NCBI GenBank assembly: GCA_964490325.1 | Contig: CAZBBX010000005.1 | Span: forward strand, 20,121 to 84,120 | Source of the DNA: an uncultured Oscillospiraceae bacterium | GTDB lineage: Bacteria; Bacillota; Clostridia; Christensenellales; CAG-138 | Direction: 5' to 3' | Length of the DNA stretch: 64,000 nucleotides | Part shown: one piece after another, positions 1-64,000 of the stretch | Numbering within the stretch: the stretch's first letter is position 1 | How the letters are laid out: each line of letters starts with the position of its first letter | Notes under the pieces: generated by a model | What the model was told of the DNA's origin: nothing | Seen by the model: the letters and a program-made list of their open reading frames with translations, nothing else | Database searches by the model: none | Made by a program: the position numbers and the translations under genes

Positions 1-2910
1 GTCCGTGGCGGTCACGCCGCTCATGGCGTAGCTTGGCGCTTCGCCGTCCTCATCGGTAGGCGGGGGCAGCAGCGGCATGTAGTACGCGCCCACGACCTCG
101 CCGCCCAAGCCCTTGATGGCGCAAAGGTACAGCGGAAGCTGCAACAGCTCCCCATCGTACACCCCCGCGGGGTCGAAGGGCTTGCCGTGCGTTTTGTAGT
201 CGATGACGCGCAGCAGTCCGTCGGGACTGCGGTCCACGCGATCCACCCGACCCCGCAGCAGCACCACGCGGCCGTTGGAAAGCTGCAGCTGCACGGGGGG
301 CAGGCCGCCGTCCATGCCAAAGCTCAGCTCCGTTTTGAGCGGACGGAAGCGCCCCGCCGCAAGCTGCTCGCGTATGGCAAGGATGCAGCGGCGCAGCGCA
401 TCGATGCGCAGCGACAGGGTCGCCTTGAGGCGCGGGTCACGCAGCAGCAGACCATCGTTGTGCGCGGCAATGAGGGGCGGGAGCAGCTCGTCCAATATTT
501 GATCGAGGCGCGCATCGTCAAGCGTCGCCCAGTCTAACTTCTGCGCCGCAAGCGTACGCGCAAAGGCGTCCAGTCCCTCATGTAAAAAGCTGCCCTCGTC
601 GGCGGGATCCTCCTTGGCCTCGCGGCGTTCGGCGGCCTTCAGCCCGTAGACGATGTATTGGCGGAAGGGGCAGCTGTTGAATTGTTCCAGACGGCTTGCG
701 CTCATGGAGGGGGCGCGGCCGTACAGCGCCTCCGACAGGCTGCTGCCAAAGGGCGTGGGCGAGAGCCTGCCCTCCCGCTCCGAAAGGATGCGGTGCAGGC
801 GTTCGCGATACGCGGGATCCTCGCGATAGCAGTCGATCAAAGCGCCAAGCTCCTTAGGGGCGCTGCCGTCCCGCTTGGCGATGCACAGCGCAGCTGCCAT
901 GCGCGAAAAGCCCTCGGCCTTGCAGCTTGGCAGCGCCGATTCCCGCAGGGCGTCGCAGCGCGCAGCGGGAAACAGCCGCTCTATGCGGTCGATCAGGGAG
1001 GAGGGCGCAAGCGTCTCGGCGCCGTCCGCCAAGGCATAGGACAGGCAGAGCCTGCGGCGCGCCTTGGTCAAAGCGCTGTAGATCTCCAAGCGGTCTCCCT
1101 CGATGAGGCTGTAGCTGTCGCCCCAAAGGGTCAGACCCGCCTCGCGCAAAAGGGACAGCTCCTCGTTGCTTAGGATCTCGTCGTCGCCGCGCAGCAGGGG
1201 CAGCAGGCCGTCGTTGACGCCCAACACGAACAGGCTGTCCACGGGACGCGTGCGCGTGCGCTCCAAATCGCCAAGCAGCACCTGATCGCTCGTACCCGGC
1301 AGCACGCCCATGCTGTATCCCGCGATGCCCTCCTCCAGTACGGACTGAAAGTCCTTGGCGGAAAGCTTTTCCTTGCCCAAGATGGTGTACAGCTGGCTGA
1401 GCAGCTCCATCAGGGTGTTCCAAACCTGCTTTTGCGCCTCCGCATCCGCGCTGCGCCCCTCGCTAAGCGCCTGCTCCGCCTGCGCCATCAGCTGCGTCTT
1501 GAGGTCTAAGGCGCAGAGGTATTCGTAGATCGCCCTTGCCTTTTGCTCCACACTGCCGCGTGAGAGACCTTCGCGCAGCGCCATCAGCGGCGGCATGAGG
1601 ACGCTGCGGACGCGCTCGGCGGCCTCGGGCACCTCGCCGAAATGGAGCGGCTCCGTGAGGCCGCTGCCGTACAGGCCGTAGCGCAAAAGATAGTTTTCAA
1701 ACAGCTCCACATCGGCGCGCTCCACCCCCGCATAGCCGCTTTTTAGGATGCGCAGCAGCTCTTGGGTATTAAAGCCGCCGGAAGCGGCGCGCGCGGCGCT
1801 CAAAAGCAGCTCCGCCGCCGCGTGGCCAAGGATGGGACGGGTCGCATCGAAAAACAGGGGGATGTTCCGCGCACGGAAGGCGCGGCGCAGCAGCGGCACA
1901 TAGGCGTTCATGTCCGAGACCACCACCGCCATATCGCGATAGCGTACGCCCAAGCGGGCGCGCTCCAGCACAAGATCCGCCACCAGCGCCGCTTCACGGG
2001 CGCGGTCGGGCGCGCCAAAGAGCTGCACGGCGTCGGTCTCCTTTGGATAGGGGGCTGCGCCATCGTCAAACAGACCGCGCTCCAACGCGGCAAGCGCGGG
2101 ATCGCGGTCGGCTGCGGCTTTTCTTTGCAGCGGCAGGGTGGACAGGGTAAGGCCGCGTGCCGCGGCAAGCTCTCCTATCCGCTGCGCGCTGCGGCGATCC
2201 GGCTCGAACAGCGCCGCATCGGGACCATCGTCGATGCGCAGCGTCAGCGTCACGGAGCGCGCCGCAGAGGCGATCGCCCCCAAAAGGCGCAGCTGCTGCG
2301 CGGTGGGTGCGATCAGATCGTCCAAAAAGACCCGACAATGCCGCACAAAGGAATCGCCGACCAGCTCGGCGGCCAGATCGGTCTGATCCATGACGCTGTG
2401 GTACTGCGTTTGATACTGCTGTTGCGTGGCGGCGTACAGCAGGGCAAGGTCGTGGAGCTTGCGCCCCAAGAGGCTGTCGGGATCCTGCTTTTTTGCGGCG
2501 GCCTTGAGCTGCTCGGGCTCCACGCAGCACTCCCGCAGGGCGCGGATGAGGCCGTCTAACTGCTCGGCAAAGCCGCGGGTGAGCGCCACCCGTCCCCAAA
2601 GCTGCAGCTCGTCCGCATGGTGCAGCACCACGCGGCGAATGACCATGCAGCGCCCCTGCTTGGACAGGACGGGCAGGGTCTTGCCCGACAGGCGCACGAT
2701 GCGTTCGCTCAGGCGCTCCAAGCTGTAGACCTCCGCGCCGATCAGTCCGCCCAAACGGTCGCAAAGGCGGCGCTCCGCCTCGAAGGTGTACTGCGCGGGG
2801 ACGATGAGGATGACCTGCTCGCGCTTCTTGCACGCGTCAGCGATGCGATCATACAGTTCGGTGCTCTTGCCGCTGTCGGCTCGGCCGCTGAGGATGGTGA
2901 TGCTGCCCAT
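1..2910 (-). CDS. addB: ATP-dependent helicase/deoxyribonuclease subunit B (AddB/RexB); the C-terminal end runs off the window
   Basis: This frame is open from the ATG at 2908-2910 (GGAGG 5 nt upstream) down to position 1, so it has no stop and is absent from the ORF track. Hand translation gives MGSITILSGRADSGKSTELYDRIADACKKREQVILIVPAQYTFEAERRL..., an AddB-type N-terminus. In the same frame near 705 it reads SASRLEQFNSCPFRQY, and near 207 it reads RVIDYKT, which matches the AddB nuclease/Fe-S region. Confidence 0.85.
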   Translation of the reverse strand, partial: MGSITILSGRADSGKSTELYDRIADACKKREQVILIVPAQYTFEAERRLCDRLGGLIGAEVYSLERLSERIVRLSGKTLPVLSKQGRCMVIRRVVLHHADELQLWGRVALTRGFAEQLDGLIRALRECCVEPEQLKAAAKKQDPDSLLGRKLHDLALLYAATQQQYQTQYHSVMDQTDLAAELVGDSFVRHCRVFLDDLIAPTAQQLRLLGAIASAARSVTLTLRIDDGPDAALFEPDRRSAQRIGELAAARGLTLSTLPLQRKAAADRDPALAALERGLFDDGAAPYPKETDAVQLFGAPDRAREAALVADLVLERARLGVRYRDMAVVVSDMNAYVPLLRRAFRARNIPLFFDATRPILGHAAAELLLSAARAASGGFNTQELLRILKSGYAGVERADVELFENYLLRYGLYGSGLTEPLHFGEVPEAAERVRSVLMPPLMALREGLSRGSVEQKARAIYEYLCALDLKTQLMAQAEQALSEGRSADAEAQKQVWNTLMELLSQLYTILGKEKLSAKDFQSVLEEGIAGYSMGVLPGTSDQVLLGDLERTRTRPVDSLFVLGVNDGLLPLLRGDDEILSNEELSLLREAGLTLWGDSYSLIEGDRLEIYSALTKARRRLCLSYALADGAETLAPSSLIDRIERLFPAARCDALRESALPSCKAEGFSRMAAALCIAKRDGSAPKELGALIDCYREDPAYRERLHRILSEREGRLSPTPFGSSLSEALYGRAPSMSASRLEQFNSCPFRQYIVYGLKAAERREAKEDPADEGSFLHEGLDAFARTLAAQKLDWATLDDARLDQILDELLPPLIAAHNDGLLLRDPRLKATLSLRIDALRRCILAIREQLAAGRFRPLKTELSFGMDGGLPPVQLQLSNGRVVLLRGRVDRVDRSPDGLLRVIDYKTHGKPFDPAGVYDGELLQLPLYLCAIKGLGGEVVGAYYMPLLPPPTDEDGEAPSYAMSGVTATD

Positions 2911-2937
2911 CTTGCCTCCGTTGTTGCTTTGCGTGTT

Positions 2938-3456
2938 CTAAAAACTTTCGGTGTGCAGCGGGGTGTACTGCATCTGCCCCTTGACGTTGTTGCTCTCATA
3001 CAGGACGATGCTTCGCGCCCAAAATGCTTCGTTGGGAACGGTCAGCGTCAGCTTGTCATGCTCCACGGCGCGTCCCAAGGTGATGTGCGGGTCAAAACGG
3101 CCCCGTCCGTGCACGAATCCCCGCTCCCACAGCGCGGATTCCAGCGTGCTGTGGATGCGGTCCAGTTCATTGATCCCCCCCGAAAGGCGAATGAACGAGG
3201 TGCGCGCACCGCCATGCGTGAAGTAACCGTAGCCGCCCAAGCGCAGCAGAAAGGGCTTGGCGTCGCAGACAGCCTCGTGCATGGCCTCCGTCACATCATA
3301 CAGCGCATCGCTTTCCCCTAAAAAGCGAACGGTGATGTGGTGATTCCCCTGCGGGACAAAGCGTCCCGCGCTGCTTTGCATACGCAGCGCCTCCTGCACG
3401 GCAAAGACGGAGCGTTGCACGTCCTTGGGCAGGGGTACGGCAATAAACAAGCGCAA
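2938..3456 (-). CDS. thpR: RNA 2',3'-cyclic phosphodiesterase (2H phosphoesterase, LigT/ThpR family)
   Basis: The 172-aa ORF carries the two H-x-T-x motifs of the 2H superfamily (HHITVRFLG and PHITLGR) and the typical MRLFIAVPLP N-terminus. Confidence 0.85.
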   Translation of the reverse strand: MRLFIAVPLPKDVQRSVFAVQEALRMQSSAGRFVPQGNHHITVRFLGESDALYDVTEAMHEAVCDAKPFLLRLGGYGYFTHGGARTSFIRLSGGINELDRIHSTLESALWERGFVHGRGRFDPHITLGRAVEHDKLTLTVPNEAFWARSIVLYESNNVKGQMQYTPLHTESF

Positions 3457-3579
3457 ATCCTTTTTCCTCCCGTTGATGCAACTTTAGTCGCATACATGTT
3501 CTCATTTTACACGTTTTTTTTCGCTTTGTACAGCACTAACCCCCTTTTCTCTTGTCGCTTTGTTTGCTATACTTACGGC

Positions 3580-4422
3580 ATGGAAACAAGGATCAACAAA
3601 AAAGTACCGCAGCAAAAGCGCCGCCTGCTGCGCGAGGGCTGGCAGGAGCGCCTGCCCATCCGCGCCATGCTGATCGGCCTTGCGGTCGTGCTGCTCTTGG
3701 TGGTCATCCTTTTGATCAACTCCCCCACGCAATCGTATCTTGGAAGCGCGGAGATGGACGTCGTCCGTTCGCGGGGCATCCTGCGGGTGGGCGTGGACAC
3801 TTCGGTCTATGGTCTCAATGTGGACGGAAACGGCTATGAAGCGGAACTGGCGCGTGCTGTTGCGGCGGAGATCTTTGGCGAGGACGCGGAGGCTCTCAGC
3901 CTTGTGGAGGTCACGCGGCAGACCGCGCTGTGGCAGCTGCATGACGGACAGATCGATCTTGCGCTTGCCGCCGTTGCCGCCCCCGCCGACAGCGCCTACG
4001 CCGTGTGTGCCCGCCCCTTTTTGCAGGAGAGCTGCGTGCTGCTGGGCTATGCGCCGTCCGCGCCCACAACGGGCTCCGAGATCGCCGTATTGAACGGCAC
4101 CGCCGCACAGGAGCTGCTCGATACCTACCTGAAGGACAAGGATCCCTCCCTTGTCGCGCATCCCTATGCCGCCTACTACGACATGCTGGTCGCCCTGAGG
4201 GCGGGCACGGTGGACGCGCTCTGCCTGCCGCGCAGCGCGGCCATGACCCTGCTGGAGTCGGGCATGCACATCTATGAAGCGCCCCTGATCGGCGTCATTT
4301 CGTACTATGCGTTCTGCCGCAGCGAGGACGCGGTCTTAACGAACTATTTGGATGAGTATCTGTATGAACGATCGGAGGACGGCAGCCTTGCGGAGCTGTA
4401 CAAGCGCTTTGACATTGCCTAA
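3580..4422 (+). CDS. Membrane-anchored solute-binding (SBP family 3-like) domain protein
   Basis: I trimmed the ORF to the internal ATG at 3580 (METRINKK...). A TM segment (AMLIGLAVVLLLVVILLI) is followed by LRVGVDTSVYGLNVDGNGYEAELARAVAAEIFG and DGQIDLALAAV, which resemble amino-acid-type periplasmic binding domains. Confidence 0.6.
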   Translation: METRINKKVPQQKRRLLREGWQERLPIRAMLIGLAVVLLLVVILLINSPTQSYLGSAEMDVVRSRGILRVGVDTSVYGLNVDGNGYEAELARAVAAEIFGEDAEALSLVEVTRQTALWQLHDGQIDLALAAVAAPADSAYAVCARPFLQESCVLLGYAPSAPTTGSEIAVLNGTAAQELLDTYLKDKDPSLVAHPYAAYYDMLVALRAGTVDALCLPRSAAMTLLESGMHIYEAPLIGVISYYAFCRSEDAVLTNYLDEYLYERSEDGSLAELYKRFDIA

Positions 4423-4428
4423 TACCGA

Positions 4429-5592
4429 TCAAAGGATATAGTGCGCCAGTTCGCGCCGCTGCTTGATGAACAATTTGTCATAGACGCCGCTTAGGATGGC
4501 CTTCACGCTGCTCTCGGACAGCTTGACGCGCTCAGCGATCTCGGCGTTGCTGCAGCCGTAGCGCGCCGAAGACGCGATCTGATACTCGCGGCGGGTCAGG
4601 ATGAGCGTTACATTGTCCCGCGCCAGCTCGTTATGGACGCTGATCCAGTTGCCCCAGGTCTGCTCCGACTGCAACAGGATCTTTTCCTGCAGCTCGGGCG
4701 CAACACGCAAAAGCGAGGTCTCGATCAGTCCGTTGGATGGAACTAAGTTTTCGGCAAAGGGCGTGGTGATCCCGTCGGGCAGCGCAAGCTCCATGGCGTG
4801 CTCCACATGCCTCTGGGCGCGGACGGGGTCGTTGAGCAGCTGCGCAGCCTGCGAAGCCATCAGCAGCAGGTAGACCTCGGAAATGGTATAGCCCTTCTCG
4901 CGCCAACGCAGCGCCAGCGCCGTCTCGGCCACCGCCAGCATGGCTTCCGGCTTGTTTTGCGAATGCAGGTACTTGGTGTACAGGTACAGCGCCATGGGCA
5001 GCATTTCGGGTGTAAGCACATCGAAGCGGCGATCCGTGAACCAGCTCGGCAGGTTCTGCGGTGCAAACAGGCTGACGGAGATGTTCAGGATCGCCAGCTC
5101 CGCGATCCTGCGCTCGATACAGTCCTCCGCATAGCGCCTTTGGATCGCCTTCAGCGCATCCATGGCCTTGCGATAGCCCGTATAATCGCCCACGCTGATG
5201 CTTGCGATCGCGCTGACATTGCAGGCCGTGACATAGAGGGGGCTGTCCGTGCGCGTGATGCGCTGCGCCGTGGCGGCATAGGCAAAGTCGCCCCGCATAT
5301 AGGCCAGCTCGCAGCGCAGCTCTCGCTCGGCGGCGGCGTGCTGCTGCTGCGGGAGGACGTCGGCATGACCCGACTCCATGCGCAGATAGGTCGTAAGAAG
5401 CGTTGGATACAGAGTGTCATCGGCGTCGGTGCGGCGGCGGGGATCGCCGGGCTTTTTGCAGTTTGCGGGGATAAGCCATTGTCCGCCCAGCTGCTCCGCT
5501 CCTGCGATGCGTCCCTCCGACAGCAGCTTTTGCACCCTGCGCGGCGTAACGCCCCATTTGTCTGCAACTTCTTTAACGGAGATCCAATCCAT
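4429..5592 (-). CDS. Dual-HTH transcriptional regulator (N-terminal MerR/excisionase-type HTH, C-terminal LuxR-type HTH)
   Basis: The N-terminus MDWISVKEVADKWGVTPRRVQKLLSEGRIAG is a MerR/Xis-like HTH. The C-terminus LTRREYQIASSARYGCSNAEIAERVKLSESSVKAILSGVYDKL is a LuxR/GerE HTH. About 280 aa of helical sequence lie between them. Confidence 0.7.
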   Translation of the reverse strand: MDWISVKEVADKWGVTPRRVQKLLSEGRIAGAEQLGGQWLIPANCKKPGDPRRRTDADDTLYPTLLTTYLRMESGHADVLPQQQHAAAERELRCELAYMRGDFAYAATAQRITRTDSPLYVTACNVSAIASISVGDYTGYRKAMDALKAIQRRYAEDCIERRIAELAILNISVSLFAPQNLPSWFTDRRFDVLTPEMLPMALYLYTKYLHSQNKPEAMLAVAETALALRWREKGYTISEVYLLLMASQAAQLLNDPVRAQRHVEHAMELALPDGITTPFAENLVPSNGLIETSLLRVAPELQEKILLQSEQTWGNWISVHNELARDNVTLILTRREYQIASSARYGCSNAEIAERVKLSESSVKAILSGVYDKLFIKQRRELAHYIL

Positions 5593-5734
5593 TTCCCTAA
5601 GCCCTTTTCATGATATGCAATAAGTATATACGGAACTGCGAATAAAAGCAAGCCGCGCTTCCCCCCAAATTCGACGGATTTTGTGCGGGAACGCCGAAAG
5701 CTTCACGGCGATATGCAGCGTTGTCCCCTAACAT

Positions 5735-5775
5735 GGGAAAAGGGGCTTGACACGCTGCCAAGCCCCCGTTTTTAG
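5735..5775 (-). terminator. Rho-independent terminator downstream of the 5802-6284 gene
   Basis: The stem GGGGCTTG (5742-5749) pairs with CAAGCCCC (5759-5766). On the minus strand it is followed by TTTTCCC, and on the plus strand by GTTTTTA, so it may be bidirectional. Confidence 0.6.
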
Positions 5776-5801
5776 GATCGATCTTTGCTTTTACAAAGCG
5801 C

Positions 5802-6284
5802 CTATTTCATCAACTTCCACTCGCCGATGATGGGCAGCTTTTTCTTCTTGCCCTTGAGGGCGTTGACGATGCCGATGATCGCCAGCACGGTCACGGCGAT
5901 GCTCAGAAGCCAAATGATGAGGGAGATGTACCAAGGGGTCTGCGTCACCTCCACAGGAATGCCCCATATCTCTTTGACCGTGGTGACCTTGATGAGGTTG
6001 AGCAAAATATCCACGATGCAATAGCCGACCCACACGATGAACAGGTTGAAGCCCTGCTTGGCGTGGTACTGCGCGTAGGCGGAACCCTTGCGCGCATACA
6101 GCGGAATGAACACCAACGGCCCCAAATAGGCCAGCACTGCCATCCACTTGTTGTCCTCGTAGTCCTTTGTCCGCTCGTCCGACGGCGCAGCCTGATGCTC
6201 CGCTGCTTCTACCGGCGCTCCGCAGTTGGAGCAAAACGTGGAATCCTCTTCCAGCTTCGCACCGCATTTGTTGCAAAATGCCAT
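5802..6284 (-). CDS. Zinc-ribbon domain membrane protein (DUF4870-like)
   Basis: The N-terminus MAFCNKCGAKLEEDSTFCSNCGAP is a CxxC...CxxC zinc ribbon. It is followed by 3-4 hydrophobic helices (KWMAVLAYLGPLVFIPLYARK..., FNLFIVWVGYCIVDILL, WYISLIIWLLSIAVTVLAIIGIV). Confidence 0.65.
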   Translation of the reverse strand: MAFCNKCGAKLEEDSTFCSNCGAPVEAAEHQAAPSDERTKDYEDNKWMAVLAYLGPLVFIPLYARKGSAYAQYHAKQGFNLFIVWVGYCIVDILLNLIKVTTVKEIWGIPVEVTQTPWYISLIIWLLSIAVTVLAIIGIVNALKGKKKKLPIIGEWKLMK

Positions 6285-6445
6285 TCTGTTGCCCTCCCAT
6301 TGTTTAGTGTGGCGATCCCGCGAACACCTCTATGGTCGGCAAGGGTCGCCAACGCATAAACCTTTCGCGATCTCTTTATAAATATACTACAGATCTTCGC
6401 CGTGTACAATACTTTTGCGCACATCCGAAAGAATTATATTCCTTC

Positions 6446-6474
6446 TTGCCGCCTTCCTAAAAAAGTACTATACT
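6446..6474 (+). promoter_or_regulatory. Candidate sigma-A promoter for the wHTH-dapF pair
   Basis: TTGCCG (6446-6451), a 17-nt spacer, then TATACT (6469-6474), about 25 nt upstream of the ATG at 6499. Confidence 0.4.
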
Positions 6475-6498
6475 GATAAAAAAGCACGGGAGGCGGCT

Positions 6499-6843
6499 AT
6501 GGATCAACTGCGCTATACGCTGGTACTGCGTGTGTACGGCGAGGAGAAGGTGTTTGGCCCCGGGATAGCGGAGCTGCTGGAAAGGGTGGACGCGCTGCAC
6601 TCTCTGCGCAAGGCTACGATCGCCATGGGCATGGCCTACTCCAAGGCGTGGAGCATCATCAAGACTGCCGAAAAGGGCTTGGGCTTTCCGCTGCTGGAGA
6701 CGGCCACAGGCGGCCGCGGCGGCGGCGGCGCGGAGCTGACCGAGCGCGCAAGGCGTTTCCTTGCCGCCTATCGGCGCTTTGAGCAGGTCGTGCACGAGTA
6801 CGCCGATGAGAGCTTTTTGGAACTGTTTGGAGAGGAATCATGA
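6499..6843 (+). CDS. Winged-helix (ModE N-terminal/LysR-like) domain protein
   Basis: I trimmed the ORF to the ATG at 6499, which has GGGAGG upstream. The sequence LRKATIAMGMAYSKAWSIIKTAEKGLGFPLLETATGGRGGGGAELTERARRFL matches the ModE-type wHTH pattern. Its stop overlaps the dapF start (ATGA). Confidence 0.6.
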   Translation: MDQLRYTLVLRVYGEEKVFGPGIAELLERVDALHSLRKATIAMGMAYSKAWSIIKTAEKGLGFPLLETATGGRGGGGAELTERARRFLAAYRRFEQVVHEYADESFLELFGEES

Positions 6844-7676
6844 AATTTGTAAAAATGCACGGGCTGGGCAACGACTTTGCGCTCATCGACGCACGCTGTC
6901 TGCCCGAGACGGACTGGAACGCCCTTGCGCCGCGCATGTGCGAGCGCCACACGGGGATAGGCGCGGACGGCCTGCTGCTGCTGCTGCCCTCGGAAACGGC
7001 GGATGTGCGGATGCGCATCGTCAACGCGGACGGGAGCGAGGCCGAAATGTGCGGCAACGGCATCCGCTGCTTTGCCAAGTATGCCTATGAGCGCGGCGCA
7101 ATCGAGGCGGGCAGGACAAACTTTTCCGTGGAGACGGGTGCGGGCGTGATGCGCCCAACGGTGCTTACGGACAAGGGCGTGGTCACGGCGGTGCGCGTGG
7201 ACATGGGCAAGCCCTTCTTAGAGGCCGACGACGTCCCCGCACGCTGCGCCAAGGCCGTGGTGGATCGCCCCCTGCTGCTTCCAAACGGCGAGATCGTGCG
7301 CGTGACGTCCCTCAGGCTCGGCGTGCCCCATACCATCATTTTTGTAAACGACGCCTTGTCCGCCCCCGTGGAGCGGCTCGGCCCCATGGTGGAGCGCGAT
7401 CCCTTCTATCCGCAGGGGACGAACGTGAACTTCGTGTCCCGCTTGGACGAGAACACCTATCGCATTCGCACTTGGGAGCGGGGCTGCGGCCCGACCCTTG
7501 CCTGCGGCACGGGCGCCTGCTCCGCTGCGGTGGCGGGCATCCTAAACGGCGACCCGCGGCAGGTGAAGCGCCTGCTGCTGCCATTGGGCGAGCTTACGAT
7601 CGACTGGGCAAAGGACGAGCATGTGTACATGACCGGCCCCGCCGCCGAGGTCTATACGGGAGAATGGAACAGCTGA
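6840..7676 (+). CDS. dapF: Diaminopimelate epimerase
   Basis: MKFVKMHGLGNDFALID, MCGNGIRCF and ACGTGACSAAV give the two catalytic-Cys motifs of DapF. The ORF is 278 aa. Confidence 0.9.
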   Translation: MKFVKMHGLGNDFALIDARCLPETDWNALAPRMCERHTGIGADGLLLLLPSETADVRMRIVNADGSEAEMCGNGIRCFAKYAYERGAIEAGRTNFSVETGAGVMRPTVLTDKGVVTAVRVDMGKPFLEADDVPARCAKAVVDRPLLLPNGEIVRVTSLRLGVPHTIIFVNDALSAPVERLGPMVERDPFYPQGTNVNFVSRLDENTYRIRTWERGCGPTLACGTGACSAAVAGILNGDPRQVKRLLLPLGELTIDWAKDEHVYMTGPAAEVYTGEWNS

Positions 7677-7766
7677 CGGGGCTGCTGCGGGAGCTTCCCT
7701 TGCCCCTTGGAGAACCAAGGCGGCAGCGTTACTTTTTATTGATGATCTGACAGCTTGGAGGATAGT

Positions 7767-8303
7767 ATGGCAAAAAGACAAAAGACCGCATTTGAACAGA
7801 GCGCCTCGAAAAGCGAGCTGCTGTGGAAGGATCGCAAGCGCTACTTGGGCTTGCCCCTCTCCTTCACGCGCTATTCGGTGGACAACGACCGCCTGTATGT
7901 GAAGAAGGGCTTCTTCAACACCGAGACCGACGAGGTGCTGCTCTACCGCATCTTGGACATCCAGTCCAAGCGCAGCTTTGGGCAGAAGCTCTGCGGCGTG
8001 GGAACCATCGTTCTATACAACGCCGACGCAAGCGACGGCACGCTGGAGCTGAAGAATGTCAAGAAGGTCGATAAGCTGCGCAGCTTTTTGAGCAACATCA
8101 TCGAGCAGCGCCGCAGCGAAAAGGGCATCACGGGTCGCGAGATGTACGGCGTAGGCGCAGCCAATATCGGCGGCAGCAACCAGCAAAACGGCGTTGACCG
8201 CGATGGGGACGGCATCCCCGACGGACCGATGGCGCCCCCGCCTCCCCCCGCTCCCTTCCGCGATACCGACGGCGATGGCATTCCCGACAGCATGGGCGCG
8301 TAA
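7767..8303 (+). CDS. Bacterial PH (bPH_2-like) domain protein with a C-terminal thrombospondin-type-3-like Asp-rich tail
   Basis: The ATG at 7767 lies 6 nt after GGAGG; the track start at 7755 is a TTG inside the RBS. RYLGLPLSFTRYSVDNDRLYVKKGFFNTETDEVLLYRILDIQSKRSFGQKLCGVGTIVLY is PH-domain-like. The tail contains DRDGDGIPDG and DTDGDGIPD. Confidence 0.65.
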   Translation: MAKRQKTAFEQSASKSELLWKDRKRYLGLPLSFTRYSVDNDRLYVKKGFFNTETDEVLLYRILDIQSKRSFGQKLCGVGTIVLYNADASDGTLELKNVKKVDKLRSFLSNIIEQRRSEKGITGREMYGVGAANIGGSNQQNGVDRDGDGIPDGPMAPPPPPAPFRDTDGDGIPDSMGA

Positions 8304-8456
8304 GCGCCAAGCGCTCTTTGACCGCGGCAGCCGCCGCTTACCTGCTTAACGGTGTTTTTCGCGCATAAGCCGCCGCGGATCTGCCCGCAAAAGCGGCTTC
8401 TTGCTTTTTCTTGCGAAAATCCCGCCTCTTTTTCGGAAAATTCCTGCTGTCGGTGG

Positions 8457-8486
8457 TTGACAAAAGGACTTGAAATCGGTACAATA
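8457..8486 (+). promoter_or_regulatory. Candidate sigma-A promoter for yceD-rpmF
   Basis: TTGACA (8457-8462), an 18-nt spacer, then TACAAT (8481-8486), 24 nt before the AGGAG-ATG at 8510. Confidence 0.5.
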
Positions 8487-8509
8487 ACTGTTGGCTTTAG
8501 GAGTAGCGC

Positions 8510-9025
8510 ATGGAATTGTGGATCGAGGAAGCGCGTAAGCGCAACGGCGAAATATTTCCCTTCACCCTCCGCGAGCGGTTGACGGACACGGACTACGGTA
8601 CGCGTTCCCTCCGCTTTGTGGACGAGCTGACGCTGAACGGACAGTTCCGTTTCGACGGCAAGGCTTTCTTGGTGGAGGCGCAGGCCGCCGTATCCTACGA
8701 GGCCGTCTGCGCTCGCTGCAACAGGACGTTCACCCAGCCGCTGGAATTTGCTCTTTCGGAGCGATTTGTGCGGCAAGGCACGGCTTTGGACGATGATGCG
8801 GAAAGCTACCCCTGCGAGGGCGATCACATCGATCTGACGCAGGCGGTGCTGGACAATCTGTTCCTCAACCTGCCGCTTGTCGAGCTGTGCAAGCCCGACT
8901 GCAAGGGTCTGTGCCCCGTGTGCGGCTGCGACCGCAACGAGCAAAGCTGCGGCTGCTCCGAAGGTCCGAGAAACAGCGCCTTTGATGCGCTGCTTCAATG
9001 GCAGAACGAAAATAAGGAGGTGTAA
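8510..9025 (+). CDS. yceD: DUF177 / YceD family protein (large-subunit rRNA accumulation protein)
   Basis: This is the conserved partner immediately upstream of rpmF. The C-terminal CPVCGC...C.C cluster (CKGLCPVCGCDRNEQSCGC) is typical of DUF177. Confidence 0.85.
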   Translation: MELWIEEARKRNGEIFPFTLRERLTDTDYGTRSLRFVDELTLNGQFRFDGKAFLVEAQAAVSYEAVCARCNRTFTQPLEFALSERFVRQGTALDDDAESYPCEGDHIDLTQAVLDNLFLNLPLVELCKPDCKGLCPVCGCDRNEQSCGCSEGPRNSAFDALLQWQNENKEV

Positions 9026-9027
9026 TC

Positions 9028-9225
9028 ATGGCAGTACCCAAGACAAAAACATCCAAGGCAAGGCGGAACTCGCGTCGTGCGAGTAACTTTAAGCTCGAAC
9101 AGCCCAACATGATGGAGTGCCCTCAGTGTCACGAGCTGAAGCCCGCTCATACCGTGTGCAAGAGCTGCGGGTATTACGATGGCGCGCAAGTCATCGACAT
9201 GGACAAGAAGGATAAAAAAGACTGA
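9028..9225 (+). CDS. rpmF: 50S ribosomal protein L32
   Basis: MAVPKTKTSKARRNSRRASNFKL...CPQCHELKPAHTVCKSCGYY, with AAGGAGG upstream. Confidence 0.95.
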   Translation: MAVPKTKTSKARRNSRRASNFKLEQPNMMECPQCHELKPAHTVCKSCGYYDGAQVIDMDKKDKKD

Positions 9226-9305
9226 TCCATGAAGCACCGCCCATCCAAATTCGGGGCTGTCTTACGGAGACGCTAAGGCAGTCCTGTTTTCTGTACACGC
9301 ACATT

Positions 9306-9329
9306 GCGCCCCGACAGGGCGCTTTTTTT
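9306..9329 (+). terminator. Rho-independent terminator after rpmF (one of several hairpins in 9250-9400)
   Basis: GCGCCC (9306-9311) pairs with GGGCGC (9317-9322) and is followed by T7. A second GC hairpin plus T6 lies at 9379-9400. Confidence 0.6.
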
Positions 9330-9518
9330 GCCGTCAAAGACGGCTTCGTCAAAGCTTTGACCTTTTGATGAGGTGGCCGCGCCCGCAGGGGCGCTTTTTT
9401 GTTGCGCATGCACGACGCCAAAATACAACGAAGGACTGCCGCTGGCAGTCCCCCGAAGCAATAGAGGATATTATCGATTCACGAGCCTGCGTTGCCGCCG
9501 ACTCCTTGGATCGCTTGG

Positions 9519-10865
9519 TTAGACGAGACCCTGCGCCATCATGGCGTCAGCGACCTTCTTGAAGCCTGCGATGTTCGCGCCTGCGACCAGGTTATAGCCC
9601 AGACCGCATTCTTCGGCAGCCTTCATGGAGGAGTCGTGGATGTTGACCATGATGTTGTGCAGCATCTTGTCGACTTCCTCGGCGCTCCAGCTCAGGCGCT
9701 CGGAGTTCTGGCTCATCTCCAGACCGGACACGGCCACGCCGCCTGCGTTGACCGCCTTGGACGGGGCGACCACAAGGCCCTTGTTCATCAGGAAGTACAG
9801 CGCCTCGTTGGTGGTGGGCATGTTGGCGACCTCGATGTAGTACTTGGTGCCGTTGCCAAGGATCTGCTCGGCTTCCTTCATGCCGATCTCGTTTTGGAAC
9901 GCGCAGGGCATGCAGATGTCCGCCTTGTGACCCCAAGGCTTTTCCTTCGGGAAGAAGGCCACGCCGAACTTCTCGGCGTAATCCTGCACGCGGTTGCGGC
10001 CGCTGCTGCGCATTTCGACCATGTAGTCGAACTTTTCCTGCGTGGCAACGCCGTCGGGATCGTAGATGTAGCCGTCGGGACCCGCAAGCGTGACGACCTT
10101 GCCGCCCAGCTCTGCGACCTTCTTGCAGACGCCCCAGCTCACATTGCCGAAGCCGGAGATGGCGATCTGCTTGCCCACGATGCTGTCGTGCTCGTGCTTG
10201 AGGACTTCGCACAGGTAGTATACCGCGCCGTAGCCGGTGGCTTCGGGACGAATGAGGCTGCCGCCGAAGCTGGGGCCCTTGCCCGTCAACACGCCGTTTT
10301 CAAAGCCGTTGCGGATGCGCTTGTACTGCCCAAAGAGGAAGCCGATCTCGCGGCCGCCCACGCCGATGTCGCCTGCGGGGACGTCGATGTTGGGGCCGAT
10401 GTGGCGCTGCAGCTCGGTCATAAAGGACTGGCAGAAGCGCATGATCTCCATGTCGGACTTGCCGTTGGGATCAAAGTCGGAACCGCCCTTGCCGCCGCCC
10501 ATGGGCAGGGTGGTCAGGCTGTTCTTGAAGGTCTGCTCGAAGCCCAAGAACTTCATGACGGACAGATTCACATGCGACGCAAAACGCAGGCCGCCCTTGT
10601 AAGGCCCGATGGCGCTGTTGAACTGCACACGGAAGCCGCGGTTCACGCGCACCTTTCCCTCGTCATCCATCCAAGGAACGCGGAATTCAATGACGCGCTC
10701 CGGCTCGACCAGCCGCTCGAGCAAGCCCGCTTTTTCGTATTCGGGATGCTTGTCAACGACCACTTCAAGGCTCTTGAGCACTTCTTCGACTGTCTGCAAA
10801 AATTCAGGCTCGTGCGCATCGCGCTTCTTGACCATTTCCAACACGCGTTCGGTATAGCTGTTCAT
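9519..10865 (-). CDS. gdhA: NADP-specific glutamate dehydrogenase
   Basis: I trimmed the ORF to the ATG at 10865, which has GGAGG upstream (MNSYTERVLEMVKKRDAHEPEFLQ...). Family signatures are KGGLRF, LPMGGGKGGSDFDP and GFGNVSWG. Confidence 0.9.
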   Translation of the reverse strand: MNSYTERVLEMVKKRDAHEPEFLQTVEEVLKSLEVVVDKHPEYEKAGLLERLVEPERVIEFRVPWMDDEGKVRVNRGFRVQFNSAIGPYKGGLRFASHVNLSVMKFLGFEQTFKNSLTTLPMGGGKGGSDFDPNGKSDMEIMRFCQSFMTELQRHIGPNIDVPAGDIGVGGREIGFLFGQYKRIRNGFENGVLTGKGPSFGGSLIRPEATGYGAVYYLCEVLKHEHDSIVGKQIAISGFGNVSWGVCKKVAELGGKVVTLAGPDGYIYDPDGVATQEKFDYMVEMRSSGRNRVQDYAEKFGVAFFPKEKPWGHKADICMPCAFQNEIGMKEAEQILGNGTKYYIEVANMPTTNEALYFLMNKGLVVAPSKAVNAGGVAVSGLEMSQNSERLSWSAEEVDKMLHNIMVNIHDSSMKAAEECGLGYNLVAGANIAGFKKVADAMMAQGLV

Positions 10866-11114
10866 GCGATCCTCCACTAAAACTTGCATTTTCGGCCAAA
10901 CATGACCGATCAGTTTCATCATATCACTTTTTGCCCTCTTGTCAATCGACGCAAAGCCCCGCGGACAAGCGTTTTGAGAATATATTTAATCATATCCAAA
11001 AAGAGGGAAAACCCGCACAAAAGCGCCGTCCGAAGCGCCGCTTCCCGCATGAAAATTCGCCGCCCCGCCGCCCCCTGAACGCGTCCGTGCCCGCAGGTGA
11101 AATGCCGTTTTTCC

Positions 11115-11143
11115 TTTACTATCTTTGCGAACCATGCTAAAAT
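11115..11143 (+). promoter_or_regulatory. Candidate promoter for the 11173-16228 two-gene module
   Basis: TTTACT (11115-11120), a 17-nt spacer ending in TGC (extended -10), then TAAAAT (11138-11143), 30 nt before the ATG at 11173. Confidence 0.4.
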
Positions 11144-11172
11144 AGGAGAAAAGCAGAGCGTGGGGTGGAAAA

Positions 11173-12153
11173 ATGCAGGCCATTGCATCGCAGCAGATCG
11201 ACGTGAAGGAAAATGGGCTTGCCGCATTGTCGTTGAGCATTCTTGGAGTACTGCTGGCAGATAAGACGACCGGCAGCAACATCCTGTGGGCGACCGATGA
11301 TTACGCCGCAAACGGCGAGGGCTATCGCAGCACCGAGCGGATCGAGATCTCCAAGATCACCGGTGCGCATGGGGAGCTCATACGCCCCCGCGTACAAAAG
11401 ACCAGCGACAAAAAGCAAACGCGCATTCGCAACATGGCGGAGGTCTTCACGCCGTCATGGGTATGCAACAAGCAAAACAATCTCATTGACAGCGCTTGGT
11501 TTTCGCGGGAAGCCGTTTTTAACACAGAGACGGACGGCGCTTGGATCCCGTCTGCCGAGCCGATCGCCTTTGAAAGCACAGGGAAGAAGACTTGGGAACG
11601 GTACGTTGCTGCGCAGCGCATTGAGATCACCTGCGGCGAAGCGCCCTACCTTGCGAGCCGCTATGACACGGTAAGCGGCGCTCCCATTCCGCTGCAGGCG
11701 CGCATCGGGCTGCTGGATCGAAAGCTGCGCGTGGTCAATGAAAACGCAAAGGACGACGCCGACTGGCTGCACCACTCGATCCGCGCCTTTCAGAGCGTGT
11801 ACGGATTTGAGTTTCAAGGCGACAATTTGCTGTTGGCGCGGGAGAACCTTTTGCAAAGCTTCATCGACTACTACACGGCACGCATGCAGCAAGCCCCGTC
11901 TGTCAAGCTTTTGCGGATCATCGCCAACATCATCGCGTGGAATATTTGGCAGATGGACGGCCTTAAATATGTAGTCCCCTACAGCTGCCACGATGAAAAG
12001 TCCGTCACCTCTCTGCTTGGGACTACCGAGACCTTTCCCTGCCCCGGCTGTAGAAGCAACAACATGCACAGGCATAACGGAGTCTATTGCAGGGTCATGG
12101 ATTGGCGTTCCAAGAGGAGCGTTCGGTTCATCGACATGATAAAAGCGAGGTAG
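11173..12153 (+). CDS. Methyltransferase N-terminal-half-like protein (motif X/I/II-like, no NPPY) with a C-terminal Cys/His cluster; partner of the downstream fusion protein
   Basis: AEVFTPSWV is motif X-like, IEITCGEAPYL resembles the ExxCGxGxF motif I, and YGFEFQGDNLLLARENL is motif II-like. The C-terminus has SCHDEK...CPGCRSNNMHRHNGVYC. The stop is 4 nt before the next start. The exact family was not identified. Confidence 0.5.
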   Translation: MQAIASQQIDVKENGLAALSLSILGVLLADKTTGSNILWATDDYAANGEGYRSTERIEISKITGAHGELIRPRVQKTSDKKQTRIRNMAEVFTPSWVCNKQNNLIDSAWFSREAVFNTETDGAWIPSAEPIAFESTGKKTWERYVAAQRIEITCGEAPYLASRYDTVSGAPIPLQARIGLLDRKLRVVNENAKDDADWLHHSIRAFQSVYGFEFQGDNLLLARENLLQSFIDYYTARMQQAPSVKLLRIIANIIAWNIWQMDGLKYVVPYSCHDEKSVTSLLGTTETFPCPGCRSNNMHRHNGVYCRVMDWRSKRSVRFIDMIKAR

Positions 12154-12157
12154 AGCC

Positions 12158-15100
12158 ATGGAGCAAAGAACCATACCAAAGATCGTCTATGTGCCGACCG
12201 TATCCTACAAGCTGATCTATGTGTTTTGCGTACACGATGCGGCGCATGAAGGCTTGCTCAAGGTGGGGGACGCCTCCTTGCCCACCTTGGCCGCGCCTGA
12301 CACGCTTTTGCCAAATTGCAGCGCGCTCAATGCGGCTGCAAGAGCGCGTATCAACAGCTACACCATCACCGCGGGGGTCTCCTACCATCTTTTGTATACC
12401 GAGCTTGCGATACGCCGCGAGACCCGCGACGACGGGAGCACGGAAACAGTGGCATTCCGCGACGGCAGCGTACATGCGGTACTGAGCAATTCGGGCATTG
12501 CAAAGGTCTATCCCAATGAAGTCAACGCAAACGAGTGGTTCCGAACGGATCTTGCCACGGTGCTGAACGCCATCAAGGCGGTCAAGCAGGGCAGAAGAAC
12601 GCTGTATGCCTCGGAGATCACCCCCGCCGACGCCGTGGAGATCCTTCTGCGTCAAGAGCAGGAGGACGCCATCCAAAAGACCATTGAGCGCTTCCGCCGC
12701 GGTGACAGCATGCTGTGGAACGCCAAGATGCGCTACGGCAAGACGGTCACGGCGCTGTCCTTGGTCAAGCGGCAGCTTGACAAGTATCAAAAGACCATCA
12801 TCGTCACCCATCGCCCCGTTGTGCAAAGCGGCTGGCAGGAAGATTTCTACAAGGTGTTTCGCAATTCGGACTGCGTCTTTGCCGCCAAGGATCACGACTC
12901 GGACAATCCCGAGGAGAGCAGCAGGATCGATTCTGCCAACGAGCTGCAGCTTAAAAGCCTTGTCACAGGCGGCAAACCCTTCATCTACTTCGCTTCCATC
13001 CAAGATCTGCGCGGCTCCAAGCAGGTGGGCGGCAGCTTCAACAAGAACAACGCCATCTTCAAAATGCACTGGGATCTGGTCATCAACGATGAAGCGCACG
13101 AGGGCACGCAGACCGACCTTGGCAAGCGCGTCACAACGGAGTTGACCTCCAAGGACACCAAGGTGCTGTCGCTTTCCGGTACGCCTTTCAACATCCTCTA
13201 CCAATACGATGACGACAGTATCTACACCTGGGACTATTGCATGGAGCAGGCGATGAAGCTGGAGTGGGACAAGACGCATCCGGGCGATCCCAACCCCTAT
13301 GCTTCCCTGCCGCAGATGCACATCTTTACCTACGAACTTGGCGACATCATCCGTGGGCTTTCCCCGGAGCTTGCAGGCAAGGCCTTCACCTTCACCGAGT
13401 TCTTCCGCACTTGGAGCGGCGATCCCCAAAAGGACGGCGAGGACGTTCCGCACGGGAAACACATCGGCGATTTTGTGCGTGAAGCGGATATCGTCAAGTT
13501 TCTGAACCTTATCACGACCAAGAGCGACGAGAGCGACTATCCCTTTGCCACGGAGGAGCATCGGCGCTTCTTCCAACACACGCTTTGGATGATCCCCGGC
13601 GTAAAGGAAGCAAAGGCGCTCAGCAAGCTCCTTAGGGAGCATCCGATCTTCCGAAACTTTGGGATCGCAAACGTGGCGGGTGAGGGGGACGACTTTGAGG
13701 ATCAGCACTACACCGACGCCCTTGCCCTCGTCAAAAAGACCATTCGGGACAACGACTATTCCATCACGCTTTCCTGCGGGAAGCTGACCACAGGCGTTAC
13801 CATCAAGGAATGGACGGCCTGCATGATGCTTTCCGGCTCTTACTTCACAGCGGCGTCCACCTATCTGCAGACCATCTTTCGCGTACAGTCCCCCGGCAGC
13901 ATCGACGGCAAGGCAAAGGAGCACTGCTACGTTTTCGACTTTGCCCCGGATCGCACGCTCAGGGTACTGGCCGAAGCGGCAAATGTCGCAAGGAAGGGCG
14001 GAACGGGCGGTACCAAGACGGACGATGCACACCGCGCCGCCATGCGAAAGTTTTTGAACTTCTGCCCCGTGCTGGCGATCTCGGGCACGAGCATGAAACC
14101 CTACAGCGTCGACACCATGATGCAGCAGATCAAGCGCATCTATGCCGAGAAGGCCATCCGTTCGGGCTTCGACGACGCCTCCATCTACAACGACCGCTTG
14201 TTCACACTGGACAAGGAAGCAGAGGAGCTGCTGGCGGCGCTGAAGGCGCAGATCGGCGCGACCAAGGCCATCGACAGCGGCAATGAGGTGAAAGTCAGCC
14301 ACAACGGCCTGACCGAAGAGGAATACGAGCAGCAGAAGGAGATCCAAAAGAAGCCCAAGCGAGAGCGGACGCCCGAGGAGCTTGCACAGCTTGCGCAGCA
14401 CAAGGAGCAGCTCAAGCAGCGCAACAACGCCATCTCCATCCTGCGCGGCGTATCGGTGCGTATGCCGCTGCTGATCTTTGGCGCGGACGTTCCCTTTGAC
14501 GAGGACATCACCATCGAGCGCTTTGTCGACATGGTCGACGACAGCTCTTGGACGGAGTTCATGCCCCGCGGCGTGACCAAGGACGTCTTTAGAAAGCTGA
14601 TCCCCTTCTATGACGGGGACGTCTTTCTTGCCGCCGGCAAGGAGATCCGCGAACAGGCAAAACGCGCCGACGGTCTGCTGCCCACAGAGCGCGTGCAGAC
14701 GATAGCACAGCTGTTTTCGTACTTCAAAAACCCCGACAAGGAGACCGTCCTCACCCCGTGGCGCGTGGTCAACCTGCACATGAGCGATACGCTGGGCGGC
14801 TATGATTTCTTTGACGAGGCGCACGAGCAGTCCCTTGACACACCGCGCCTTGTTGACCGCGGCGCCGTGTCGTTTGAGACGCTTTTGAACCCCGACGCCA
14901 AGATCCTTGAAATCAATTCCAAGACGGGTCTGTATCCGCTGTATGTCAGCTACAGCATCTATCGCGCCAAGTGCGAGGCCTTTTTGCACCCCGCACAGGC
15001 GGAGCAAGCGCGGGAAAAGCGAGAGCTTACCATCAAAAAGCAGCAGCAGCTGTGGGAGGCGACCGTGCGGGAGTGCGTGTTTGTCATCTGCAAGACCAAG

Positions 15101-16228
15101 ATGGCAAAGACCATCACGCAGCGTACACTGTTGGGCTATAAGGCCGCAAGGATCAATGCCCACAGCTTTGACGATCTTGTCAACCAACTGAAAAACAAGC
15201 CCGATCAATTCATCGGCAAGGTGAAGCGGGCTTCCTTCTGGAACGTACAAGGAGAAACGGAAATGAAATTCGATGCAGTCGTAGGCAATCCGCCGTATCA
15301 GATCATGGACGGCGGCAACAAAGCAAGCGCTACCCCTGTCTACAATTACTTTGTTGAGCAGGCAAAGTGTCTTACGCCAAAGTACATTTCCATGATAATG
15401 CCCGCTAAATGGTATTCCGGAGGAAAAGGGCTTGATGGATTTAGAGATGATATGTTGAATGATGTTCGAATTCAAAAGTTGGTGGATTTTGAAGACAGCA
15501 ATTTTGTATTTACCGGAATCGATATTGCTGGTGGTGTTTGCTTCTTCCTTTGGGACAAAAAATACAATGGGAAATGCACTATTTACAATAGATCTAAAAA
15601 CGGCATTGAACACGTCGAAATGCGATACCTTAATGCTTTTGATACCTTTATACGGAATAACAATGCTATTGAAATCGTCCATAAGGTTACCGGAGGTACG
15701 GACCACTTTATGAGCGAATTGGTTTCTGCGAGAAAGCCATTTGGTTTACCAACTAATACGAGTTCAATAACTAATGGTGATCTTTCGCTAAGATATAATG
15801 CCGGAATGGGAAAGTATGCAAGATCCCAAGTTACCGCAGGACAAGGGATAATTGATAAGTGGAAAGTTATTATATCCTACTTAAGTTCGGAACATGCCGG
15901 ACAACCTGATAAGAACGGCATGTTTAAGGTGCTATCCACACTTGAAATATTGCCTCCTAAAGCAATATGTACGGAAACGTATTTAGTTGTTGATAGTTTT
16001 GAAAGTAGGAGCGAAGCGCAAAATCTAATGGATTATCTTAAGGCTAGATTCGTTCGGTTCTTAGTGCTGCAAATTGCTTTATCTCAGCATATTACTCGCA
16101 ATAGTTTTAAGTTTGTCCCCATCCAAGACTTCACCAAGTCTTGGACGGACGAGGAGCTTTACGCGAAGTACGGTTTGACCAAGGAGGAGATCGCCTTTGT
16201 TGAGGCTACCATCAAACCCATGGAGTAA
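12158..16228 (+). CDS. Fusion protein: T5orf172/GIY-YIG-like N-domain, SF2 (ResIII/DEAH) helicase-translocase, Eco57I-like NPPY adenine-methylase module, variable C-terminal domain
   Basis: The N-terminal KLIYVFCVHD..LLKVGDAS..ANEWF is GIY-YIG/T5orf172-like. Helicase motifs are MRYGKTVTA (I), VINDEAHEG (II), LSLSGTPF (III), and TGVTIKEW and FRVQSPG (V/VI). FDAVVGNPPYQ is motif IV. The tail WTDEELYAKYGLTKEEIAFVEATIKPME is conserved. The 1192-aa antisense ORF has no recognisable motifs. Confidence 0.75.
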   Translation: MEQRTIPKIVYVPTVSYKLIYVFCVHDAAHEGLLKVGDASLPTLAAPDTLLPNCSALNAAARARINSYTITAGVSYHLLYTELAIRRETRDDGSTETVAFRDGSVHAVLSNSGIAKVYPNEVNANEWFRTDLATVLNAIKAVKQGRRTLYASEITPADAVEILLRQEQEDAIQKTIERFRRGDSMLWNAKMRYGKTVTALSLVKRQLDKYQKTIIVTHRPVVQSGWQEDFYKVFRNSDCVFAAKDHDSDNPEESSRIDSANELQLKSLVTGGKPFIYFASIQDLRGSKQVGGSFNKNNAIFKMHWDLVINDEAHEGTQTDLGKRVTTELTSKDTKVLSLSGTPFNILYQYDDDSIYTWDYCMEQAMKLEWDKTHPGDPNPYASLPQMHIFTYELGDIIRGLSPELAGKAFTFTEFFRTWSGDPQKDGEDVPHGKHIGDFVREADIVKFLNLITTKSDESDYPFATEEHRRFFQHTLWMIPGVKEAKALSKLLREHPIFRNFGIANVAGEGDDFEDQHYTDALALVKKTIRDNDYSITLSCGKLTTGVTIKEWTACMMLSGSYFTAASTYLQTIFRVQSPGSIDGKAKEHCYVFDFAPDRTLRVLAEAANVARKGGTGGTKTDDAHRAAMRKFLNFCPVLAISGTSMKPYSVDTMMQQIKRIYAEKAIRSGFDDASIYNDRLFTLDKEAEELLAALKAQIGATKAIDSGNEVKVSHNGLTEEEYEQQKEIQKKPKRERTPEELAQLAQHKEQLKQRNNAISILRGVSVRMPLLIFGADVPFDEDITIERFVDMVDDSSWTEFMPRGVTKDVFRKLIPFYDGDVFLAAGKEIREQAKRADGLLPTERVQTIAQLFSYFKNPDKETVLTPWRVVNLHMSDTLGGYDFFDEAHEQSLDTPRLVDRGAVSFETLLNPDAKILEINSKTGLYPLYVSYSIYRAKCEAFLHPAQAEQAREKRELTIKKQQQLWEATVRECVFVICKTKMAKTITQRTLLGYKAARINAHSFDDLVNQLKNKPDQFIGKVKRASFWNVQGETEMKFDAVVGNPPYQIMDGGNKASATPVYNYFVEQAKCLTPKYISMIMPAKWYSGGKGLDGFRDDMLNDVRIQKLVDFEDSNFVFTGIDIAGGVCFFLWDKKYNGKCTIYNRSKNGIEHVEMRYLNAFDTFIRNNNAIEIVHKVTGGTDHFMSELVSARKPFGLPTNTSSITNGDLSLRYNAGMGKYARSQVTAGQGIIDKWKVIISYLSSEHAGQPDKNGMFKVLSTLEILPPKAICTETYLVVDSFESRSEAQNLMDYLKARFVRFLVLQIALSQHITRNSFKFVPIQDFTKSWTDEELYAKYGLTKEEIAFVEATIKPME

Positions 16229-16251
16229 CGCGCCTGCAGGCGAAAAAGCGT

Positions 16252-16280
16252 TTGACAAGCGGGGAACGGGGGAATATACT
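16252..16280 (+). promoter_or_regulatory. Sigma-A promoter driving the riboswitch and cation antiporter
   Basis: TTGACA (16252-16257), an exact 17-nt spacer, then TATACT (16275-16280). Confidence 0.6.
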
Positions 16281-16284
16281 AACA

Positions 16285-16381
16285 GCGTAAAGGGGAGTAG
16301 CGGCGAAGGTTTTTCGCGGCTGTCCGCGTCATCACGGCGCTCATAACGCCCGCGGCTGTCAATTTCGCAAGACTTTTACGT
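16285..16381 (+). promoter_or_regulatory. Probable yybP-ykoY (Mn2+-sensing) riboswitch
   Basis: The sequence contains GUAAAGGGGAGUAGCG...GUCAAUUUCGCAAGACUUUUACG. The AAAGGGGAGUAG and GCAAGAC boxes and the closing P1 helix (CGUAAAG/CUUUUACG) match my memory of the yybP-ykoY consensus (L. lactis yoaB: AAAGGGGAGUAGCGUC...UAGCAAGACCUUU). It lies in the 5' leader of a cation transporter. Confidence 0.6.
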
Positions 16382-16430
16382 CATCTTTGTATGGCGGAAA
16401 AGTCTTTTTTTCTGCCGAAAGGAGTTTTCC

Positions 16431-17411
16431 ATGTCGTTTTCCGTTCCCGATTCCCTGTTTTGGACCATCGCGCTGTTTGCCGTTGGTCTTGCCGTCATCT
16501 GCCTGTCGGGCGACCGCTTTGTGGACGCCTCCGTGGACATTGCCAAGCGCCTGCGCATTCCGCAGCTGGTGGTTGGCGCCACCATCGTCTCCCTTGGCAC
16601 CACCCTGCCCGAGATCTTGGTCTCCACAAGCGCCGCGCTTGAAGGCTCCCCCGAGATCGCCGTAGGCAACGCGCTGGGCAGCATCATCTGCAACACCGCG
16701 CTCATCGCCGCCCTTGGGCAGCTGTTGGCTCCCGCAAAACGCGTGGAAAGCGGCTCCGTGGGCTGGCGCTTCCTGTTCTTTGTGGGCGCGCTTGCCGCCT
16801 TTGCCGCCTTAAGCGCCGTGCTTGGCTACCTGCCGCGCATCTACGGCATCGCCTCCCTCGTCGCCTTTGCCCTGTATGCCTACCTGTCCGTGCGCAGCGC
16901 CCGCAAGGGGCAGCAGCCGACCGAAAACAGCGAGGATCTCAATAAGATCCCCTCCATTCCCATCTCCCTAATCAAGCTCGTCCTCTTTGCAGCCTTGCTG
17001 TTTGTGGGTGCGCAGCTGCTCATCGACAACGGCAAGGTGCTTGCCATCAACTATCTGGGCGTGCCCGAACGCGTGGTCGCCGTCACGCTCATCGCGCTTG
17101 GCACCTCCCTGCCCGAGCTGGTCACCACCCTCAGCTCCGTCGCCAAGAAGCAGGGCGACATCGGCCTTGGCAACATCATCGGCGCCAACCTGTTCAACCT
17201 GCTGCTGGTGCTGGGCATCCCCTCCGCGCTGTCGGGACAGATCGCCATCACCCAACCCTCCACCCTGTATCTGGACGCCCCCCTGTGCCTTGTTGTGATG
17301 CTGCTTTTGATCGTTCCCATGCTGGTGAAGAAGAAGGGCTCGCGCCTGTTCGGCGGCATCCTCATTGCCCTGTATATCGCCTACTGCGCGTACAGCTTTA
17401 TTGCCGTTTGA
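16431..17411 (+). CDS. Ca2+/cation antiporter (CaCA, YrbG-like sodium/calcium exchanger family)
   Basis: Two alpha-repeat motifs are present: GATIVSLGTTLPEILVS and LIALGTSLPELVTT. There are about 10 TM segments, and the N-terminus has SGDRFVDASVDIAKRLRIPQLVVG. Confidence 0.85.
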   Translation: MSFSVPDSLFWTIALFAVGLAVICLSGDRFVDASVDIAKRLRIPQLVVGATIVSLGTTLPEILVSTSAALEGSPEIAVGNALGSIICNTALIAALGQLLAPAKRVESGSVGWRFLFFVGALAAFAALSAVLGYLPRIYGIASLVAFALYAYLSVRSARKGQQPTENSEDLNKIPSIPISLIKLVLFAALLFVGAQLLIDNGKVLAINYLGVPERVVAVTLIALGTSLPELVTTLSSVAKKQGDIGLGNIIGANLFNLLLVLGIPSALSGQIAITQPSTLYLDAPLCLVVMLLLIVPMLVKKKGSRLFGGILIALYIAYCAYSFIAV

Positions 17412-17443
17412 GAAAACAGCGGCGGCTTTCCGCCATGAAAGCG

Positions 17444-17488
17444 CACCCGCCTAAGGGGAAGCTCGCTTCCTTTTGGCGGGTGTTTTCA
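17444..17488. terminator. Bidirectional terminator between convergent genes
   Basis: CACCCGCC (17444-17451) pairs with GGCGGGTG (17475-17482) and is followed by TTTTC on the plus strand. The flank on the minus side is also U-containing. Confidence 0.55.
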
Positions 17489-17518
17489 ATTATGCCGCAA
17501 GGCGCAGCGCTCTAAAAA

Positions 17519-18706
17519 TTAGGAATCGAAGGTAACGTTGGAGTCGTACTTGAGCGAGTAGAAGCCCTCGGCGTCCTTCAGCGACATGGAGTTGTTGGAC
17601 TTCATGTCCAGATCGGTGTAGACAAGCTGCAGACCTTCCGCGGAGCCGTCGTCCAAGATGACGGTCAACTCGTACAGCTCGGCGTTCGCCATGTCCGTCA
17701 GCACCAGATGCTTGTACTGATCGTCGCTTTCGCAGACAGGCCAGTCCTCCGTCAGCAGGTTCTCGCCCTTGTCCTCTGCGCCGCTCGGATACAGGTAGGC
17801 GGCCTTCATGGTAAGTCCCGTCTTGTTCTTGAACACGAAGCGCAGCGTGACCGTGGCCGAGCTGTCGTCCGCAGCGTCGCCTGCCGCCGCGATGGGCTGT
17901 CCGTTCTCATCGATGTTGGAATCGAACTTGACGGAGAGCGTCTCCTCGTTGTCCTTCATGGACACCGAGTTGGCGTTGACCAGATCGTTGCCGTCGAAGG
18001 TCCAGCTTTCGCCGTTGGTGAACTCGACCGTGATGTCATAGGTGTCCGCCTGCGGCCGATCCAGCACCAGCCACAGGTAGTCGTCCTGCGACTTGTTGCT
18101 CTTGTACACCTCGCTGATGACGCTTTCGCCCTTGTCCTCTGCGCCGGAGGGATACACATACACCGCCGAGCAGTCATAGGAGGTCTTGTTCTTGAACAGG
18201 AACTTGAGCTGCACGGTGTTCGTTTCGTCGATCTTGACCTCGGCAAAGTCCACCGTGACGCCTGCGTTTATAAGATCCTCCTTGGTGAATTCCACCTCGT
18301 TGTCGTTCTTGACGCTGATCTCCGTGCCGTCTGCCGACTTCATGGAGACCGAATTGTTGAACTTGAGCGCCAACTGCGGGAACACGCAGCTCGTGCCGTC
18401 GGTGAAGGTCAGGCTGATGTCGTAATACTCCGCCTCGGGACGCGCAAGGATCATGCGCTTGTACTGCGAGCTGTCCGTGTTGTTCACCCAAGTTTCACTG
18501 ATGACGTTCTCCCCCTTGTCGGCAGCGCCGCTTGGGTAGACATAGGCCTCGCTGACGTCCTTACCCGTCTTGTTTTTGAACACGAACGCCAAGGCGATCA
18601 AATTTTCATCCGTGGCGGGCTCTTCGGCGTCGCCGCCCTTGTCCGCGCAGGCGCCAAGCGCTGCAAGCATGAGTACCGCCAGCAGCAATGCAAGGATCTT
18701 CTTCAT
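17519..18706 (-). CDS. Lipoprotein of unknown function with three ~100-aa internal repeats
   Basis: The lipobox is MKKILALLLAVLMLAALGAC. The repeated core is F(V/L)FKNKT....A(Y/V)(V/L)YPSGA.DKGE.(V/L)(I/L).E, seen three times: FVFKNKTGKDVSEAYVYPSGAADKGENVISE, FLFKNKTSYDCSAVYVYPSGAEDKGESVISE and FVFKNKTGLTMKAAYLYPSGAEDKGENLLTE. Confidence 0.7.
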   Translation of the reverse strand: MKKILALLLAVLMLAALGACADKGGDAEEPATDENLIALAFVFKNKTGKDVSEAYVYPSGAADKGENVISETWVNNTDSSQYKRMILARPEAEYYDISLTFTDGTSCVFPQLALKFNNSVSMKSADGTEISVKNDNEVEFTKEDLINAGVTVDFAEVKIDETNTVQLKFLFKNKTSYDCSAVYVYPSGAEDKGESVISEVYKSNKSQDDYLWLVLDRPQADTYDITVEFTNGESWTFDGNDLVNANSVSMKDNEETLSVKFDSNIDENGQPIAAAGDAADDSSATVTLRFVFKNKTGLTMKAAYLYPSGAEDKGENLLTEDWPVCESDDQYKHLVLTDMANAELYELTVILDDGSAEGLQLVYTDLDMKSNNSMSLKDAEGFYSLKYDSNVTFDS

Positions 18707-18939
18707 ACTTCTTACCCCTTTTCTTGTTTTGTGGAATACCTATCGTCCATCGAGCACGTGCTCGAGCGGAGCCGTTCGGAAGGGGCGCAGTCCCGCCGCG
18801 CCGCAGCTGCTCAGGGTCTACGCAAACGTTTGCGTTGCGATACTCGTATTATAGACTTGTCAACGAATTTTGTCAATGTAGGGCGGGTGTTTTTTACCCA
18901 ATGTTCCGCTTTTGTCCCGTTTTTTAGAAATGCTGCCCA

Positions 18940-18976
18940 TAAAAAAGACCGAACGCGTTCTTTTCCGCGCTCGGTC
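18940..18976 (-). terminator. Rho-independent terminator after the flavodoxin-like gene
   Basis: The minus strand reads GACCGAGCGCG-gaaaagaa-CGCGTTCGGTC followed by TTTTTTAT. Confidence 0.65.
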
Positions 18977-19060
18977 ATTTGGCTCTGTTTGGCGAGGTCT
19001 CCCTCGCCGCTTTCCTTTGTCCCGAGAAGTTGGGACGCCTATCGGTCTAAGCCCCCTTCG

Positions 19061-19516
19061 TCAGCAGAGGGAAGCGACGACGCCGCGTAAAAAGTCTGCG
19101 CCGTCCTGCAAGTCCTGCGCGGTGGGGCAGCCCTTGTTGACCCCGCCCACGAAGCGCAGCACAAAAAACTTGTCCAAGCCCTTGCAGGCAAAATCGCCCA
19201 CGACGGTCTTGTTTTTGCTTTTCAGCAGCTTGACGAGCTTGGCATTGTAGCTTTTGTCCCCGCCGCCGCTGGTGGAGAACACGAACGCCTTGGCGGGCAT
19301 ATCGGAAAAGCTCTCGATCAGCTTGACGATGCGCCTGTCGAAGCCGCCTTGATAGATGCCGCTGCCAAAGCCCACCAAGTCGAACGCGTTTAGGTCGTAT
19401 GCCTGCACGCCCTTTGTGTCGGTGACCAGCGTATCGGGCACAGCCGCCGCCATCGCCTCGGCAAGCCTGCGGGTGTTGCCGCAGTGCTTGGATTCCACAA
19501 CGAGCAGGGTCCTCAT
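19061..19516 (-). CDS. Flavodoxin-family protein
   Basis: The 151-aa ORF has MRTLLVVESKHCGNTRRLAEAM (a flavodoxin-like phosphate-binding loop) and FGSGIYQG. Size and pattern are typical of short flavodoxin-domain proteins. Confidence 0.7.
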   Translation of the reverse strand: MRTLLVVESKHCGNTRRLAEAMAAAVPDTLVTDTKGVQAYDLNAFDLVGFGSGIYQGGFDRRIVKLIESFSDMPAKAFVFSTSGGGDKSYNAKLVKLLKSKNKTVVGDFACKGLDKFFVLRFVGGVNKGCPTAQDLQDGADFLRGVVASLC

Positions 19517-19546
19517 GTCTATGCCCCTTTCCGACGCGCTCCCGCT

Positions 19547-20371
19547 TCAGGACGCGTCCTTGTCCATGTGCACATCCAGCTGCGGATAGGGTATGGTGAC
19601 GCCTGCCGCCGCCAACGCATCGCTGATGCGCTGTCCCAGCTCCACCTTCACATCGTAATACTTGGCGGAGGGACACCACAGGCGCAGCTTGTAGTTGAGC
19701 GAGGAATCGCCAAAGCTGTCCAAATAGAGCTGCGGCGCGGGGGTCTCCAATACGTTGGGTGTCTCCTTTGCCACCGTCAGCAGCACGCGGGAGGCCAGCG
19801 CGGGATCGACCCCGTAGCCAAGCGGCACGGCGTAATCCAGCCTGCGCGTTTCGTTGTAGCTCTCATTGACCAGCGCGTTGCCCGTGACCGTACCGTTGGG
19901 CAGCAGCACCTCGCGGTTATCTCCCGTGCGGATGGTGGTGTAAAAGATGCCGATCTCCTCCACCACGCCCGTGTAGGAGCCGTTGCTGATGAGGTCGCCC
20001 ACCTTGAACGGGTGGAACAAGAGCACCATCAGGCCGCCTGCCAGATTGCTAAGTCCCCCTTGCAGCGCAAGACCTATGGTCACGCCGCAGCTGCCGATGA
20101 GCGCCACGATGGACGCCATGGGTACGCCCAAGATCGACACCGCCGTAAGGATGACGATGGCGTCCAAGGCGATGACAAGGCCGCTCTTGGCAAAGCTTTG
20201 CACGTTGACGTTGAGCTTTTTGAAGCCCTTGCCGTTTTCGATGCGGCGCGCCAGCCGCTTGACAAGCTTAAGCCCCACGACAAGCAGCACGATGGCGCCC
20301 AAGAGCTTGGCGCCAGAAGTGACCGCAAACTTTGAGATCGTGTCCCAAAGATCCGTAAAGAACTGTTCCAT
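19547..20371 (-). CDS. mscS: Small-conductance mechanosensitive channel (MscS family)
   Basis: Three N-terminal TM helices are followed by GVTIGLALQGGLSNLAGGLMVLLFHPFKVGDLI and VLLPNG, the MscS pore helix and beta-domain pattern. Confidence 0.85.
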   Translation of the reverse strand: MEQFFTDLWDTISKFAVTSGAKLLGAIVLLVVGLKLVKRLARRIENGKGFKKLNVNVQSFAKSGLVIALDAIVILTAVSILGVPMASIVALIGSCGVTIGLALQGGLSNLAGGLMVLLFHPFKVGDLISNGSYTGVVEEIGIFYTTIRTGDNREVLLPNGTVTGNALVNESYNETRRLDYAVPLGYGVDPALASRVLLTVAKETPNVLETPAPQLYLDSFGDSSLNYKLRLWCPSAKYYDVKVELGQRISDALAAAGVTIPYPQLDVHMDKDAS

Positions 20372-20374
20372 GTC

Positions 20375-21276
20375 CTAATTCTCCTTCAGCTCGCTGAAGC
20401 CCAGACCGTAGGCCTCCTCCAAGGTGGTAAACAGCACCAGCGCGTGGCTGTCGCAGCCGTAGGCTATGCGGCGAATGCGGAAGATCTCCGACTTTGCGCA
20501 GGCGCACATGAGCATCTGCCGCTCCTCGCCCGTGTAGGTGCCGATGGCCTTGACGAGTGTCACGCCTCTGCCGATCTCCTCGCTGATGCCGCGAATCACC
20601 CCCGCGCCGTTCGTGGTGATGACGATGGCCATGCGCCGTGAGCCAAGCCCCTGCATGACCTTGTCGATGACAAGGGTGCTTGCAAAGGTCATGATGATGC
20701 CGTACAGCACCGCGTCCACATAGCCGAACACCAAGCCGCCCAGTACGATGACGCAGCCGTCCACAAAGAGCGTTATCATGCCGATGGACATGAAGGGCTT
20801 CTTCTTGCGGATCGCCATGATGATAAAGTCCGTGCCTCCCGTTGAGGAGCCGCGCCAGTAGACCGCCACCAGTCCCGCACCCGCCAAGACGCCGCCGAAG
20901 ATGGCCGCCAGCAGCGGTTCACCCGTGTACTGCGGCACATAGGGAAACACAAGGTCGAGCATGAGGGACAGCAGCACCATGCTGCGCAGGGACTTTAAAA
21001 AGAATTTTTTGCCCATCAGACGGAAGGTCGCCAGCACGACCGGCACGTTGAACAGAAGCATCAGCGCGCCGATGGGCAGGTTGGGCAGATAGTGGTTGAT
21101 GATGAGGGACAGACCCGTCAGTCCGCCCGGGGCGAAGTTGGCGGGGGTCACGAACACATGGATGCCCGCCGAGTACAGCGTTGCGCCGATCAGGTCGAAC
21201 AGGGTGTCGATGGCAAAATGCTTGACCTGCTCCCCCGTCGGACGGCGCAGCGCCTTTGCTTTTCCTAATTTCTTTT

Positions 21277-21280
<4 letters not shown>
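20375..21280 (-). CDS. YitT-family (DUF2179-containing) membrane protein
   Basis: The multi-TM N-terminal region contains GGLTGLSLI and GGTDFIIM. The C-terminal DUF2179-like [20 protein letters not shown] is also present. The start overlaps the upstream stop (ATGA). Confidence 0.8.
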
Positions 21281-23700
<2,420 letters not shown>

Positions 23701-23703
23701 GGC

Positions 23704-25665
23704 TTACCCCCTCATCAGCGTGTCAAAAGCGCTGAGCTTGCGGCTGAAATCCGCATATTCAAAGATGTACTCCTTGCGGGACTGGACCTTGTCGCCCATC
23801 AGCACCGTCACCAGATGCTCGACGTCCGCTGCGTCCTCCAGTGTGACGCGCAGGAGCAGCCGCCGCGTGGGATCCATGGTGGTCTCCCAAAGCTGCTCGG
23901 GATTCATCTCGCCCAAGCCCTTGTAGCGCTGCAGGCTGTAGCTCTTGCCCACCGCCTTCATGGCCTTCTTGAGCGCCGCGTCGTCGTAGCAGTACTGCGG
24001 CGCCTGTCCGTTCTTTTGTACGCGGTACAGCGGCGCCATGCCCACATAGACGTGACCGTCCATGATCAGCTCGCGCATGTAGCGGTAAAAGAAGGTCAGC
24101 AGGATGGCGCGGATGTGCGCGCCGTCCTGATCCGCGTCCGCCAAAATGATGATCTTGTCGTAGCGCAGGCTCTTGAGGTCGAAATCCTCGCCGATGCCCG
24201 TGCCGATGGCGGTGATGAGCGAACGCAGCTCCTCGTTTTGCAGCACCTGCTCCAAGCGCTTTTTCTCCACGTTCAGCGGCTTGCCGCGCAGCGGCAGTAT
24301 GGCCTGAAAGCGGCGATCCCGTCCCTGCTTAGCGCTGCCGCCTGCGGAGTCGCCCTCCACGATGAACAGCTCGTTGACCGAGGGATCCCGCCCCGTGCAG
24401 CTGGACAGCTTGCCCACCAGCGGCGCGTTCTCCAACTTGTTCTTCTCGCGTGCGTTCTCCTTGGCCTTGCGTGCAGCCGCCCGCGCCTTGCTCGCCTTCA
24501 GCGCCTTGTCCATGATGACGGCGGCGGTCTCGCCGTTCTTCAGATCTTCCAAATAGGGCGTCAGCAGGTCGGTCACGACCGCTTCCACAGCGGGTCTGGC
24601 CTCGGTGTTGCCCAAACGCGTCTTGGTCTGCCCCTCGAACTGGATGGTGTGCATCTTGAGCGACAGCACCACGGTCAGCCCCTCGCGGAAGTCCTCGCCC
24701 GCCAAGGAGGCGTCCTTGTCCTTGAGGATACCGTTCTTGCGGCAATAGTCGTTGCAGACCTTGGTGAAGGCAGCCTTGAAGCCCGTTTCGTGGGTGCCGC
24801 CCTCGGTCGTGGGAATGTTATTGACATAGGAAAAGACGCTCTCGGTGTAGCTGTCGTTGTGCTGGATGGCAAGCTCCACCACGATATCGCCGCTCTTTCC
24901 AAGCAGGTGGATGGGCGTGTCGTACAGGACGGTCTTGTCCTCGTTGAGATAGCGCACAAAGTCGCTGAGACCCCCGTCGTACTTGTATTCGGCATGATAG
25001 GGGTTGCCGCGCTCCCGCTCGTCGTCCAAGGTGAAGCGCACGCCGCGGTTGAGGTAGGCCAGCTCTCGAAGGCGGCGGGTGATGACCTCGCGGTTCATGT
25101 CGATGGTCTCAAACACGCGGTCGTCGGGCAGAAAGGTCACCACCGTGCCCTGCCTGCGCGTGCGTCCCTGCTCCGTCAAAGGATAGCAGGGCTTGCCCGA
25201 AACGATATGTCCCGTGCCGTCGTCCACGCTTTCAAACTCCATGCGGTAGGCGCGGTTCTCGTGATACACCTCCACCGTGACATGGCGGCTGAGGGCGTTG
25301 ACCACGGACGCGCCCACGCCGTGCAGACCGCCCGAATAGCCGTAGGACTTGTTGCCGAACTTGCCGCCTGCATGGAGCTGGGTGAAGACCACCTCCACGC
25401 CGCTGACGCCCAATTTCTCGTGTATGCCCGTGGGGATGCCGCGGCCGTTGTCCGTGACCGTCACGCTGTGGTCGCGGTGCAGCTGCACGTTCACCTCGTT
25501 GGCAAAACCGTTGGCGGCCTCGTCCACCGCGTTGTCCACGATCTCCCATAAAAGATGGTGCAGCCCTCGCGGACCTGTTGAACCGATGTACATGCCCGGA
25601 CGCATGCGTACCGCGTCCAGCCCTTCCATTACGGTAATGTCGGATACCGAATAATCCGTTGCCAT
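23704..25665 (-). CDS. parE: Type IIA topoisomerase subunit B, ParE-like
   Basis: The ATG at 25665 follows GGGAGG ([30 protein letters not shown]). The GHKL ATPase and Toprim motifs ([29 protein letters not shown]) are present. Confidence 0.7.
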   Translation of the reverse strand: MATDYSVSDITVMEGLDAVRMRPGMYIGSTGPRGLHHLLWEIVDNAVDEAANGFANEVNVQLHRDHSVTVTDNGRGIPTGIHEKLGVSGVEVVFTQLHAGGKFGNKSYGYSGGLHGVGASVVNALSRHVTVEVYHENRAYRMEFESVDDGTGHIVSGKPCYPLTEQGRTRRQGTVVTFLPDDRVFETIDMNREVITRRLRELAYLNRGVRFTLDDERERGNPYHAEYKYDGGLSDFVRYLNEDKTVLYDTPIHLLGKSGDIVVELAIQHNDSYTESVFSYVNNIPTTEGGTHETGFKAAFTKVCNDYCRKNGILKDKDASLAGEDFREGLTVVLSLKMHTIQFEGQTKTRLGNTEARPAVEAVVTDLLTPYLEDLKNGETAAVIMDKALKASKARAAARKAKENAREKNKLENAPLVGKLSSCTGRDPSVNELFIVEGDSAGGSAKQGRDRRFQAILPLRGKPLNVEKKRLEQVLQNEELRSLITAIGTGIGEDFDLKSLRYDKIIILADADQDGAHIRAILLTFFYRYMRELIMDGHVYVGMAPLYRVQKNGQAPQYCYDDAALKKAMKAVGKSYSLQRYKGLGEMNPEQLWETTMDPTRRLLLRVTLEDAADVEHLVTVLMGDKVQSRKEYIFEYADFSRKLSAFDTLMRG

Positions 25666-25882
25666 GGATCCTCCCAAAATACAGCTCTTTTCCGTCGTCC
25701 CTCCCGTGCTTTGGAGCGCGCCGAAGGACGGATAAACTTCATTACTATACAGTATACCACGGAAATGCGCAAGGGTCAGTACCTGCCGACCAAGCAGAAA
25801 AAAAGGTTTACGGTTTGTTAAAATCTTTCCGCTGTGCTATACTGGAGAAAATCGGGGGACGAGCCCCCTTTGGAGGTACGAT

Positions 25883-26263
25883 ATGCTGACTTTTGACGGA
25901 CTGAAGATCAACGAGCTGTGCTTTGTCAACCGTATAGAAAAGCAGGGCAGGGTGGAGATGAAGCTGCAGCAGAGCATGCGCACCCGCGTGGCGTTTCGTG
26001 AGGATGAGCGCAGCTGCGTATGCACCATCTACCTGACCATCCAAAACGAGGAAGCCCCCAACGACTTCTTCCTGCGCGCCGAGTTAGCGGGGGTGTACGG
26101 CTATCCCACCGAGACGGATCAAAAGACCATCCACATCGAAGCGGTGGAGAACCTTTTCCCCTTTGTCAGCGACGCCATTGCAAATCTTTGCAAGGCAGCG
26201 GGACTGCCTGAGATCCGCCCGCACATGGAGCCTATCAAGTCGGACGAGATCAGCAACAGCTGA
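25883..26263 (+). CDS. SecB-like fold protein (putative chaperone), function unknown
   Basis: The 126-aa ORF aligns by eye with E. coli SecB. FFLRAELAGVYGYP...ENLFPFVSDAIANLCKAAGLPEIRPHMEPI corresponds to AFLCEVQQGGIF...[27 protein letters not shown]. Confidence 0.45.
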   Translation: MLTFDGLKINELCFVNRIEKQGRVEMKLQQSMRTRVAFREDERSCVCTIYLTIQNEEAPNDFFLRAELAGVYGYPTETDQKTIHIEAVENLFPFVSDAIANLCKAAGLPEIRPHMEPIKSDEISNS

Positions 26264-26274
26264 ATAAAAGCAGC

Positions 26275-27252
26275 ATGGCGGAGTTTCTTGCCACGCTGGA
26301 GTTCGTCGCGGGGGAAGCCGATGCGCTGCGCACGGTCGAGAGCGTCCTGCTGCGGGATTGGGGCTTTGCCCGCACCCGCATATCCCGCCTGAAGCGGCGG
26401 GAGGACGGCATCCTGCTAAACGGCGCTCCCGCCTATACGACCGCTCGCCTCAAGAAAGGCGATCGGCTGCTCGTGCGCGTGTTCGATCCGCCCGACACGC
26501 GGCGCGCCCCGCCCCGCGCCTGTCCCCTGCGCCTTGCGTATGAGGATGCCGCGCTGATCGTGTTGGACAAGGACGCGGGGATCGCCGTCCACCCCACCCA
26601 CGATCCAAACGAGCTGACGCTCGAAAACGCGCTGAACGCCTACCTGTCCGACACGCCCCGTCCCCTGCGCCTCTGCCGCACACAGGGCGAGAACGCCGCA
26701 CTTTACTGTCTGCCCGAAACGGAGCTGCTCCTGTCGCCGCCCATCGCGCACCCCGTCAGCCGCCTTGATCGAGGCACCAGCGGCCTGATGACTTGGGCAA
26801 AGAGCGGCTATGTCCACGAGCTTTTGCGCCGCCAACTGCACACGCCCGAATATGAGCGCAGCTACCTTGCCATTTCCGTCCGCCCGCCCAAGCCCGCGCA
26901 GGGTGTGATCGAGCTGCCTATCGGCTTTGCAAAAGGCAGCTCCTATCAGCGCGCCGTCACGGAGGACGGCGTCCCCTCCGTCACGGCGTATGAGACCCTT
27001 TCCGTCACGAAGGAGGGGCTTGCGCTGCTGCGCCTGCGCCCCGAGACGGGGCGCACCCATCAGCTGCGCGTGCATATGGCGGCTGTCGGCTGCCCCTTGG
27101 TGGGGGATTGGCTGTACGGCACGGCGGACGCTCGCCTTGCCCGCCCCGCGCTGCATTCGGCACAGCTGCGCCTTTTAGATCCCTTGAACGGCAAGCGCCT
27201 TGTGCTTAGCTCCCCGCTGCCTGCCGATCTGTGCGCCCTGTTGGAGGGGTGA
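26275..27252 (+). CDS. RluA-family pseudouridine synthase (RluD/RluC-like, with N-terminal S4-like region)
   Basis: HPVSRLDRGTSGLMTWAKS is the HRLD..TSG catalytic-Asp motif. GRTHQLRVHMAAVGCPLVGDWLYG is the RTHQ(I/L)R motif. Confidence 0.85.
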   Translation: MAEFLATLEFVAGEADALRTVESVLLRDWGFARTRISRLKRREDGILLNGAPAYTTARLKKGDRLLVRVFDPPDTRRAPPRACPLRLAYEDAALIVLDKDAGIAVHPTHDPNELTLENALNAYLSDTPRPLRLCRTQGENAALYCLPETELLLSPPIAHPVSRLDRGTSGLMTWAKSGYVHELLRRQLHTPEYERSYLAISVRPPKPAQGVIELPIGFAKGSSYQRAVTEDGVPSVTAYETLSVTKEGLALLRLRPETGRTHQLRVHMAAVGCPLVGDWLYGTADARLARPALHSAQLRLLDPLNGKRLVLSSPLPADLCALLEG

Positions 27253-27273
27253 AAGAACGTGCGGATACGATTG

Positions 27274-27327
27274 CGTTGGCAAGGCGGGCGGATGGTATCC
27301 GCCCCTACGGAATGTGGGAAAAGAGGG
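27274..27327. repeat. Solitary REP-like palindromic unit (same family as the 41080-41260 and 45330-45480 arrays)
   Basis: GTTGGCAAGGCGGGCGGATGGTATCCGCCCCTACGGAATGTGGGAAAAGAGGG, whose core palindrome is GGGCGGAT-ggt-ATCCGCCC. Confidence 0.75.
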
Positions 27328-27387
27328 TACATGGTCACGGCAAAGCTTCGCTTGTAAGCTTCGACAAAATATGCTATCATTTCTCTT

Positions 27388-28869
27388 ATGAAACGGAAAG
27401 TTGTGTATCGCGTCCTGAGCTGTCTATTGTGCTGCCTTTTGGGGCTTATGTGCGGATCTTTATCAAGTTGGGCTTCCTCGGATGCCGAAGCGGAGCGCGA
27501 CCTGTCCACGCAATGCAGCTACAGCTCCACAAGCGTTTCGGGCAGCAGCTATATCGCTCGCCTGCGCGACGACGATCTGACCACGCATCAAAACTTTCAC
27601 GAGAACGGCAGCGTGACGGTCAGCTGGAGCGACGCCGTTGCCGTTGACAGCCTGTTTATCGAATGGAACCTCCCCCCCGACGCCTATCTTGTCACGCAGC
27701 TGGATGCAGGCGGCGCGATCCTCACCGAGACGGCGGGACGCACGCAGAACCTCAACGAGCTGATCTACGCCGCGGAGGGTGCGCGCAGCATCCGCCTTTC
27801 CTCCGCTTACGACATGGACATTGCGGGGCTGCATGCCTATGCGGCAGGCGATCCCCCGCACGACTACCATGCATGGGAGCCGTTGCCCGACAAGCTGGAC
27901 TATCTGGTGCTGTCCATGCATCCCGATGACGACACGCTGTTTTTGGGCGGAGCTGTTGCAACGCTTTGCGACGCGGGCTATACGGGCACGATCGCCTATC
28001 TGGGTACGCGGCTGCGGGAACGCTGCACCGAGGCGCTCAACGGCGCATGGATCATGGGCGTACGCTATGCCCCCATCTTGGCGGGCTTTCCCGACATCCC
28101 CCCGCAGTATCGCGAACAGTTTGAAAGCACCTTCACCGAGGCCGAGCTTGTCCAATACTTGGTGCGCCTGTTTCGGCAGTATCGTCCCGAGCTTATCGTC
28201 ACGCAGGATGTGAACGGCGAGTATGGGCATTGGCAGCATATCCTGCTTGTGTCTGCGGTGCAAAAGGCCGTCCCCCTTGCCAACGATGCAAGCTTTGATC
28301 CCGATTCCGCCGCCGCTTACGGCGTTTACGAGGTCAAAAAGCTCTACCTGCACCTGTACACGGAGAACGCCATTCACCTGAACGTCACCACGCCCCTTGC
28401 CTCCTTTGGCGGCAAGACGGCGGTGGAGGTCGCCAAGGAGGCCTATGGCGAGCATCTTTCGCAGCAGGATACCCGTCACAGCGTGACCAACGAGGGGATC
28501 TACAGCCTGTCCGACTTTGGTCTTGCCTATTCGACCGTGGGGCTTGACACGGGCAGCAACGAGCTGATGGAGCATATCGATGCCTCACTCCTTTGCAATG
28601 CCGCAGCCCCAACGGAGGCTCCCTCGCTTAGTCCCTCTCCTTCTGCCGCGCCCACCCAAGCGCCCTGCCAAAGCCTTGCGCCCACGGCTGTCCCTGCGGC
28701 TGTCGAGACGAACACGCCTGCGCCCACAAGCGAGCCTCTGCCAAGCGACAGCTCCGCTCCCGCTGCGGCAGCTGCGCCGCCGCTTGTTCTGCTGCTGCTT
28801 GGCGGCCTTGTCCTGCTGCTGATCCTTGCATGTATCGCGGTCTTTGCCGCAAGGAGGAGAAGATCATGA
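27388..28869 (+). CDS. Secreted/anchored PIG-L (LmbE-like) family deacetylase with a Pro/Ala/Ser-rich stalk and C-terminal TM anchor
   Basis: There is a signal-like N-terminus. DYLVLSMHPDDDTLFLGG is the PIG-L HPDD motif, and YGHWQH is also present. The C-terminus has APTEAPSLSPSPSAAPTQAP... followed by PPLVLLLLGGLVLLLILACIAVFAARRRR. Confidence 0.75.
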   Translation: MKRKVVYRVLSCLLCCLLGLMCGSLSSWASSDAEAERDLSTQCSYSSTSVSGSSYIARLRDDDLTTHQNFHENGSVTVSWSDAVAVDSLFIEWNLPPDAYLVTQLDAGGAILTETAGRTQNLNELIYAAEGARSIRLSSAYDMDIAGLHAYAAGDPPHDYHAWEPLPDKLDYLVLSMHPDDDTLFLGGAVATLCDAGYTGTIAYLGTRLRERCTEALNGAWIMGVRYAPILAGFPDIPPQYREQFESTFTEAELVQYLVRLFRQYRPELIVTQDVNGEYGHWQHILLVSAVQKAVPLANDASFDPDSAAAYGVYEVKKLYLHLYTENAIHLNVTTPLASFGGKTAVEVAKEAYGEHLSQQDTRHSVTNEGIYSLSDFGLAYSTVGLDTGSNELMEHIDASLLCNAAAPTEAPSLSPSPSAAPTQAPCQSLAPTAVPAAVETNTPAPTSEPLPSDSSAPAAAAAPPLVLLLLGGLVLLLILACIAVFAARRRRS

Positions 28870-30074
28870 AACGCCTGTCCTGCCTGTTCTTGGCGGGGAC
28901 GCTGCTTTGCGGCCTCCTCTCCGCCTGTACAAGACCCGTGAGCAACGGGGAGCTGCCTGCAAACGCCGACACGACCGCGCCTGCCGCCATCTCGGTGGAG
29001 CTTGGCACGCCCACGCCAACGCCAACGCCCTCACCTTCGCCCACGCCCACGGAGATCCCCTCCGTCACGGTGGACGGCGCTTCGATACGGGCGGATGCTG
29101 TCGAGCTTAACGTAAAGAGCCTTGCCGCATTGGAGCAGCTGGATGCCTTTCCCCTGCTGGAAAGAGTGGACGCAAGCGCCGTCCTTGTGGATCTTGCCAC
29201 GATGCAGCGCCTTGCGGAGCGCTATCCAAGCATCGAGTTTTCGTTCCAATTTACCTATCGGGAGCTGACCCTTTCCTCCACGGACACGGAGCTTGACCTG
29301 AACAACATCCCCTTGGACGGGACGAAGGAGATCTTGGACATCCTGCCGTTTTTGAACAAGCTGGAAAAGTGCTTCATGATCGGCTGCGGCCTGACCAACG
29401 AGCAGATGGACGAGCTTTTGGCGGCTCGACCCGATGTGAAGTTCGTGTGGGAGATCCAAATGGGCGACCATGTGCTGCGCACGGATGTGGTGGGCTTTTC
29501 CACCAAGAATCCAAGCAAGTACTACAACGAGTCCTCCTCCGCCGACTATATCGAAAAGGTCAAAAAGACCCGCCGCCTGTACGACGAGGACATTGCGGTG
29601 CTCAAGTACTGCACCGACCTTGTCGCCTTGGATCTTGGACACAACTACATCACCGACCTGAGCGTGCTTGCCTGCCTGCCCAAGCTGCAGATCCTCATTC
29701 TGGCGGACAACAAGTTGACGGACATCTCCGTGCTCAAGGAGCTGCCCGACCTTGTGTATGTGGAGATCTTCATGAACGCCATCACCGACCTGAGTCCCTT
29801 GGCGGGGCATGACAAGCTGCTCGATCTGAACTTTTGCAACAACGATGTATTGGATCTTAGCGTGCTGTACACGCTGCCGCAGCTGGAACGCGTGTGGTGC
29901 GCAGGCAACGCGTTCAGCCGTGCCGACGGCGCTGCGCTGCAGGCGGCTCTGCCCGACTGCAAGGTCAACTACACCGCAAGGGACGACACCGCCGACGGCT
30001 GGCGCGAGCACGAACGCTATCAATGGGTCTTGGGCTACATGAAGCGGGACAACAACCCCTACAATCCAAGCTGA
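28866..30074 (+). CDS. Leucine-rich-repeat lipoprotein
   Basis: The ATG at 28866 follows AGGAGG and overlaps the upstream stop (ATGA). The lipobox is LLCGLLSAC, followed by a PTPTPTPSPSPTPT linker. The LRRs read LDLGHNYITDLSVLACLPKLQILILADNKLTDISVLKELPDLVYVEIFMNAITDLSPL. Confidence 0.75.
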   Translation: MKRLSCLFLAGTLLCGLLSACTRPVSNGELPANADTTAPAAISVELGTPTPTPTPSPSPTPTEIPSVTVDGASIRADAVELNVKSLAALEQLDAFPLLERVDASAVLVDLATMQRLAERYPSIEFSFQFTYRELTLSSTDTELDLNNIPLDGTKEILDILPFLNKLEKCFMIGCGLTNEQMDELLAARPDVKFVWEIQMGDHVLRTDVVGFSTKNPSKYYNESSSADYIEKVKKTRRLYDEDIAVLKYCTDLVALDLGHNYITDLSVLACLPKLQILILADNKLTDISVLKELPDLVYVEIFMNAITDLSPLAGHDKLLDLNFCNNDVLDLSVLYTLPQLERVWCAGNAFSRADGAALQAALPDCKVNYTARDDTADGWREHERYQWVLGYMKRDNNPYNPS

Positions 30075-30087
30075 TAAGTATTGCTTA

Positions 30088-30131
30088 CAAAAAACGGGAT
30101 CCAAGGCCTGCGCTTCGGATCCTGCTTTTTA
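30088..30131. terminator. Bidirectional terminator between convergent genes
   Basis: ACAAAAAAC-GGGATCC...GGATCC-TGCTTTTTA. The GC hairpin is flanked by an A-tract and a T-tract. Confidence 0.55.
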
Positions 30132-30152
30132 TATGAGAAATGGATGGGGCTG

Positions 30153-31769
30153 CTATTCTGCGCCGCAGCCGCTTTTGTACAGCGCCATCACCGCTTCCGC
30201 AGCCTTTATGCCGTCCACGGAGGCGCTGACGATGCCGCCCGCGTACCCCGCGCCCTCGCCCACGGGATACAGCCCCGCGTGGGAGACGGAGCACATGTTT
30301 TCCCCGCGTGTGATGCGCAGCGGCGAACTGGTGCGGCTCTCCACGGCGGTCAGCACCGCGTCCGGCAGGCAATAGCCGTGAAGCTGCTGTTCAAACTGCA
30401 AAAAGCCCTCGCGCAAGGCGTCGCTGAGAAAGTCGGGCAGGCAGCGGGACAGGCGCACAGGCGTCACCCCGGGGCGGAAGCTCGGCTCCACGCTCCCAAA
30501 GTGCGTGCAGCAGCGGTCGAGCATGAAATCCTCCAAGCGGCTTGCGGGGGCGGAGCCGTCCGAGCCGCCCAAAAGGAAGGCGTCGCGCTCCAGCTTTTCC
30601 ATGAAGCGCAGACCGTCCAGCGGCTCGCTGCCAAAGTCCTCGGGGCTGACCTGTGCAACGATGGCGGCATTTGCGTTTTCCTCGTCACGGGCATAGTAGC
30701 TCATGCCGTTGGTAACGATCTGCCCCGCCTCGGTCGCCGCGCAGATGACGCGCCCACCCGGGCACATGCAAAATGAGTACACGCTGCGCTCTCCCGACCG
30801 TCCCAGCAGGCGATAGTCCGCAGCGCCCAAGCGCGGATGTCCCGCATAGGGGCCGTACTGCGCGTCATCGATGAGACCCTGCGGGTGCTCGGCGCGCACG
30901 CCCACGGCAAAGGGCTTGGCAGCCATGGCTACGCCCTTGTCAAAGAGCATGCGGTAGGTGTCCCGCGCCGCCTGCCCGATGCACAGCAGCAGCGCCGCGC
31001 AGGGCACAGGCTCCTCCCGTCCGCCCTTTTCCAAGGTGACGGAGGATATGGCGCCGTTCTTGACGGCAAGGCTTTTGAGCTTGGTGGCAAAGCGCACCTC
31101 GCCGCCCAAGCGTTCGATCTTGCGGCGCAGGGTCTGCACGATATCCCGCAGCATATCCGTTCCGATATGCGGCTTTGCCAAAAAGGCGATCTCCTCGGGC
31201 GCTCCCGCCTCGATAAACTCGTCAAAAACGCGATGGATGCGGGGATCCTTGTTGTTGCGGCAGGTCAGCTTGCCGTCGGAAAAGGTTCCCGCGCCCCCCT
31301 CGCCGAAGGCAACGTTGCTTTCGCGCTTGGGCGCTTCGCCCTCCCAGCAGTCCTCCACATCCCGCGTACGCTCGGGGACGGGCAGACCGCGCTCCACGAC
31401 CAAGGGGCTGTAGCCCTCCCTTGCAAGCTGCAGCGCCGCAAACAGACCCGACGGCCCAAGACCCACCACGATGATGCGTCCCTTGGGCTTCGCCTTGCCG
31501 TGTATGGGCGGCGGGGGCAGCGGATCCTCCCAAAGCTTGGCGCCAAGCGTGGGTCGGCTGAGCAGATGCCGCGCCGTTCCCTCGTCCACCGTCAAGACGA
31601 GATGATCCAAAAAGCAGACCCGCGACTTTCGTCTTGCGTCTATGGCGCGATGTACGATCAGTATGGCTTGAATAGCGATGGGATCCAAAGCCAACTGCTG
31701 CGCCGTTGCATAGCGCAGATCGCGGCAGTCGGGATTCTCTCGGATGTTTGGAATAAAGATCTGTGGCAT
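30153..31769 (-). CDS. FAD-dependent oxidoreductase (COG2509-like)
   Basis: The dinucleotide-binding motif is IIVVGLGPSGLFAALQLAREG, and the C-terminus has GLYPVGEGAGYAGGIVSA. The start is uncertain: I chose the ATG at 31769 (MPQIFIPNIREN...), although its RBS is poor and the track start is 31898. Confidence 0.65.
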   Translation of the reverse strand: MPQIFIPNIRENPDCRDLRYATAQQLALDPIAIQAILIVHRAIDARRKSRVCFLDHLVLTVDEGTARHLLSRPTLGAKLWEDPLPPPPIHGKAKPKGRIIVVGLGPSGLFAALQLAREGYSPLVVERGLPVPERTRDVEDCWEGEAPKRESNVAFGEGGAGTFSDGKLTCRNNKDPRIHRVFDEFIEAGAPEEIAFLAKPHIGTDMLRDIVQTLRRKIERLGGEVRFATKLKSLAVKNGAISSVTLEKGGREEPVPCAALLLCIGQAARDTYRMLFDKGVAMAAKPFAVGVRAEHPQGLIDDAQYGPYAGHPRLGAADYRLLGRSGERSVYSFCMCPGGRVICAATEAGQIVTNGMSYYARDEENANAAIVAQVSPEDFGSEPLDGLRFMEKLERDAFLLGGSDGSAPASRLEDFMLDRCCTHFGSVEPSFRPGVTPVRLSRCLPDFLSDALREGFLQFEQQLHGYCLPDAVLTAVESRTSSPLRITRGENMCSVSHAGLYPVGEGAGYAGGIVSASVDGIKAAEAVMALYKSGCGAE

Positions 31770-31931
31770 AGAAGGCAAGGAAGGATCGCCTTTCCCGCTA
31801 AAAGGCGAGCCTATGAAAAAAGAGGTTAAAGGGTTCCTTGTTTGAAACGAAGAAAGCGGTCGGCGGGTCGACGAAAGCTGCTTTCTTCGCTCAAGCACGG
31901 GATACGTTTCGCGCCGCAGCGAGGCGCGGTT

Positions 31932-33206
31932 TTAGGATACGTTGTTGCGCAGGGTCACGCTCACGCTCGTGGGCGGATCGACAAGGCGGTACTCCTTTGC
32001 CCAATTCGTGCTGAGGGTCAGCGCGCAGTCGTAGACGCCCACGCTGTGCAGCTCACTAAGGTCGACCACAGCCTTCCAATCCTCAACAGCCATGTCCTCC
32101 AACGCAAGGACGGTGCCGTGCACGCGGATCTCCACGGTGACTTCCACGGGGGCAAGCCCTCTTGGGATGCTTTCAAAGCTCACGGGCAGGGTCAGCGTCA
32201 GGTCGGTCTCCTTCTCCTCAACGGTGAAGGTCGCACGCGTGGTGGAGCTGTAGTTGCTGCTGAGGGTCACGCCGTCGGGCAGCTGCAGCTTGCCGTCCAA
32301 ATACTGTCCGTTCATGTCCTGCGTGACCACCATCGGCTCCAGATACACGCAGTCCACAGCGGCAAGCGTGGACGCCTCGTCCGCAAGCAGCACGACCTCG
32401 TCCTGCGAGAACACGCAGCTGGTGTCGTAATAGGTCGCATCGGGCAGCACGGTATCCGAGGAAAGCTCCACGGGCACGCGCTTGGTGGCGGAAATGTCCA
32501 GCGAGATGAGCGCGCTTGGCGCCGTCCCGCTGCGGGTCTGCACATCGATGAGCTTGCCGTCCGTGTCGTAGAAGCTCAGCTCCACGGCGCTGTAGTAGTC
32601 GCTCGTGAGCGCGCTTTGATCCACGGTCGCCACGGCATAGGAGATAGGCGCAAGATAGCGCGCCGCTCCCTCTACCGACACGGTGGAGGAGTAGCTGCGC
32701 TTGGTGATGACATAGCCCTCCGGCAGCTCTCCCGTGGTGTTGAGCCGAAGCGGAATGGAACGCGTGAGCAGATTGTCCACGGTGACGGTGACGGTCTCGG
32801 GCGTGATGCTCGACACGCTGCCTAGGTTGGACAGGACGTTCGCGTCCAGATACAGGGGGTAGGTCCCCGCCTCGGTAACCGTGGCAAGGCTTGCCGTGCA
32901 GGTGATGCGGTCGGCGTTCAGCTCGGTGAACTTGGTGATCTCCGTGCTGACCACGACGCTTGCCGTGCCCAGCTCGGTGTCCACCACGATGAGGTTGCGG
33001 GCCTGCAGGTCGCTGCTGCCCTCCAAGGCGATCTGTACGCCGCCGATGGTCTTGTTGCGTACGGGATTTTGATACACCAGTACAAAGCCCCACAGCAGCA
33101 CGGAGAGGATGAGCACGATCAGCTTGGTCAGCAGATCGGTGGTGAAAAACTTGACGATAGCGCTGCCTACGGAACGAAGGAACTTCTTTTCTTTCTTTTT
33201 GTTCAT
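31932..33206 (-). CDS. cdaR: YbbR-domain protein, CdaA regulator
   Basis: An N-terminal TM helix is followed by repeated beta-rich YbbR-like modules. The start overlaps the cdaA stop (ATGA), which is the conserved cdaA-cdaR arrangement. Confidence 0.8.
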   Translation of the reverse strand: MNKKKEKKFLRSVGSAIVKFFTTDLLTKLIVLILSVLLWGFVLVYQNPVRNKTIGGVQIALEGSSDLQARNLIVVDTELGTASVVVSTEITKFTELNADRITCTASLATVTEAGTYPLYLDANVLSNLGSVSSITPETVTVTVDNLLTRSIPLRLNTTGELPEGYVITKRSYSSTVSVEGAARYLAPISYAVATVDQSALTSDYYSAVELSFYDTDGKLIDVQTRSGTAPSALISLDISATKRVPVELSSDTVLPDATYYDTSCVFSQDEVVLLADEASTLAAVDCVYLEPMVVTQDMNGQYLDGKLQLPDGVTLSSNYSSTTRATFTVEEKETDLTLTLPVSFESIPRGLAPVEVTVEIRVHGTVLALEDMAVEDWKAVVDLSELHSVGVYDCALTLSTNWAKEYRLVDPPTSVSVTLRNNVS

Positions 33207-34036
33207 GCCTTCTTCCCCCGTTTCCGCCCTCGGCCGCCCAAGCCCTGCTTGGTAAAGACGCCCTCCAGCAAATTGTTCAAGGCGCGCTCGTCCAGCCAGC
33301 GCACCAGCTTGCCGTCCCTTGCCATGGAGATGGCACCGGATTCCTCGCTGACCACGATGACCACGCAGTCCGCAACAGCGGAAACGCCCAACGCCGCACG
33401 GTGCCGCGTTCCCAGTTCGCGGGAGACGTCGTAGTCGTCGGAGATGGGCAGCAGGCAGCTTGCCGCAATGATGTTGTCGTCGTGGATGACGACCGCGCCG
33501 TCATGCAGCGGCGTGTTCGGCTCAAAGATATTTTCGATAAGGGCGCCGCTGAGCAGGCCGTCGATGCGCACGCCTGTACTGATGATGTCCGCAAGCCCCG
33601 TGGTCTGCTCGAACACCAGCAGGGCGCCCACGCGCCGCTTGCTCAGGCGCAGCAGCGTACGGGTCAGATCCCGCACCAGCTCCTCGCGCTCGGATTCGCT
33701 GGCAAGCGAACGCAGGCGCGGACCGCTGCGGCCGATGCGCTCCAGTACGCGGCGGATCTCGGGCTGAAAGAGGATGAACAGGATGATGAAGATGGAGCCG
33801 GAGGTGAGGATGGAGCCAAGCACCCACGAGATGGTGTTCAGCTGCAGCCACTCGCTTGCGACCAGACACACGAACAGGAACGCGATGCCCTTGAGTACGC
33901 CGTAGGCACGCGTTTCCTTCGTCCAAGTGATCAGACGATACATCAATATGAAGATCACCAGGATGTCCGCCACGTCGTTCAGGCCAAAATTCGAAAAGCC
34001 CGAGAACAGGGTGGAGATCACTTCCGTCAAGCCCAC
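33203..34036 (-). CDS. cdaA: Diadenylate cyclase (c-di-AMP synthase)
   Basis: Three N-terminal TM helices are followed by DAC-domain motifs: GALLVFE, TPLHDGAVVI and GTRHRAALG. The start is GTG, 8 nt after GGGAGG. Confidence 0.9.
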   Translation of the reverse strand: MGLTEVISTLFSGFSNFGLNDVADILVIFILMYRLITWTKETRAYGVLKGIAFLFVCLVASEWLQLNTISWVLGSILTSGSIFIILFILFQPEIRRVLERIGRSGPRLRSLASESEREELVRDLTRTLLRLSKRRVGALLVFEQTTGLADIISTGVRIDGLLSGALIENIFEPNTPLHDGAVVIHDDNIIAASCLLPISDDYDVSRELGTRHRAALGVSAVADCVVIVVSEESGAISMARDGKLVRWLDERALNNLLEGVFTKQGLGGRGRKRGKKA

Positions 34037-34158
34037 AGCATCAGCCTCCCATGCGGACGGGTCGCTCCGTCCGAAAGCACCTAATATATAGTATAACCCG
34101 ATTGCGACCGAATTGTCACGCGTTTATGACAAAATCGCGGTAAGAATTTTTGAAACTT

Positions 34159-35757
34159 TTAGTGAAGCGCCATGCGCAGCCGTTCGGCGTTTGCTTTCAT
34201 ATACAACCACAGCCATACGCTTGCCGCAAGGAGCAGCGCAGCAGCCAGCCACAGCCCCGCCATACCCAGTAATACGGGCAAACCGGCGCTGACGACCGTA
34301 GCGCCGAGGGACGCCAGCATCGCCAGCAGCACGGGCGACCCCTGCTTGATGCACTCCGCCTCGCTGTCCCAGTCGAAGCGGGGATGCTTGAGGTTCGACC
34401 ACAGACCGATCAACGCCGTAAACAGCGCGATGCTCATCGGATAGAGGAACAGCAGCACGGCGTTTAAGACTCCCGTTTGAAAGCGGAAGCCCAGCCCCAC
34501 CGCTAAAAGAACGGCGGCAACGAGTGGGATGGTCAGGCTCACCAAAAGCTTGGCGCGCAGCCAGTCCGCCGCCGAAAAGGGCAGGGTCTTGGACAGCCAC
34601 AGCGTCTTGCCCTCCAAGGAGACGGACGCTGTCGTGGTGGGCGCCATGCCCACAAAGAAGCCCGCCGCCACCGCAAAGAGCAGCACAACGGAGCCGCCCA
34701 TAAGCTGCGCCGTGCCATTGAGCGTTTCAAGCGTCGCGTCCGACGCAAAGAAGCACAGGTAGCCGCCGCCAAGGATGGCAAGGACAGGACCTATCGCCGT
34801 GTTCATCAAGTAGAGGGAGCTGGACGTGTACCGCGCCCACTCCTTTTTGAACAGCGCCCGCCCGATGCCGCTCTGTCGCTGCGCCTTGATGCGGTAGCCC
34901 TTCACATGTCCCCGTGCGCTCACAAAGCCGCAGAGCTTGTTGAACAGCGCGCAAAGGAGCAGCGCAAAGAGGGAGATGGCGACAAGGTTTACAAGCACGA
35001 ACAAAAGGATGGAGAGCAGGTCGCCGCCAAGCGCCTCGGTAAACAGGAGCGCGGGAGGATACAGGCTCGCAAGCCGCGCCGAGATCCCCTCTGCAAACGC
35101 CGCGGCCATGCCGCTGTCCACAAGGGAACTCGCGTTGAACGAGAGCAGCATCACGCCCACGACGAGCGCGGTCTGCACGATGGTCTCCAAGAGCGTGCGG
35201 AACTTGAAGCGCGCCAGCGCCGCCGCAAGCGCCGTGCCGATCAGGCCGCCAACGGCTGCGGGCAGCAGGGGTGCAAGCACGGACAAGACAAGGTACAGCG
35301 GCCAGTACCACCACGCGGCGGAGACATACAATCCGTAGATGATCCCCGCAGGCAGCAGCAGCGTCAGCGTGACATACCACTCGAACACCAAAAAGCTCAA
35401 AAGACGGGAGAGCGCCACCGTGCGCGTGGGCAGGGGCAGGCTCATCACCATGTCGTGATCGCCAAAGCGGTACAGCACGCTTGAGGCGCGCATCATACAG
35501 CTGAAAAAGCCCATCACGCAGGCGGCGCAGAGCATCAAGGCGGGCATCAGCTCGGGCTTTCCCAGCCTGCCGAACGCCTCCTCAAGCAGGACGCCGTAGC
35601 ACACGGACATATACACCAGCGCGACCGCTAACACGATCAGGGTGGTGTTGGCGCTGCGTGCGCGCTTGCGCTCCTTTTCGTCTCGGGCGCAGCGGATGCG
35701 GTCGACGCCGAACAGGCTGACGAGCTGCAGGCGGGTCAGAGCAAAGAGCTGTTTCAT
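34159..35757 (-). CDS. Multi-pass membrane permease partner of the ABC ATPase (putative ABC exporter permease)
   Basis: The ATG at 35757 overlaps the ATPase stop (ATGA). The product is about 532 aa with 12 or more hydrophobic helices. I recognised no specific family signature. Confidence 0.55.
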   Translation of the reverse strand: MKQLFALTRLQLVSLFGVDRIRCARDEKERKRARSANTTLIVLAVALVYMSVCYGVLLEEAFGRLGKPELMPALMLCAACVMGFFSCMMRASSVLYRFGDHDMVMSLPLPTRTVALSRLLSFLVFEWYVTLTLLLPAGIIYGLYVSAAWWYWPLYLVLSVLAPLLPAAVGGLIGTALAAALARFKFRTLLETIVQTALVVGVMLLSFNASSLVDSGMAAAFAEGISARLASLYPPALLFTEALGGDLLSILLFVLVNLVAISLFALLLCALFNKLCGFVSARGHVKGYRIKAQRQSGIGRALFKKEWARYTSSSLYLMNTAIGPVLAILGGGYLCFFASDATLETLNGTAQLMGGSVVLLFAVAAGFFVGMAPTTTASVSLEGKTLWLSKTLPFSAADWLRAKLLVSLTIPLVAAVLLAVGLGFRFQTGVLNAVLLFLYPMSIALFTALIGLWSNLKHPRFDWDSEAECIKQGSPVLLAMLASLGATVVSAGLPVLLGMAGLWLAAALLLAASVWLWLYMKANAERLRMALH

Positions 35758-36464
35758 TCCGTCAACTCCAAGAACACATCCTCCAAGGAGCTGTCGCCGC
35801 GCACCGCGTCCATGCTGCCGCAGGCGATCAGCCTGCCGCTTTTGATGATGGCGACCTTGTTGCACAGCTTCTCCGCCACCTCCAGTACATGCGTGGAAAA
35901 GAAGATTGCCGCGCCCCCCTCCGTCAGCTCGTGCATGAGCTGCTTTAGCGTGTGAGACGCCTTGGGATCCAGTCCCACGAAGGGTTCGTCCAGCAAAAGC
36001 AGCTTGGGTTCGCTCAAAAGCGCGCCGATGAGGGCGATCTTTTGCCGCATCCCGTGGGAGCAGGAGCCGATCAGGTCGCCCAAGCGGTCGTCGATCTCAA
36101 ACAGCTCGGCGTACTTCTTGACCCGTTCGTTGCGGGTAGCCTCGTCCACGCCGTACACATCCGCAAGAAAGTTGAGGTAGCGTATACCGCTCAGATGCTC
36201 GTACAGGTCGGGATTGTCGGGGATGTAGCGCAAGAGCCTCTTGCAGAGCAGCGCCTCCGTCCGAACGGAATGACCGTCAACGAGGATCTCCCCCTCGTGA
36301 AAGTCGCATACGCCCGCGACACAGCGCAGGGTGGTCGTCTTGCCCGCCCCGTTGTGGCCGATAAAGCCGAAGATGTCTCCCGCCTCGACGGTCAGGCTCA
36401 GCTGATCCACCGCGACAAGATCGCCAAAGCGCTTGGTCAGGCCTTGGATCTCAAGCATGTTCAC
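35754..36464 (-). CDS. ABC transporter ATP-binding protein
   Basis: Walker A is GHNGAGKTT, the signature region is CSHGMRQKIALIGAL, and Walker B is LLLLDEP. The GTG at 36464 lies 7 nt after GGAGG and overlaps the yhbY stop (GTGA). An alternative ATG is at 36458. Confidence 0.85.
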   Translation of the reverse strand: MNMLEIQGLTKRFGDLVAVDQLSLTVEAGDIFGFIGHNGAGKTTTLRCVAGVCDFHEGEILVDGHSVRTEALLCKRLLRYIPDNPDLYEHLSGIRYLNFLADVYGVDEATRNERVKKYAELFEIDDRLGDLIGSCSHGMRQKIALIGALLSEPKLLLLDEPFVGLDPKASHTLKQLMHELTEGGAAIFFSTHVLEVAEKLCNKVAIIKSGRLIACGSMDAVRGDSSLEDVFLELTE

Positions 36465-36742
36465 GCGTTCTCCTCCTTGTCGGGCGCCTTGCGCCACAGC
36501 ACAAATTTACGTCCGATGCAGGTGATGACCTCCGAGCCTGTCGCCTCCGACAGCGCCTGCGCCGCTTCCTTGGCGGAAAGCTCGCAGCTTTCCAGGACGC
36601 TCAGCTTGATAAGCTCGCGCTTGTCCAGCGCCTGTCCCACGGACTCCGTGAGCGCGTCGCTCACGCCCTCCTTGCCGATCTGAAAGATCGCGTTCAAAGT
36701 GTTGGCCTGCTTCCTGTAGGCCGCTCGTTCCTTTCCGTTCAT
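36461..36742 (-). CDS. yhbY: CRM-domain RNA-binding protein YhbY (ribosome assembly)
   Basis: The 93-aa ORF reads LRKQANTLNAIFQIGKEGVSDALTESVGQALDKRELIKLSVLE...EVITCIGRKFVLWR, the YhbY/CRS1 pattern. It lies directly downstream of obg. Confidence 0.8.
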   Translation of the reverse strand: MNGKERAAYRKQANTLNAIFQIGKEGVSDALTESVGQALDKRELIKLSVLESCELSAKEAAQALSEATGSEVITCIGRKFVLWRKAPDKEENA

Positions 36743-36763
36743 GCCATCCTCCCAAGTTTTCGA

Positions 36764-38035
36764 TCAGTCGATAAAGTCAAATTCCCACTCGCCCAAGCGA
36801 ATGATGCTGCCCTCGCCCGCGCCCATCTCGCGCAGCGCGGAGATGACGCCGCTCTTGACAAGGGTCTGCTGAAAACGGCGCATGGACACATCGTCGTCGG
36901 GATCGGTGCTGTCCAGCAGGCGCTCGATGTCGCCGCCCTCCACCACGAAAGCGCCGTCGTCGGCGCGGCTGACGGTAAAGCCCTTTTCATACTGCGGCTC
37001 CATGCCAAGCTCCGCCTCGTCATAGGTCAGCACGGGCGGCAGCTTGTTGAGCAGCTCGACCACGCGATCCAGCAGGGGGCCAAAGCCCTCCGTCGTCGCC
37101 GCCGACACGGGAAACACCTCCACGCCCTCCTTTTCCAACGCCGCCGTCAGACGCGGCAGCTGCTCCGCCGCCTCCGTAAGGTCGCACTTGTTGGCCGCCA
37201 CCAGCTGCGGCAGCGCCGCCAGCTGCGGGGAGAAGCGCGCCAGCTCCTCGTTGATCTTGCGATAGTCGTCCAAGGGGTCGCGCCCCTCGCTGCCCGACGC
37301 GTCCAGCACATGCACAAGGATGCGCGTGCGCTCGATGTGGCGCAAAAAGTCGTGTCCCAGACCCGCGCCCTCCGCCGCGCCCTCGATCAGCCCCGGCAGA
37401 TCCGCCAGTACGAAGCTGCGGCCGTGCCGCTCCGCAACGCCCAAATTGGGGATCAGGGTGGTAAAGTGATAGGCCGCGATCTTGGGCTTTGCCGCCGTCA
37501 AAACGGACAGGATGGTGGACTTGCCCACGGAGGGCATACCGATCAGACCCACGTCCGCTATGGTCTTCAGCTCCAGCTCCACGGCGCGTTCCGCCGTCCT
37601 TTGCCCGCTCTGCCCAAAGCGCGGCGCTTGCTTGGTGGGCGTGGCAAAGCGGGCGTTGCCCTTGCCGCCGCGTCCGCCGTGCAGCACGAGGCGGCGCTTG
37701 CCCGCCTCCGACAGATCCGCCGCGACCACGCCTGTTTCCACATCCCTTACGATCGTTCCCACGGGCACGGGGATGACCAGCAGCTCGCCGTCGCGTCCGC
37801 TCTGCATCTCGGCGCGGCCGTTCTCGCCGTTTTGCGCGCGAAAATGCTGCTCGAAGCGGAAGCCGTACAGCGTGGAAAGACGCGGGTCGGCCTCAAACAC
37901 GATATCCCCGCCGCGTCCGCCGTCGCCGCCCGAAGGACCGCCCTTCTGCACGAATTTTTCCCGATGGAAGGCAGAGCAGCCGTCGCCGCCGTTGCCCGAC
38001 TTGATGTATATGCGTATCTTATCCACAAAAGGCAT
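36764..38035 (-). CDS. obg: GTPase Obg/CgtA
   Basis: MPFVDKIRIYIKSGNGGDGCSAFHREKF..GGPSGGDGGRGGDIVF is the Obg fold. G1 is GMPSVGKST and the G4-like motif is NKCD. A C-terminal OCT/TGS-like extension is present. Confidence 0.95.
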   Translation of the reverse strand: MPFVDKIRIYIKSGNGGDGCSAFHREKFVQKGGPSGGDGGRGGDIVFEADPRLSTLYGFRFEQHFRAQNGENGRAEMQSGRDGELLVIPVPVGTIVRDVETGVVAADLSEAGKRRLVLHGGRGGKGNARFATPTKQAPRFGQSGQRTAERAVELELKTIADVGLIGMPSVGKSTILSVLTAAKPKIAAYHFTTLIPNLGVAERHGRSFVLADLPGLIEGAAEGAGLGHDFLRHIERTRILVHVLDASGSEGRDPLDDYRKINEELARFSPQLAALPQLVAANKCDLTEAAEQLPRLTAALEKEGVEVFPVSAATTEGFGPLLDRVVELLNKLPPVLTYDEAELGMEPQYEKGFTVSRADDGAFVVEGGDIERLLDSTDPDDDVSMRRFQQTLVKSGVISALREMGAGEGSIIRLGEWEFDFID

Positions 38036-38050
38036 ACAAATTTTCCTTTC

Positions 38051-38707
38051 CTATACCGCCCGCTCGGGGGGCGAAAGCTCCGCCTGTCGCTTTTGGCACA
38101 GCGCCGCAAGCGGACAGGTCACACAGTTGGGGCGCTGCGCCGCACAGCAGCGCCGTCCGTGAAAGATGAGATAGTGGTGCGCAAGGCTCCACTGCTCCTT
38201 GGGGATGTTCTCCATGAGCTGCTTTTCCGTCTCCTCCACCGTCTTGGCCTCGGCAAGACCGATGCGGTTCGCCACGCGGAACACATGGGTGTCCACCGCG
38301 ATGGCGGGGATGCCAAAGGCGTTGGACACGACCACGTTGGCGGTCTTGCGCCCCACGCCCGGCAGCTGCATCAGCGTGTCGCGGTCGGCGGGCACCTCGC
38401 CCCCGTAACGGGTGACAAGGATGGCGCTCAGCTCGACAAGATGCCGCCCCTTGGTGCGAAAGAAGCCGCAGCTGTGAATGTAGGGCGTCAGCCCCTCCTC
38501 GCCCAGCGCCGCGATGGCCGCGGGGGTGTTTGCAACGGCAAAAAGCTTTTCGGTGCATTTGTTCACCTGCTTATCGGTGCATTGCGCCGACAGCACCGTT
38601 GCCACCAGCAGCTCAAAGGGGGAGGAAAAGCTCAGCTCCGGCTTGGCGTCGGGATACGCCGCCGCCAGCAGACCGAGCGCCTTTGCGTAGTCCTCTTTTG
38701 TCAGCAT
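38051..38707 (-). CDS. nth: Endonuclease III (DNA-(apurinic/apyrimidinic site) lyase)
   Basis: I trimmed the ORF to the ATG at 38707 (MLTKEDYAKAL...). LVATVLSAQCTDKQVN and the HhH-GPD motif LPGVGRKTANVV are present, as is the Fe-S cluster C..RRCCAAQRPNCVTCPL..LC. Confidence 0.9.
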   Translation of the reverse strand: MLTKEDYAKALGLLAAAYPDAKPELSFSSPFELLVATVLSAQCTDKQVNKCTEKLFAVANTPAAIAALGEEGLTPYIHSCGFFRTKGRHLVELSAILVTRYGGEVPADRDTLMQLPGVGRKTANVVVSNAFGIPAIAVDTHVFRVANRIGLAEAKTVEETEKQLMENIPKEQWSLAHHYLIFHGRRCCAAQRPNCVTCPLAALCQKRQAELSPPERAV

Positions 38708-38715
38708 GGCGACGC

Positions 38716-39636
38716 CTATGCGCGTGCGCGCAGGTATTCGAGCGCGGACGTGGCGGCTACCGCGCCGTCGGCACAGGCGGTCACCACCTGCCGCAGGGGC
38801 GTGTCCCTTACGTCGCCCGCGGCATAGACGCCGTCCAAGTCGGTCTTGCAGCGGCCGTCCGTGAGGATGGCTCCGTTTGCGGACAGCGCCAGCTCGCCCC
38901 GTACCAGCTCGCTGCGGGGCGTCACACCCACCGCGGCGAACAGACCCGCCGCCGCTAACTCGCGCACGGCTCCGTCCTTGACGTTTCGCACGGCAAGCCC
39001 CGCTACGGCGTCCTCGCCCAAGATCGCCTCGGGTACGCTGTTCCACACAAATTCGATGTTCTCCGTCCGCTTGGCCGCGTCCGCAAGCGCCGCGCTTGCC
39101 CTCAGCTCGTCACGGCGATGCACCACATACACGCGGCGGCACAGGGTGGACAGGTAGATCGCGTCGGAGATGGCGGTGTCCCCGCCGCCCACCACGATGA
39201 CGTCCTTGCCCCGATAGAAAGCCCCGTCGCAGGTGGCGCAGTAGGACAGTCCCGCCCCCGTGAGCGCCTCCTCGCGAGGCAGACCCAGCTTGCGGGGCGC
39301 CGCGCCCATGCAGAGGATGACCGCATCGTACCTTGCCTCGCCCTCCGGCGTGACGATCAGCTTTTCGCGTCCCGTAAGGGTCAGGGACAGCACGGAGCTG
39401 TAGGTCGGCTCCACGCCAAATTTTGCCGCGTGGCGGGCAAAGCGTTCGCCCAAGGCAAAGCCGTCCGGCCCGTCGTCCATGCCGGGATAGTTGTCTACGC
39501 GGTGCGTCTTGACGATCTGTCCGCCGGCAAACAGTTCCTCGTACAGCGTGACGGCAGCTCCGCCTCGCGCCGCATACAGTCCCGCCGTAAGCCCCGCAGG
39601 GCCTCCGCCGATGATCGCGATCCGTTCCATGGTCAT
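38716..39636 (-). CDS. trxB: Thioredoxin-disulfide reductase
   Basis: IAIIGGGPAGLTAGLYAARGG, the redox-active CATCDG and VVGGGDTA (NADPH site) are all present. Confidence 0.9.
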   Translation of the reverse strand: MTMERIAIIGGGPAGLTAGLYAARGGAAVTLYEELFAGGQIVKTHRVDNYPGMDDGPDGFALGERFARHAAKFGVEPTYSSVLSLTLTGREKLIVTPEGEARYDAVILCMGAAPRKLGLPREEALTGAGLSYCATCDGAFYRGKDVIVVGGGDTAISDAIYLSTLCRRVYVVHRRDELRASAALADAAKRTENIEFVWNSVPEAILGEDAVAGLAVRNVKDGAVRELAAAGLFAAVGVTPRSELVRGELALSANGAILTDGRCKTDLDGVYAAGDVRDTPLRQVVTACADGAVAATSALEYLRARA

Positions 39637-39825
39637 ACTTCTCCATTCTTTATTGCATCGTCAGTATACCACAATCGCGCCGCGTTCGTACAGGGGAAAG
39701 CGGCCGGCAACGCAATTTTTTTGCTGTTTTTCAATTTATGGAAGGAACTTCCGCATTTTTGCCGTCGATACTTGCAATTATCGTTACAGATGATATAATA
39801 AGCTGAAAGAATAGGGAGGAATTGC

Positions 39826-40794
39826 ATGAAGGTAGCCTATCGCATCCTATCCGGGATTTTTTTATGTCTGCTTTTGTTCAGTACGGCCTGCACGGCAACG
39901 ACCGATCCGTTGGTCGGCGACGACGCTTCTTCGTCCGAGGGAACGCGCACCTATACGCCTGTGGATGCGGCGGACTTTGCCGCGCTTACCGTTGATAACG
40001 TAAATTTGGTCCACAGCGTGTATTTGGCCTTTGGCAGCACGGAGTTCGACACGGATCTTAACGACATCCTTACGGGCTGCACCGCCTACGACGGCGTGCT
40101 GGACGTGTCCGAAAACAACGTGCTGTCCAAGAAGAAGGTCGCCACGCTGGTCATTCGCATTCCCAACGCCAAGGCGGACGCCTATCGCGACGCGCTGCGC
40201 GAGAGCTATTTCAACCTGTATTATGCCGAGGACAGCGGCTCTGTGGACGCGGAGCTTGCAAGCGCCAACAGCTCGCTTGGCTTCAAGGAGGAGGCGCAGG
40301 CCAGTCTGACGCGCATGCTTGCCACTGCCGACAGCGCAGCGGAGCTTGCCTCGATACAGGACGAGCTGGAGGCGACCGCGGCCGACATCCTTGCCTTGTC
40401 GCAGCAGATCGCTTCCTACGAGCAGATGCAGAAGTTCACGACCTTTACCATCCTGTTGAGCAGTAACAACATGGGTACGGACACCTCCAACGACCCCGAT
40501 CTGGTGGACGTGACCGACCTGACCTTCTTCAAGATGGTCAAAAATTACGTCAAGCAGCATAAAGTCGTCACGCTGGTGCTGTGCGCGGTGTGCCTGCTGA
40601 TCGTTGTGGTCGTGATCGTGCTGGCCGTTGAGAAGAAGAAGCGCGACCGCCGCCGCCGCAGGAAGCATAAGGTGCATACGAGCGAATCCTCAAGCGGCGA
40701 GCACCACCACCATCACAGCCACGGCATCCCCGAGACGGAACGAGGCGGCGATGGCTTCAGTACCGACACGGGCACGGAGGAGACGGAGAACTGA
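39826..40794 (+). CDS. DUF4349-like lipoprotein with C-terminal TM helix and a basic/His-rich cytoplasmic tail
   Basis: The lipobox is LLLFSTAC. A coiled-coil-like middle region is followed by a TM helix (VVTLVLCAVCLLIVVVVIVLAV) and the tail KKKRDRRRRRKHKVHTSESSSGEHHHHHSHG. Confidence 0.6.
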   Translation: MKVAYRILSGIFLCLLLFSTACTATTDPLVGDDASSSEGTRTYTPVDAADFAALTVDNVNLVHSVYLAFGSTEFDTDLNDILTGCTAYDGVLDVSENNVLSKKKVATLVIRIPNAKADAYRDALRESYFNLYYAEDSGSVDAELASANSSLGFKEEAQASLTRMLATADSAAELASIQDELEATAADILALSQQIASYEQMQKFTTFTILLSSNNMGTDTSNDPDLVDVTDLTFFKMVKNYVKQHKVVTLVLCAVCLLIVVVVIVLAVEKKKRDRRRRRKHKVHTSESSSGEHHHHHSHGIPETERGGDGFSTDTGTEETEN

Positions 40795-40815
40795 TCCAAA
40801 CCGGATAGATGTTTA

Positions 40816-40839
40816 GCGGAGCTTCGGCTCCGCTTTTTT
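40816..40839 (+). terminator. Rho-independent terminator
   Basis: GCGGAGC-TTCG-GCTCCGC followed by TTTTTT, 22 nt after the stop at 40794. Confidence 0.85.
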
Positions 40840-40844
40840 GTTGG

Positions 40845-41275
40845 ACGAAAGGGGGTACGTTGGTAAGGCGGGCGGACACGGCGGGGAAAAGTGAACAGTG
40901 AACAGTGAACAGTTCAGTTTGCTTTGCGGAGCAAAGCTACATTCATTAAGCGTGTCATGTGTGCAGGACATGCTTTGCATCCTGTTGCGCCATAAGCGCA
41001 GCGCATCATGGCAGACGAAGGTCTGCCGCATCATGCCGCCAAGGGCGGCACATCCTTTCCATCCGCACGGCGGGCGGACACGGCGGGCGGATGGTATCCG
41101 CCCCTACGGATGTGGGGGAAAGGGGGTTAAGTTGGCAAGGCGGGCGGATGATATCCGCCCCTACGGGATGTGGGGGGAAGGGGGTTAAGTTGGCAAGGCG
41201 GGCGGATGGTATCCGCCCCTACGGGACGTGGGGGGAAGGGGGTTGCGTGGATTCGGCAGGCGGATGTTTTCTCCA
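40845..41275 (+). repeat. Composite intergenic repeat, copy A: (GTGAACA)3 microsatellite, ~210-nt conserved core, then three tandem 58-nt REP-like units
   Basis: The core 40895-41080 aligns with 45150-45330 at high identity by eye. Both share GCTTTGCGGAGCAAAGCTAC...GTGCAGGACA(T/C)GCTTTGCATCCTGTTGCGCCATAAGCGCA...CGAAGGTCTGCCG. The tandem units contain GGCGGGCGGATG(G/A)TATCCGCCCCTACGG. Confidence 0.8.
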
Positions 41276-41329
41276 TAGCAAACGCCCCGCCAATACGGCG
41301 GGGCGCCTGCGCATGTGGGGGTCTGTGAG

Positions 41330-44131
41330 TTAATTCTTTTCGTACAGCGTGAAGTACACCGCCGTGCGGCTGTAGGTCGCGTAACCCGTGCTGCTGAAGC
41401 CCAGATAGACGTAGCTGTCCGCCGAGTAGCTCGTGTTCCTAAACGAGAAGGTCGAGCCGCTGCCTGCAAGCGTCCAAGTCGTAAGGCCGCTCGATGCAAA
41501 GGTCGGATAGCCGCCCGAGGTGAACGCCAGATACCCAACACTGCTGTCATAGAACGTCCAGCTGCTGCCGCTTGCCGCCGCCGTATAGGTGAACGCGTCC
41601 GCATCGGAGCCGTAGCTCGTGTTGTTCAGCGTGACCGTGCCGTTGCTGACGGTCGCGGAGACCATGCGCGGATAGCGGCTTGAGGAGGTGTTGTACAGCG
41701 TCTTGGTCATCACATAGGTGGTGCTGCCGCTGGTGTAGGTGATGAGGTACTCCTTGCCTGCGGTGATGCTCGTGGCGACCGTGTAGCTGCCGGTCTGCGC
41801 AACAGGCGTTGCGGTGGGAGCGGCGGTCGGAGCCGTGGTCGGTGCTGCGGTGGGTGCTGCGGTCGGAGCCGCAGTCGGCGCTGCCGTGACGATGCCGGCG
41901 CTGCCGTCCGTCAGCTCATAGAGCGTGAAGTACTTGGCGCTTGAGCTGTAGGTCAGATACTTGCTGCTGTTGAAGCCCAAGTAGACATAGCTGTCCGCCG
42001 TGTAGCTCGTGTTCTTGAACGAGAAGGTCGTGCCGCTGTTCGTAAGCGTCCAGTCGATCAGGTCGGAGGTGGAGCTTGTGTAGGTGGGATAGCCGCCCGA
42101 GGTGAACGCCAGATAGCCCTTCGCCGCATTGTAGAAGCGATAGCTGCTGCCGCTTTGCGATGCCGTGTACAGGAACGCGCTCAGGTCGCTGCCGTAGGTG
42201 GTGGCGCCAAGCGTGATGTTCGCATAATCGCCGCTTTCGTCAAGCGATACTGCGACCATGTACGGATTGCGGCTGTTGCTCGTGCTCTGGTAGGTCGTGG
42301 TCGCCACATAGGTGGTGCTGCCGCTGGTGTAGGCAAGGAGATACTGCTTGCCTGCCGTCACGCTGCTGACCGCCTTGTAGGCATAGTCGGAAGCGGCGGT
42401 GGGGGTTGCCGTCACCACGGGGGTGGGGGTTGCCGTCACCACGGGGGTGGGGGTTGCCGTCACCACGGGAGTGGGGGTAGCCGTCACCACGGGGGTCGGG
42501 GTCGCCGTCACCACGGGGGTCGGGGTAGCCGTCACCACGGGGGTCGGGGTCGCCGTCACCACGGGAGTGGGGGTAGCCGTCACTACGGGAGTGGGGGTAG
42601 GCGTAGGCGTCGGCGTTGCGGTCGGCGTGGGCGTCGGCGTTGCGGTCGGCGTCGGCGTCGGCGTTGCGGTCGGCGCGGGGGTCGCCGTGGCGCTTGAGGA
42701 ACCGCTCAGCTTGTAGATGTAAACAGGCGACTGACTGGCGCTCGAATAGCAGGAGAAGAGCGCGCTGGAGCTGTTCATCTGCAGCACCTTGCGCGTATAG
42801 CTGCCCTGCGAGGTCACGGTCGCGCTGCCGCCCGAGGCGATGGCGATGGACCAGGTGGCGGCGGTGGTGGCGCTCGAAACGGTCTTGAGCTGGTTGGACG
42901 AGCTGGACGCCGCTGCAAGATAGCCGCTGTTGCTGCTGTCATAGAAGGTCCATGCGCCGCTTGAGCCGCCCAGTGTCAGCGTGGCCATGTTGCTTGCCAA
43001 CTCGATGCTGCTTGCCGCCGAGGAGTAGCTCGAAAGCTGCACAGCCGTGCGGTTGGAGGTGTTCTGCGTGGTGGTCAGACCCCACACCGTGCCTGCGCTG
43101 CGAACGCCAACGATGGCAACGGTGTCGCCTGCCGACAGCGAGGAAGCGGAGGTGACGAGGGTGTAGCTGCCCGTGGTCGTGCCGCCGCCGGAGGTCGCCG
43201 TTGCGGTTGCCGTTGCAGTGGCCGCTGCGGTGGGCGTTGCGGTGGTGGTGCCGCCGGAGGAGCTGCCGCCGGAAGGCGTGGTCATGCCCGAAGGAATGCT
43301 CTGGCTAAAGAGCAGCCAAGCCAATTCGGGATAGTCGATGAACACGTTGCGGTTGCCCTGGATGGACTGCACGATGTCGTTCCGCTTCATTTCCCATTCG
43401 TCAACGGGATCCAGCTTCATCCAGTTGAGCAGCGTGGTCGTGCTTTCGATGACGTCGGTCAGGTTGCTCTCGCCCCAGCGAACGTAGACGTACAGCAGGA
43501 TACGCGCCACATCGCCCTTGACGGAATCGACCGGCTCGTAATAGCTGCTGCTGTATTTTCCCGCTGCGGAACCCGTGGTCTTGCGGGTCATGGTGGTGCC
43601 GCTTGAAACGGTGCCGTAGGGCTTGTTGCCGCGGGTGCTGTTGATGGTGGGATCCGACGGACGCAGATGGTGCAGGTCGCTGCCTGCGTTGCTGGTGGTG
43701 AACGTACCCAGCGACTGCGGCCACACATGCTCGCGGTTCCAGGTAGAGCCGCTGTCCCAGGTGCTGGCCACTGCATCGTTGCAGTAGAACAGCAGGATCT
43801 TGCTTGTGTCGGACTTATAGGTGTCGGAATACGCGGTCAGCGTGGTGATGCCCGAATAGGTCGTCTTGGTGGAATGCGTATTCGTCATCAGGGTGCAAAG
43901 CGTGCTCTTGAGCGTGCTGCCCGATTGCCCCTTCAGCGTGGAATAGGTGTAGCTGCCCGTGTAGTAGGACTGCGCCGCGCTTGACAGCGAGGTGCAGGCC
44001 GTTCCGCGTGTGCCCGTATTATAGGAATACGACGCGGCCTCGGTCTGCTCCGTCGGAACGGCGACGCTGAGCGCAAACAGCATCAAAAAGGCCATCACGA
44101 CGGCGATCCATTTTTTCCCCTTGTTCAACAT
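41330..44131 (-). CDS. Secreted Endonuclease-I-family (EndA/NucM-like) nuclease with long repeat-rich C-terminal extension
   Basis: The signal peptide is MLNKGKKWIAVVMAFLMLFALSVAVPTEQTEA. The Endonuclease I core is WNREHVWPQS, DLHHLRPSD..IN..RGN, KGDVARILLYV and GNRNVFIDYPE. Downstream are Thr/Pro linkers, 8x PTPVVTAT and repeated ~155-aa modules. Confidence 0.8.
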   Translation of the reverse strand: MLNKGKKWIAVVMAFLMLFALSVAVPTEQTEAASYSYNTGTRGTACTSLSSAAQSYYTGSYTYSTLKGQSGSTLKSTLCTLMTNTHSTKTTYSGITTLTAYSDTYKSDTSKILLFYCNDAVASTWDSGSTWNREHVWPQSLGTFTTSNAGSDLHHLRPSDPTINSTRGNKPYGTVSSGTTMTRKTTGSAAGKYSSSYYEPVDSVKGDVARILLYVYVRWGESNLTDVIESTTTLLNWMKLDPVDEWEMKRNDIVQSIQGNRNVFIDYPELAWLLFSQSIPSGMTTPSGGSSSGGTTTATPTAAATATATATATSGGGTTTGSYTLVTSASSLSAGDTVAIVGVRSAGTVWGLTTTQNTSNRTAVQLSSYSSAASSIELASNMATLTLGGSSGAWTFYDSSNSGYLAAASSSSNQLKTVSSATTAATWSIAIASGGSATVTSQGSYTRKVLQMNSSSALFSCYSSASQSPVYIYKLSGSSSATATPAPTATPTPTPTATPTPTPTATPTPTPTPTPVVTATPTPVVTATPTPVVTATPTPVVTATPTPVVTATPTPVVTATPTPVVTATPTPVVTATPTAASDYAYKAVSSVTAGKQYLLAYTSGSTTYVATTTYQSTSNSRNPYMVAVSLDESGDYANITLGATTYGSDLSAFLYTASQSGSSYRFYNAAKGYLAFTSGGYPTYTSSTSDLIDWTLTNSGTTFSFKNTSYTADSYVYLGFNSSKYLTYSSSAKYFTLYELTDGSAGIVTAAPTAAPTAAPTAAPTTAPTAAPTATPVAQTGSYTVATSITAGKEYLITYTSGSTTYVMTKTLYNTSSSRYPRMVSATVSNGTVTLNNTSYGSDADAFTYTAAASGSSWTFYDSSVGYLAFTSGGYPTFASSGLTTWTLAGSGSTFSFRNTSYSADSYVYLGFSSTGYATYSRTAVYFTLYEKN
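42398..42590 (-). repeat. Eight in-frame tandem copies of a 24-nt unit (encodes TPTPVVTA) inside the nuclease gene
   Basis: The plus strand reads GGTGGGGGTTGCCGTCACCACGGG x8 with a few third-position variants. It is flanked by a (PT)n/(TPTATP)n tract up to about 42680. Confidence 0.9.
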
Positions 44132-44178
44132 GAAAGATGCTCCTTCTTCTGACTTCGTTCTTTGCCGAACTATATATC

Positions 44179-44207
44179 ATGATAAAAGGGATAAGTTGTA
44201 TAGTCAA
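44179..44207 (-). promoter_or_regulatory. Candidate sigma-A promoter for the nuclease gene
   Basis: The minus strand has TTGACT (44207-44202), a 17-nt spacer, then TATCAT (44184-44179), within an AT-rich 285-nt intergenic region. Confidence 0.45.
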
Positions 44208-44416
44208 GTATGCTACGCAGTATATCTGCATAATTTCTCAACAAATTTTACCATTTTTCACGCATAAGCCAGTTTTGCGCATTTTTAAGCCTATTTTAAT
44301 GCTTTTTGTGCTGTATCCGTATTCGTATAGATGAATAAATTCTCTGTCCTCTTGCGGGAAACGTTCGCCGGTGGTACACTGGCTGCACAGGAAAAGCAAC
44401 ACTTTGGGAGGCGCGG

Positions 44417-44983
44417 ATGACGGACGAACGAAGCAGCGGACGATACACGTTCCGCAAGACGGAACGCGGCGATTTGGCGGCCATCATGACCTTGGTCGGC
44501 GAGGCGCAGCGGTATATTGCGCATTTTGGCATCGATCAATGGCAGGACGGCTATCCGCAGGCGGAGCTGTTTGTTGCAGACATGGCGGCGGGGAGCAGCT
44601 ATGTCTTTTTGGAGGGGGACGCGGTGCGCGCCACGGCTGCCCTGTCCTTGGCGCACGAGGCGGACTACGATCAAACGGACAGCGGCGGCTGGGTCTGCAG
44701 CGGGCCTTACGCGGTGATCCATCGGCTGGCCTTGGCGGACGCAGCGCGGGGCACTGGGCTGATCGACGAGATCTTCTCCGTCATGGAGGGACTTGCGGCC
44801 GAGGCAGGCCGCAGCGGCCTTAGGATCGACACGCATGCGGGGAACCTTGCCATGCGCGCCGTGCTGCGGCGCAACGGTTTTTGCTATCGGGGCGAGATCC
44901 GCATCTATCGCGGCACGTCCTATGAAAAACCCCGCGTGATCTATGAAAAGCAGCTGTCATCCTCAGTCGAGCGCGGGTCTTGA
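44417..44983 (+). CDS. GNAT-family N-acetyltransferase
   Basis: The 188-aa ORF has GGGAGG upstream. The acetyl-CoA-binding-like segment is IHRLALADAARGTGLIDEIF (R/Q-x-x-G-x-G/A pattern), and NLAMRAVLRRNGF matches the GNAT alpha4 region. Confidence 0.8.
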   Translation: MTDERSSGRYTFRKTERGDLAAIMTLVGEAQRYIAHFGIDQWQDGYPQAELFVADMAAGSSYVFLEGDAVRATAALSLAHEADYDQTDSGGWVCSGPYAVIHRLALADAARGTGLIDEIFSVMEGLAAEAGRSGLRIDTHAGNLAMRAVLRRNGFCYRGEIRIYRGTSYEKPRVIYEKQLSSSVERGS

Positions 44984-44989
44984 GCCTTG

Positions 44990-45480
44990 GCGGGCGGTAC
45001 GGCGGGCGGAGGCTCCGATATCCAAGACCCGTGGGGAGTTGGCATTTGCCTCCTTTTAATGGAAGATGTTATTTCCCTCCTATTAATGGAAATTGTAGGG
45101 GCGGATAGTATCCGCCCGCAGAAGTGCGAGTAGCAGCAAACAGGGAACAGTGGACAGTGAACAGGGAACAGTTCAGGATGCTTTGCGGAGCAAAGCTACC
45201 TGAATTAAGTGTGTCTTGCGTGCAGGACACGCTTTGCATCCTGTTGCGCCATAAGCGCAACACATCACAGCACACGAAGGTCTGCCGGATCATGTCGCCA
45301 ACGGCGGTGCATCATTTCCGTCCACACGGCGGGCGGATGATATCCGCCCCTACGGGATGTGGGGAAAAGAGGGTTGCATTGACACGGCGGGCGGATGGTA
45401 TCCGCCCCTACGGATGTGGGGGAAAGTCGGTCACGCGGACACGGCGGGCGGATGGTATCCGCCCCTACGGATAACGGAGA
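44990..45480 (+). repeat. Composite intergenic repeat, copy B (direct orientation relative to copy A), with one inverted REP unit at its 5' side and three REP units at its 3' side
   Basis: The inverted unit GTAGGGGCGGATAGTATCCGCCCGC lies at about 45091-45115. The core is homologous to copy A. REP units are at about 45328-45360, 45388-45420 and 45440-45472. Confidence 0.8.
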
Positions 45481-45580
45481 AATCACGACCGAAGGATATT
45501 GCACTTTCATCCACCATGCGGACGGATACTCTGCCGCCTTTTCACATAGGATGCAGCAAGGGCTTGGGGGAGGCGTTTTG

Positions 45581-46471
45581 ATGGGTCGAAGAATGGGGGC
45601 GTTGGGACTTATCCTGTGTCTGCTGCTGTGCGCCTGTGCGCCCTCCCCTTCGCCAAACGCAGCCGCGACCACCGCACAAAGCCTTGCCTCTGCCCTCCCC
45701 ACCCAAGCGGAAAGTCCCCGTGCCCTGCGTGCAAGGGAGCTGCTTGCCTTGGAAAAGGCCTATCTGATCGAGCATCCCGTCGAGGGCAAGGACTTGGACG
45801 AGCAGCTGCGCCTGCTGACCATCGACCCCAATAAGCCCATGGTCGCGCTGACCTTTGACGATGGTCCCAGCCGCAAATGCACCACGCGCATTTTGGACGT
45901 CTTGGAGAAATACGGCGGACGAGCGACCTTTTTTGTGGTGGGCGACCGCATCGAGGATCACATTGCCCTGATCGACCGCGCCATCTCTCTCAACTGCGAG
46001 ATCGGCAACCACACCTTTGAGCATGAAGATTACACCGAACGCAGCGAGAGCCAGCTTGTTTTGAGCCTGTCAAAGACGGACGCGCTGATGCGCTCCACCT
46101 TTGGTTATGTGATGCGGCTGTATCGTCCCACCTACGGCGGGGTCTCCGCGCATGTGTACAAGGGGGCAGCAAGCTATGGCTATCCCATCGTGCTGTGGAC
46201 CTGCAGCACCCACGACTGGAGCACGGAGGACGCTAAAAAGGTGTATGCCTGCGCCCTGAACGCTGCCGCAGACGGGGCGATCATTCTGTTTCACGACCTG
46301 TATACCTCCACCGCCAAGGCCATTGAGCTGTTGGTTCCGCAGCTGATCGAGCAGGGCTATCAGCTGGTGACGGTCTCGGAGCTGCTGTACTTTGCGGACG
46401 AGACGCCAAAGGCGGGGGAACGCTTCGGGGGCTTGGTAGAGCAGTTCAAAGAGGACGCCGCGCAGGACTGA
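45581..46471 (+). CDS. Polysaccharide deacetylase (NodB homology domain) lipoprotein
   Basis: The ATG at 45581 follows GGGGGAGG. The lipobox is LILCLLLCAC. NodB motifs are LTFDDGP, GNHTFEH, LYRPTYGG and ILFHD. Confidence 0.85.
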   Translation: MGRRMGALGLILCLLLCACAPSPSPNAAATTAQSLASALPTQAESPRALRARELLALEKAYLIEHPVEGKDLDEQLRLLTIDPNKPMVALTFDDGPSRKCTTRILDVLEKYGGRATFFVVGDRIEDHIALIDRAISLNCEIGNHTFEHEDYTERSESQLVLSLSKTDALMRSTFGYVMRLYRPTYGGVSAHVYKGAASYGYPIVLWTCSTHDWSTEDAKKVYACALNAAADGAIILFHDLYTSTAKAIELLVPQLIEQGYQLVTVSELLYFADETPKAGERFGGLVEQFKEDAAQD

Positions 46472-46551
46472 CGGGTGTGTGGCTGTTGTGCTGTGAGACG
46501 GAAACGTCCAAGGCGGGGGAACGCTTCGGGGGTCTCCCACAAGTTTGCATC

Positions 46552-46585
46552 AAAAAGGGGCGGCCGTTTCGCCGTCCCTTTTGAG
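46552..46585 (+). terminator. Terminator hairpin, copy 1 (plus-strand oriented, after the deacetylase gene)
   Basis: AAAAGGGGCGGC-cgtttc-GCCGTCCCTTTTGAG, an 8-bp stem containing one G-U pair. Confidence 0.6.
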
Positions 46586-46651
46586 TGTCTGTCGATGGGC
46601 AAGGAAAGTCCTGCCGCAGCAGGCTCGCCAAACACATTGGTTCTTGCGGAC

Positions 46652-46685
46652 GAAAAGGGGCGGTCGTTTCGCCGTCCCTTGCCTG
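46652..46685 (-). terminator. Terminator hairpin, copy 2 (serves the minus-strand DUF4956 operon)
   Basis: The hairpin is nearly identical to copy 1 (GGGGCGGTcgtttcGCCGTCCC). On the minus strand it is followed by CTTTTCG and lies 13 nt after the stop at 46698. Confidence 0.55.
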
Positions 46686-46697
46686 CAAGCTTTTTCC

Positions 46698-47405
46698 TTA
46701 TGAGATCATGTCGCCCTGATGCGCGATGAGCGTTGCGTCGTACACGCCGTCCACGCGCAGGAACTTGTCGACAAAGCCCGTTTCGCTCTGACGCACACGC
46801 AGTTCCACAGCCATCTCGACGCCGTCCTGCTGGACGGTCTTGCTCTTGAGCTTGGCCTGCGGCAGCTGCGCGACCATCTGCTTGACGGTCTTGGAGGCGC
46901 GGTCATCGTAGTGCAGGATGAGCAGGTACGGGAGGGTAGCCTTGCCCTTGACCACGGTGATGAGGATCATCAATAGGCCGATCAGTGCAAAGCCGATGAT
47001 GCCCTCCAGGAAGTAGCCTGCGCCAAACGCGATGCCCTGCGCGATCGCCCAGAACATGAACACGGTGTCGATGGGATCCTTGATGGCCGTGCGGAAACGC
47101 ACGATGGACAGCGCGCCGACCATGCCCAGCGACAGCTTCATGTTGTTGGACATGAACATGATGACCATGGAGCTGACCATGGTGAGCATCACAAGGCTGA
47201 GGTTATAGCTGCGCGAGTAGATCACGCCGGAGAAGGTCTTCTTGTACACAAAGAAGATGCCCAGTCCGAACACGAACGCGCACAGGATGGTGGCGATGAC
47301 CAGCACGGGCTGGTCGCTGCTTTGGAAGGTGAAAATGGAACTTAGGACGCTGCTGCCGCCTGTTGTTGCGGTGGCAGTATCGGTCATACGCAGGGATTCA
47401 AGCAT
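46698..47405 (-). CDS. DUF4956-domain membrane protein
   Basis: SLGMVGALSIVRFRTAIKDPIDTVFMFWAIAQGIAFGAG matches my memory of the DUF4956 core. There are 4-5 TM helices plus a soluble C-terminal domain. Confidence 0.75.
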   Translation of the reverse strand: MLESLRMTDTATATTGGSSVLSSIFTFQSSDQPVLVIATILCAFVFGLGIFFVYKKTFSGVIYSRSYNLSLVMLTMVSSMVIMFMSNNMKLSLGMVGALSIVRFRTAIKDPIDTVFMFWAIAQGIAFGAGYFLEGIIGFALIGLLMILITVVKGKATLPYLLILHYDDRASKTVKQMVAQLPQAKLKSKTVQQDGVEMAVELRVRQSETGFVDKFLRVDGVYDATLIAHQGDMIS

Positions 47406-47446
47406 AACTTCCTCCTATTATTTCGGCCGCGCTGCGGCTCGTTTGC

Positions 47447-48136
47447 TTACGCTTCGTAGCGGCGGCAATACAGGTATTTGCTTGCCGCACTGTGCTGTGC
47501 GCTGTCCAGCTGCAGCAGCATACGGATGTACGCCGGCAGATAGCTGTTGAACTTGACCTCCAAAATGCACTGGCCGTCCATGCCGTCGGCGGGATAGGTC
47601 GGTACGTTTGGATCGAACAGATCGGTCTTGCGCAGCGAGCTGCGCACATCGCGGTCAAAGGTGATGCGAACGTCCTCCACGGGAAAGACGTAGGGTTCGC
47701 GCATGTAATCCACCAGTACACGCGGCTTGAGCGCACGGGTACGCAGCGCCGCATATGCCTCCTTGGCAAAGGGCTCGCTGCGATGCAGCAAAAAGCCGTA
47801 CTGCCCCGCAAGCAGGGCGTCGCACTCGCGCCTTGTGAGCGAAACGCTGTCCTTTTTGATGAATTGTCCGTTCTTGTGCTTGCGCTCCAGTTTGATCGCC
47901 GCATCGCTCATGTTGTAGATGCGGATGCGATACTTGTCGCGAAACTCCACGCCGGAGACCTTCTCCGTCACGGCTCGCTCGTAGGGGTCGTCGAAGTACA
48001 GACTGCGGATGAAGTACTCCCCGCCGTTCTTGACGGCGTGGGGATCCTGCGCCAGCGTGAGCCGAAGCCGCGTGCTTAACAGCGCCGCTTCCTCCTCGCT
48101 GATGATGTATTTTAGCTCGTGCCGATACCCGCTCAT
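47447..48136 (-). CDS. VTC-domain (polyphosphate-polymerase-like, CYTH/TTM tunnel fold) protein
   Basis: MSGYRHELKYIISEEEA...IRSLYFDD...RIRIYN...LERKHK...ILEVKF shows alternating charged beta-strands with an N-terminal ExK signature, typical of the bacterial VTC domain. Confidence 0.75.
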   Translation of the reverse strand: MSGYRHELKYIISEEEAALLSTRLRLTLAQDPHAVKNGGEYFIRSLYFDDPYERAVTEKVSGVEFRDKYRIRIYNMSDAAIKLERKHKNGQFIKKDSVSLTRRECDALLAGQYGFLLHRSEPFAKEAYAALRTRALKPRVLVDYMREPYVFPVEDVRITFDRDVRSSLRKTDLFDPNVPTYPADGMDGQCILEVKFNSYLPAYIRMLLQLDSAQHSAASKYLYCRRYEA

Positions 48137-48160
48137 GCTTGCTCCTTTGTTCCTGCCGCC

Positions 48161-51100
48161 CTAAGCGCCGAAGATACGCTGCATATCCTCGTCGCCAAGG
48201 TGGTAGCTCGTGTGTTCGTTCATATACTGTTGGCAGTACTTGAGAAAGTAGCTGCCGTAGTTGTTCGCAAAAGCGCGGACGTTGTTCAGATGCTTGTTCC
48301 AGTTGCTCACAGAGTTCCCAAAACGCGGCATATCCCATTTCATCTCCGCCTCGATGACGCCTGCTAACTGATCCGTCTTTGCAAGCACCTTTTCGGTGGT
48401 GAAGACCTCCTTGTAGAGCGTGGCGCAGGCATTGACGAAGCGCTCGCAAAAGTCATTATTGGACAGAAGCGCTCGAGACAGCACCGTGGAGAAGCCCGCA
48501 TTGGCGCCGTGCCCCTCCGGCTTGAAGTAGCGCCAGAAGAAGTCCCTGCGGTAGCCCGAGGTGTACGCGTCCTCCTTCTCGTCGTTGCGGTTCATCGCCC
48601 AGTCAAAGTCGTAGATGATGAAGCGCCACCTGTTGTCCTTTTCGCTGGAGCGCCACCACTTGATGTTGCCCGTGTCCGTGTTGCCCACCAGGATCTCTAT
48701 GGCGCAGTAGAGCGCGTAGTTGTCCACATCCACCTTGGAGCAGACATAGGCGTACTCCTCCGCGTTGAGCGAACAGTTGCGATCCTTGCAGTATTGGATG
48801 AGCGCCGCCCAGTCGTCCACGGCGCTCTCATCGCCGGAGACGTATGCGCCGTTGCCCACTAAGACGTCGATGCTGCCCTTGTCCGTGACGCTGTAGTGCT
48901 GGGCAATGAAGCTGCGGCTGATCTTCTCGCGCAGATAGTACATGCCCCAGTAGTTGCCGTTGAGGTAGACCACCGTCTGCACATAGGCCTGCGTACACAG
49001 ATCCAGCCCCGCGTCCTCCACCAAGCTCTGCACCAGCACGTCGCGGATCTTGGACATGGAGCTGTCCATAGCGCTTGCGCGCAGCACCAGCGAATCGTAG
49101 CTCGTAAACGGCCGATCGTCAAAGAAGGCATAGTTCAGATCCGACTCGCCGAAGCCCTTGCGGGAGATGAGGCCAAAGCCCTTCTGCTCGCGCTGAAAGC
49201 GGGAGTACGCGCCGAACATGCGGATCATCAGATCGCCTTCGTACAGCTCGCCGCTGCCGCCGCTGTTGACATAGGTAAAGCTGGCCTGCCGCTCCCATTC
49301 GCGTCCGCTTTGGTTGTAGTTGGCGCCAAGCTTGGTCGTGTCGTTGTAGCTGCTGCTGCGCAGGTACAGGCCGATGGTGTCGTCCGTGAGATTTTTGGGA
49401 TCGGTCACAAGGAACACCACCTTCAGCGAGGTGGAATGCGCCTGCTCCGTCTCGTTGGCGGGGTCGACGATGACATAGGTCTCGGTCGCAACATCGCTTG
49501 CCAAGCAGCCGTCGCGGAACGCTCTGGCGCGAACGACCGTGTTGGCGGGTGCGTTCTTGAGGCGCTGCAGGCTCTTGCTTGCGCTGTCCTCCGCGTCCGC
49601 CTCCGTTCCCGCGGGATCCACAGGCGCCGCCTTCCAGCTTGCCGTGATGACCTCGCCCGCGGTGTAGCGCGTGCTCGACTCGGTGGGCGTGCTGCAATCC
49701 AAGGTGTAGGTCACATAGCAGCCCTCCGGCACGGTGATGGTGATGCTCTGCGTCCCCGTGTACAGGCCGCTCTCCAAGGAAAGCGCGGGAGCCTCGCAGG
49801 TGGAGGTGCAGCCGCTTTGCACGTTTGCCGCGCCCATGGTGGGCGTCTCCATGAGGAGCCACTGCCCCGCGTCGTTGCGTCCGTAGGACACGCACGCACG
49901 ACAGGCGGGCACCTCCACGCGGTCGGTCATCTCTCCCGCCGCGTCAAACAGATACAGGGTCTCCCCCGCCGCCGCAATATCGAAATTCAAGGTGAGCGCC
50001 TTTTGCTCGGCGGTCACGGAGCTTGCGCTCTGTCCCTCCAAGGGCAGGCTGCCCTCTAAGTATACGATGAGATATCCTTTTGCGGCGATACTCGTTCCGT
50101 CAGGAAAAACCCATTTCTTGGGATTGGCGATGTTGTCCGTCAGCGCCATCCCCGTGAGGCTCTGCTCCTGATCGGAAGCGTTGTACAGCTCGATCCACGA
50201 CCCAAGATCCGCATCGTCGGGTCTGCCCTTGCTGTTGATGGTGTAGGCGTAGCCCTCCGTAAGGATCTCGGAGAAGCGAATGTCGTGCACGCCCACGTTG
50301 GGATAGCGTGCCGCCTCCCACGCGTCATAGCCCCCCTGTGTGTTGGGATAGCCGGGGGAGATGGTGGTCGTTGCCACAAAATCCGCCCCCGCCACGAACG
50401 CGCCGTTGGCGTCGTAGGGTCTGGCCATGCTGACGTCCTTCTGCTGCGCGCCAAACTCCACGCGATCCAGAATGCCGCCGTTCGCATCGGTCAGCACAAG
50501 GCTCTCGCCGTTTGACGAAAGGCCGAAGGGCAGGCAGTAGTAGCCCTCCACATCGTCCGCCGTGCTGTAAAGGACCAGATACGCGCCGGGGGCAAGGCTC
50601 GTCCCCTCGGCAAAGGTGTATTTGTAGGGCTTGGCGGGATCGTCCGAAACGCCCACGCCGCCAAGATCCAAGCTTGCGCTGCTGCTGTTGTACAGCTCCA
50701 CCCAGTCGCAGAAGCTGCCGTCGGGTCCGACCACGGTGTTGTGGTTGGCAGCCATGAATTCGGTGATGTACAGCCCGTTGTGAGCGGTGGTCAGCGTGCC
50801 GGCGCCGCTGCCGTCGGTGGGGATGGTGATGCTCTGCTCGTAGGCCTCCACGCCCTCGTCCGTGTTGGGATAGCCGGGGCTGGGCAGCTTTTCAAACCAT
50901 GTTTCCGTTTGGGGGTCGTAGTAGTAGGTGTTGCCTGCGCGCAGCTCGGGCAGCTCCTTTTGCAGCAGCACCGTGCCTGTGGCGTCCATGAAGCGCAGCA
51001 CATCCCCCGCCGAGAGCTTGAAATTGGCGATAAGGGTGTTTTCGACCGTCTTGCCGCTGCACCACACGACCAAGTACCCGCCTGCCTCGATGACGGTGTT

Positions 51101-51400
51101 GTTGGGGAAGGTCCAAGCGTCGGTCTCACGATCGCTCAGCGCCCAGCCGCTCACGTCCACCGCCTCGCTGCCGCGGTTGTACAGCTCGACATAGTCGGGA
51201 TGCTCGCCGTACTCGTCCGTCACAAGACCCGTGTTGGAGGTCATGACCTCGCTGACGATCACGGGAGAGCTTTGCCCCTCGTTCTTCGCCTTGCCGCTGC
51301 TGTTCACGCAGTTGGCAATGATGAGCACCACCACAAAAAAAATAAGAAAGGCCGCGATAAGGCCGAGTTGTGCTGTTCCTCTTCGCTTTGTTGCTTTCAT
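48161..51400 (-). CDS. Membrane-anchored CotH-family kinase-like protein with three lamin-tail-like domains
   Basis: The ATG is at 51400 (MKATKRRGTAQLGLIAAFLIFFVVVLIIANC). The LTD-like segments are DYVELYNRGSEAVDVSGWALSD, CDWVELYNSSSASLDLGGVGVSDD and GSWIELYNASDQEQSLTGMALTDN. The C-terminal ~450 aa are CotH-like (YLNGNYWGMYYLREK, NIKWWR, IIYDFDWAM). Confidence 0.8.
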   Translation of the reverse strand: MKATKRRGTAQLGLIAAFLIFFVVVLIIANCVNSSGKAKNEGQSSPVIVSEVMTSNTGLVTDEYGEHPDYVELYNRGSEAVDVSGWALSDRETDAWTFPNNTVIEAGGYLVVWCSGKTVENTLIANFKLSAGDVLRFMDATGTVLLQKELPELRAGNTYYYDPQTETWFEKLPSPGYPNTDEGVEAYEQSITIPTDGSGAGTLTTAHNGLYITEFMAANHNTVVGPDGSFCDWVELYNSSSASLDLGGVGVSDDPAKPYKYTFAEGTSLAPGAYLVLYSTADDVEGYYCLPFGLSSNGESLVLTDANGGILDRVEFGAQQKDVSMARPYDANGAFVAGADFVATTTISPGYPNTQGGYDAWEAARYPNVGVHDIRFSEILTEGYAYTINSKGRPDDADLGSWIELYNASDQEQSLTGMALTDNIANPKKWVFPDGTSIAAKGYLIVYLEGSLPLEGQSASSVTAEQKALTLNFDIAAAGETLYLFDAAGEMTDRVEVPACRACVSYGRNDAGQWLLMETPTMGAANVQSGCTSTCEAPALSLESGLYTGTQSITITVPEGCYVTYTLDCSTPTESSTRYTAGEVITASWKAAPVDPAGTEADAEDSASKSLQRLKNAPANTVVRARAFRDGCLASDVATETYVIVDPANETEQAHSTSLKVVFLVTDPKNLTDDTIGLYLRSSSYNDTTKLGANYNQSGREWERQASFTYVNSGGSGELYEGDLMIRMFGAYSRFQREQKGFGLISRKGFGESDLNYAFFDDRPFTSYDSLVLRASAMDSSMSKIRDVLVQSLVEDAGLDLCTQAYVQTVVYLNGNYWGMYYLREKISRSFIAQHYSVTDKGSIDVLVGNGAYVSGDESAVDDWAALIQYCKDRNCSLNAEEYAYVCSKVDVDNYALYCAIEILVGNTDTGNIKWWRSSEKDNRWRFIIYDFDWAMNRNDEKEDAYTSGYRRDFFWRYFKPEGHGANAGFSTVLSRALLSNNDFCERFVNACATLYKEVFTTEKVLAKTDQLAGVIEAEMKWDMPRFGNSVSNWNKHLNNVRAFANNYGSYFLKYCQQYMNEHTSYHLGDEDMQRIFGA

Positions 51401-51607
51401 TCCAATTCCTTCCGTCCGCGTATCGCGTCCGCATCCTGCTTGCGTACAAAAGCGGAGGCGCCGCGCTTGGCGGCAGCCGCTTTTTATGGGCACAACGGAA
51501 AAAGGCCTTCCGCGCCGACCCATTCATGTTGTTCATGATACCACAGGCTTCATAAAAATACCACGTTTGGCAAAAGAATTTACAAGTTCGCCGAAACTGT
51601 GCGCCTT

Positions 51608-52948
51608 TTAGCGATAGTCTGTGAGGAGGGTCAGCAGGGTCGAGCGCTCGTTGTCCTCGGGATGCACCGCGCAGTGCAGCAGCAGCTGGTGCTTGATGCG
51701 CCCCACCTCCTTGCCGGAGGACAGCTTCAGCTCCCGCATGATCTCGTTGCCGCCGATGCACAGCTGCCCCGGGCGGAAGGGCACGCCCTCCTCGCGCATG
51801 GCGGCAAGCAGGGTGCGCCAGCGCTTGGCCGTAAAGTCCAATTCGTAGCCGCTGCCGCGCACGTCCGCCTCGCGCACAACGATCAGATCCTCCACGCGCT
51901 GCTCGCCCCAGTCGCAGAAGCGTCTGCGCAGGGTGTCCTCCTTGGCGCCGTCCCACAGGTCGAACATGTGCATACGCACCCCGAAGCACACCCGCTCGAT
52001 GAGCGCGTTGGAGCAGCAGAGCCGCTTAAGGATGCCGCGGGTCAGGCGTTCGCTGTACACATCGTGCAGATAGAGCTTGCCCGTCTCCTCCTTGCAGGGG
52101 GGCTTGCCCACATCGTGCAACAGCCCCATCAGGCGGTACGGCAGCAGCGGCGGGGTGTTTTCGCAGGCGTGGAACATGTGGGTCAGCACATCGTAGCGAT
52201 GGTGGTCGCGGCGCTGCTCCATGCCGTCGCAGGGCAAAAATTCGGGAATGAGATACGCCCACAGTCCCAGTGAACGAAGCTGCTCCAGCGCGTCGAACAC
52301 GCGCTCCCCCGTAAGGATGCGGCTAAGCTCCTCCATGCGGCGTTCCTGCGCCACATCGTCCAAGAGCGCCGCGTTCTCCCTTGCCGCCTGCTCCGTGCCC
52401 TCCTCCACAGTAAAATCAAGCGCCGCCGAAAAGCGCACAAGGCGCAAAAGACGCAGCCCGTCGTCCCTTAGTATCCTCTGGGGATCCGCCGCTGTGGTGC
52501 GCAGCTGCCGCTTTTCCAAGTCGGCAAGGCCGCCTGTCGGGTCGATCAGCCGCCCCGTGGTCAGCTCGCAGTACAGGGCGTTGACGGAAAAGTCGCGGCG
52601 GAACGCGTCCAAGTTCAACTCCGTGGTGAACGCCACCTGTTCGGGTCGATGCGCCCCGCCCGCGCCGTAGCTTTCGGTGCGGAAGGGCGTATACTCCACC
52701 TTTCGATCGCCCAAGCGGAGCAGCAGGGTGCCAAGCTGCTCGTTGACCGTTTCGCAGGGCACGGACAGCTCGCCCAAAAGCTCGCGCAGCCTTTGCGGTT
52801 CCCACGCGCCCGTCAGGTCGTAGTCGTTCAGGGGACGCCCAAGCAGAGCATCGCGCACGCAGCCTCCCACGGCGTACAGCGTGCAGCCGTGCTTCTCGGC
52901 TTCGTTTGCAAGCGCCGTCACCGACGGCGGAAACGCAAGCGTGTCCAT
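51608..52948 (-). CDS. cca: CCA-adding tRNA nucleotidyltransferase with C-terminal HD domain
   Basis: LYAVGGCVRDALLGRPLNDYDL is the Pol-beta NT head motif (GG.VRD...D.D). RDFSVNAL is present, and the HD region is LLHDVGK. Confidence 0.85.
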   Translation of the reverse strand: MDTLAFPPSVTALANEAEKHGCTLYAVGGCVRDALLGRPLNDYDLTGAWEPQRLRELLGELSVPCETVNEQLGTLLLRLGDRKVEYTPFRTESYGAGGAHRPEQVAFTTELNLDAFRRDFSVNALYCELTTGRLIDPTGGLADLEKRQLRTTAADPQRILRDDGLRLLRLVRFSAALDFTVEEGTEQAARENAALLDDVAQERRMEELSRILTGERVFDALEQLRSLGLWAYLIPEFLPCDGMEQRRDHHRYDVLTHMFHACENTPPLLPYRLMGLLHDVGKPPCKEETGKLYLHDVYSERLTRGILKRLCCSNALIERVCFGVRMHMFDLWDGAKEDTLRRRFCDWGEQRVEDLIVVREADVRGSGYELDFTAKRWRTLLAAMREEGVPFRPGQLCIGGNEIMRELKLSSGKEVGRIKHQLLLHCAVHPEDNERSTLLTLLTDYR

Positions 52949-53028
52949 GTCTGCTTGTCCCCTTTCATTCTTCCTATTAGATTGTCCCCCTCCAAAGCGT
53001 TTACGCCCGAAGGGGGACTATTTTTTTG

Positions 53029-55623
53029 CTATTCCTCGTCGGAGGGCGCGTCCTTTGGATCCTCGTCGTCAAGGGAGACGTCGCTCACGCCGTCGGCCTC
53101 GTCGCCGCCGCTGATGGACTGCACCGCGTTCAGCTCGTCCTCCTGCGGGGTCTCGTCCTCGTCCTGATGCGGCACGACCACCACGCAGGCGATGCGCGTC
53201 CCGTCGTCCACATGCATGAGCTTGACGCCCTGCGTGTTGCGTCCGTAGGTAGAGATCTCGGCTACGGGCATGCGGATGACCTTGCCGTCGTCGCGCATGA
53301 GGATGAGATCCTCATCGCCCACGGTGATCTTGAGGCAGGCCAGCGCGCCTGTGCGCTCGGTGAGCTTCATGGCGATGAGCCCCTTGCCGCCGCGTCCCTG
53401 CAGGCTGAACTCCGCTTCGTCGCTGCGCTTGCCCATGCCGTTTTCGGAAACGGTCAGAAGCTGTGCGCCCTTTTGCACCTTGACCATATCGACCAGCTCG
53501 TCGCCCTCGTCCAGCTTCATGGCAATGACGCCCATGCCGCCGCGCCCCGTGGCGCGCACGTTTGCTTCGCTGAAGCGGATGCACTTGGCGTTGCGGGTCG
53601 CCATGAGGAATTCGTCCTCGCCATTGGACAGCTCCACGCGCATCAGCTCGTCGCCCTCGCGGATGGTCTGGATCGCCAGCCCCGTCTTGCGGATGTTGCG
53701 GCAATCGCCAAGGCGCGTCTTCTTGATAAGCCCCTGCCGCGTTGCCGTGACCAGATAGCCGTTCTCCGCAAGCTCCTTGCCCACGGGGAACATGGCCGTG
53801 ACGGTCTCGCCTGTCTGCAGCTGCAGCAGGTTGACCACGGGAACGCCCTTGGAGCCGCGTCCCGACTCGGGGATGGCGTAGCACTTGATGGTAAACGCCC
53901 TGCCGCGGTTGGTGAAGAACATGATCTTTGCATGGGTGCTGGTGACGAACATACGCTCCACAAAGTCCTCCTCGCGGGTGGACTGCCCCTTGACGCCCTT
54001 GCCGCCGCGCCCCTGCGACCGATACACAGCGGGGCTGATGCGCTTGACATAGCCAAAGTGGGTCATGGTGACCGCCATGTCCTCCTCTTGGATCACATCG
54101 TCCAGATCGATGTCGTCGATCATCTGCGTGATCTCCGTGCGGCGCGGGTCGTTGTAGCGCGCCTTGACCGCAAGCGCCTCCTCACGGATGATGTCCAAGA
54201 GCTTTTGCTCGTCGGCAAGGATGCTTTGCAGGTACGCCACACGCTCGGTGAGCTGCTTGCGCTCCTCAAGGATCTTGTCGCGCTCCAAGCCCGTCAGACG
54301 CTGCAAACGCATGTCCAAGATGGCCTGCGCCTGCCGTTCGCTCAGGCCAAAGCGGCTCATCAGGCGCTCTCTTGCAACAGCGGCGCTTTCGGAGCTTTTG
54401 ATGAGCGCCACGATCTCATCGATGTTGTCCAGCGCGATGATGAGTCCCTCCAAGATGTGGAGGCGCTCCAAGGCGCGGTTGAGGTCAAATTTGGTGCGGC
54501 GCGTGACCACGTCCTTTTGATGCTCCAGATAGTAGTAGAGCACCTGCTTGAGGTTCAGCACCCGCGGTTCGCCGTCCACAAGCGCCAAGGTGATGACGCC
54601 AAAGGTCGTCTGCAGGTCGGTGTGCTTGTACAGGTTGTTGAGCACCACGTTGGCGTTGACGTCGCGCTTTAGCTCGATGACGATGCGCACGCCCGTGCGG
54701 TCGGTCTCGTCGCGCAGATCGGCAATGCCCTCCACGCGCTTCTCGCGCACCAGCTCTGCGATGCGCTCCACCAAGCGTGCCTTGTTGACCTGATAGGGCA
54801 CCTCGGTGATGATGATGCGGGCATGCTGCGCCGTGACCTGCTCGATCTCGCTCTTGGCGCGCACGATGATGCGGCCGCGTCCCGTGCGGTACGCGGAGGC
54901 AATGCCCATCTTGCCCATGATGGTGGCTCCCGTGGGGAAGTCGGGTCCGGGCAGCACCTGCATCAGCTCGTCAATGGTGATCTGCGGGTTGTCGATGAGC
55001 GCGATGAGCGCATCGATGGTCTCGCCCAGATTGTGCGGCGGAATGTTGGTTGCCATGCCCACGGCGATACCGTTGCTGCCGTTGACCAAAAGGTTCGGGT
55101 AGCGGGCGGGCAGCACGGCGGGCTGGGTCAGCGTCTCGTCAAAGTTTGGATAGAAGTCCACCGTGTCCTTGTCGATGTCCGCCATCATTTCGGTGGCCAT
55201 CTTGGACAGGCGCGCCTCGGTATATCGCATGGCCGCCGCGCCGTCGCCGTCCATGGAGCCGAAGTTGCCATGTCCCTCCACCAGCGGATAGCGCATGGAG
55301 AAGGTCTGCGCAAAGCGCACCATGGCGTCGTACACGGAGCTGTCGCCGTGCGGATGGTACTTGCCCAAGCAGTCGCCCACGATGCGGGCGCTCTTGCGGT
55401 AGGGCTTGTCCGGCTGCAGACCCAGCTCGTCCATGGAGTAGAGGATGCGCCGATGCACGGGCTTTAGGCCGTCGCGCACATCGGGCAGGGCACGGCTGAT
55501 GATGACCGCCATGGCGTAGGCGATGAAGCTGCTCTTCATCTCCTTTTCCAAGTTGACGGGCAGGATGCGGCCGTTGTTGCCGCCGCCATGTATCTCGTTG
55601 AAATATTCGTAATCGTTCTTCAT
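53029..55623 (-). CDS. gyrA: DNA gyrase subunit A
   Basis: [29 protein letters not shown] and AAMRYTE are present. The GyrA box is [13 protein letters not shown], and there is an acidic C-terminal tail ([10 protein letters not shown]...[13 protein letters not shown]). It lies downstream of gyrB and recF. Confidence 0.95.
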
Positions 55624-55633
55624 TGCATCGTCC

Positions 55634-57589
<1,956 letters not shown>

Positions 57590-57647
57590 TTACATCCTTT
57601 TCTTGCCATATCCTTGCATATTGTTTTTGTGTAAAAGTTTTCGAGGC

Positions 57648-58742
57648 TCAGACCTCCACGATCGCCCCGTCGCGCACCGCAAGCACCTGCATGCGCTCCG
57701 CGCCCGCTCGAGTCAGCGGCTCCAGCTGCGTGCAGCTGATGAAGGCCTGACAGCCCTCCACGCTCTCCAAAAGGCGCTTCTGCCTGTTCGTGTCCAGCTC
57801 GGAGAACACATCGTCCAACAGCAGCACGGGCTTTTCGCCGCGGATGCGCTCGATCAGGTCGATCTCGCTGAGCTTTAGGGACAGCGCCGCGCTGCGCTGC
57901 TGCCCCTGTGAGCCGTAGACGCGTGCGTCCAAGCCGTCCAGCTGCAGGCTCAAATCGTCCCGATGCGGCCCCACCGAGGTGTAGCCGCGATAGAGATCCT
58001 TCTCCAACGCGTCCGCCAACGCGTCCCGCATCGCCATTTGCAGCTGCTCCTCGGCAACGGGGGGCAGATCCTGCTCGTAGCCCACGAGCAGCTCCTCCGC
58101 GCCGCACATGCTGCGATGCCGCCTTGCCGCGATGGGCGTCAGCTCGCGGACAAAGTTCGCTCGCTCCGCCGTGATGGCCGCGCCCAAGAGGCTCAGCTGC
58201 TCGTCCCACTGCGCAAGCGTGTCCAAGCCCTCGCGATCCACCACCTTTAAAAGGTTGTTGCGCTGCTTGAGCGCCTGGTTGTACTGCTGCAGGCTGTAGT
58301 AGTACGCGGGCTTGAGCTGGCTCAGCTCCATGTCCATGAAGCGCCGCCGCTCGGCAGGACCGTCCTGCACCAGCGCCAGATCGCTTGGGGAGAACATGAC
58401 CACGTTTAAGCAGCCCATCAATTCGCCGCTGCGGGAAAGCAGACCGCCGTCAAGGTAGACCTTCTTGCGCTCCCGCGCCGTCAGCTCCACGCGCACCTGC
58501 CGCCTGCCGCCCCGTGTGCAGACGCGCAGCTTCACGCCCGCCTCCTCCTGCGATTTTTTGATGAGGTCGGCGTCCCGCGGCGTGCGGTGGCTCCTTCCGA
58601 AGGCGCACAAAAAAACGGCTTCCAGCACGTTCGTCTTGCCTGCGCCGTTGGGTCCGGTCAGCACGCAAAGCCCCTCGTCGGGGGTCAAGCTCAGCGCGTC
58701 ATAGTTGCGAAAATGATAGAGCTGTAAGCCGTCTATGCGCAT
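57648..58742 (-). CDS. recF: DNA replication and repair protein RecF
   Basis: I trimmed the ORF to the ATG at 58742 (MRIDGLQLYHFRNY...). Walker A is GPNGAGKTNVLEAV, the signature is GSQGQQRSAALSLKL, and Walker B is VLLLDDVFSELD. Confidence 0.9.
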   Translation of the reverse strand: MRIDGLQLYHFRNYDALSLTPDEGLCVLTGPNGAGKTNVLEAVFLCAFGRSHRTPRDADLIKKSQEEAGVKLRVCTRGGRRQVRVELTARERKKVYLDGGLLSRSGELMGCLNVVMFSPSDLALVQDGPAERRRFMDMELSQLKPAYYYSLQQYNQALKQRNNLLKVVDREGLDTLAQWDEQLSLLGAAITAERANFVRELTPIAARRHRSMCGAEELLVGYEQDLPPVAEEQLQMAMRDALADALEKDLYRGYTSVGPHRDDLSLQLDGLDARVYGSQGQQRSAALSLKLSEIDLIERIRGEKPVLLLDDVFSELDTNRQKRLLESVEGCQAFISCTQLEPLTRAGAERMQVLAVRDGAIVEV

Positions 58743-58848
58743 GACTTTTCCTTCCGCTTCGAATGGTTTAGTATACCACATTTCCTTCCACTTGTAAATA
58801 TAATATAGTAGAGACAGGCGTCTTTTTTTCAATATTTCCGAAAAATGC

Positions 58849-58877
58849 TTACATTTCGCCGCGTTTTGTGCTACAAT
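58849..58877 (+). promoter_or_regulatory. Sigma-A promoter (extended -10) for the CarD-family gene
   Basis: TTACAT (58849-58854), a 17-nt spacer ending in TGTGC, then TACAAT (58872-58877). Confidence 0.55.
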
Positions 58878-58918
58878 GAAAAAGAAGAATTGGCAGGGTA
58901 TGTCTAAAAGGAGAAACT

Positions 58919-59425
58919 ATGTTCAAGGTCGGTGAGCTGATCGTCTATGGCGGCGAGGGCGTCTGCCGCGTCGAGGCTATAGGCGGCGCGCCGCTTCCCT
59001 TGTTGGACGCCGACAAGATCTACTATACGCTGCAGCCCCTCTATCGCAGCGGCCTTATCTATGCGCCCACGGATGTGGCGGTGCCCATGCGCCCCGTCAT
59101 CGATCGTGCCGAGGCGGAAAAGCTGATCCTTGGCATCCGCGACCTCGATGAAAGCAAGCCGCAGCAGACGAACCTGCGGGAAAAGACCGCGCTGTACCGC
59201 AGCTATCTTTCGGGCTATGCCTGCGCCGACCTGATCCTTTTGATCCGTCTGCTGCATGCGCAAAACCGTCACGCGCAGGCGCAGGGACGGCGGCAGGGGC
59301 AGACCGAGGAGCGCTTCATGCGCCGCGCCAAGGAGCTGCTCTACGGCGAGCTGGCCGTTGCCCTTTCGATACAGCCCGACGAGGTGGAGGACGTCATTGC
59401 CCGCATGGTCGAAGCCTCCGCATAA
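58919..59425 (+). CDS. CarD/CdnL-family transcriptional regulator
   Basis: MFKVGELIVYGGEGVCRVEAI...YYTLQP has the Tudor-like CarD_CdnL_TRCF N-domain pattern. The C-terminal half is helical. AAGGAG lies upstream. Confidence 0.75.
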   Translation: MFKVGELIVYGGEGVCRVEAIGGAPLPLLDADKIYYTLQPLYRSGLIYAPTDVAVPMRPVIDRAEAEKLILGIRDLDESKPQQTNLREKTALYRSYLSGYACADLILLIRLLHAQNRHAQAQGRRQGQTEERFMRRAKELLYGELAVALSIQPDEVEDVIARMVEASA

Positions 59426-59502
59426 AATTTCTTAATAGTCTTACAGTCAGTACAGCCCCGCTTCCTTGTGAAACGGGGCTGCTTCATGGGGAGGTCTGTC
59501 GC

Positions 59503-59820
59503 TCAGTCGGGGTTTTGCGTTTCGCTGCAGGCGCACTCGTGGGAGGCGCCCAGGCAGTCCACGTTCGGTTCGCCTGCGACTGCGTTTGCGCCAAAGAAGA
59601 TGGGCACCTCAACGCAGAGCCGCTGACGGATCGTGAACATGCATACGCCGTTGCGTCTGCCCGTGCAGCCGTTGTTGCCCGCCGTGATGACGGGTTCGCC
59701 GCAGCAGCGCGTGACGGTCTCGCCCACATGCACATACGGCGTTACCGTGACGGGTACGCAGACGGACAGGGCTTGGTAGCCGCTTGTGGGACAGCTTGTC
59801 GTGTTCGGATCAAAGTCCAT
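59503..59820 (-). CDS. Small Cys-rich protein of unknown function
   Basis: The ATG at 59820 lies 7 nt after AAAGGAAG. The product is about 105 aa with 11 Cys (CVPVTVTPYVHVGETVTRCCGEPVITAGNNGCTG...GVCMFTIRQRLCVEVPIFFGA...DCLGASHECAC). I recognised no family. Confidence 0.5.
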   Translation of the reverse strand: MDFDPNTTSCPTSGYQALSVCVPVTVTPYVHVGETVTRCCGEPVITAGNNGCTGRRNGVCMFTIRQRLCVEVPIFFGANAVAGEPNVDCLGASHECACSETQNPD

Positions 59821-59984
59821 GGTCACACTTCCTTTCGTAATACTGTACTATATCGTATGCAAAAGCATATATCTGTGTGCGCGGCGGCGTATAGGGATCG
59901 GGATAGGGCAAATTTTCGGGGCAAGGGGGAAAATTCCCTGCCGTGCGCTTGTCAGCGGCGGCGGCGCATGGTATACTTTTTCGT

Positions 59985-60746
59985 ATGAAACTGATCAGTT
60001 GGAACGTGAACGGTCTGCGCGCCTGCTTGGGCAAGGGCTTTGGCGAGTTTTTTGCCGCCGAAGCGCCCGAGCTGTTCGCCGTGCAGGAGACCAAGATGCA
60101 GCCGGAGCAAGCCGAGGTGAACTTGGCGGGCTATACGCAGTACTGGAACAGCGCCGAGAAGAAGGGCTATTCCGGCACGGCGGTCTTTGCAAAACATACA
60201 CCGCTCAGTGTGCGCTATGGGATCGGCAGGGACGAGCACGACCACGAGGGACGGGTCATCACACTGGAGTATCCCGCCTTTTACTTTGTGACGGTGTATA
60301 CGCCCAACTCGCAGGACGGTCTGCGCCGCTTGGACTATCGCCTCCAATTCGAGGACGCCTTCCGCGAATACCTGATGGCGCTCGATCGGGCAAAGCCCGT
60401 GATCGTCTGCGGCGATCTGAACGTGGCGCACAACGACATCGACCTCAAAAATCCCAAGACGAACCGCATGAACCCCGGCTTTACCGACGAGGAGCGCGGC
60501 AAGTTCGGGCAGCTCTTAAGCGAGGGCTTTGCCGACAGCTTCCGCCGCCTGTACCCCGAGACTGTGCGCTACTCCTGGTGGAGCTATCGGATGCGCGCAA
60601 GGGAAAAGGGCGTGGGCTGGCGTATCGACTACTTCTTGGTCAGCGAACGTCTGCTGCCCAAGGTGCGGGACAGTTTGATCTATGACGAGGTCTTGGGCAG
60701 CGACCACTGCCCCGTAGGCCTGCTCTTGGAGGAGCCATGCAGCTGA
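59985..60746 (+). CDS. xth: Exodeoxyribonuclease III
   Basis: I trimmed the ORF to the ATG at 59985 (MKLISWNVNGLRA...). LQETK, GDLNVAHN, WSYR and SDHCPV are the EEP-family Xth motifs. Confidence 0.9.
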   Translation: MKLISWNVNGLRACLGKGFGEFFAAEAPELFAVQETKMQPEQAEVNLAGYTQYWNSAEKKGYSGTAVFAKHTPLSVRYGIGRDEHDHEGRVITLEYPAFYFVTVYTPNSQDGLRRLDYRLQFEDAFREYLMALDRAKPVIVCGDLNVAHNDIDLKNPKTNRMNPGFTDEERGKFGQLLSEGFADSFRRLYPETVRYSWWSYRMRAREKGVGWRIDYFLVSERLLPKVRDSLIYDEVLGSDHCPVGLLLEEPCS

Positions 60747-61312
60747 TCTTAGCGTCGCAGTCCCCCCGCCGCCGTGAGCTGATGCAGCTGATGGGGCTGG
60801 ACTTTGTGTGTGAACCCTCCCGTGAGGAGGAGCGGCCGCCAAAGGGCGTGGACACCGCCGCGCTCGTCAAGGCGTTGGCTCTCGCAAAGGCGGAGGACGT
60901 GTTCTCGCGGCATCCCACCGCCTGCGTGATCGGCGCGGACACCGTGGTGGAGCTTGCTGGCGAGGTGCTGGGCAAGCCGCATACCGTAGAGCGCGCCAAG
61001 GACTACCTTAGGCGGCTGCAGGGGCGTATGCACGAGGTCTACACGGGACTTTGCGTGCTGACGCCTGAGAAGCGGCAGCTGACGCATTGCGTCACAAGGG
61101 TGTTCTTCCGACCCATGAGCGAGGGGGAGATCGATTGGTACGTCGGCACGGGGGATCCGCTGGACAAGGCGGGCTCCTACGGCGTGCAGGGCCCCGCCTG
61201 CGTCTATGTCGAGCGCATCGAGGGGAATTACTTCAACGTCATCGGCCTGCCCGTTCCGCAGCTGTATGCGCTGCTGAAAAATGCGGGGGCTTTGCCAAAG
61301 GAGAGACTATGA
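60737..61312 (+). CDS. maf: Maf-like nucleoside triphosphate pyrophosphatase (septum formation protein)
   Basis: LILASQSPRRRELM, GADTVV and DKAGSYGVQG are the Maf signatures. Confidence 0.9.
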   Translation: MQLILASQSPRRRELMQLMGLDFVCEPSREEERPPKGVDTAALVKALALAKAEDVFSRHPTACVIGADTVVELAGEVLGKPHTVERAKDYLRRLQGRMHEVYTGLCVLTPEKRQLTHCVTRVFFRPMSEGEIDWYVGTGDPLDKAGSYGVQGPACVYVERIEGNYFNVIGLPVPQLYALLKNAGALPKERL

Positions 61313-61647
61313 TCTATCTTGCCTGTTACGGTTTTGTTGCCCTGTTCCTTGCAATACTGGGCGTACTGGTGCGCGTCTTCCACTGGGCGGGGCTGCTCTT
61401 GGGCTTTAAGAACGTGCGCGCCATGGCCGAGGAGGGCTACTGCGTCAAGAAGCTCAGCAGGTACGCGGCGCTGTTCTTCTTCGTGCTGGCGGGGCTGTGG
61501 CTGCTATGCGGGCTTGTGTGCCTTATAGTGACCCTGCCCTACTATGTGCCGTTGGCTTTGAGCGCCGTCTTTGCCATCTTTGCCTATTGGTGGTGCAACA
61601 AGAACGGTGATCGGCTGCTTCGTTCGCAGCCTGCCGACCATGAATGA
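61309..61647 (+). CDS. Small membrane protein (3-4 TM helices), unknown function
   Basis: The ATG at 61309 overlaps the maf stop (ATGA). The hydrophobic helices are MIYLACYGFVALFLAILGVLV..., AALFFFVLAGLWLLCGLVCLIV and YVPLALSAVFAIFAYWW. The 3' end overlaps the uvrC start. Confidence 0.5.
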   Translation: MIYLACYGFVALFLAILGVLVRVFHWAGLLLGFKNVRAMAEEGYCVKKLSRYAALFFFVLAGLWLLCGLVCLIVTLPYYVPLALSAVFAIFAYWWCNKNGDRLLRSQPADHE

Positions 61648-63487
61648 TACGCTGAGCGATAAGCTTGCGCTGCTGCCCGACCGCCCCGGCGTGTACCTGA
61701 TGTACGATGCGTCGGGCACGGTCATCTATGTGGGCAAGGCCGTGTCGCTCAAGAACCGTGTGCGGCAATACTTTCAAAACAGCCGCGCCCACACCCCCAA
61801 GGTGCTGGCGATGGTCTCGCATGTGGAGACCTTTGACACCATTGAGGTTAGCAGCGAGAACGAGGCGCTGTCCTTGGAAAGCAACCTCATCAAGCAATAC
61901 CTGCCCCACTACAACATCCTGCTCAAGGACGATAAGCACTTTCCCTATGTGCGCATCGATCTCAAGCAGGATTTTCCGCGTGTGGAGCTGGTGCGGCGCG
62001 TCAAAAGGGACGGCGCGACCTATCTGGGGCCGTACCAGTCCGAGGGGCAGCTCAAAGAGCAGCTTGCCATCGTGCGGGAGCATTTTCCCGTGCGCCAATG
62101 CCGCAAGGATATTAAAAGGATGATCGACCGCCGCGAACGCCCCTGCCTCCTGTATCAGATCGGGCGCTGCATGGCGCCCTGCAGCGGACAGGTCTCAAGG
62201 GAAAGCTACCATGCCTGCCTCAAGGAGGTGCTCGACTTTCTCAACGGACACGGGGGCGCGCTGATCGGTGAGCTGACGGAGCGCATGGAAAAGGCCGCCG
62301 AACGGGAGGATTTTGAGCAGGCGGCGGTGCTTCGAGACCGCATCCGCGCCGTACGGGCGCTTGGCGAAAGGCAGGTGGCCATCTCGGTCAAGCCCATCAC
62401 GGCGGATGTGTATGCCGCCGCGCAGCGGGATGGTCGGACACTGGTCTACGCGCTGTATGTGCGGGAGGGCAAGGTCGTCGGGTCGCATCGCTTCCATGTG
62501 GAATTGGAGGGCGACGCCGATGAAAGCGCCGTCCTGACCGCCTTTTTGCCCCAGCTCTATGGCGAGGCCGACGCGCCGCGTCCCCAAAAGGAGCTGCTGC
62601 TGCACGCCCCCGCCGAGGATGCCGAAGCGTTGGAGGCGTGGCTTAGCGAACGAGCGGGACGAAGGGTGCGGCTGTGCGTGCCGCAGCGCGGCGAGAAGGC
62701 AAAGCTCACGGCGTTGGCGTTGGATAACGCCATAAAGGCGTTGGAAAAGGAGCTGGAGCTGGAGCGGCGCGCCTTCGACCGCAGCGGGGGCGCTCTGGCG
62801 GCGCTTTGCGGCGTGCTGGGGCTTGCCGAGATCCCCACGCGCATGGAATGCTTTGATAATTCCCACCTTGGCGGCGAGGCAACGGTGTCGTCCATGGTGG
62901 TGTTCACGGATGGGAAGGCGGACAAGAACGCCTATCGCCGCTTTCGGCTGAAGGGGGAGCACGGCGGGGACGACCTTGCCGCCATGCACGAGGTCTTGGA
63001 AAGGCGCTTGGAGCGGGGCGAACCCTACCCCGACCTACTGATCGTGGACGGCGGGCCAACGCAGCTTGCTGTGGCGACCGCGCTTTTAGAGGAGCGGGGG
63101 CTTACGCACATCCCCGCCATCGGCCTTGCCGAGAAGGAGGAGCTGATCTATCTGCCCGACCGCAAGGAGCCGATCGCCCTTGGCAGGGACGACCCCGCGC
63201 TGCAGCTGCTGCAGCGCATCCGCGACGAGGCGCACCGCTTTGCCATCAGCTACCACCGCACGCTTCGGGGGAAGCAGCAGCTTTACTCCCGCTTGGACGA
63301 GGTAAAGGGCGTGGGCGACAAGCGCAAGCGCGCTCTGTTCGACCGCTTTGTCACAGTGGACGCGCTGCAAAACGCCTCCGTGGAGGAGCTGTCCGCCGTC
63401 CCCGGCATGACGGCGGCGACCGCCAAGGCCGTCTATGCTTCGCTGCATTCGCAGACGCCGCAGGACGGGGAGGGGGAAAAGGAATAG
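61640..63487 (+). CDS. uvrC: Excinuclease ABC subunit C
   Basis: I trimmed the ORF to the ATG at 61640 (MNDTLSDKLALLPDRPGVYLMYDASGTVIYVGKAVSLKNRVRQYF), which gives the GIY-YIG N-terminus. The UVR domain is FEQAAVLRDRI, the RNase H-like region is ECFDNSH, and the C-terminal (HhH)2 region is GVGDKRKRALF. Confidence 0.95.
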   Translation: MNDTLSDKLALLPDRPGVYLMYDASGTVIYVGKAVSLKNRVRQYFQNSRAHTPKVLAMVSHVETFDTIEVSSENEALSLESNLIKQYLPHYNILLKDDKHFPYVRIDLKQDFPRVELVRRVKRDGATYLGPYQSEGQLKEQLAIVREHFPVRQCRKDIKRMIDRRERPCLLYQIGRCMAPCSGQVSRESYHACLKEVLDFLNGHGGALIGELTERMEKAAEREDFEQAAVLRDRIRAVRALGERQVAISVKPITADVYAAAQRDGRTLVYALYVREGKVVGSHRFHVELEGDADESAVLTAFLPQLYGEADAPRPQKELLLHAPAEDAEALEAWLSERAGRRVRLCVPQRGEKAKLTALALDNAIKALEKELELERRAFDRSGGALAALCGVLGLAEIPTRMECFDNSHLGGEATVSSMVVFTDGKADKNAYRRFRLKGEHGGDDLAAMHEVLERRLERGEPYPDLLIVDGGPTQLAVATALLEERGLTHIPAIGLAEKEELIYLPDRKEPIALGRDDPALQLLQRIRDEAHRFAISYHRTLRGKQQLYSRLDEVKGVGDKRKRALFDRFVTVDALQNASVEELSAVPGMTAATAKAVYASLHSQTPQDGEGEKE

Positions 63488-63568
63488 GGCTTGCTTGATA
63501 AAGAGCAGGCGGGAGAACGGGGTCAAGCGGGCGCGAAAGGCTGCGATCCGCAGGGAAAGGAGGGCGAC

Positions 63569-64000
63569 ATGGGACGCGGGCGTCGAAAAAGGATAGCCTT
63601 GCTTGTGCTGCTGCTTGCCCTTGCTTTCGTTTGGGGAATGCCCCCGCAAACGGATGCGCTTTGCGGCGTCTTTGGGGCGGGGCAGTCCGTTTTGGCGACC
63701 GCCCATACGGACGCGCTTTGCGGCGCTGTGGAGGTGGGGAAGTCCGCTTTGGCGACCGCCCATGCGGACGCGCCTTGCGGCGTCTTGGGGGCGGAGCAGT
63801 CCGCTTTGGCAGCCGCCCATGCGGACGTGCTTAGCGGCGTCTTGGGAGCGGGGCAGTCCGCTTTGGCGACCGCCCATACGGACGCGCTTTGCGGCACTTT
63901 GGAGATATCCGAGCAGTCCGTTTTGGCAGCCGCCCATGCGGACGCGCCTTGCGGCGTCTTGGGAGCGGGGCAGTCCGCTTTGGCCGCCGCCCATGCGGAC
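63569..64000 (+). CDS. Secreted protein made of 19-aa tandem repeats; partial, runs off the 3' window edge
   Basis: This ORF is not in the track because it has no stop. The ATG at 63569 lies 6 nt after AGGAGG. Hand translation gives MGRGRRKRIALLVLLLALAFVWGMPPQTD, then (ALCGVLGAGQSALATAHAD)n for at least 6 units. Confidence 0.55.
   Translation, partial: MGRGRRKRIALLVLLLALAFVWGMPPQTDALCGVFGAGQSVLATAHTDALCGAVEVGKSALATAHADAPCGVLGAEQSALAAAHADVLSGVLGAGQSALATAHTDALCGTLEISEQSVLAAAHADAPCGVLGAGQSALAAAHAD
63653..64000 (+). repeat. Tandem 57-nt repeat (one 60-nt variant), at least 6 copies, continuing beyond the window
   Basis: The unit GCGCTTTGCGGCGTCTTGGGGGCGGGGCAGTCCGCTTTGGCGACCGCCCATGCGGAC starts at 63656, 63713, 63770, 63827, 63884 and 63944. 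Confidence 0.9.

What the first reader, a model, noticed from the sequence alone, without database searches (positions are those of the whole stretch)
11173..16228. Two-gene nuclease-helicase-methylase-like module inserted between core genes: candidate undescribed restriction/defence system
Two co-directional ORFs sit 4 nt apart (stop 12153, start 12158) between housekeeping gdhA and a riboswitch-controlled cation antiporter. No integrase or transposase is nearby.

From N to C, ORF2 (1356 aa) reads:
- a T5orf172/GIY-YIG-like module (KLIYVFCVHD, LLKVGDAS, ANEWF);
- an SF2 DEAH translocase (MRYGKTVTA, VINDEAHEG, LSGTPF, FRVQSPG);
- a charged linker (EEEYEQQKEIQKKPKRERTPEELAQLAQHKEQLKQRNN);
- an NPPY adenine-methylase-like module;
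- a variable C-terminal domain.

The order nuclease-translocase-methylase-specificity domain is the logic of single-polypeptide Type ISP enzymes (LlaGI/LlaBIII). As I recall, those enzymes use an Mrr/PD-(D/E)XK nuclease and a complete gamma-class methylase. Here the nuclease slot is GIY-YIG-like, and the methylase appears to be divided between ORF1 and ORF2. I cannot assign this pair to any named defence system from memory.
Basis: partly seen in the sequence, partly recalled or inferred. Interest (0 to 1): 0.85.

Follow-up and report, generated by a model that had tools for sequence, protein, structure and literature searches.

The report
Two-gene helicase-nuclease restriction-modification module
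This is a widespread but uncharacterised two-gene restriction-modification-type defence module whose methylase is built from exchangeable halves, including one half on a separate small protein, which may hint at how such enzymes choose between protecting and cutting DNA.

Summary
Both ORFs are real, 4 nt apart, and form an obligatory pair. An ORF1 homologue sits directly upstream of the ORF2 homologue in 74 of 80 genomes from many phyla. The other six loci lack upstream sequence.

ORF2 reads, N to C: T5orf172/GIY-YIG-like nuclease, SF2 motor, helical linker, Eco57I-type adenine-methylase domain, variable target-recognition domain. Its best structural match is the Type ISP enzyme LlaBIII.

ORF1 is the N-terminal, SAM-binding half (motifs X, I, II, III) of the same methylase type. 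Elsewhere it is fused exactly to a homologue of ORF2's C-terminal half. In phages the two halves occur as separate proteins with no motor or nuclease.

The motor protein always carries a second, degenerate N-half. It lacks the motif II acidic residue.

The catalytic C-half plus recognition domain is a mobile cassette. It differs between otherwise 99% identical strains.

Most likely this is an ATP-dependent restriction-modification system in which ORF1 supplies methylation competence. It is a new variant of a known kind, not a new kind. REBASE-derived profiles already catalogue its pieces, and papers from 2009 and 2012 allude to such enzymes. I found no experimental characterisation of this family.

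The parts
11115..11143 (+). Promoter-like site (TTTACT-17 nt-TAAAAT, with TG before the second hexamer) about 30 nt upstream of ORF1
   Evidence: Consensus scan; sequence. A pattern match only, not shown to function.
11173..12153 (+). ORF1, 326 aa: stand-alone N-terminal (SAM-binding) half of an Eco57I/MmeI-type gamma-class adenine methylase ('N_true'), plus a C-terminal Cys/His zinc-ribbon-like insert
   Evidence: ORF. PADLOC MTase_II PDLC03390, 1e-119, full length. AlphaFold model, pLDDT 83, with only three Rossmann-type strands. Aligns with the pCV56A small protein, which hits Pfam N6_Mtase positions 20-105 and MmeI_Mtase positions 21-97. Fused to the C-half in M669/M717 and about 30 of the 150 best representatives. 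BFVD match to 173-aa phage 'N-6 DNA methylase', TM 0.82.
11437..11454 (+). ORF1 motif X (AEVFTP)
   Evidence: Translation. Invariant in 36 homologues.
11617..11652 (+). ORF1 motif I strand and loop (RIEITCGEAPYL). It aligns with the canonical LEPAAGDGNFL of the Lactococcus partner protein.
11794..11811 (+). ORF1 motif II (SVYGFE). The acidic residue E213 is E or D in all homologues examined.
11944..11961 (+). ORF1 motif III-like segment (IWQMDG; D262 and G263 invariant)
   Evidence: Assignment to motif III is by position and is an inference.
11986..12090 (+). ORF1 Cys/His cluster (C272, C290, C293, H301, C306), zinc-ribbon-like. It lies between the N-half and the point where the C-half joins in fused relatives.
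   Evidence: Absent from the E. faecium plasmid homologue.
12158..16228 (+). ORF2, 1356 aa: nuclease-motor-methylase-specificity fusion. A GAGG ribosome-binding site lies inside the end of ORF1, so translational coupling is likely.
12200..12562 (+). T5orf172/GIY-YIG-like putative nuclease domain (aa about 15-135; invariant Y21, K35, G37, R64, E82, W127)
   Evidence: Pfam T5orf172 in 28 of 35 homologues, MUG113 in 14 of 35. Invariant residues. Above Pfam's cut-off in the split relatives L011 and L101.
12635..14257 (+). SF2 helicase-like ATPase/translocase (Walker A MRYGKTVTA at 12728-12754; DEAH at 13079-13105; two RecA-like lobes)
   Evidence: Pfam ResIII. Model. Foldseek matches to LlaBIII, ISWI/Chd1/Snf2 and SauUSI.
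14315..14428 (+). Charged linker (EEEYEQQKEIQKK...KQRNN)
   Evidence: Low-confidence or helical in the model.
14729..15262 (+). Degenerate cis N-half of the methylase fold ('N_pseudo', aa about 858-1035). Motif X is KETVLTPWRVVN. Motif I is ILEINSKTGLYPLY. The second strand is VFVICKT, with C978 and K979 where the motif II acidic residue should be.
   Evidence: Strands at aa 916-919, 974-978 and 1000-1003 in the model. Pfam Eco57I positions 1-72 lie here. Invariant residues. The same domain ends the separate motor proteins R1120 and R1138 and the L101 tail ORF.
15263..15550 (+). Catalytic C-half of the methylase (motifs IV-VIII; FDAVVGNPPYQ at 15269-15301)
   Evidence: Pfam Eco57I. PADLOC MTase_II PDLC03375 and IIG PDLC03626. 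Stand-alone homologues start exactly here, at Eco57I model position 73.
15551..16057 (+). Variable target-recognition domain (aa about 1132-1300)
   Evidence: Lowest column conservation. Beta-rich in the model. CamA-like methylase plus DNA-recognition architecture.
15304..16156 (+). Cassette replaced between conspecific strains; coincides with a drop in G+C to 0.43
   Evidence: L096-L099 are 99.2-99.9% identical to the window up to 15303 or 15553, and unrelated until 15851 or 16157. G+C profile.
16058..16228 (+). Conserved C-terminal tail (…FVPIQDFTKSWTDEELYAKYGLT…) and stop codon; likely 3' anchor for cassette exchange

Best explanation
The pair is an ATP-dependent restriction-modification-type defence system.

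ORF2 carries a T5orf172/GIY-YIG-like nuclease, an SF2 DNA translocase, an Eco57I-type N6-adenine methylase module and a target-recognition domain. It works on the Type ISP plan: recognise an asymmetric site through the C-terminal module, methylate it if it is host DNA, otherwise translocate and cut.

ORF1 is not an independent methylase and not a nuclease. It is the SAM-binding N-terminal half (motifs X, I, II, III) of the same methylase fold. It has no catalytic NPPY and no specificity domain. It most likely complements the catalytic C-half plus recognition domain of ORF2 in trans to give the methylation-competent enzyme.

The degenerate N-half built into ORF2 lacks the SAM ribose-binding acidic residue. 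It belongs to the motor/nuclease module and most likely couples that module to the recognition module.

Shown here: domain content, obligatory pairing, the half-domain nature of ORF1, fusions and permutations in other genomes, cassette exchange of the C-half plus recognition domain.

Inferred: defence function, nuclease activity, which N-half pairs with the C-half, and the mode of cleavage.
For: Domains:
- Searches give the domain assignments.
- The ORF2 model (pLDDT 80.8) has LlaBIII Type ISP as its best PDB match (E 3.6e-19, about 1460 aligned columns). Next come CamA, BrxX/PglX and Snf2-type motors.

Obligatory pair:
- An ORF1 homologue lies directly upstream in 74 of 80 genome loci from more than 8 phyla. 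The six exceptions have less than 500 nt of upstream sequence.
- No third gene is conserved.

ORF1 is an N-half:
- Its model has only three Rossmann-type strands.
- It is homologous to a Lactococcus plasmid partner protein that hits only the N-terminal part of Pfam N6_Mtase and MmeI_Mtase.
- In L103, protein M669 equals ORF1 aa 9-320 followed directly by ORF2 aa 1031-1356. L104 is the same.
- About 30 of the 150 best representatives are such fusions.

N-half plus C-half are found together without motor or nuclease, which argues that they suffice as a methylase:
- Phage PTm1 encodes the two halves as separate proteins with no motor or nuclease.
- Phage FNU4 encodes them fused.

Conserved residues:
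- ORF1 keeps the motif II acidic residue and the motif III Asp.
- The cis N-half has C/A-K at the motif II position.

Defence context:
- Neighbours include Kiwa, Mrr-type nuclease, DUF262, McrC, KAP NTPase, and recombinases or integrases.
- 87 plasmids carry relatives.
- The C-half plus recognition cassette is swapped between 99% identical strains.
- That cassette evolves independently of ORF1 and the cis N-half: Mantel r 0.13 and 0.07, against 0.67 for ORF1 versus the cis N-half.

Literature:
- An analogous cluster of MmeI-like methylase, DEAD helicase and GIY-YIG protein (YeeA/B/C) is described in PMC2731913.
- yeeAB conferred phage resistance in Vibrio crassostreae (bioRxiv 10.1101/2021.05.05.442762).
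Against: - No experiment exists for this family. I found no paper that characterises it.
- The B. subtilis YeeA/B/C cluster gave no phage protection or restriction (PMC9973331).
- T5orf172 is not significant in this protein itself. Few T5orf172 proteins have shown nuclease activity (PMC9040626).
- ORF2 alone is predicted to form a complete seven-strand methylase fold with its own N-half. It is therefore unclear where ORF1 would dock. I could not inspect coordinates or run a complex prediction.
- The similarity between ORF1 and the cis N-half is collinear at motifs X and I but not statistically significant (hhalign E 0.45).
- No 'empty site' was found to prove insertion.
Confidence: 0.7

Rival explanations
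1. ORF2 is a self-sufficient Type ISP-like enzyme whose own N-half binds SAM in a non-canonical way. ORF1 is an accessory subunit, for example a SAM sensor, an assembly or dimerisation partner, or a regulator of the nuclease. It is not a catalytic complement.
For: - ORF2 covers the whole Pfam Eco57I model (positions 1-171) and shows seven strands in the model.
- The cis N-half is as strongly conserved as the helicase motifs, so it is not a decaying relic.
- In locus L011 a small extra N-half protein accompanies a methylase that is complete by Pfam.
Against: - The cis N-half lacks the motif II acidic residue and the glycine-rich loop, and ORF1 keeps them.
- In phages the ORF1-type half plus the C-half are found with no cis N-half, motor or nuclease.
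- In other genomes the same cis N-half ends the motor protein with no C-half after it, while ORF1 is fused to the C-half.
Confidence: 0.2
2. The locus no longer restricts. It is a relic whose methylase acts as an orphan epigenetic regulator, as proposed for B. subtilis DnmA-YeeB-YeeC.
For: - PMC9973331 found no defence or restriction by the analogous B. subtilis cluster.
- The locus sits between core genes with no mobility genes nearby.
Against: - Both ORFs are intact and every catalytic-type residue that is invariant in the family is present.
- Conspecific strains keep the full pair while exchanging only the specificity cassette. That is the pattern of an actively selected specificity system.
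- The family is very widely spread horizontally.
Confidence: 0.07
3. The pair is a mobile-element or phage function (anti-restriction methylation, replication or homing) and not a host defence.
For: - Phages encode the two methylase halves.
- A few contigs deposited as phage carry the whole system.
- T5orf172 domains are common in homing endonucleases (PMC9040626).
Against: - No phage record covers at least 80% of ORF2. The verified phages carry only the methylase halves.
- The full-length system is found in chromosomes and plasmids of at least 590 species, often beside other defence genes.
- In the window it sits in a core chromosomal region.
Confidence: 0.03

Closest known systems
[quoted passage not shown]
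   Same: - Same domain order: N-terminal nuclease, SF2 translocase, gamma-class adenine methylase, C-terminal recognition domain.
- LlaBIII is the best structural match of the ORF2 model (4xqk, E 3.6e-19).
- Relatives are also carried on lactic-acid-bacteria plasmids.
   Different: - The nuclease is T5orf172/GIY-YIG-like, not Mrr/PD-(D/E)xK.
- The system is not a single polypeptide. A 326-aa half-methylase partner is always present.
- The methylase N-half in the large protein is degenerate.
- No sequence-level similarity to PDB entries, even with a profile.
- Mechanism untested.
YeeA (DnmA)/YeeB/YeeC-type clusters: MmeI-like methylase without nuclease, plus DEAD helicase, plus GIY-YIG/T5orf172 protein (PMC2731913, PMC9973331)
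   Same: - Same three activities: gamma-class m6A methylase with recognition domain, SF2 helicase, T5orf172/GIY-YIG nuclease.
- Same predicted logic.
- Found in defence islands.
- yeeAB gave phage resistance in Vibrio crassostreae (bioRxiv 10.1101/2021.05.05.442762).
   Different: - There the three activities are three separate proteins and the methylase is MmeI-like and unsplit.
- Here nuclease, helicase and the catalytic half of an Eco57I-type methylase are one chain, and the SAM-binding half is a separate protein.
Type III restriction-modification (Mod plus Res, for example EcoP15I)
   Same: The sister architecture found here (complete methylase M669/M717 followed by a 1120-1138-aa helicase-nuclease protein) has the Mod-then-Res gene layout. 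Pfam assigns the motor to the ResIII family.
   Different: - The methylase is gamma-class Eco57I-type, not beta-class Mod.
- The nuclease is N-terminal T5orf172, not a C-terminal PD-(D/E)xK.
- The motor protein ends in a half-methylase domain.
Type IIG/IIL enzymes and Eco57I-family methylases (Eco57I, MmeI, DrdV), CamA and BREX PglX
   Same: - Catalytic NPPY module plus fused recognition domain: Pfam Eco57I and PADLOC IIG/MTase_II profiles.
- Structural matches to CamA (TM 0.56) and BrxX/PglX.
- Specificity varies by exchange of the recognition module.
   Different: - No PD-(D/E)xK domain.
- ATP-dependent motor present.
- The PADLOC Type IIG profile matches only the last 370 aa or so.
Two-subunit (split) DNA methylases such as M.AquI and M.EcoHK31I (recalled from memory, not checked here)
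   Same: One methylase fold is assembled from two polypeptides.
   Different: - Those are C5-cytosine methylases.
- Here the split lies between motifs III and IV of an adenine methylase.
- It coincides with a recombination boundary.
- It is accompanied by a second, degenerate N-half.

Membership tests
Type ISP restriction-modification | N-terminal Mrr-like PD-(D/E)xK (PD-QxK) nuclease domain (PMC3874165) | tested here: not met
   The N-terminal domain is T5orf172/MUG113-like in 28 and 14 of 35 homologues. No Mrr or PD-(D/E)xK hit in Pfam, NCBIfam or PADLOC.
Type ISP restriction-modification | Order nuclease - SF2 translocase - gamma-methylase - recognition domain in one chain | tested here: met
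   LlaBIII is the best Foldseek match over about 1460 columns.
Type ISP restriction-modification | A single polypeptide is sufficient for restriction and modification | tested here: not met
   By genomic inference only. The ORF1 partner is present in 74 of 74 testable loci and keeps the SAM-binding residues that ORF2's own N-half lacks. Biochemical sufficiency was not tested.
Type ISP restriction-modification | ATP-driven translocation from an asymmetric site and cleavage on head-to-head collision | not testable with these tools
   Needs biochemistry.
Type ISP restriction-modification | Detectable sequence homology to LlaGI/LlaBIII | tested here: not met
   A profile of 35 homologues finds no PDB sequence at E<=0.1. 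The single sequence also finds none.
T5orf172 / GIY-YIG superfamily nuclease | Match to the T5orf172 (PF10544) or MUG113 profile | tested here: inconclusive
   No hit for the window protein at E<0.1. There are hits in 28 of 35 close homologues (best 1.6e-4). The split relatives score above the gathering score: 22.5 and 38.1 bits against 20.
T5orf172 / GIY-YIG superfamily nuclease | Conserved Tyr, Lys/Tyr-Gly, Arg, Glu and Glu-Trp-Phe positions | tested here: met
   Y21, K35, G37, R64, E82 and W127 are invariant, and E126 nearly so, in 35 homologues.
T5orf172 / GIY-YIG superfamily nuclease | Nuclease activity | not testable with these tools
   Only a few T5orf172 proteins, such as ICP1 Odn, have been characterised (PMC9040626).
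Eco57I-type gamma-class N6-adenine methylase | Catalytic motif IV NPPY with motifs V-VIII | tested here: met
   Pfam Eco57I 5.9e-33. F1038, A1040, G1043 and N1044-Y1047 are invariant.
Eco57I-type gamma-class N6-adenine methylase | Canonical SAM-binding motifs I-III in the same chain | tested here: not met
   ORF2 has LEINSKTGLYPLY and VFVICKT, with no motif II acidic residue. ORF1, a separate chain, has E151...G155, E/D213 and D262.
Split methylase (ORF1 N-half plus C-half) | The two parts occur fused as one protein elsewhere, with an exact junction | tested here: met
   M669 is ORF1 aa 9-320 plus ORF2 aa 1031-1356. M717 is the same. The FNU4 single frame is also fused. About 30 of the 150 best representatives are fusions.
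Split methylase (ORF1 N-half plus C-half) | The two parts occur as neighbouring separate genes without other partners | tested here: met
   Phage PTm1 gp279 (N-half, 48% identical to ORF1) and gp277 (C-half, starting at Eco57I model position 73).
Split methylase (ORF1 N-half plus C-half) | Physical complementation of ORF2's C-half by ORF1 | not tested
Needs a complex prediction or biochemistry.
YeeA/YeeB/YeeC (DnmA) type cluster | MmeI-like methylase lacking a nuclease, flanked by a DEAD helicase and a GIY-YIG/T5orf172 protein as separate genes (PMC2731913) | tested here: not met
   Here the three activities are fused in ORF2 and the methylase is Eco57I-type. Only the small partner proteins of distant relatives hit MmeI_Mtase, both below the family's cut-off of 27 bits (pCV56A 21.8 bits and L011 23.2 bits). 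Sequence homology to YeeA/B/C could not be tested.
Type IIG (PADLOC REase_MTase_IIG PDLC03626) | Full-length match to the 1359-position profile | tested here: not met
   Only profile positions from about 970-1005 to 1359 match, in ORF2 and in six relatives.

The most novel reading that the evidence does not exclude
One catalytic C-half plus recognition module alternates between two different N-terminal half-domains.

With the free, SAM-binding half (ORF1), it is a methylase. With the degenerate half that is tethered to the helicase-nuclease, it is a SAM-free recognition head that licenses translocation and cutting.

The choice between modifying and restricting would then be made by half-domain exchange. 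The same boundary (between motifs III and IV) would also be the recombination joint that lets specificity cassettes move between systems.

The two gene layouts found here, [N_true][motor-N_pseudo-C] and [N_true-C][motor-N_pseudo], are what one would expect if all three pieces meet in one complex.
Probability: 0.25. Interest if true: 0.85.

Novelty: new variant of a known kind. Interest (0 to 1): 0.6.

Why it matters
This family is one of the commoner restriction-modification-type modules in gut and environmental bacteria. Annotation still splits it into a 'methylase' and a 'subunit M' or 'restriction endonuclease', and I found no experimental work on it.

Recognising ORF1 as a half-methylase, and the C-half plus recognition domain as an exchangeable cassette, has three uses:
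- It corrects the annotation.
- It predicts that ORF2 alone is toxic or non-modifying.
- It gives a concrete, testable model for how a fused enzyme decides between methylation and cleavage.

The cassette boundary could also be used to re-target specificity.

Tried and rejected
- **Sequence searches of PDB.** Searches with each protein and with family profiles found nothing useful.
- **ORF1 model against PDB.** Foldseek gave no significant match. Only weak top hits to the methylases of BsaXI, BrxX, DrdV and MmeI appeared.
- **Rfam.** No family reaches its gathering score in the whole window, so the 'riboswitch' claim is not supported at that level.
- **Co-folding ORF1 with ORF2's C-terminus.** The fused-chain alignment A3 was misaligned by MAFFT. 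ORF1 homologues were placed on the ORF2 part, so I discarded it. A correctly paired alignment of 57 true pairs was built locally but not submitted.
- **ORF1 against ORF2's methylase region.** hhalign found no significant homology, so I do not claim the two N-halves are demonstrably paralogous.
- **Silent cassettes or inverted repeats for phase variation.** None in the window. Only one of 80 loci (L027) has a stray C-terminal fragment.
- **A conserved third gene.** None. The best flanking family occurs in 6 of 80 loci.
- **An 'empty site' between gdhA and the antiporter.** All conspecific contigs carry the pair.
- **ORF1 as a nuclease.** This is PGAP's name for the E. faecium homologue. I rejected it because ORF1 has no nuclease profile and is fused to methylase C-halves.
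- **BREX, DISARM, Dnd and Pbe.** Only marginal profile hits.
- **Direct comparison with YeeA/B/C.** Not possible because their sequences were not retrievable.

Full report
**1. Observation**

ORF1 is 11173-12153 (326 aa) and ORF2 is 12158-16228 (1356 aa). The ORF1 stop and the ORF2 ATG are 4 nt apart, with a GAGG just upstream inside ORF1. A promoter-like site lies at 11115-11143. The next gene has its own promoter-like site at 16252-16280. All quoted peptide motifs are present.

The flanks are gdhA and a Na_Ca_ex antiporter. No integrase or transposase lies within about 8 kb in conspecific contigs.

The 'riboswitch' is not supported at Rfam's thresholds. There is only a sub-threshold Mn2+ riboswitch match at 16280-16427.

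**2. Domain content of ORF2**

- Pfam gives ResIII (aa 162-344) and Eco57I (aa 972-1118, model positions 1-171).
- PADLOC's REBASE-derived profiles match only the last 320 aa or so: Type IIG PDLC03626, and a 348-position 'MTase_II' PDLC03375. The same holds in six relatives.
- T5orf172 is not significant in this protein. It is found in 28 of 35 homologues and MUG113 in 14 of 35. It scores above Pfam's cut-off in split relatives.
- Y21, K35, G37, R64, E82 and W127 are invariant.

I made an AlphaFold model of aa 157-1356 (63 sequences, pLDDT 80.8). It shows two RecA-like lobes, a long helical linker, and a seven-strand methylase-type region. The strands lie at aa 916-919, 974-978, 1000-1003, 1040-1043 (followed by NPPY), 1076-1082, 1105-1111 and 1127-1133. 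A beta-rich C-terminal domain follows.

The best PDB match is the Type ISP enzyme LlaBIII (4xqk, E 3.6e-19, about 1460 columns). Next come CamA (TM 0.56), BrxX/PglX, Snf2-type remodellers and SauUSI. There is no sequence-level match to any PDB chain, even with a profile.

**3. ORF1**

ORF1 has no Pfam or NCBIfam hit. It does match PADLOC 'MTase_II' PDLC03390 over its full length at 1e-119. NCBI calls relatives 'restriction endonuclease subunit M' or, on plasmids, 'restriction endonuclease'.

The family is uniformly conserved and has no variable segment. These residues are invariant:
- AEVFTP (motif X)
- E151, C154, G155, E156, P158, Y159, L160 (motif I position)
- G211, with E or D at 213 (motif II)
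- D262, G263 (motif III position)
- a Cys/His cluster

There is no NPPY.

Its AlphaFold model (pLDDT 83) has only three Rossmann-type strands, followed by small hairpins. PDB Foldseek gives nothing significant, though the weak top hits are gamma-class methylases. In the viral library it matches 173- and 199-aa phage 'N-6 DNA methylase' proteins (E 7e-11, TM 0.82).

The partner protein in Lactococcus plasmid pCV56A (230 aa) aligns with ORF1 aa 80-258. It hits only the N-terminal part of Pfam N6_Mtase (positions 20-105 of 311) and MmeI_Mtase (21-97 of 259), with a canonical LEPAAGDGNFL.

**4. The pair is obligatory and self-contained**

The 80 loci kept come from Bacillota, Bacteroidota, Spirochaetota, Verrucomicrobiota, Planctomycetota, Synergistota, Cloacimonadota, Sutterella, Bdellovibrionales and others.

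An ORF1 homologue lies directly upstream in 74 of them. The other six have less than 500 nt upstream. No other flanking gene family occurs in more than 6 of 80 loci.

Neighbours seen in individual loci:
- Kiwa KwaA/KwaB
- an Mrr-type nuclease
- an AAA-protease pair
- DUF262 and McrC
- a KAP NTPase
- integrases, resolvases and transposases

. This association with defence genes is anecdotal, not a statistic.

87 plasmids carry relatives, mostly from Enterococcus, Lactococcus and lactobacilli. No phage record covers 80% of ORF2.

**5. ORF1 is half of a methylase whose other half is ORF2's C-terminus**

A profile search of 1.84 billion representatives found 2503 ORF1 relatives.

- About 30 of the best 150 are 590-720-aa proteins. 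They carry the ORF1-like part at residues 1-320 or so, followed at once by Pfam Eco57I positions from about 51 (in one case 3) to 171.
- In L103 the 669-aa protein aligns with ORF1 aa 9-320 at its residues 7-319. It aligns with ORF2 aa 1031-1356 at residues 320-669. The junction is exact. L104 is the same.
- Fusobacterium phage FNU4 has the two parts in one reading frame, with Eco57I positions 9-171.
- Tenacibaculum phage PTm1 has them as separate genes. gp279 is 48% identical to ORF1. gp277 is 344 aa and starts at Eco57I model position 73. There is no helicase or nuclease.

So an ORF1-type half plus a C-half form a complete methylase unit. The break lies between motifs III and IV.

**6. A second N-half travels with the motor**

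ORF2 has its own motif X (KETVLTPWRVVN) and motif I-like strand (ILEINSKTGLYPLY). It also has a second strand (VFVICKT) and a third. All are invariant or nearly so across the superfamily. The motif II acidic residue is replaced by C or A, followed by K or P.

In the sister layout, the 1120- and 1138-aa motor proteins consist of T5orf172, helicase and linker. They end in the same domain (QIFTPKKVV, FIDLYMKSGLY, VYGLAPTE...ILGF). They stop where the NPPY strand would begin. L101 has the same tail.

The pieces are therefore constant:
- a SAM-competent N-half (N_true)
- a degenerate N-half attached to the motor (N_pseudo)
- one C-half plus recognition domain

Only the covalent links differ:
- Window: [N_true] + [nuclease-motor-N_pseudo-C-recognition domain]
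- Sister layout: [N_true-C-recognition domain] + [nuclease-motor-N_pseudo]

A collinear alignment of ORF1 with N_pseudo at motifs X and I exists but is not significant (E 0.45).

**7. The C-half plus recognition domain is a mobile cassette**

Contigs from strains with an identical GdhA are 99.2-99.9% identical to the window from 9001 up to 15303 or 15553. They are then unrelated until 15851 or 16157. These breakpoints correspond to aa 1049 or 1132 through about 1333. The first lies just after NPPY. G+C falls to 0.43 there, against 0.57-0.62 around it.

Across 57 true pairs:

| Comparison | Mantel r |
|---|---|
| ORF1 vs N_pseudo | 0.67 |
| ORF1 vs C-half core | 0.13 |
| ORF1 vs recognition domain | 0.07 |
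| C-half core vs recognition domain | 0.58 |

The protein-split boundary and the recombination boundary coincide.

**8. Mechanism**

Inferred, with confidence 0.7: this is an ATP-dependent restriction-modification system on the Type ISP plan. The recognition domain and C-half read an asymmetric site. With ORF1 supplying SAM binding, the adenine is methylated. Unmodified foreign DNA triggers the SF2 motor, and the T5orf172 domain cuts.

ORF1 comes first in the operon and is likely translationally coupled to ORF2, which fits a protective subunit.

How ORF1 docks is unresolved, because ORF2's own N-half is predicted to complete the fold. I could not inspect coordinates or run a complex prediction.

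The most novel reading (probability 0.25) is that the two N-halves exchange on the single C-half. That exchange would switch the enzyme between modification and restriction.

**9. Comparison with what is known**

- *Type ISP.* Closest in plan and fold. The module fails three defining features: an Mrr nuclease, single-polypeptide sufficiency, and sequence homology.
- *YeeA(DnmA)/YeeB/YeeC.* Closest in parts list: MmeI-like methylase, DEAD helicase and GIY-YIG/T5orf172 protein. Morgan et al. 2009 (PMC2731913) described it and also noted 'large single polypeptides' with nuclease, helicase, methylase and recognition domain that had 'received little attention'.
- Sisakova et al. 2013 (PMC3553950) mention relatives that use GIY-YIG nucleases.
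- The B. subtilis cluster showed no defence (PMC9973331). yeeAB gave phage resistance in Vibrio crassostreae (bioRxiv 10.1101/2021.05.05.442762).
- I found no paper that combines T5orf172, Eco57I and helicase. No paper on split methylases in restriction-modification systems turned up.

**10. Verdict**

The feature is real, and it is a new variant of a known kind.

The pieces are already catalogued as restriction-modification components, and the architecture class has been noted before.

The half-methylase partner, the duplicated N-half and the permuted layouts are not, to my knowledge, described. They give a testable handle on the choice between modification and restriction.

Interest: 0.6.

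Noticed in passing
window 16280-16427 (+), upstream of the Na_Ca_ex gene at 16431-17411: A sub-threshold match to the Mn2+ (yybP-ykoY) riboswitch covers the whole model, positions 1-177. It scores 14.6 bits against a gathering score of 45, E 0.033 in a 261-nt search. A strong promoter-like site (TTGACA-17-TATACT) lies at 16252-16280. It could be a divergent metal riboswitch or chance.
   Followed up: partly
window 17519-18706 (-): A 395-aa predicted lipoprotein (signal peptide ending ...LGAC) is built from three internal repeats of about 110 aa. Each contains F(V/L)FKNKTG...YVYPSGA.DKGE...SMK. It has no Pfam hit on record.
   Followed up: no
L027:1237-1533 (Candidatus Limimorpha sp. contig), about 4.5 kb upstream of its ORF1/ORF2 pair: An isolated fragment is homologous to ORF2 aa 1267-1355 (38% identity). 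It may be a stray or spare recognition-domain/tail cassette. It is the only such case among 80 loci.
   Followed up: partly
L011:3686-8914 (phage NatCom_35866, PV036449.1): A different arrangement: a 260-aa N-half-only protein (MmeI_Mtase positions 17-120), then a 506-aa methylase that is complete by Pfam, then a 974-aa T5orf172-helicase protein with a different tail. The extra N-half therefore persists even where the methylase is unsplit.
   Followed up: partly
L010:3796-4644 and flanks (E. faecium plasmid p16-164_1, NZ_CP065774.1): PGAP names the ORF1 homologue 'restriction endonuclease', which is probably a misnomer for a half-methylase. This version lacks the zinc-ribbon insert. The pair is followed by a DUF262 protein and lies near an McrC family protein.
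   Followed up: partly
L009:3518-7876 (L. lactis plasmid pCV56A): The Lactococcus and Enterococcus versions of ORF2 carry an extra N-terminal extension ahead of the T5orf172-like domain. In pCV56A it gives a weak Pfam DUF4145 hit (19.0 bits, below the cut-off of 23.1). Their small partner has a canonical motif I (LEPAAGDGNFL).
   Followed up: partly
window 14386-14428 vs 58254-58297 (opposite strand): A 44-nt match at 84% identity links the charged-linker coding region of ORF2 to a distant site in the window. It is probably a low-complexity coincidence.
   Followed up: no
L101:4016-7151 (MT835780.1, unverified 'phage' contig): The T5orf172-helicase ORF (4016-6082) and the ORF carrying the terminal half-methylase domain (6021-7151) overlap in different frames. 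This suggests a frameshift or sequencing error in what is elsewhere a single protein of about 1100 aa.
   Followed up: no

Follow-up and report, generated by a model that had tools for sequence, protein, structure and literature searches.

Genes encoding a CotH protein, a polyphosphate (polyP) polymerase and a DUF4956 protein, in some cases with DUF4832, are known from the literature as accessories to the pel loci of Gram-positive bacteria (Whitfield 2020, PMC7112168; PMC12345266). In S. intermedius the counterpart is SIR_1594-1592, where loss of the CotH gene and loss of the DUF4956 gene have opposite effects on aggregation and Pel level, deletion of the VTC gene brought no reported change, and the authors suggested that the polyP is cytoplasmic (PMC12345266). 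The missing phenotype of the VTC deletion counts against a strictly linear pathway from VTC through DUF4956 to CotH. The trio was therefore already on record beside pel loci. The initial annotation of our sequence held the function of the trio not to be established, and in the literature searched we found no published function for the operon, and hence none different from the one proposed.

We analyzed a window of 64,000 nucleotides from an uncultured Oscillospiraceae bacterium, in which the CotH-like, VTC and DUF4956 genes follow one another on the minus strand at 46698-51400 (Table 1). The arrangement first annotated, three co-directional genes for a lamin-tail-domain (LTD) CotH protein of 1079 aa, a VTC protein of 229 aa and a DUF4956 protein, with gaps of 24 nt (CotH/VTC) and 41 nt (VTC/DUF4956), was confirmed. 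A hairpin followed by a T-run starts 20 nt past the DUF4956 stop and is likely the operon end. A terminator scan returned a separate weak site at 46623-46610. The neighbors in the window comprise gyrB, gyrA and the gene of a CCA-adding enzyme, plus a CE4 deacetylase gene in convergent orientation, and the gene order gyrA-CCA-CotH-VTC-DUF4956 is also kept in a relative (L038). The three genes form an operon-like unit that is co-inherited in many lineages.

Table 1. Features of the CotH/VTC/DUF4956 locus (positions in the window).
Feature	Position	Strand	Details
CotH-family protein	48161..51400	-	1079 aa from M42; start of the initial annotation, ATG 51400-51398
N-terminal signal anchor	51305..51367	-	LGLIAAFLIFFVVVLIIANCV, KRR before it
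Three LTDs	49829..51274	-	Pfam PF00932, 3 stretches, E 6e-52; approximate spans 50924-51274, 50339-50782, 49829-50290
CHB_HEX_C_1/Fn3_assoc Ig-like domain	49475..49774	-	Pfam E 1e-8 and 7e-6; residues 584-683 of the 1120-aa ORF
CotH kinase-like domain	48251..49225	-	Pfam E 6e-42, 144.7 bits
Putative catalytic-loop Asp D950 (1120-aa numbering)	48674-48676	-	codon; motif NTD; B. subtilis CotH D228
Putative metal-binding Asp D972 (1120-aa numbering)	48608-48610	-	codon; motif YDFDW; B. subtilis CotH D251
Shine-Dalgarno AAGGAG, VTC gene	48147-48142	-	inside 24-nt gap
VTC-domain protein	47447..48136	-	229 aa; Pfam PF09359, E 2e-35
Shine-Dalgarno AGGAGG, DUF4956 gene	47416-47411	-	inside 41-nt gap
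DUF4956 membrane protein	46698..47405	-	235 aa; Pfam E 1e-8
Terminator-like hairpin GGGACGG...CCGCCCC + TTTT	about 46678-46653	-	read by eye

An accessory role in Pel-type exopolysaccharide synthesis, as in streptococci, clostridia and bifidobacteria, would have the trio phosphorylate or regulate the Pel machinery. The published contiguity with pelDEADAFG and the aggregation phenotypes (PMC7112168, PMC12345266) argue for such a role, as do five PelF-like and three PelG genes among the 110 immediate neighbors of related loci. However, PelG was absent from this genome in a genome search, the flanks of most related loci are unrelated, and both the neighbors in the window and the synteny retained in L038 speak against it as well. 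The trio lies outside pel loci in this genome and at most related loci, which contradicts the pel-locus authors, who stated that they had not found it anywhere else, and we consider this role very improbable. Pel as a general explanation is refuted here, and could hold only with another polysaccharide in its place. The genes flanking related loci are heterogeneous, which indicates that the module moves as a unit.

The association of the three families was surveyed in 401 genomes of the host's phylum, 68 of which carry VTC. VTC and DUF4956 occurred together in 67 of these 68 genomes (Fisher p 2e-74, 401 genomes), and CotH was present in 55 (p 5e-47) and missing from 13, with the trio clustered in 45; these statistics ignore shared ancestry, the VTC-positive genomes representing 53 genera. 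VTC adjoins DUF4956 at 76 of 82 loci, and DUF4956 is a near-obligate membrane partner of the VTC protein. At 62 of 80 related loci found with DUF4956 as seed the three genes shared a strand, with three different gene orders represented, and this arrangement recurs far more than expected by chance. Pairwise distances of VTC and DUF4956 were correlated (r = 0.85, 105 pairs), which we read from the sequences as co-evolution. Exported CotH was accompanied by VTC and DUF4956 in 55 of 57 genomes, while both were absent from all four genomes with only coat-type CotH (352-368 aa, no signal). The CotH-less pairs often have another exported protein in the place of CotH, a Cthe_2159 beta-helix lipoprotein, which was encoded directly after 5 of the 10 pairs scanned; the Cthe_2159 family was found in 13 of 31 VTC-positive versus 2 of 170 VTC-negative genomes (p 2e-10). 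Taken together, CotH, VTC and DUF4956 very probably constitute one functional three-part module.

The VTC protein is filled by a single domain (Pfam PF09359), which scores 122.8 bits (cut-off 23) over residues 5-223, and SPX and transmembrane (TM) segments are absent from this soluble protein. Alignment with Vtc4 showed that nine of nine triphosphate and Mn residues were kept (K9=K200, R70=R264, R72=R266, K86=K281, Y144=Y359, R146=R361, E193=E426, S219=S457 and K220=K458). Conservation was judged on alignments of 24 and 72 sequences; eight of the nine were invariant among the 72, and S219 was kept in at least 90%. The structure model (pLDDT 94.4) ranked Vtc4 first in Foldseek (3g3r, E 5.6e-13, TMq 0.74), its best 12 matches were all central domains of VTC complexes, and Vtc2 and the TTM hydrolases ranked lower. 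Both sequence and model thus predict a cytoplasmic triphosphate-tunnel enzyme with a complete Vtc4-type active site, which is probably a polyP polymerase. The protein could instead be a tunnel hydrolase or cyclase (a triphosphatase, or ATP/NTP-cleaving) that gates or energizes the MgtC-like DUF4956 protein, with CotH using an unrelated donor. Such an enzyme would share its fold with ygiF, CYTH cyclases and triphosphatases, which appear at ranks 14-40, and the invariant N-terminal motif R5-x-E7-x-K9 retains a Glu from the ExExK motif of the hydrolases at a position occupied by Thr in Vtc4. Yet the closest structure and sequence matches are Vtc4, and every residue proven by mutation for polyP synthesis is kept, including the K458 equivalent, which is missing from the inactive Vtc2/3; a hydrolase or cyclase is therefore improbable.

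DUF4956 was the sole family listed for the membrane protein at E <= 0.01 (35.3 bits; cut-off 30.6), Pfam MgtC being below threshold. The model contains TM helices 33-57, 65-86, 111-128 and 132-153 and a half-helix at 89-99, which is followed by the most conserved loop of the family, SIVRFRTAIKD, with R103, R105 and K109 invariant; this R-x-R...K group is predicted on the cytoplasmic side. The C-terminus (158-228) is modeled as an ACT-like beta-alpha-beta-beta-alpha-beta domain. No PDB relatives were found by profile search, and hhalign matched the family to MgtC/SapB (92.9% probability, E 3.8e-7, 193 columns). The modeled tail matched ACT and MgtC C-terminal domains (7qa5, TMt 0.56; a weak match, Foldseek E about 0.06). 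Based on these comparisons, DUF4956 is remotely related to MgtC/SapB and ends in an ACT-like domain. MgtC acts as a regulator of F-ATPase and PhoR and is not known to be a channel, and two ordinary MgtC genes lie elsewhere in the same genome. The initial annotation had proposed that DUF4956 could supply the channel of a split VTC, but a structure search with the model found no similarity of its TM part to the TM domain of Vtc1/3/4. The idea of a synthase plus channel is therefore an analogy, not a homology.

The CotH-like ORF is open to 51523 (48161..51523, 1120 aa); the M42 start has GGAAGGA just before it and gives an anchor-like N-terminus, MKATKRRGTAQLGLIAAFLIFFVVVLIIANCV. From this anchor the protein runs through three LTDs with core motifs DYVELYN, DWVELYN and SWIELYN and an Ig-like domain missing from the initial annotation to the C-terminal CotH kinase-like domain, which matched B. 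cereus CotH (5jd9) with a profile E of 1.8e-52. A signal anchor preceded by KRR puts everything after it on the outer side of the membrane, and an N-terminal signal or anchor was present in 83 of 89 trio-linked homologs. Both aspartates were kept in all 28 LTD-type and in 57 of 59 short-type linked CotH proteins. The position +5 from the catalytic Asp, canonically Asn, was R or K in 21 of the 28 LTD-type proteins, and Asn stood at +3 in 24; the loop may have shifted by two residues. The LTD-CotH protein is thus predicted to be anchored outside the membrane with its two catalytic aspartates kept. A spore-coat kinase like that of Bacillus, which would make the operon a sporulation function, fits the CotH family membership and a host whose closest named relatives put it in the Clostridia. 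Nevertheless, the anchor and three LTDs contrast with the signal-less coat-type proteins, the four coat-type-only genomes lack the other two genes, and the module occurs in non-sporeformers and one archaeon among the controls. In these 14 control genomes, VTC and DUF4956 were found in the same three (B. thetaiotaomicron, C. glutamicum and M. acetivorans), and CotH in those three and B. subtilis. We regard a sporulation role as extremely improbable.

The initial interpretation, a split VTC-type polyP machine coupled to an extracytoplasmic kinase and possibly tied to sporulation, stood in part. Co-occurrence was very strong, the polymerase and tunnel residues were all of Vtc4 type, and CotH lies on the extracytoplasmic side as proposed; the split VTC and the sporulation angle were not supported. 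Our favored reading, which we put forward tentatively, is that polyP made inside reaches the outer face by way of DUF4956, and that this is the side on which CotH acts. The trio would then be a self-contained envelope module spanning the membrane: the VTC enzyme would polymerize polyP from ATP at the membrane, and a DUF4956 oligomer would take the chain and pass polymer or phosphoryl groups to the outer face, a transfer that the inside-negative membrane potential would aid. The trio may transmit phosphate chemistry from the inside of the cell to the outside. That the product gets outside through or at DUF4956 is quite possible, although we would not presume it. With no ATP outside, the LTD-CotH protein might use the polymer as phosphoryl donor, or alternatively attach or tether it to some protein or polymer of the surface to which the LTDs and the Ig-like domain bind. 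We know of no kinase of the CotH/Fam20 fold that uses polyP, and polyP as the donor of CotH is unlikely.

Alternatively, polyP may stay inside or at the inner membrane face, DUF4956 only tethering or regulating the enzyme in an MgtC-like manner with its ACT-like tail as sensor, and the exported CotH or Cthe_2159 protein being co-regulated in a surface or biofilm program, with any phosphoryl donor coming from elsewhere. The MgtC homology and ACT-like tail are consistent with this, as are the cytoplasmic polyP and the deletion phenotypes of S. intermedius (PMC12345266) and the two-component systems that often flank the VTC/DUF4956 pair, which fit a regulated physiology. In addition, PPK1 was not found in this genome and is lacking from 48 of the 68 VTC genomes, whose polyP synthase the pair could simply be. 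What internal polyP leaves unexplained is that the third gene product, CotH or Cthe_2159, is always exported, the pairing of exported but not cytoplasmic coat-type CotH with VTC and DUF4956, and a soluble polymerase with a dedicated polytopic partner in nearly every VTC genome; we hold it to be somewhat unlikely. A broader form of the export reading would be a prokaryotic, PPK-independent VTC-like machine, in which a cytoplasmic tunnel polymerase, seated on an MgtC-like oligomer, extrudes polyP to the outer side, and exported proteins (CotH-fold kinases at our locus, Cthe_2159 lipoproteins elsewhere) use it instead of ATP or capture it. This generalization is decidedly speculative. If it were true, CotH would be the first kinase of protein-kinase-like fold driven by polyP, and the role of a polyanion conduit would fall to DUF4956 and perhaps, by extension, to MgtC.

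Compared with the yeast VTC complex (Vtc4/Vtc3 or Vtc2/Vtc1; PDB 3G3Q, 3G3R, 7YTJ and 8I6V), our VTC protein has a homologous catalytic tunnel domain (profile E 3e-16) with the full set of triphosphate and Mn ligands, and a soluble polymerase domain is likewise combined with a small polytopic membrane protein whose conserved basic residues face the cytoplasm. In contrast, our trio has no SPX domain, and its membrane part is a separate MgtC-like protein of four TM helices, a half-helix and an ACT domain, whereas the yeast pore is pentameric and built from a three-helix DUF202-type domain, of which neither the VTC nor the DUF4956 protein shows a trace. The target would also be the cell exterior rather than the vacuole, with an exported partner enzyme added. 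The pel-accessory trio matches ours in its three families, which lie side by side in one direction, in an exported CotH and in a DUF4956 described as combining an MgtC-like TM domain with an ACT domain; our locus differs in having neither a pel locus nor DUF4832, in its order CotH-VTC-DUF4956 and in its CotH, which has about 1080 aa and three LTDs, compared with about 570 aa and an FN3 domain in the pel-linked protein. MgtC/SapB proteins (C-terminal structure 7QA5) share the TM block followed by an ACT-like tail, and the G-x-x-G-A region aligns, but DUF4956 is set apart by an invariant R-F-R...K loop of its own and by the linkage to VTC genes. Bacillus CotH (PDB 5JD9/5JDA) has a homologous kinase-like domain with both catalytic aspartates, yet it is a signal-less protein of about 360 aa in an ATP-containing mother cell, unlinked to VTC or DUF4956, whereas ours is anchored outside. 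Finally, Fam20C-type secretory-pathway kinases (PMC7821199) have a related atypical fold and act outside the cytosol as well, but their phosphoryl donor is ATP that the Golgi lumen imports. The bacterial cell surface has no such ATP supply, which makes the link between CotH and VTC suggestive.

The three genes of the window, which encode a CotH-family protein with lamin-tail domains (LTDs), a VTC-domain protein and a DUF4956 protein, represent a real and conserved module that is laid out across the membrane. On re-reading the ORFs, the coordinates and descriptions assigned to this trio by the initial annotation proved correct. Its 1079-aa start for the CotH-family protein (M42 of the 1120-aa ORF, ATG at 51400) is likewise adopted here, given the GGAAGGA just upstream and the classic signal anchor, MKATKRRGTAQLGLIAAFLIFFVVVLIIANCV, that opens this form. 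Its domain list held for the LTDs and the CotH domain but omitted an Ig-like domain: Pfam annotations placed a CHB_HEX_C_1/Fn3_assoc Ig-like domain between the three LTDs and the C-terminal CotH domain of this protein, and gave a full VTC domain in the second and DUF4956 in the third. No NCBIfam model matched any of the three, and single-sequence queries of the PDB returned no match for any of them, so that profiles were used for the VTC and CotH matches given below. The intergenic gaps measure 24 and 41 nt, each with a strong Shine-Dalgarno sequence (AAGGAG and AGGAGG). A hairpin with a T-run was identified by eye 3' of the DUF4956 stop; a promoter and terminator scan of the locus gave nothing exceeding shuffled sequences. 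The stretch that separates the DUF4956 gene from the deacetylase gene convergent to it holds two near-identical hairpins with T-runs, spaced by ∼100 nt (46550-46680). The Endonuclease I protein near the operon, whose core is followed by a long extension without Pfam match, is probably another large exported enzyme. The window sequence was found in DNA runs only, from bioreactor, sludge, wastewater and manure metagenomes.

Genes of the trio and its surroundings, in window positions
Feature	Size	Position	Strand
CotH-family ORF	1120 aa	48161..51523	minus
VTC-domain protein	229 aa	47447..48136	minus
DUF4956 protein	235 aa	46698..47405	minus
CCA-adding enzyme, gyrA, gyrB, recF		upstream of trio	same strand as trio
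CE4 deacetylase		downstream of trio	convergent
Endonuclease I protein	933 aa	41330-44131, downstream of trio	

The initial annotation had suggested that the three families may work together, and they clearly co-occurred both in 401 genomes sampled evenly across the window's phylum, where the three Pfam families were searched and their coordinates combined, and at 80 related loci. Among the 401 genomes, VTC and DUF4956 were each present in 68, with 67 in common (Fisher p 2e-74, ignoring kinship), and DUF4956 lay within 1.5 kb of VTC at 76 of 82 VTC loci, the other six being mostly contig ends or partial hits. CotH was present in 55 of the 68 VTC genomes (p 5e-47, ignoring kinship) and in seven genomes without VTC; it lay within 3 kb at 49 of the 82 VTC loci, and 45 of the 68 VTC genomes carried the clustered trio. 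These counts are uncorrected for shared ancestry, the VTC-positive genomes comprising 53 genera. Among 14 control genomes, VTC and DUF4956 were confined to B. thetaiotaomicron, C. glutamicum and M. acetivorans, each of which had both, and CotH occurred in these and B. subtilis. The 80 loci, taken from named genomes (mostly Clostridia MAGs, plus Paenibacillus, Cytobacillus, Butyrivibrio and others) and seeded with a narrow DUF4956 alignment, had all three genes on one strand in 62 cases, ordered VTC-DUF4956-CotH (28), CotH-VTC-DUF4956 (23), CotH-DUF4956-VTC (9) or in variant arrangements (2). The second order is that of the window, and its CotH proteins measure ∼960-1150 aa. Pairwise distances of VTC and DUF4956 were correlated as well (r = 0.85, 105 pairs).

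Two candidate fusions were set aside. One apparent fusion (P0187) was a frameshift artefact, and a 489-aa ORF with DUF4956 followed by VTC (L007:4161-5630, genome G394) probably reflects read-through of a frameshift and not a genuine fusion, because its linker is unlike the family. At one locus (L039, a MAG labelled Sulfurovum) the trio adjoins a GT2 glycosyltransferase and two DUF3131 genes; since VTC was absent from 150 other genomes of that phylum, mis-binning or horizontal acquisition of the contig may account for its presence. In the phylum of a candidate diderm (G432), VTC occurred in 1 of 151 genomes.

A profile of 24 diverse VTC homologues matched the yeast Vtc4 catalytic domain (E 3e-16), and Vtc4 structures ranked first against the AlphaFold model of the VTC protein (pLDDT 94.4; 3g3r, E 5.6e-13, TM 0.74), with Vtc2, ygiF and CYTH hydrolases/cyclases below. 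A cryo-EM study listed the Vtc4 residues that coordinate triphosphate and Mn and are required for polyphosphate (polyP) synthesis (bioRxiv 10.1101/2023.01.27.525886). Read against this set, the profile alignment revealed that the window protein keeps every one: K9, R70, R72, K86, Y144, R146, E193, S219 and K220 correspond to yeast K200, R264, R266, K281, Y359, R361, E426, S457 and K458, respectively, so that none of the tunnel residues bearing on the VTC-type assignment of the initial annotation is lost. K458 is the sole one of these residues missing from the inactive Vtc2/3 (bioRxiv 10.1101/2023.01.27.525886), and all nine were invariant or nearly so in alignments of 24 and 72 sequences. The N-terminal strand reads R-x-E-x-K, retaining one Glu of the hydrolase-type ExExK motif, whereas that of yeast Vtc4 reads R-x-T-x-K. 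Unlike the yeast VTC complex, the window protein has neither an SPX domain nor a TM segment.

DUF4956 is a large family (5028 clusters at 50% identity). Its model (pLDDT 85.5) comprised four full TM helices, a half-helix (89-99) leading into a conserved loop, and a C-terminal beta-alpha-beta-beta-alpha-beta domain. The loop, LSLGMVGALSIVRFRTAIKDP, is the most conserved stretch of the family, with R103, R105 and K109 invariant. By the positive-inside rule, the N-terminus would lie outside, and the RFR...K loop and C-terminal domain in the cytoplasm. Foldseek matched the C-terminal domain only, with weak E-values, to RelA-type ACT domains and the MgtC C-terminal domain (7qa5), and found no match for the TM part, VTC complex chains included. 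Profile-profile comparison with 12 MgtC proteins of related genomes gave 92.9% probability (E 3.8e-7, 193 columns). Because this match covers both the TM block and the C-terminal tail, DUF4956 is, as judged from profiles, a distant MgtC/SapB relative, and a study of S. intermedius likewise relates it to MgtC (PMC12345266). The proposal that DUF4956 supplies the missing TM half of a split VTC complex is thus not borne out, the protein being MgtC-like with a TM part that matches no VTC chain; "split VTC" is an analogy. The genome of the window also carries two ordinary MgtC genes (contigs C39 and C7).

For the third family, a profile of trio-linked CotH proteins matched B. cereus CotH (5jd9, E 2e-52). 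Mutating either of two aspartates, D228 and D251, inactivates B. subtilis CotH (PMC7821199); in the 1120-aa ORF their counterparts are D950 (motif NTD) and D972 (motif YDFDW), and both were kept in 28/28 long proteins with LTDs (LTD-type) and 57/59 other linked CotH proteins (short-type). In LTD-type proteins the position +5 from the catalytic Asp, canonically Asn, is R/K in 21/28, and Asn stands at +3 in 24/28, which may represent a loop shift. The catalytic loop of this type (window 48650-48680; related loci L027-L106) reads D-x-G-N-x-[R/K], in contrast to D-x-x-x-x-N in Bacillus and short-type proteins.

CotH genes not adjoining VTC were also fetched, and every CotH protein was scored for an N-terminal hydrophobic segment. 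The segment was present in 83 of 89 proteins linked to VTC/DUF4956, the remaining six being over-extended or truncated ORFs. Unlinked CotH proteins carried it in 22 cases, 21 of them in genomes having VTC-DUF4956 elsewhere; six unlinked proteins without signal were of the short (352-368 aa) Bacillus type, four of them in genomes without VTC. On these counts, VTC and DUF4956 accompany exported CotH in 55 of 57 genomes, and the two exceptions are draft assemblies, one with CotH at a contig end. The VTC-DUF4956 pair was absent from all four genomes whose CotH was of the spore-coat type alone. A second LTD-CotH lipoprotein (1129 aa) in the genome of the window (C15:26362-29751) has no adjoining VTC gene; a neighbouring gene encodes a 598-aa dockerin-domain protein.

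CotH was missing from 13 of the 68 VTC genomes. At five of ten CotH-less pairs scanned (L008, L024, L025, L048 and L065), a beta-helix protein of the Cthe_2159 family occupied the CotH position, with a lipoprotein or anchor N-terminus in all five. In a 201-genome subsample, Cthe_2159 was present in 13/31 VTC-positive versus 2/170 VTC-negative genomes (p 2e-10), including 5/7 CotH-less VTC genomes, and adjoined the pair wherever contigs permitted. Because the pair is joined either by CotH (62 of 80 seeded loci) or by Cthe_2159 (5 of 10 CotH-less pairs), VTC and DUF4956 form the core of the module and the third component varies, being usually an exported protein in the loci examined. The genome of the window itself has a second, more divergent pair without CotH (C27:1-2573; L001, L005), with DUF4428, SPFH and Tim44-like genes upstream. 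A lipoprotein start, MKKIYGYTALLLTLSLLVCGC..., lies 3' of this pair, and another frame holds a weak Cthe_2159-like stretch (25.2 bits, cut-off 25.8), which may reflect gene disruption or misassembly.

The module sets a Vtc4-like polymerase inside the cell, the MgtC-like partner in the membrane and the exported CotH kinase, or the exported beta-helix protein at other loci, outside. In the most economical mechanism, the VTC-DUF4956 pair would deliver polyP to the outer face for its exported partner. We put forward this mechanism as a whole tentatively, as a possible reading, and regard it as quite improbable that CotH uses polyP as phosphoryl donor. The export pattern is as expected if exported CotH depends on VTC and DUF4956 while cytoplasmic CotH does not. 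The main rival, which we consider only slightly less likely, holds that polyP is cytoplasmic, the MgtC-like partner regulatory and CotH merely co-regulated. For S. intermedius, it was suggested that polyP remains cytoplasmic; deletion of the CotH or DUF4956 gene there lowered aggregation, with Pel levels shifted oppositely, and VTC deletion produced no reported change (PMC12345266).

Among the papers searched, none assigned the trio a function. PPK1 (PF02503) was not detected in the genome of the window (95.5% complete) and was absent from 48 of 68 VTC genomes sampled. VTC does not replace PPK1 as a rule, with no anticorrelation observed (PPK1 in 20/68 VTC versus 50/333 other genomes, odds ratio 2.4). 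A working VTC-type polymerase, if true, would fill the polyP synthase gap in VTC genomes without PPK1. No phosphoryl donor is obvious for kinase-fold enzymes exported to bacterial surfaces, and a dedicated polyP supply would explain extracellular phosphorylation of envelope or matrix components. In addition, the DUF4956-MgtC link would suggest a hypothesis that can be tested on the unexplained MgtC family, and the small, portable module occurs in the tractable C. glutamicum, B. thetaiotaomicron and Paenibacillus.

Two-component systems were the commonest neighbours of the related loci, and since response regulators and histidine kinases led among 110 flanking genes, such a system may control the module. 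A gene pair of ∼230 and ∼430 aa often adjoins VTC-DUF4956 (L084, L098, L101, L008, L025 and others). The trio families and DUF4832 have been reported from streptococci, clostridia and bifidobacteria as accessory genes that directly adjoin pelDEADAFG (PMC7112168), the trio families also from C. perfringens NELoc-2 (PMC2879425), and the trio was stated not to be found outside pel loci (PMC12345266). No PelG (PF16933) was detected in the genome of the window (95.5% complete), about five PelF-like and three PelG proteins were present among the 110 immediate neighbours, and one related locus (L038) shares the synteny gyrA-CCA-CotH-VTC-DUF4956. With the housekeeping flanks, these observations indicate that the module is portable and independent of pel. 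The pel accessory clusters adjoin pel genes, whereas the window trio is flanked by housekeeping genes in a genome without PelG; it is one more member of a module already in print, with the LTD-type CotH-first arrangement, in a genome lacking both pel and PPK1.
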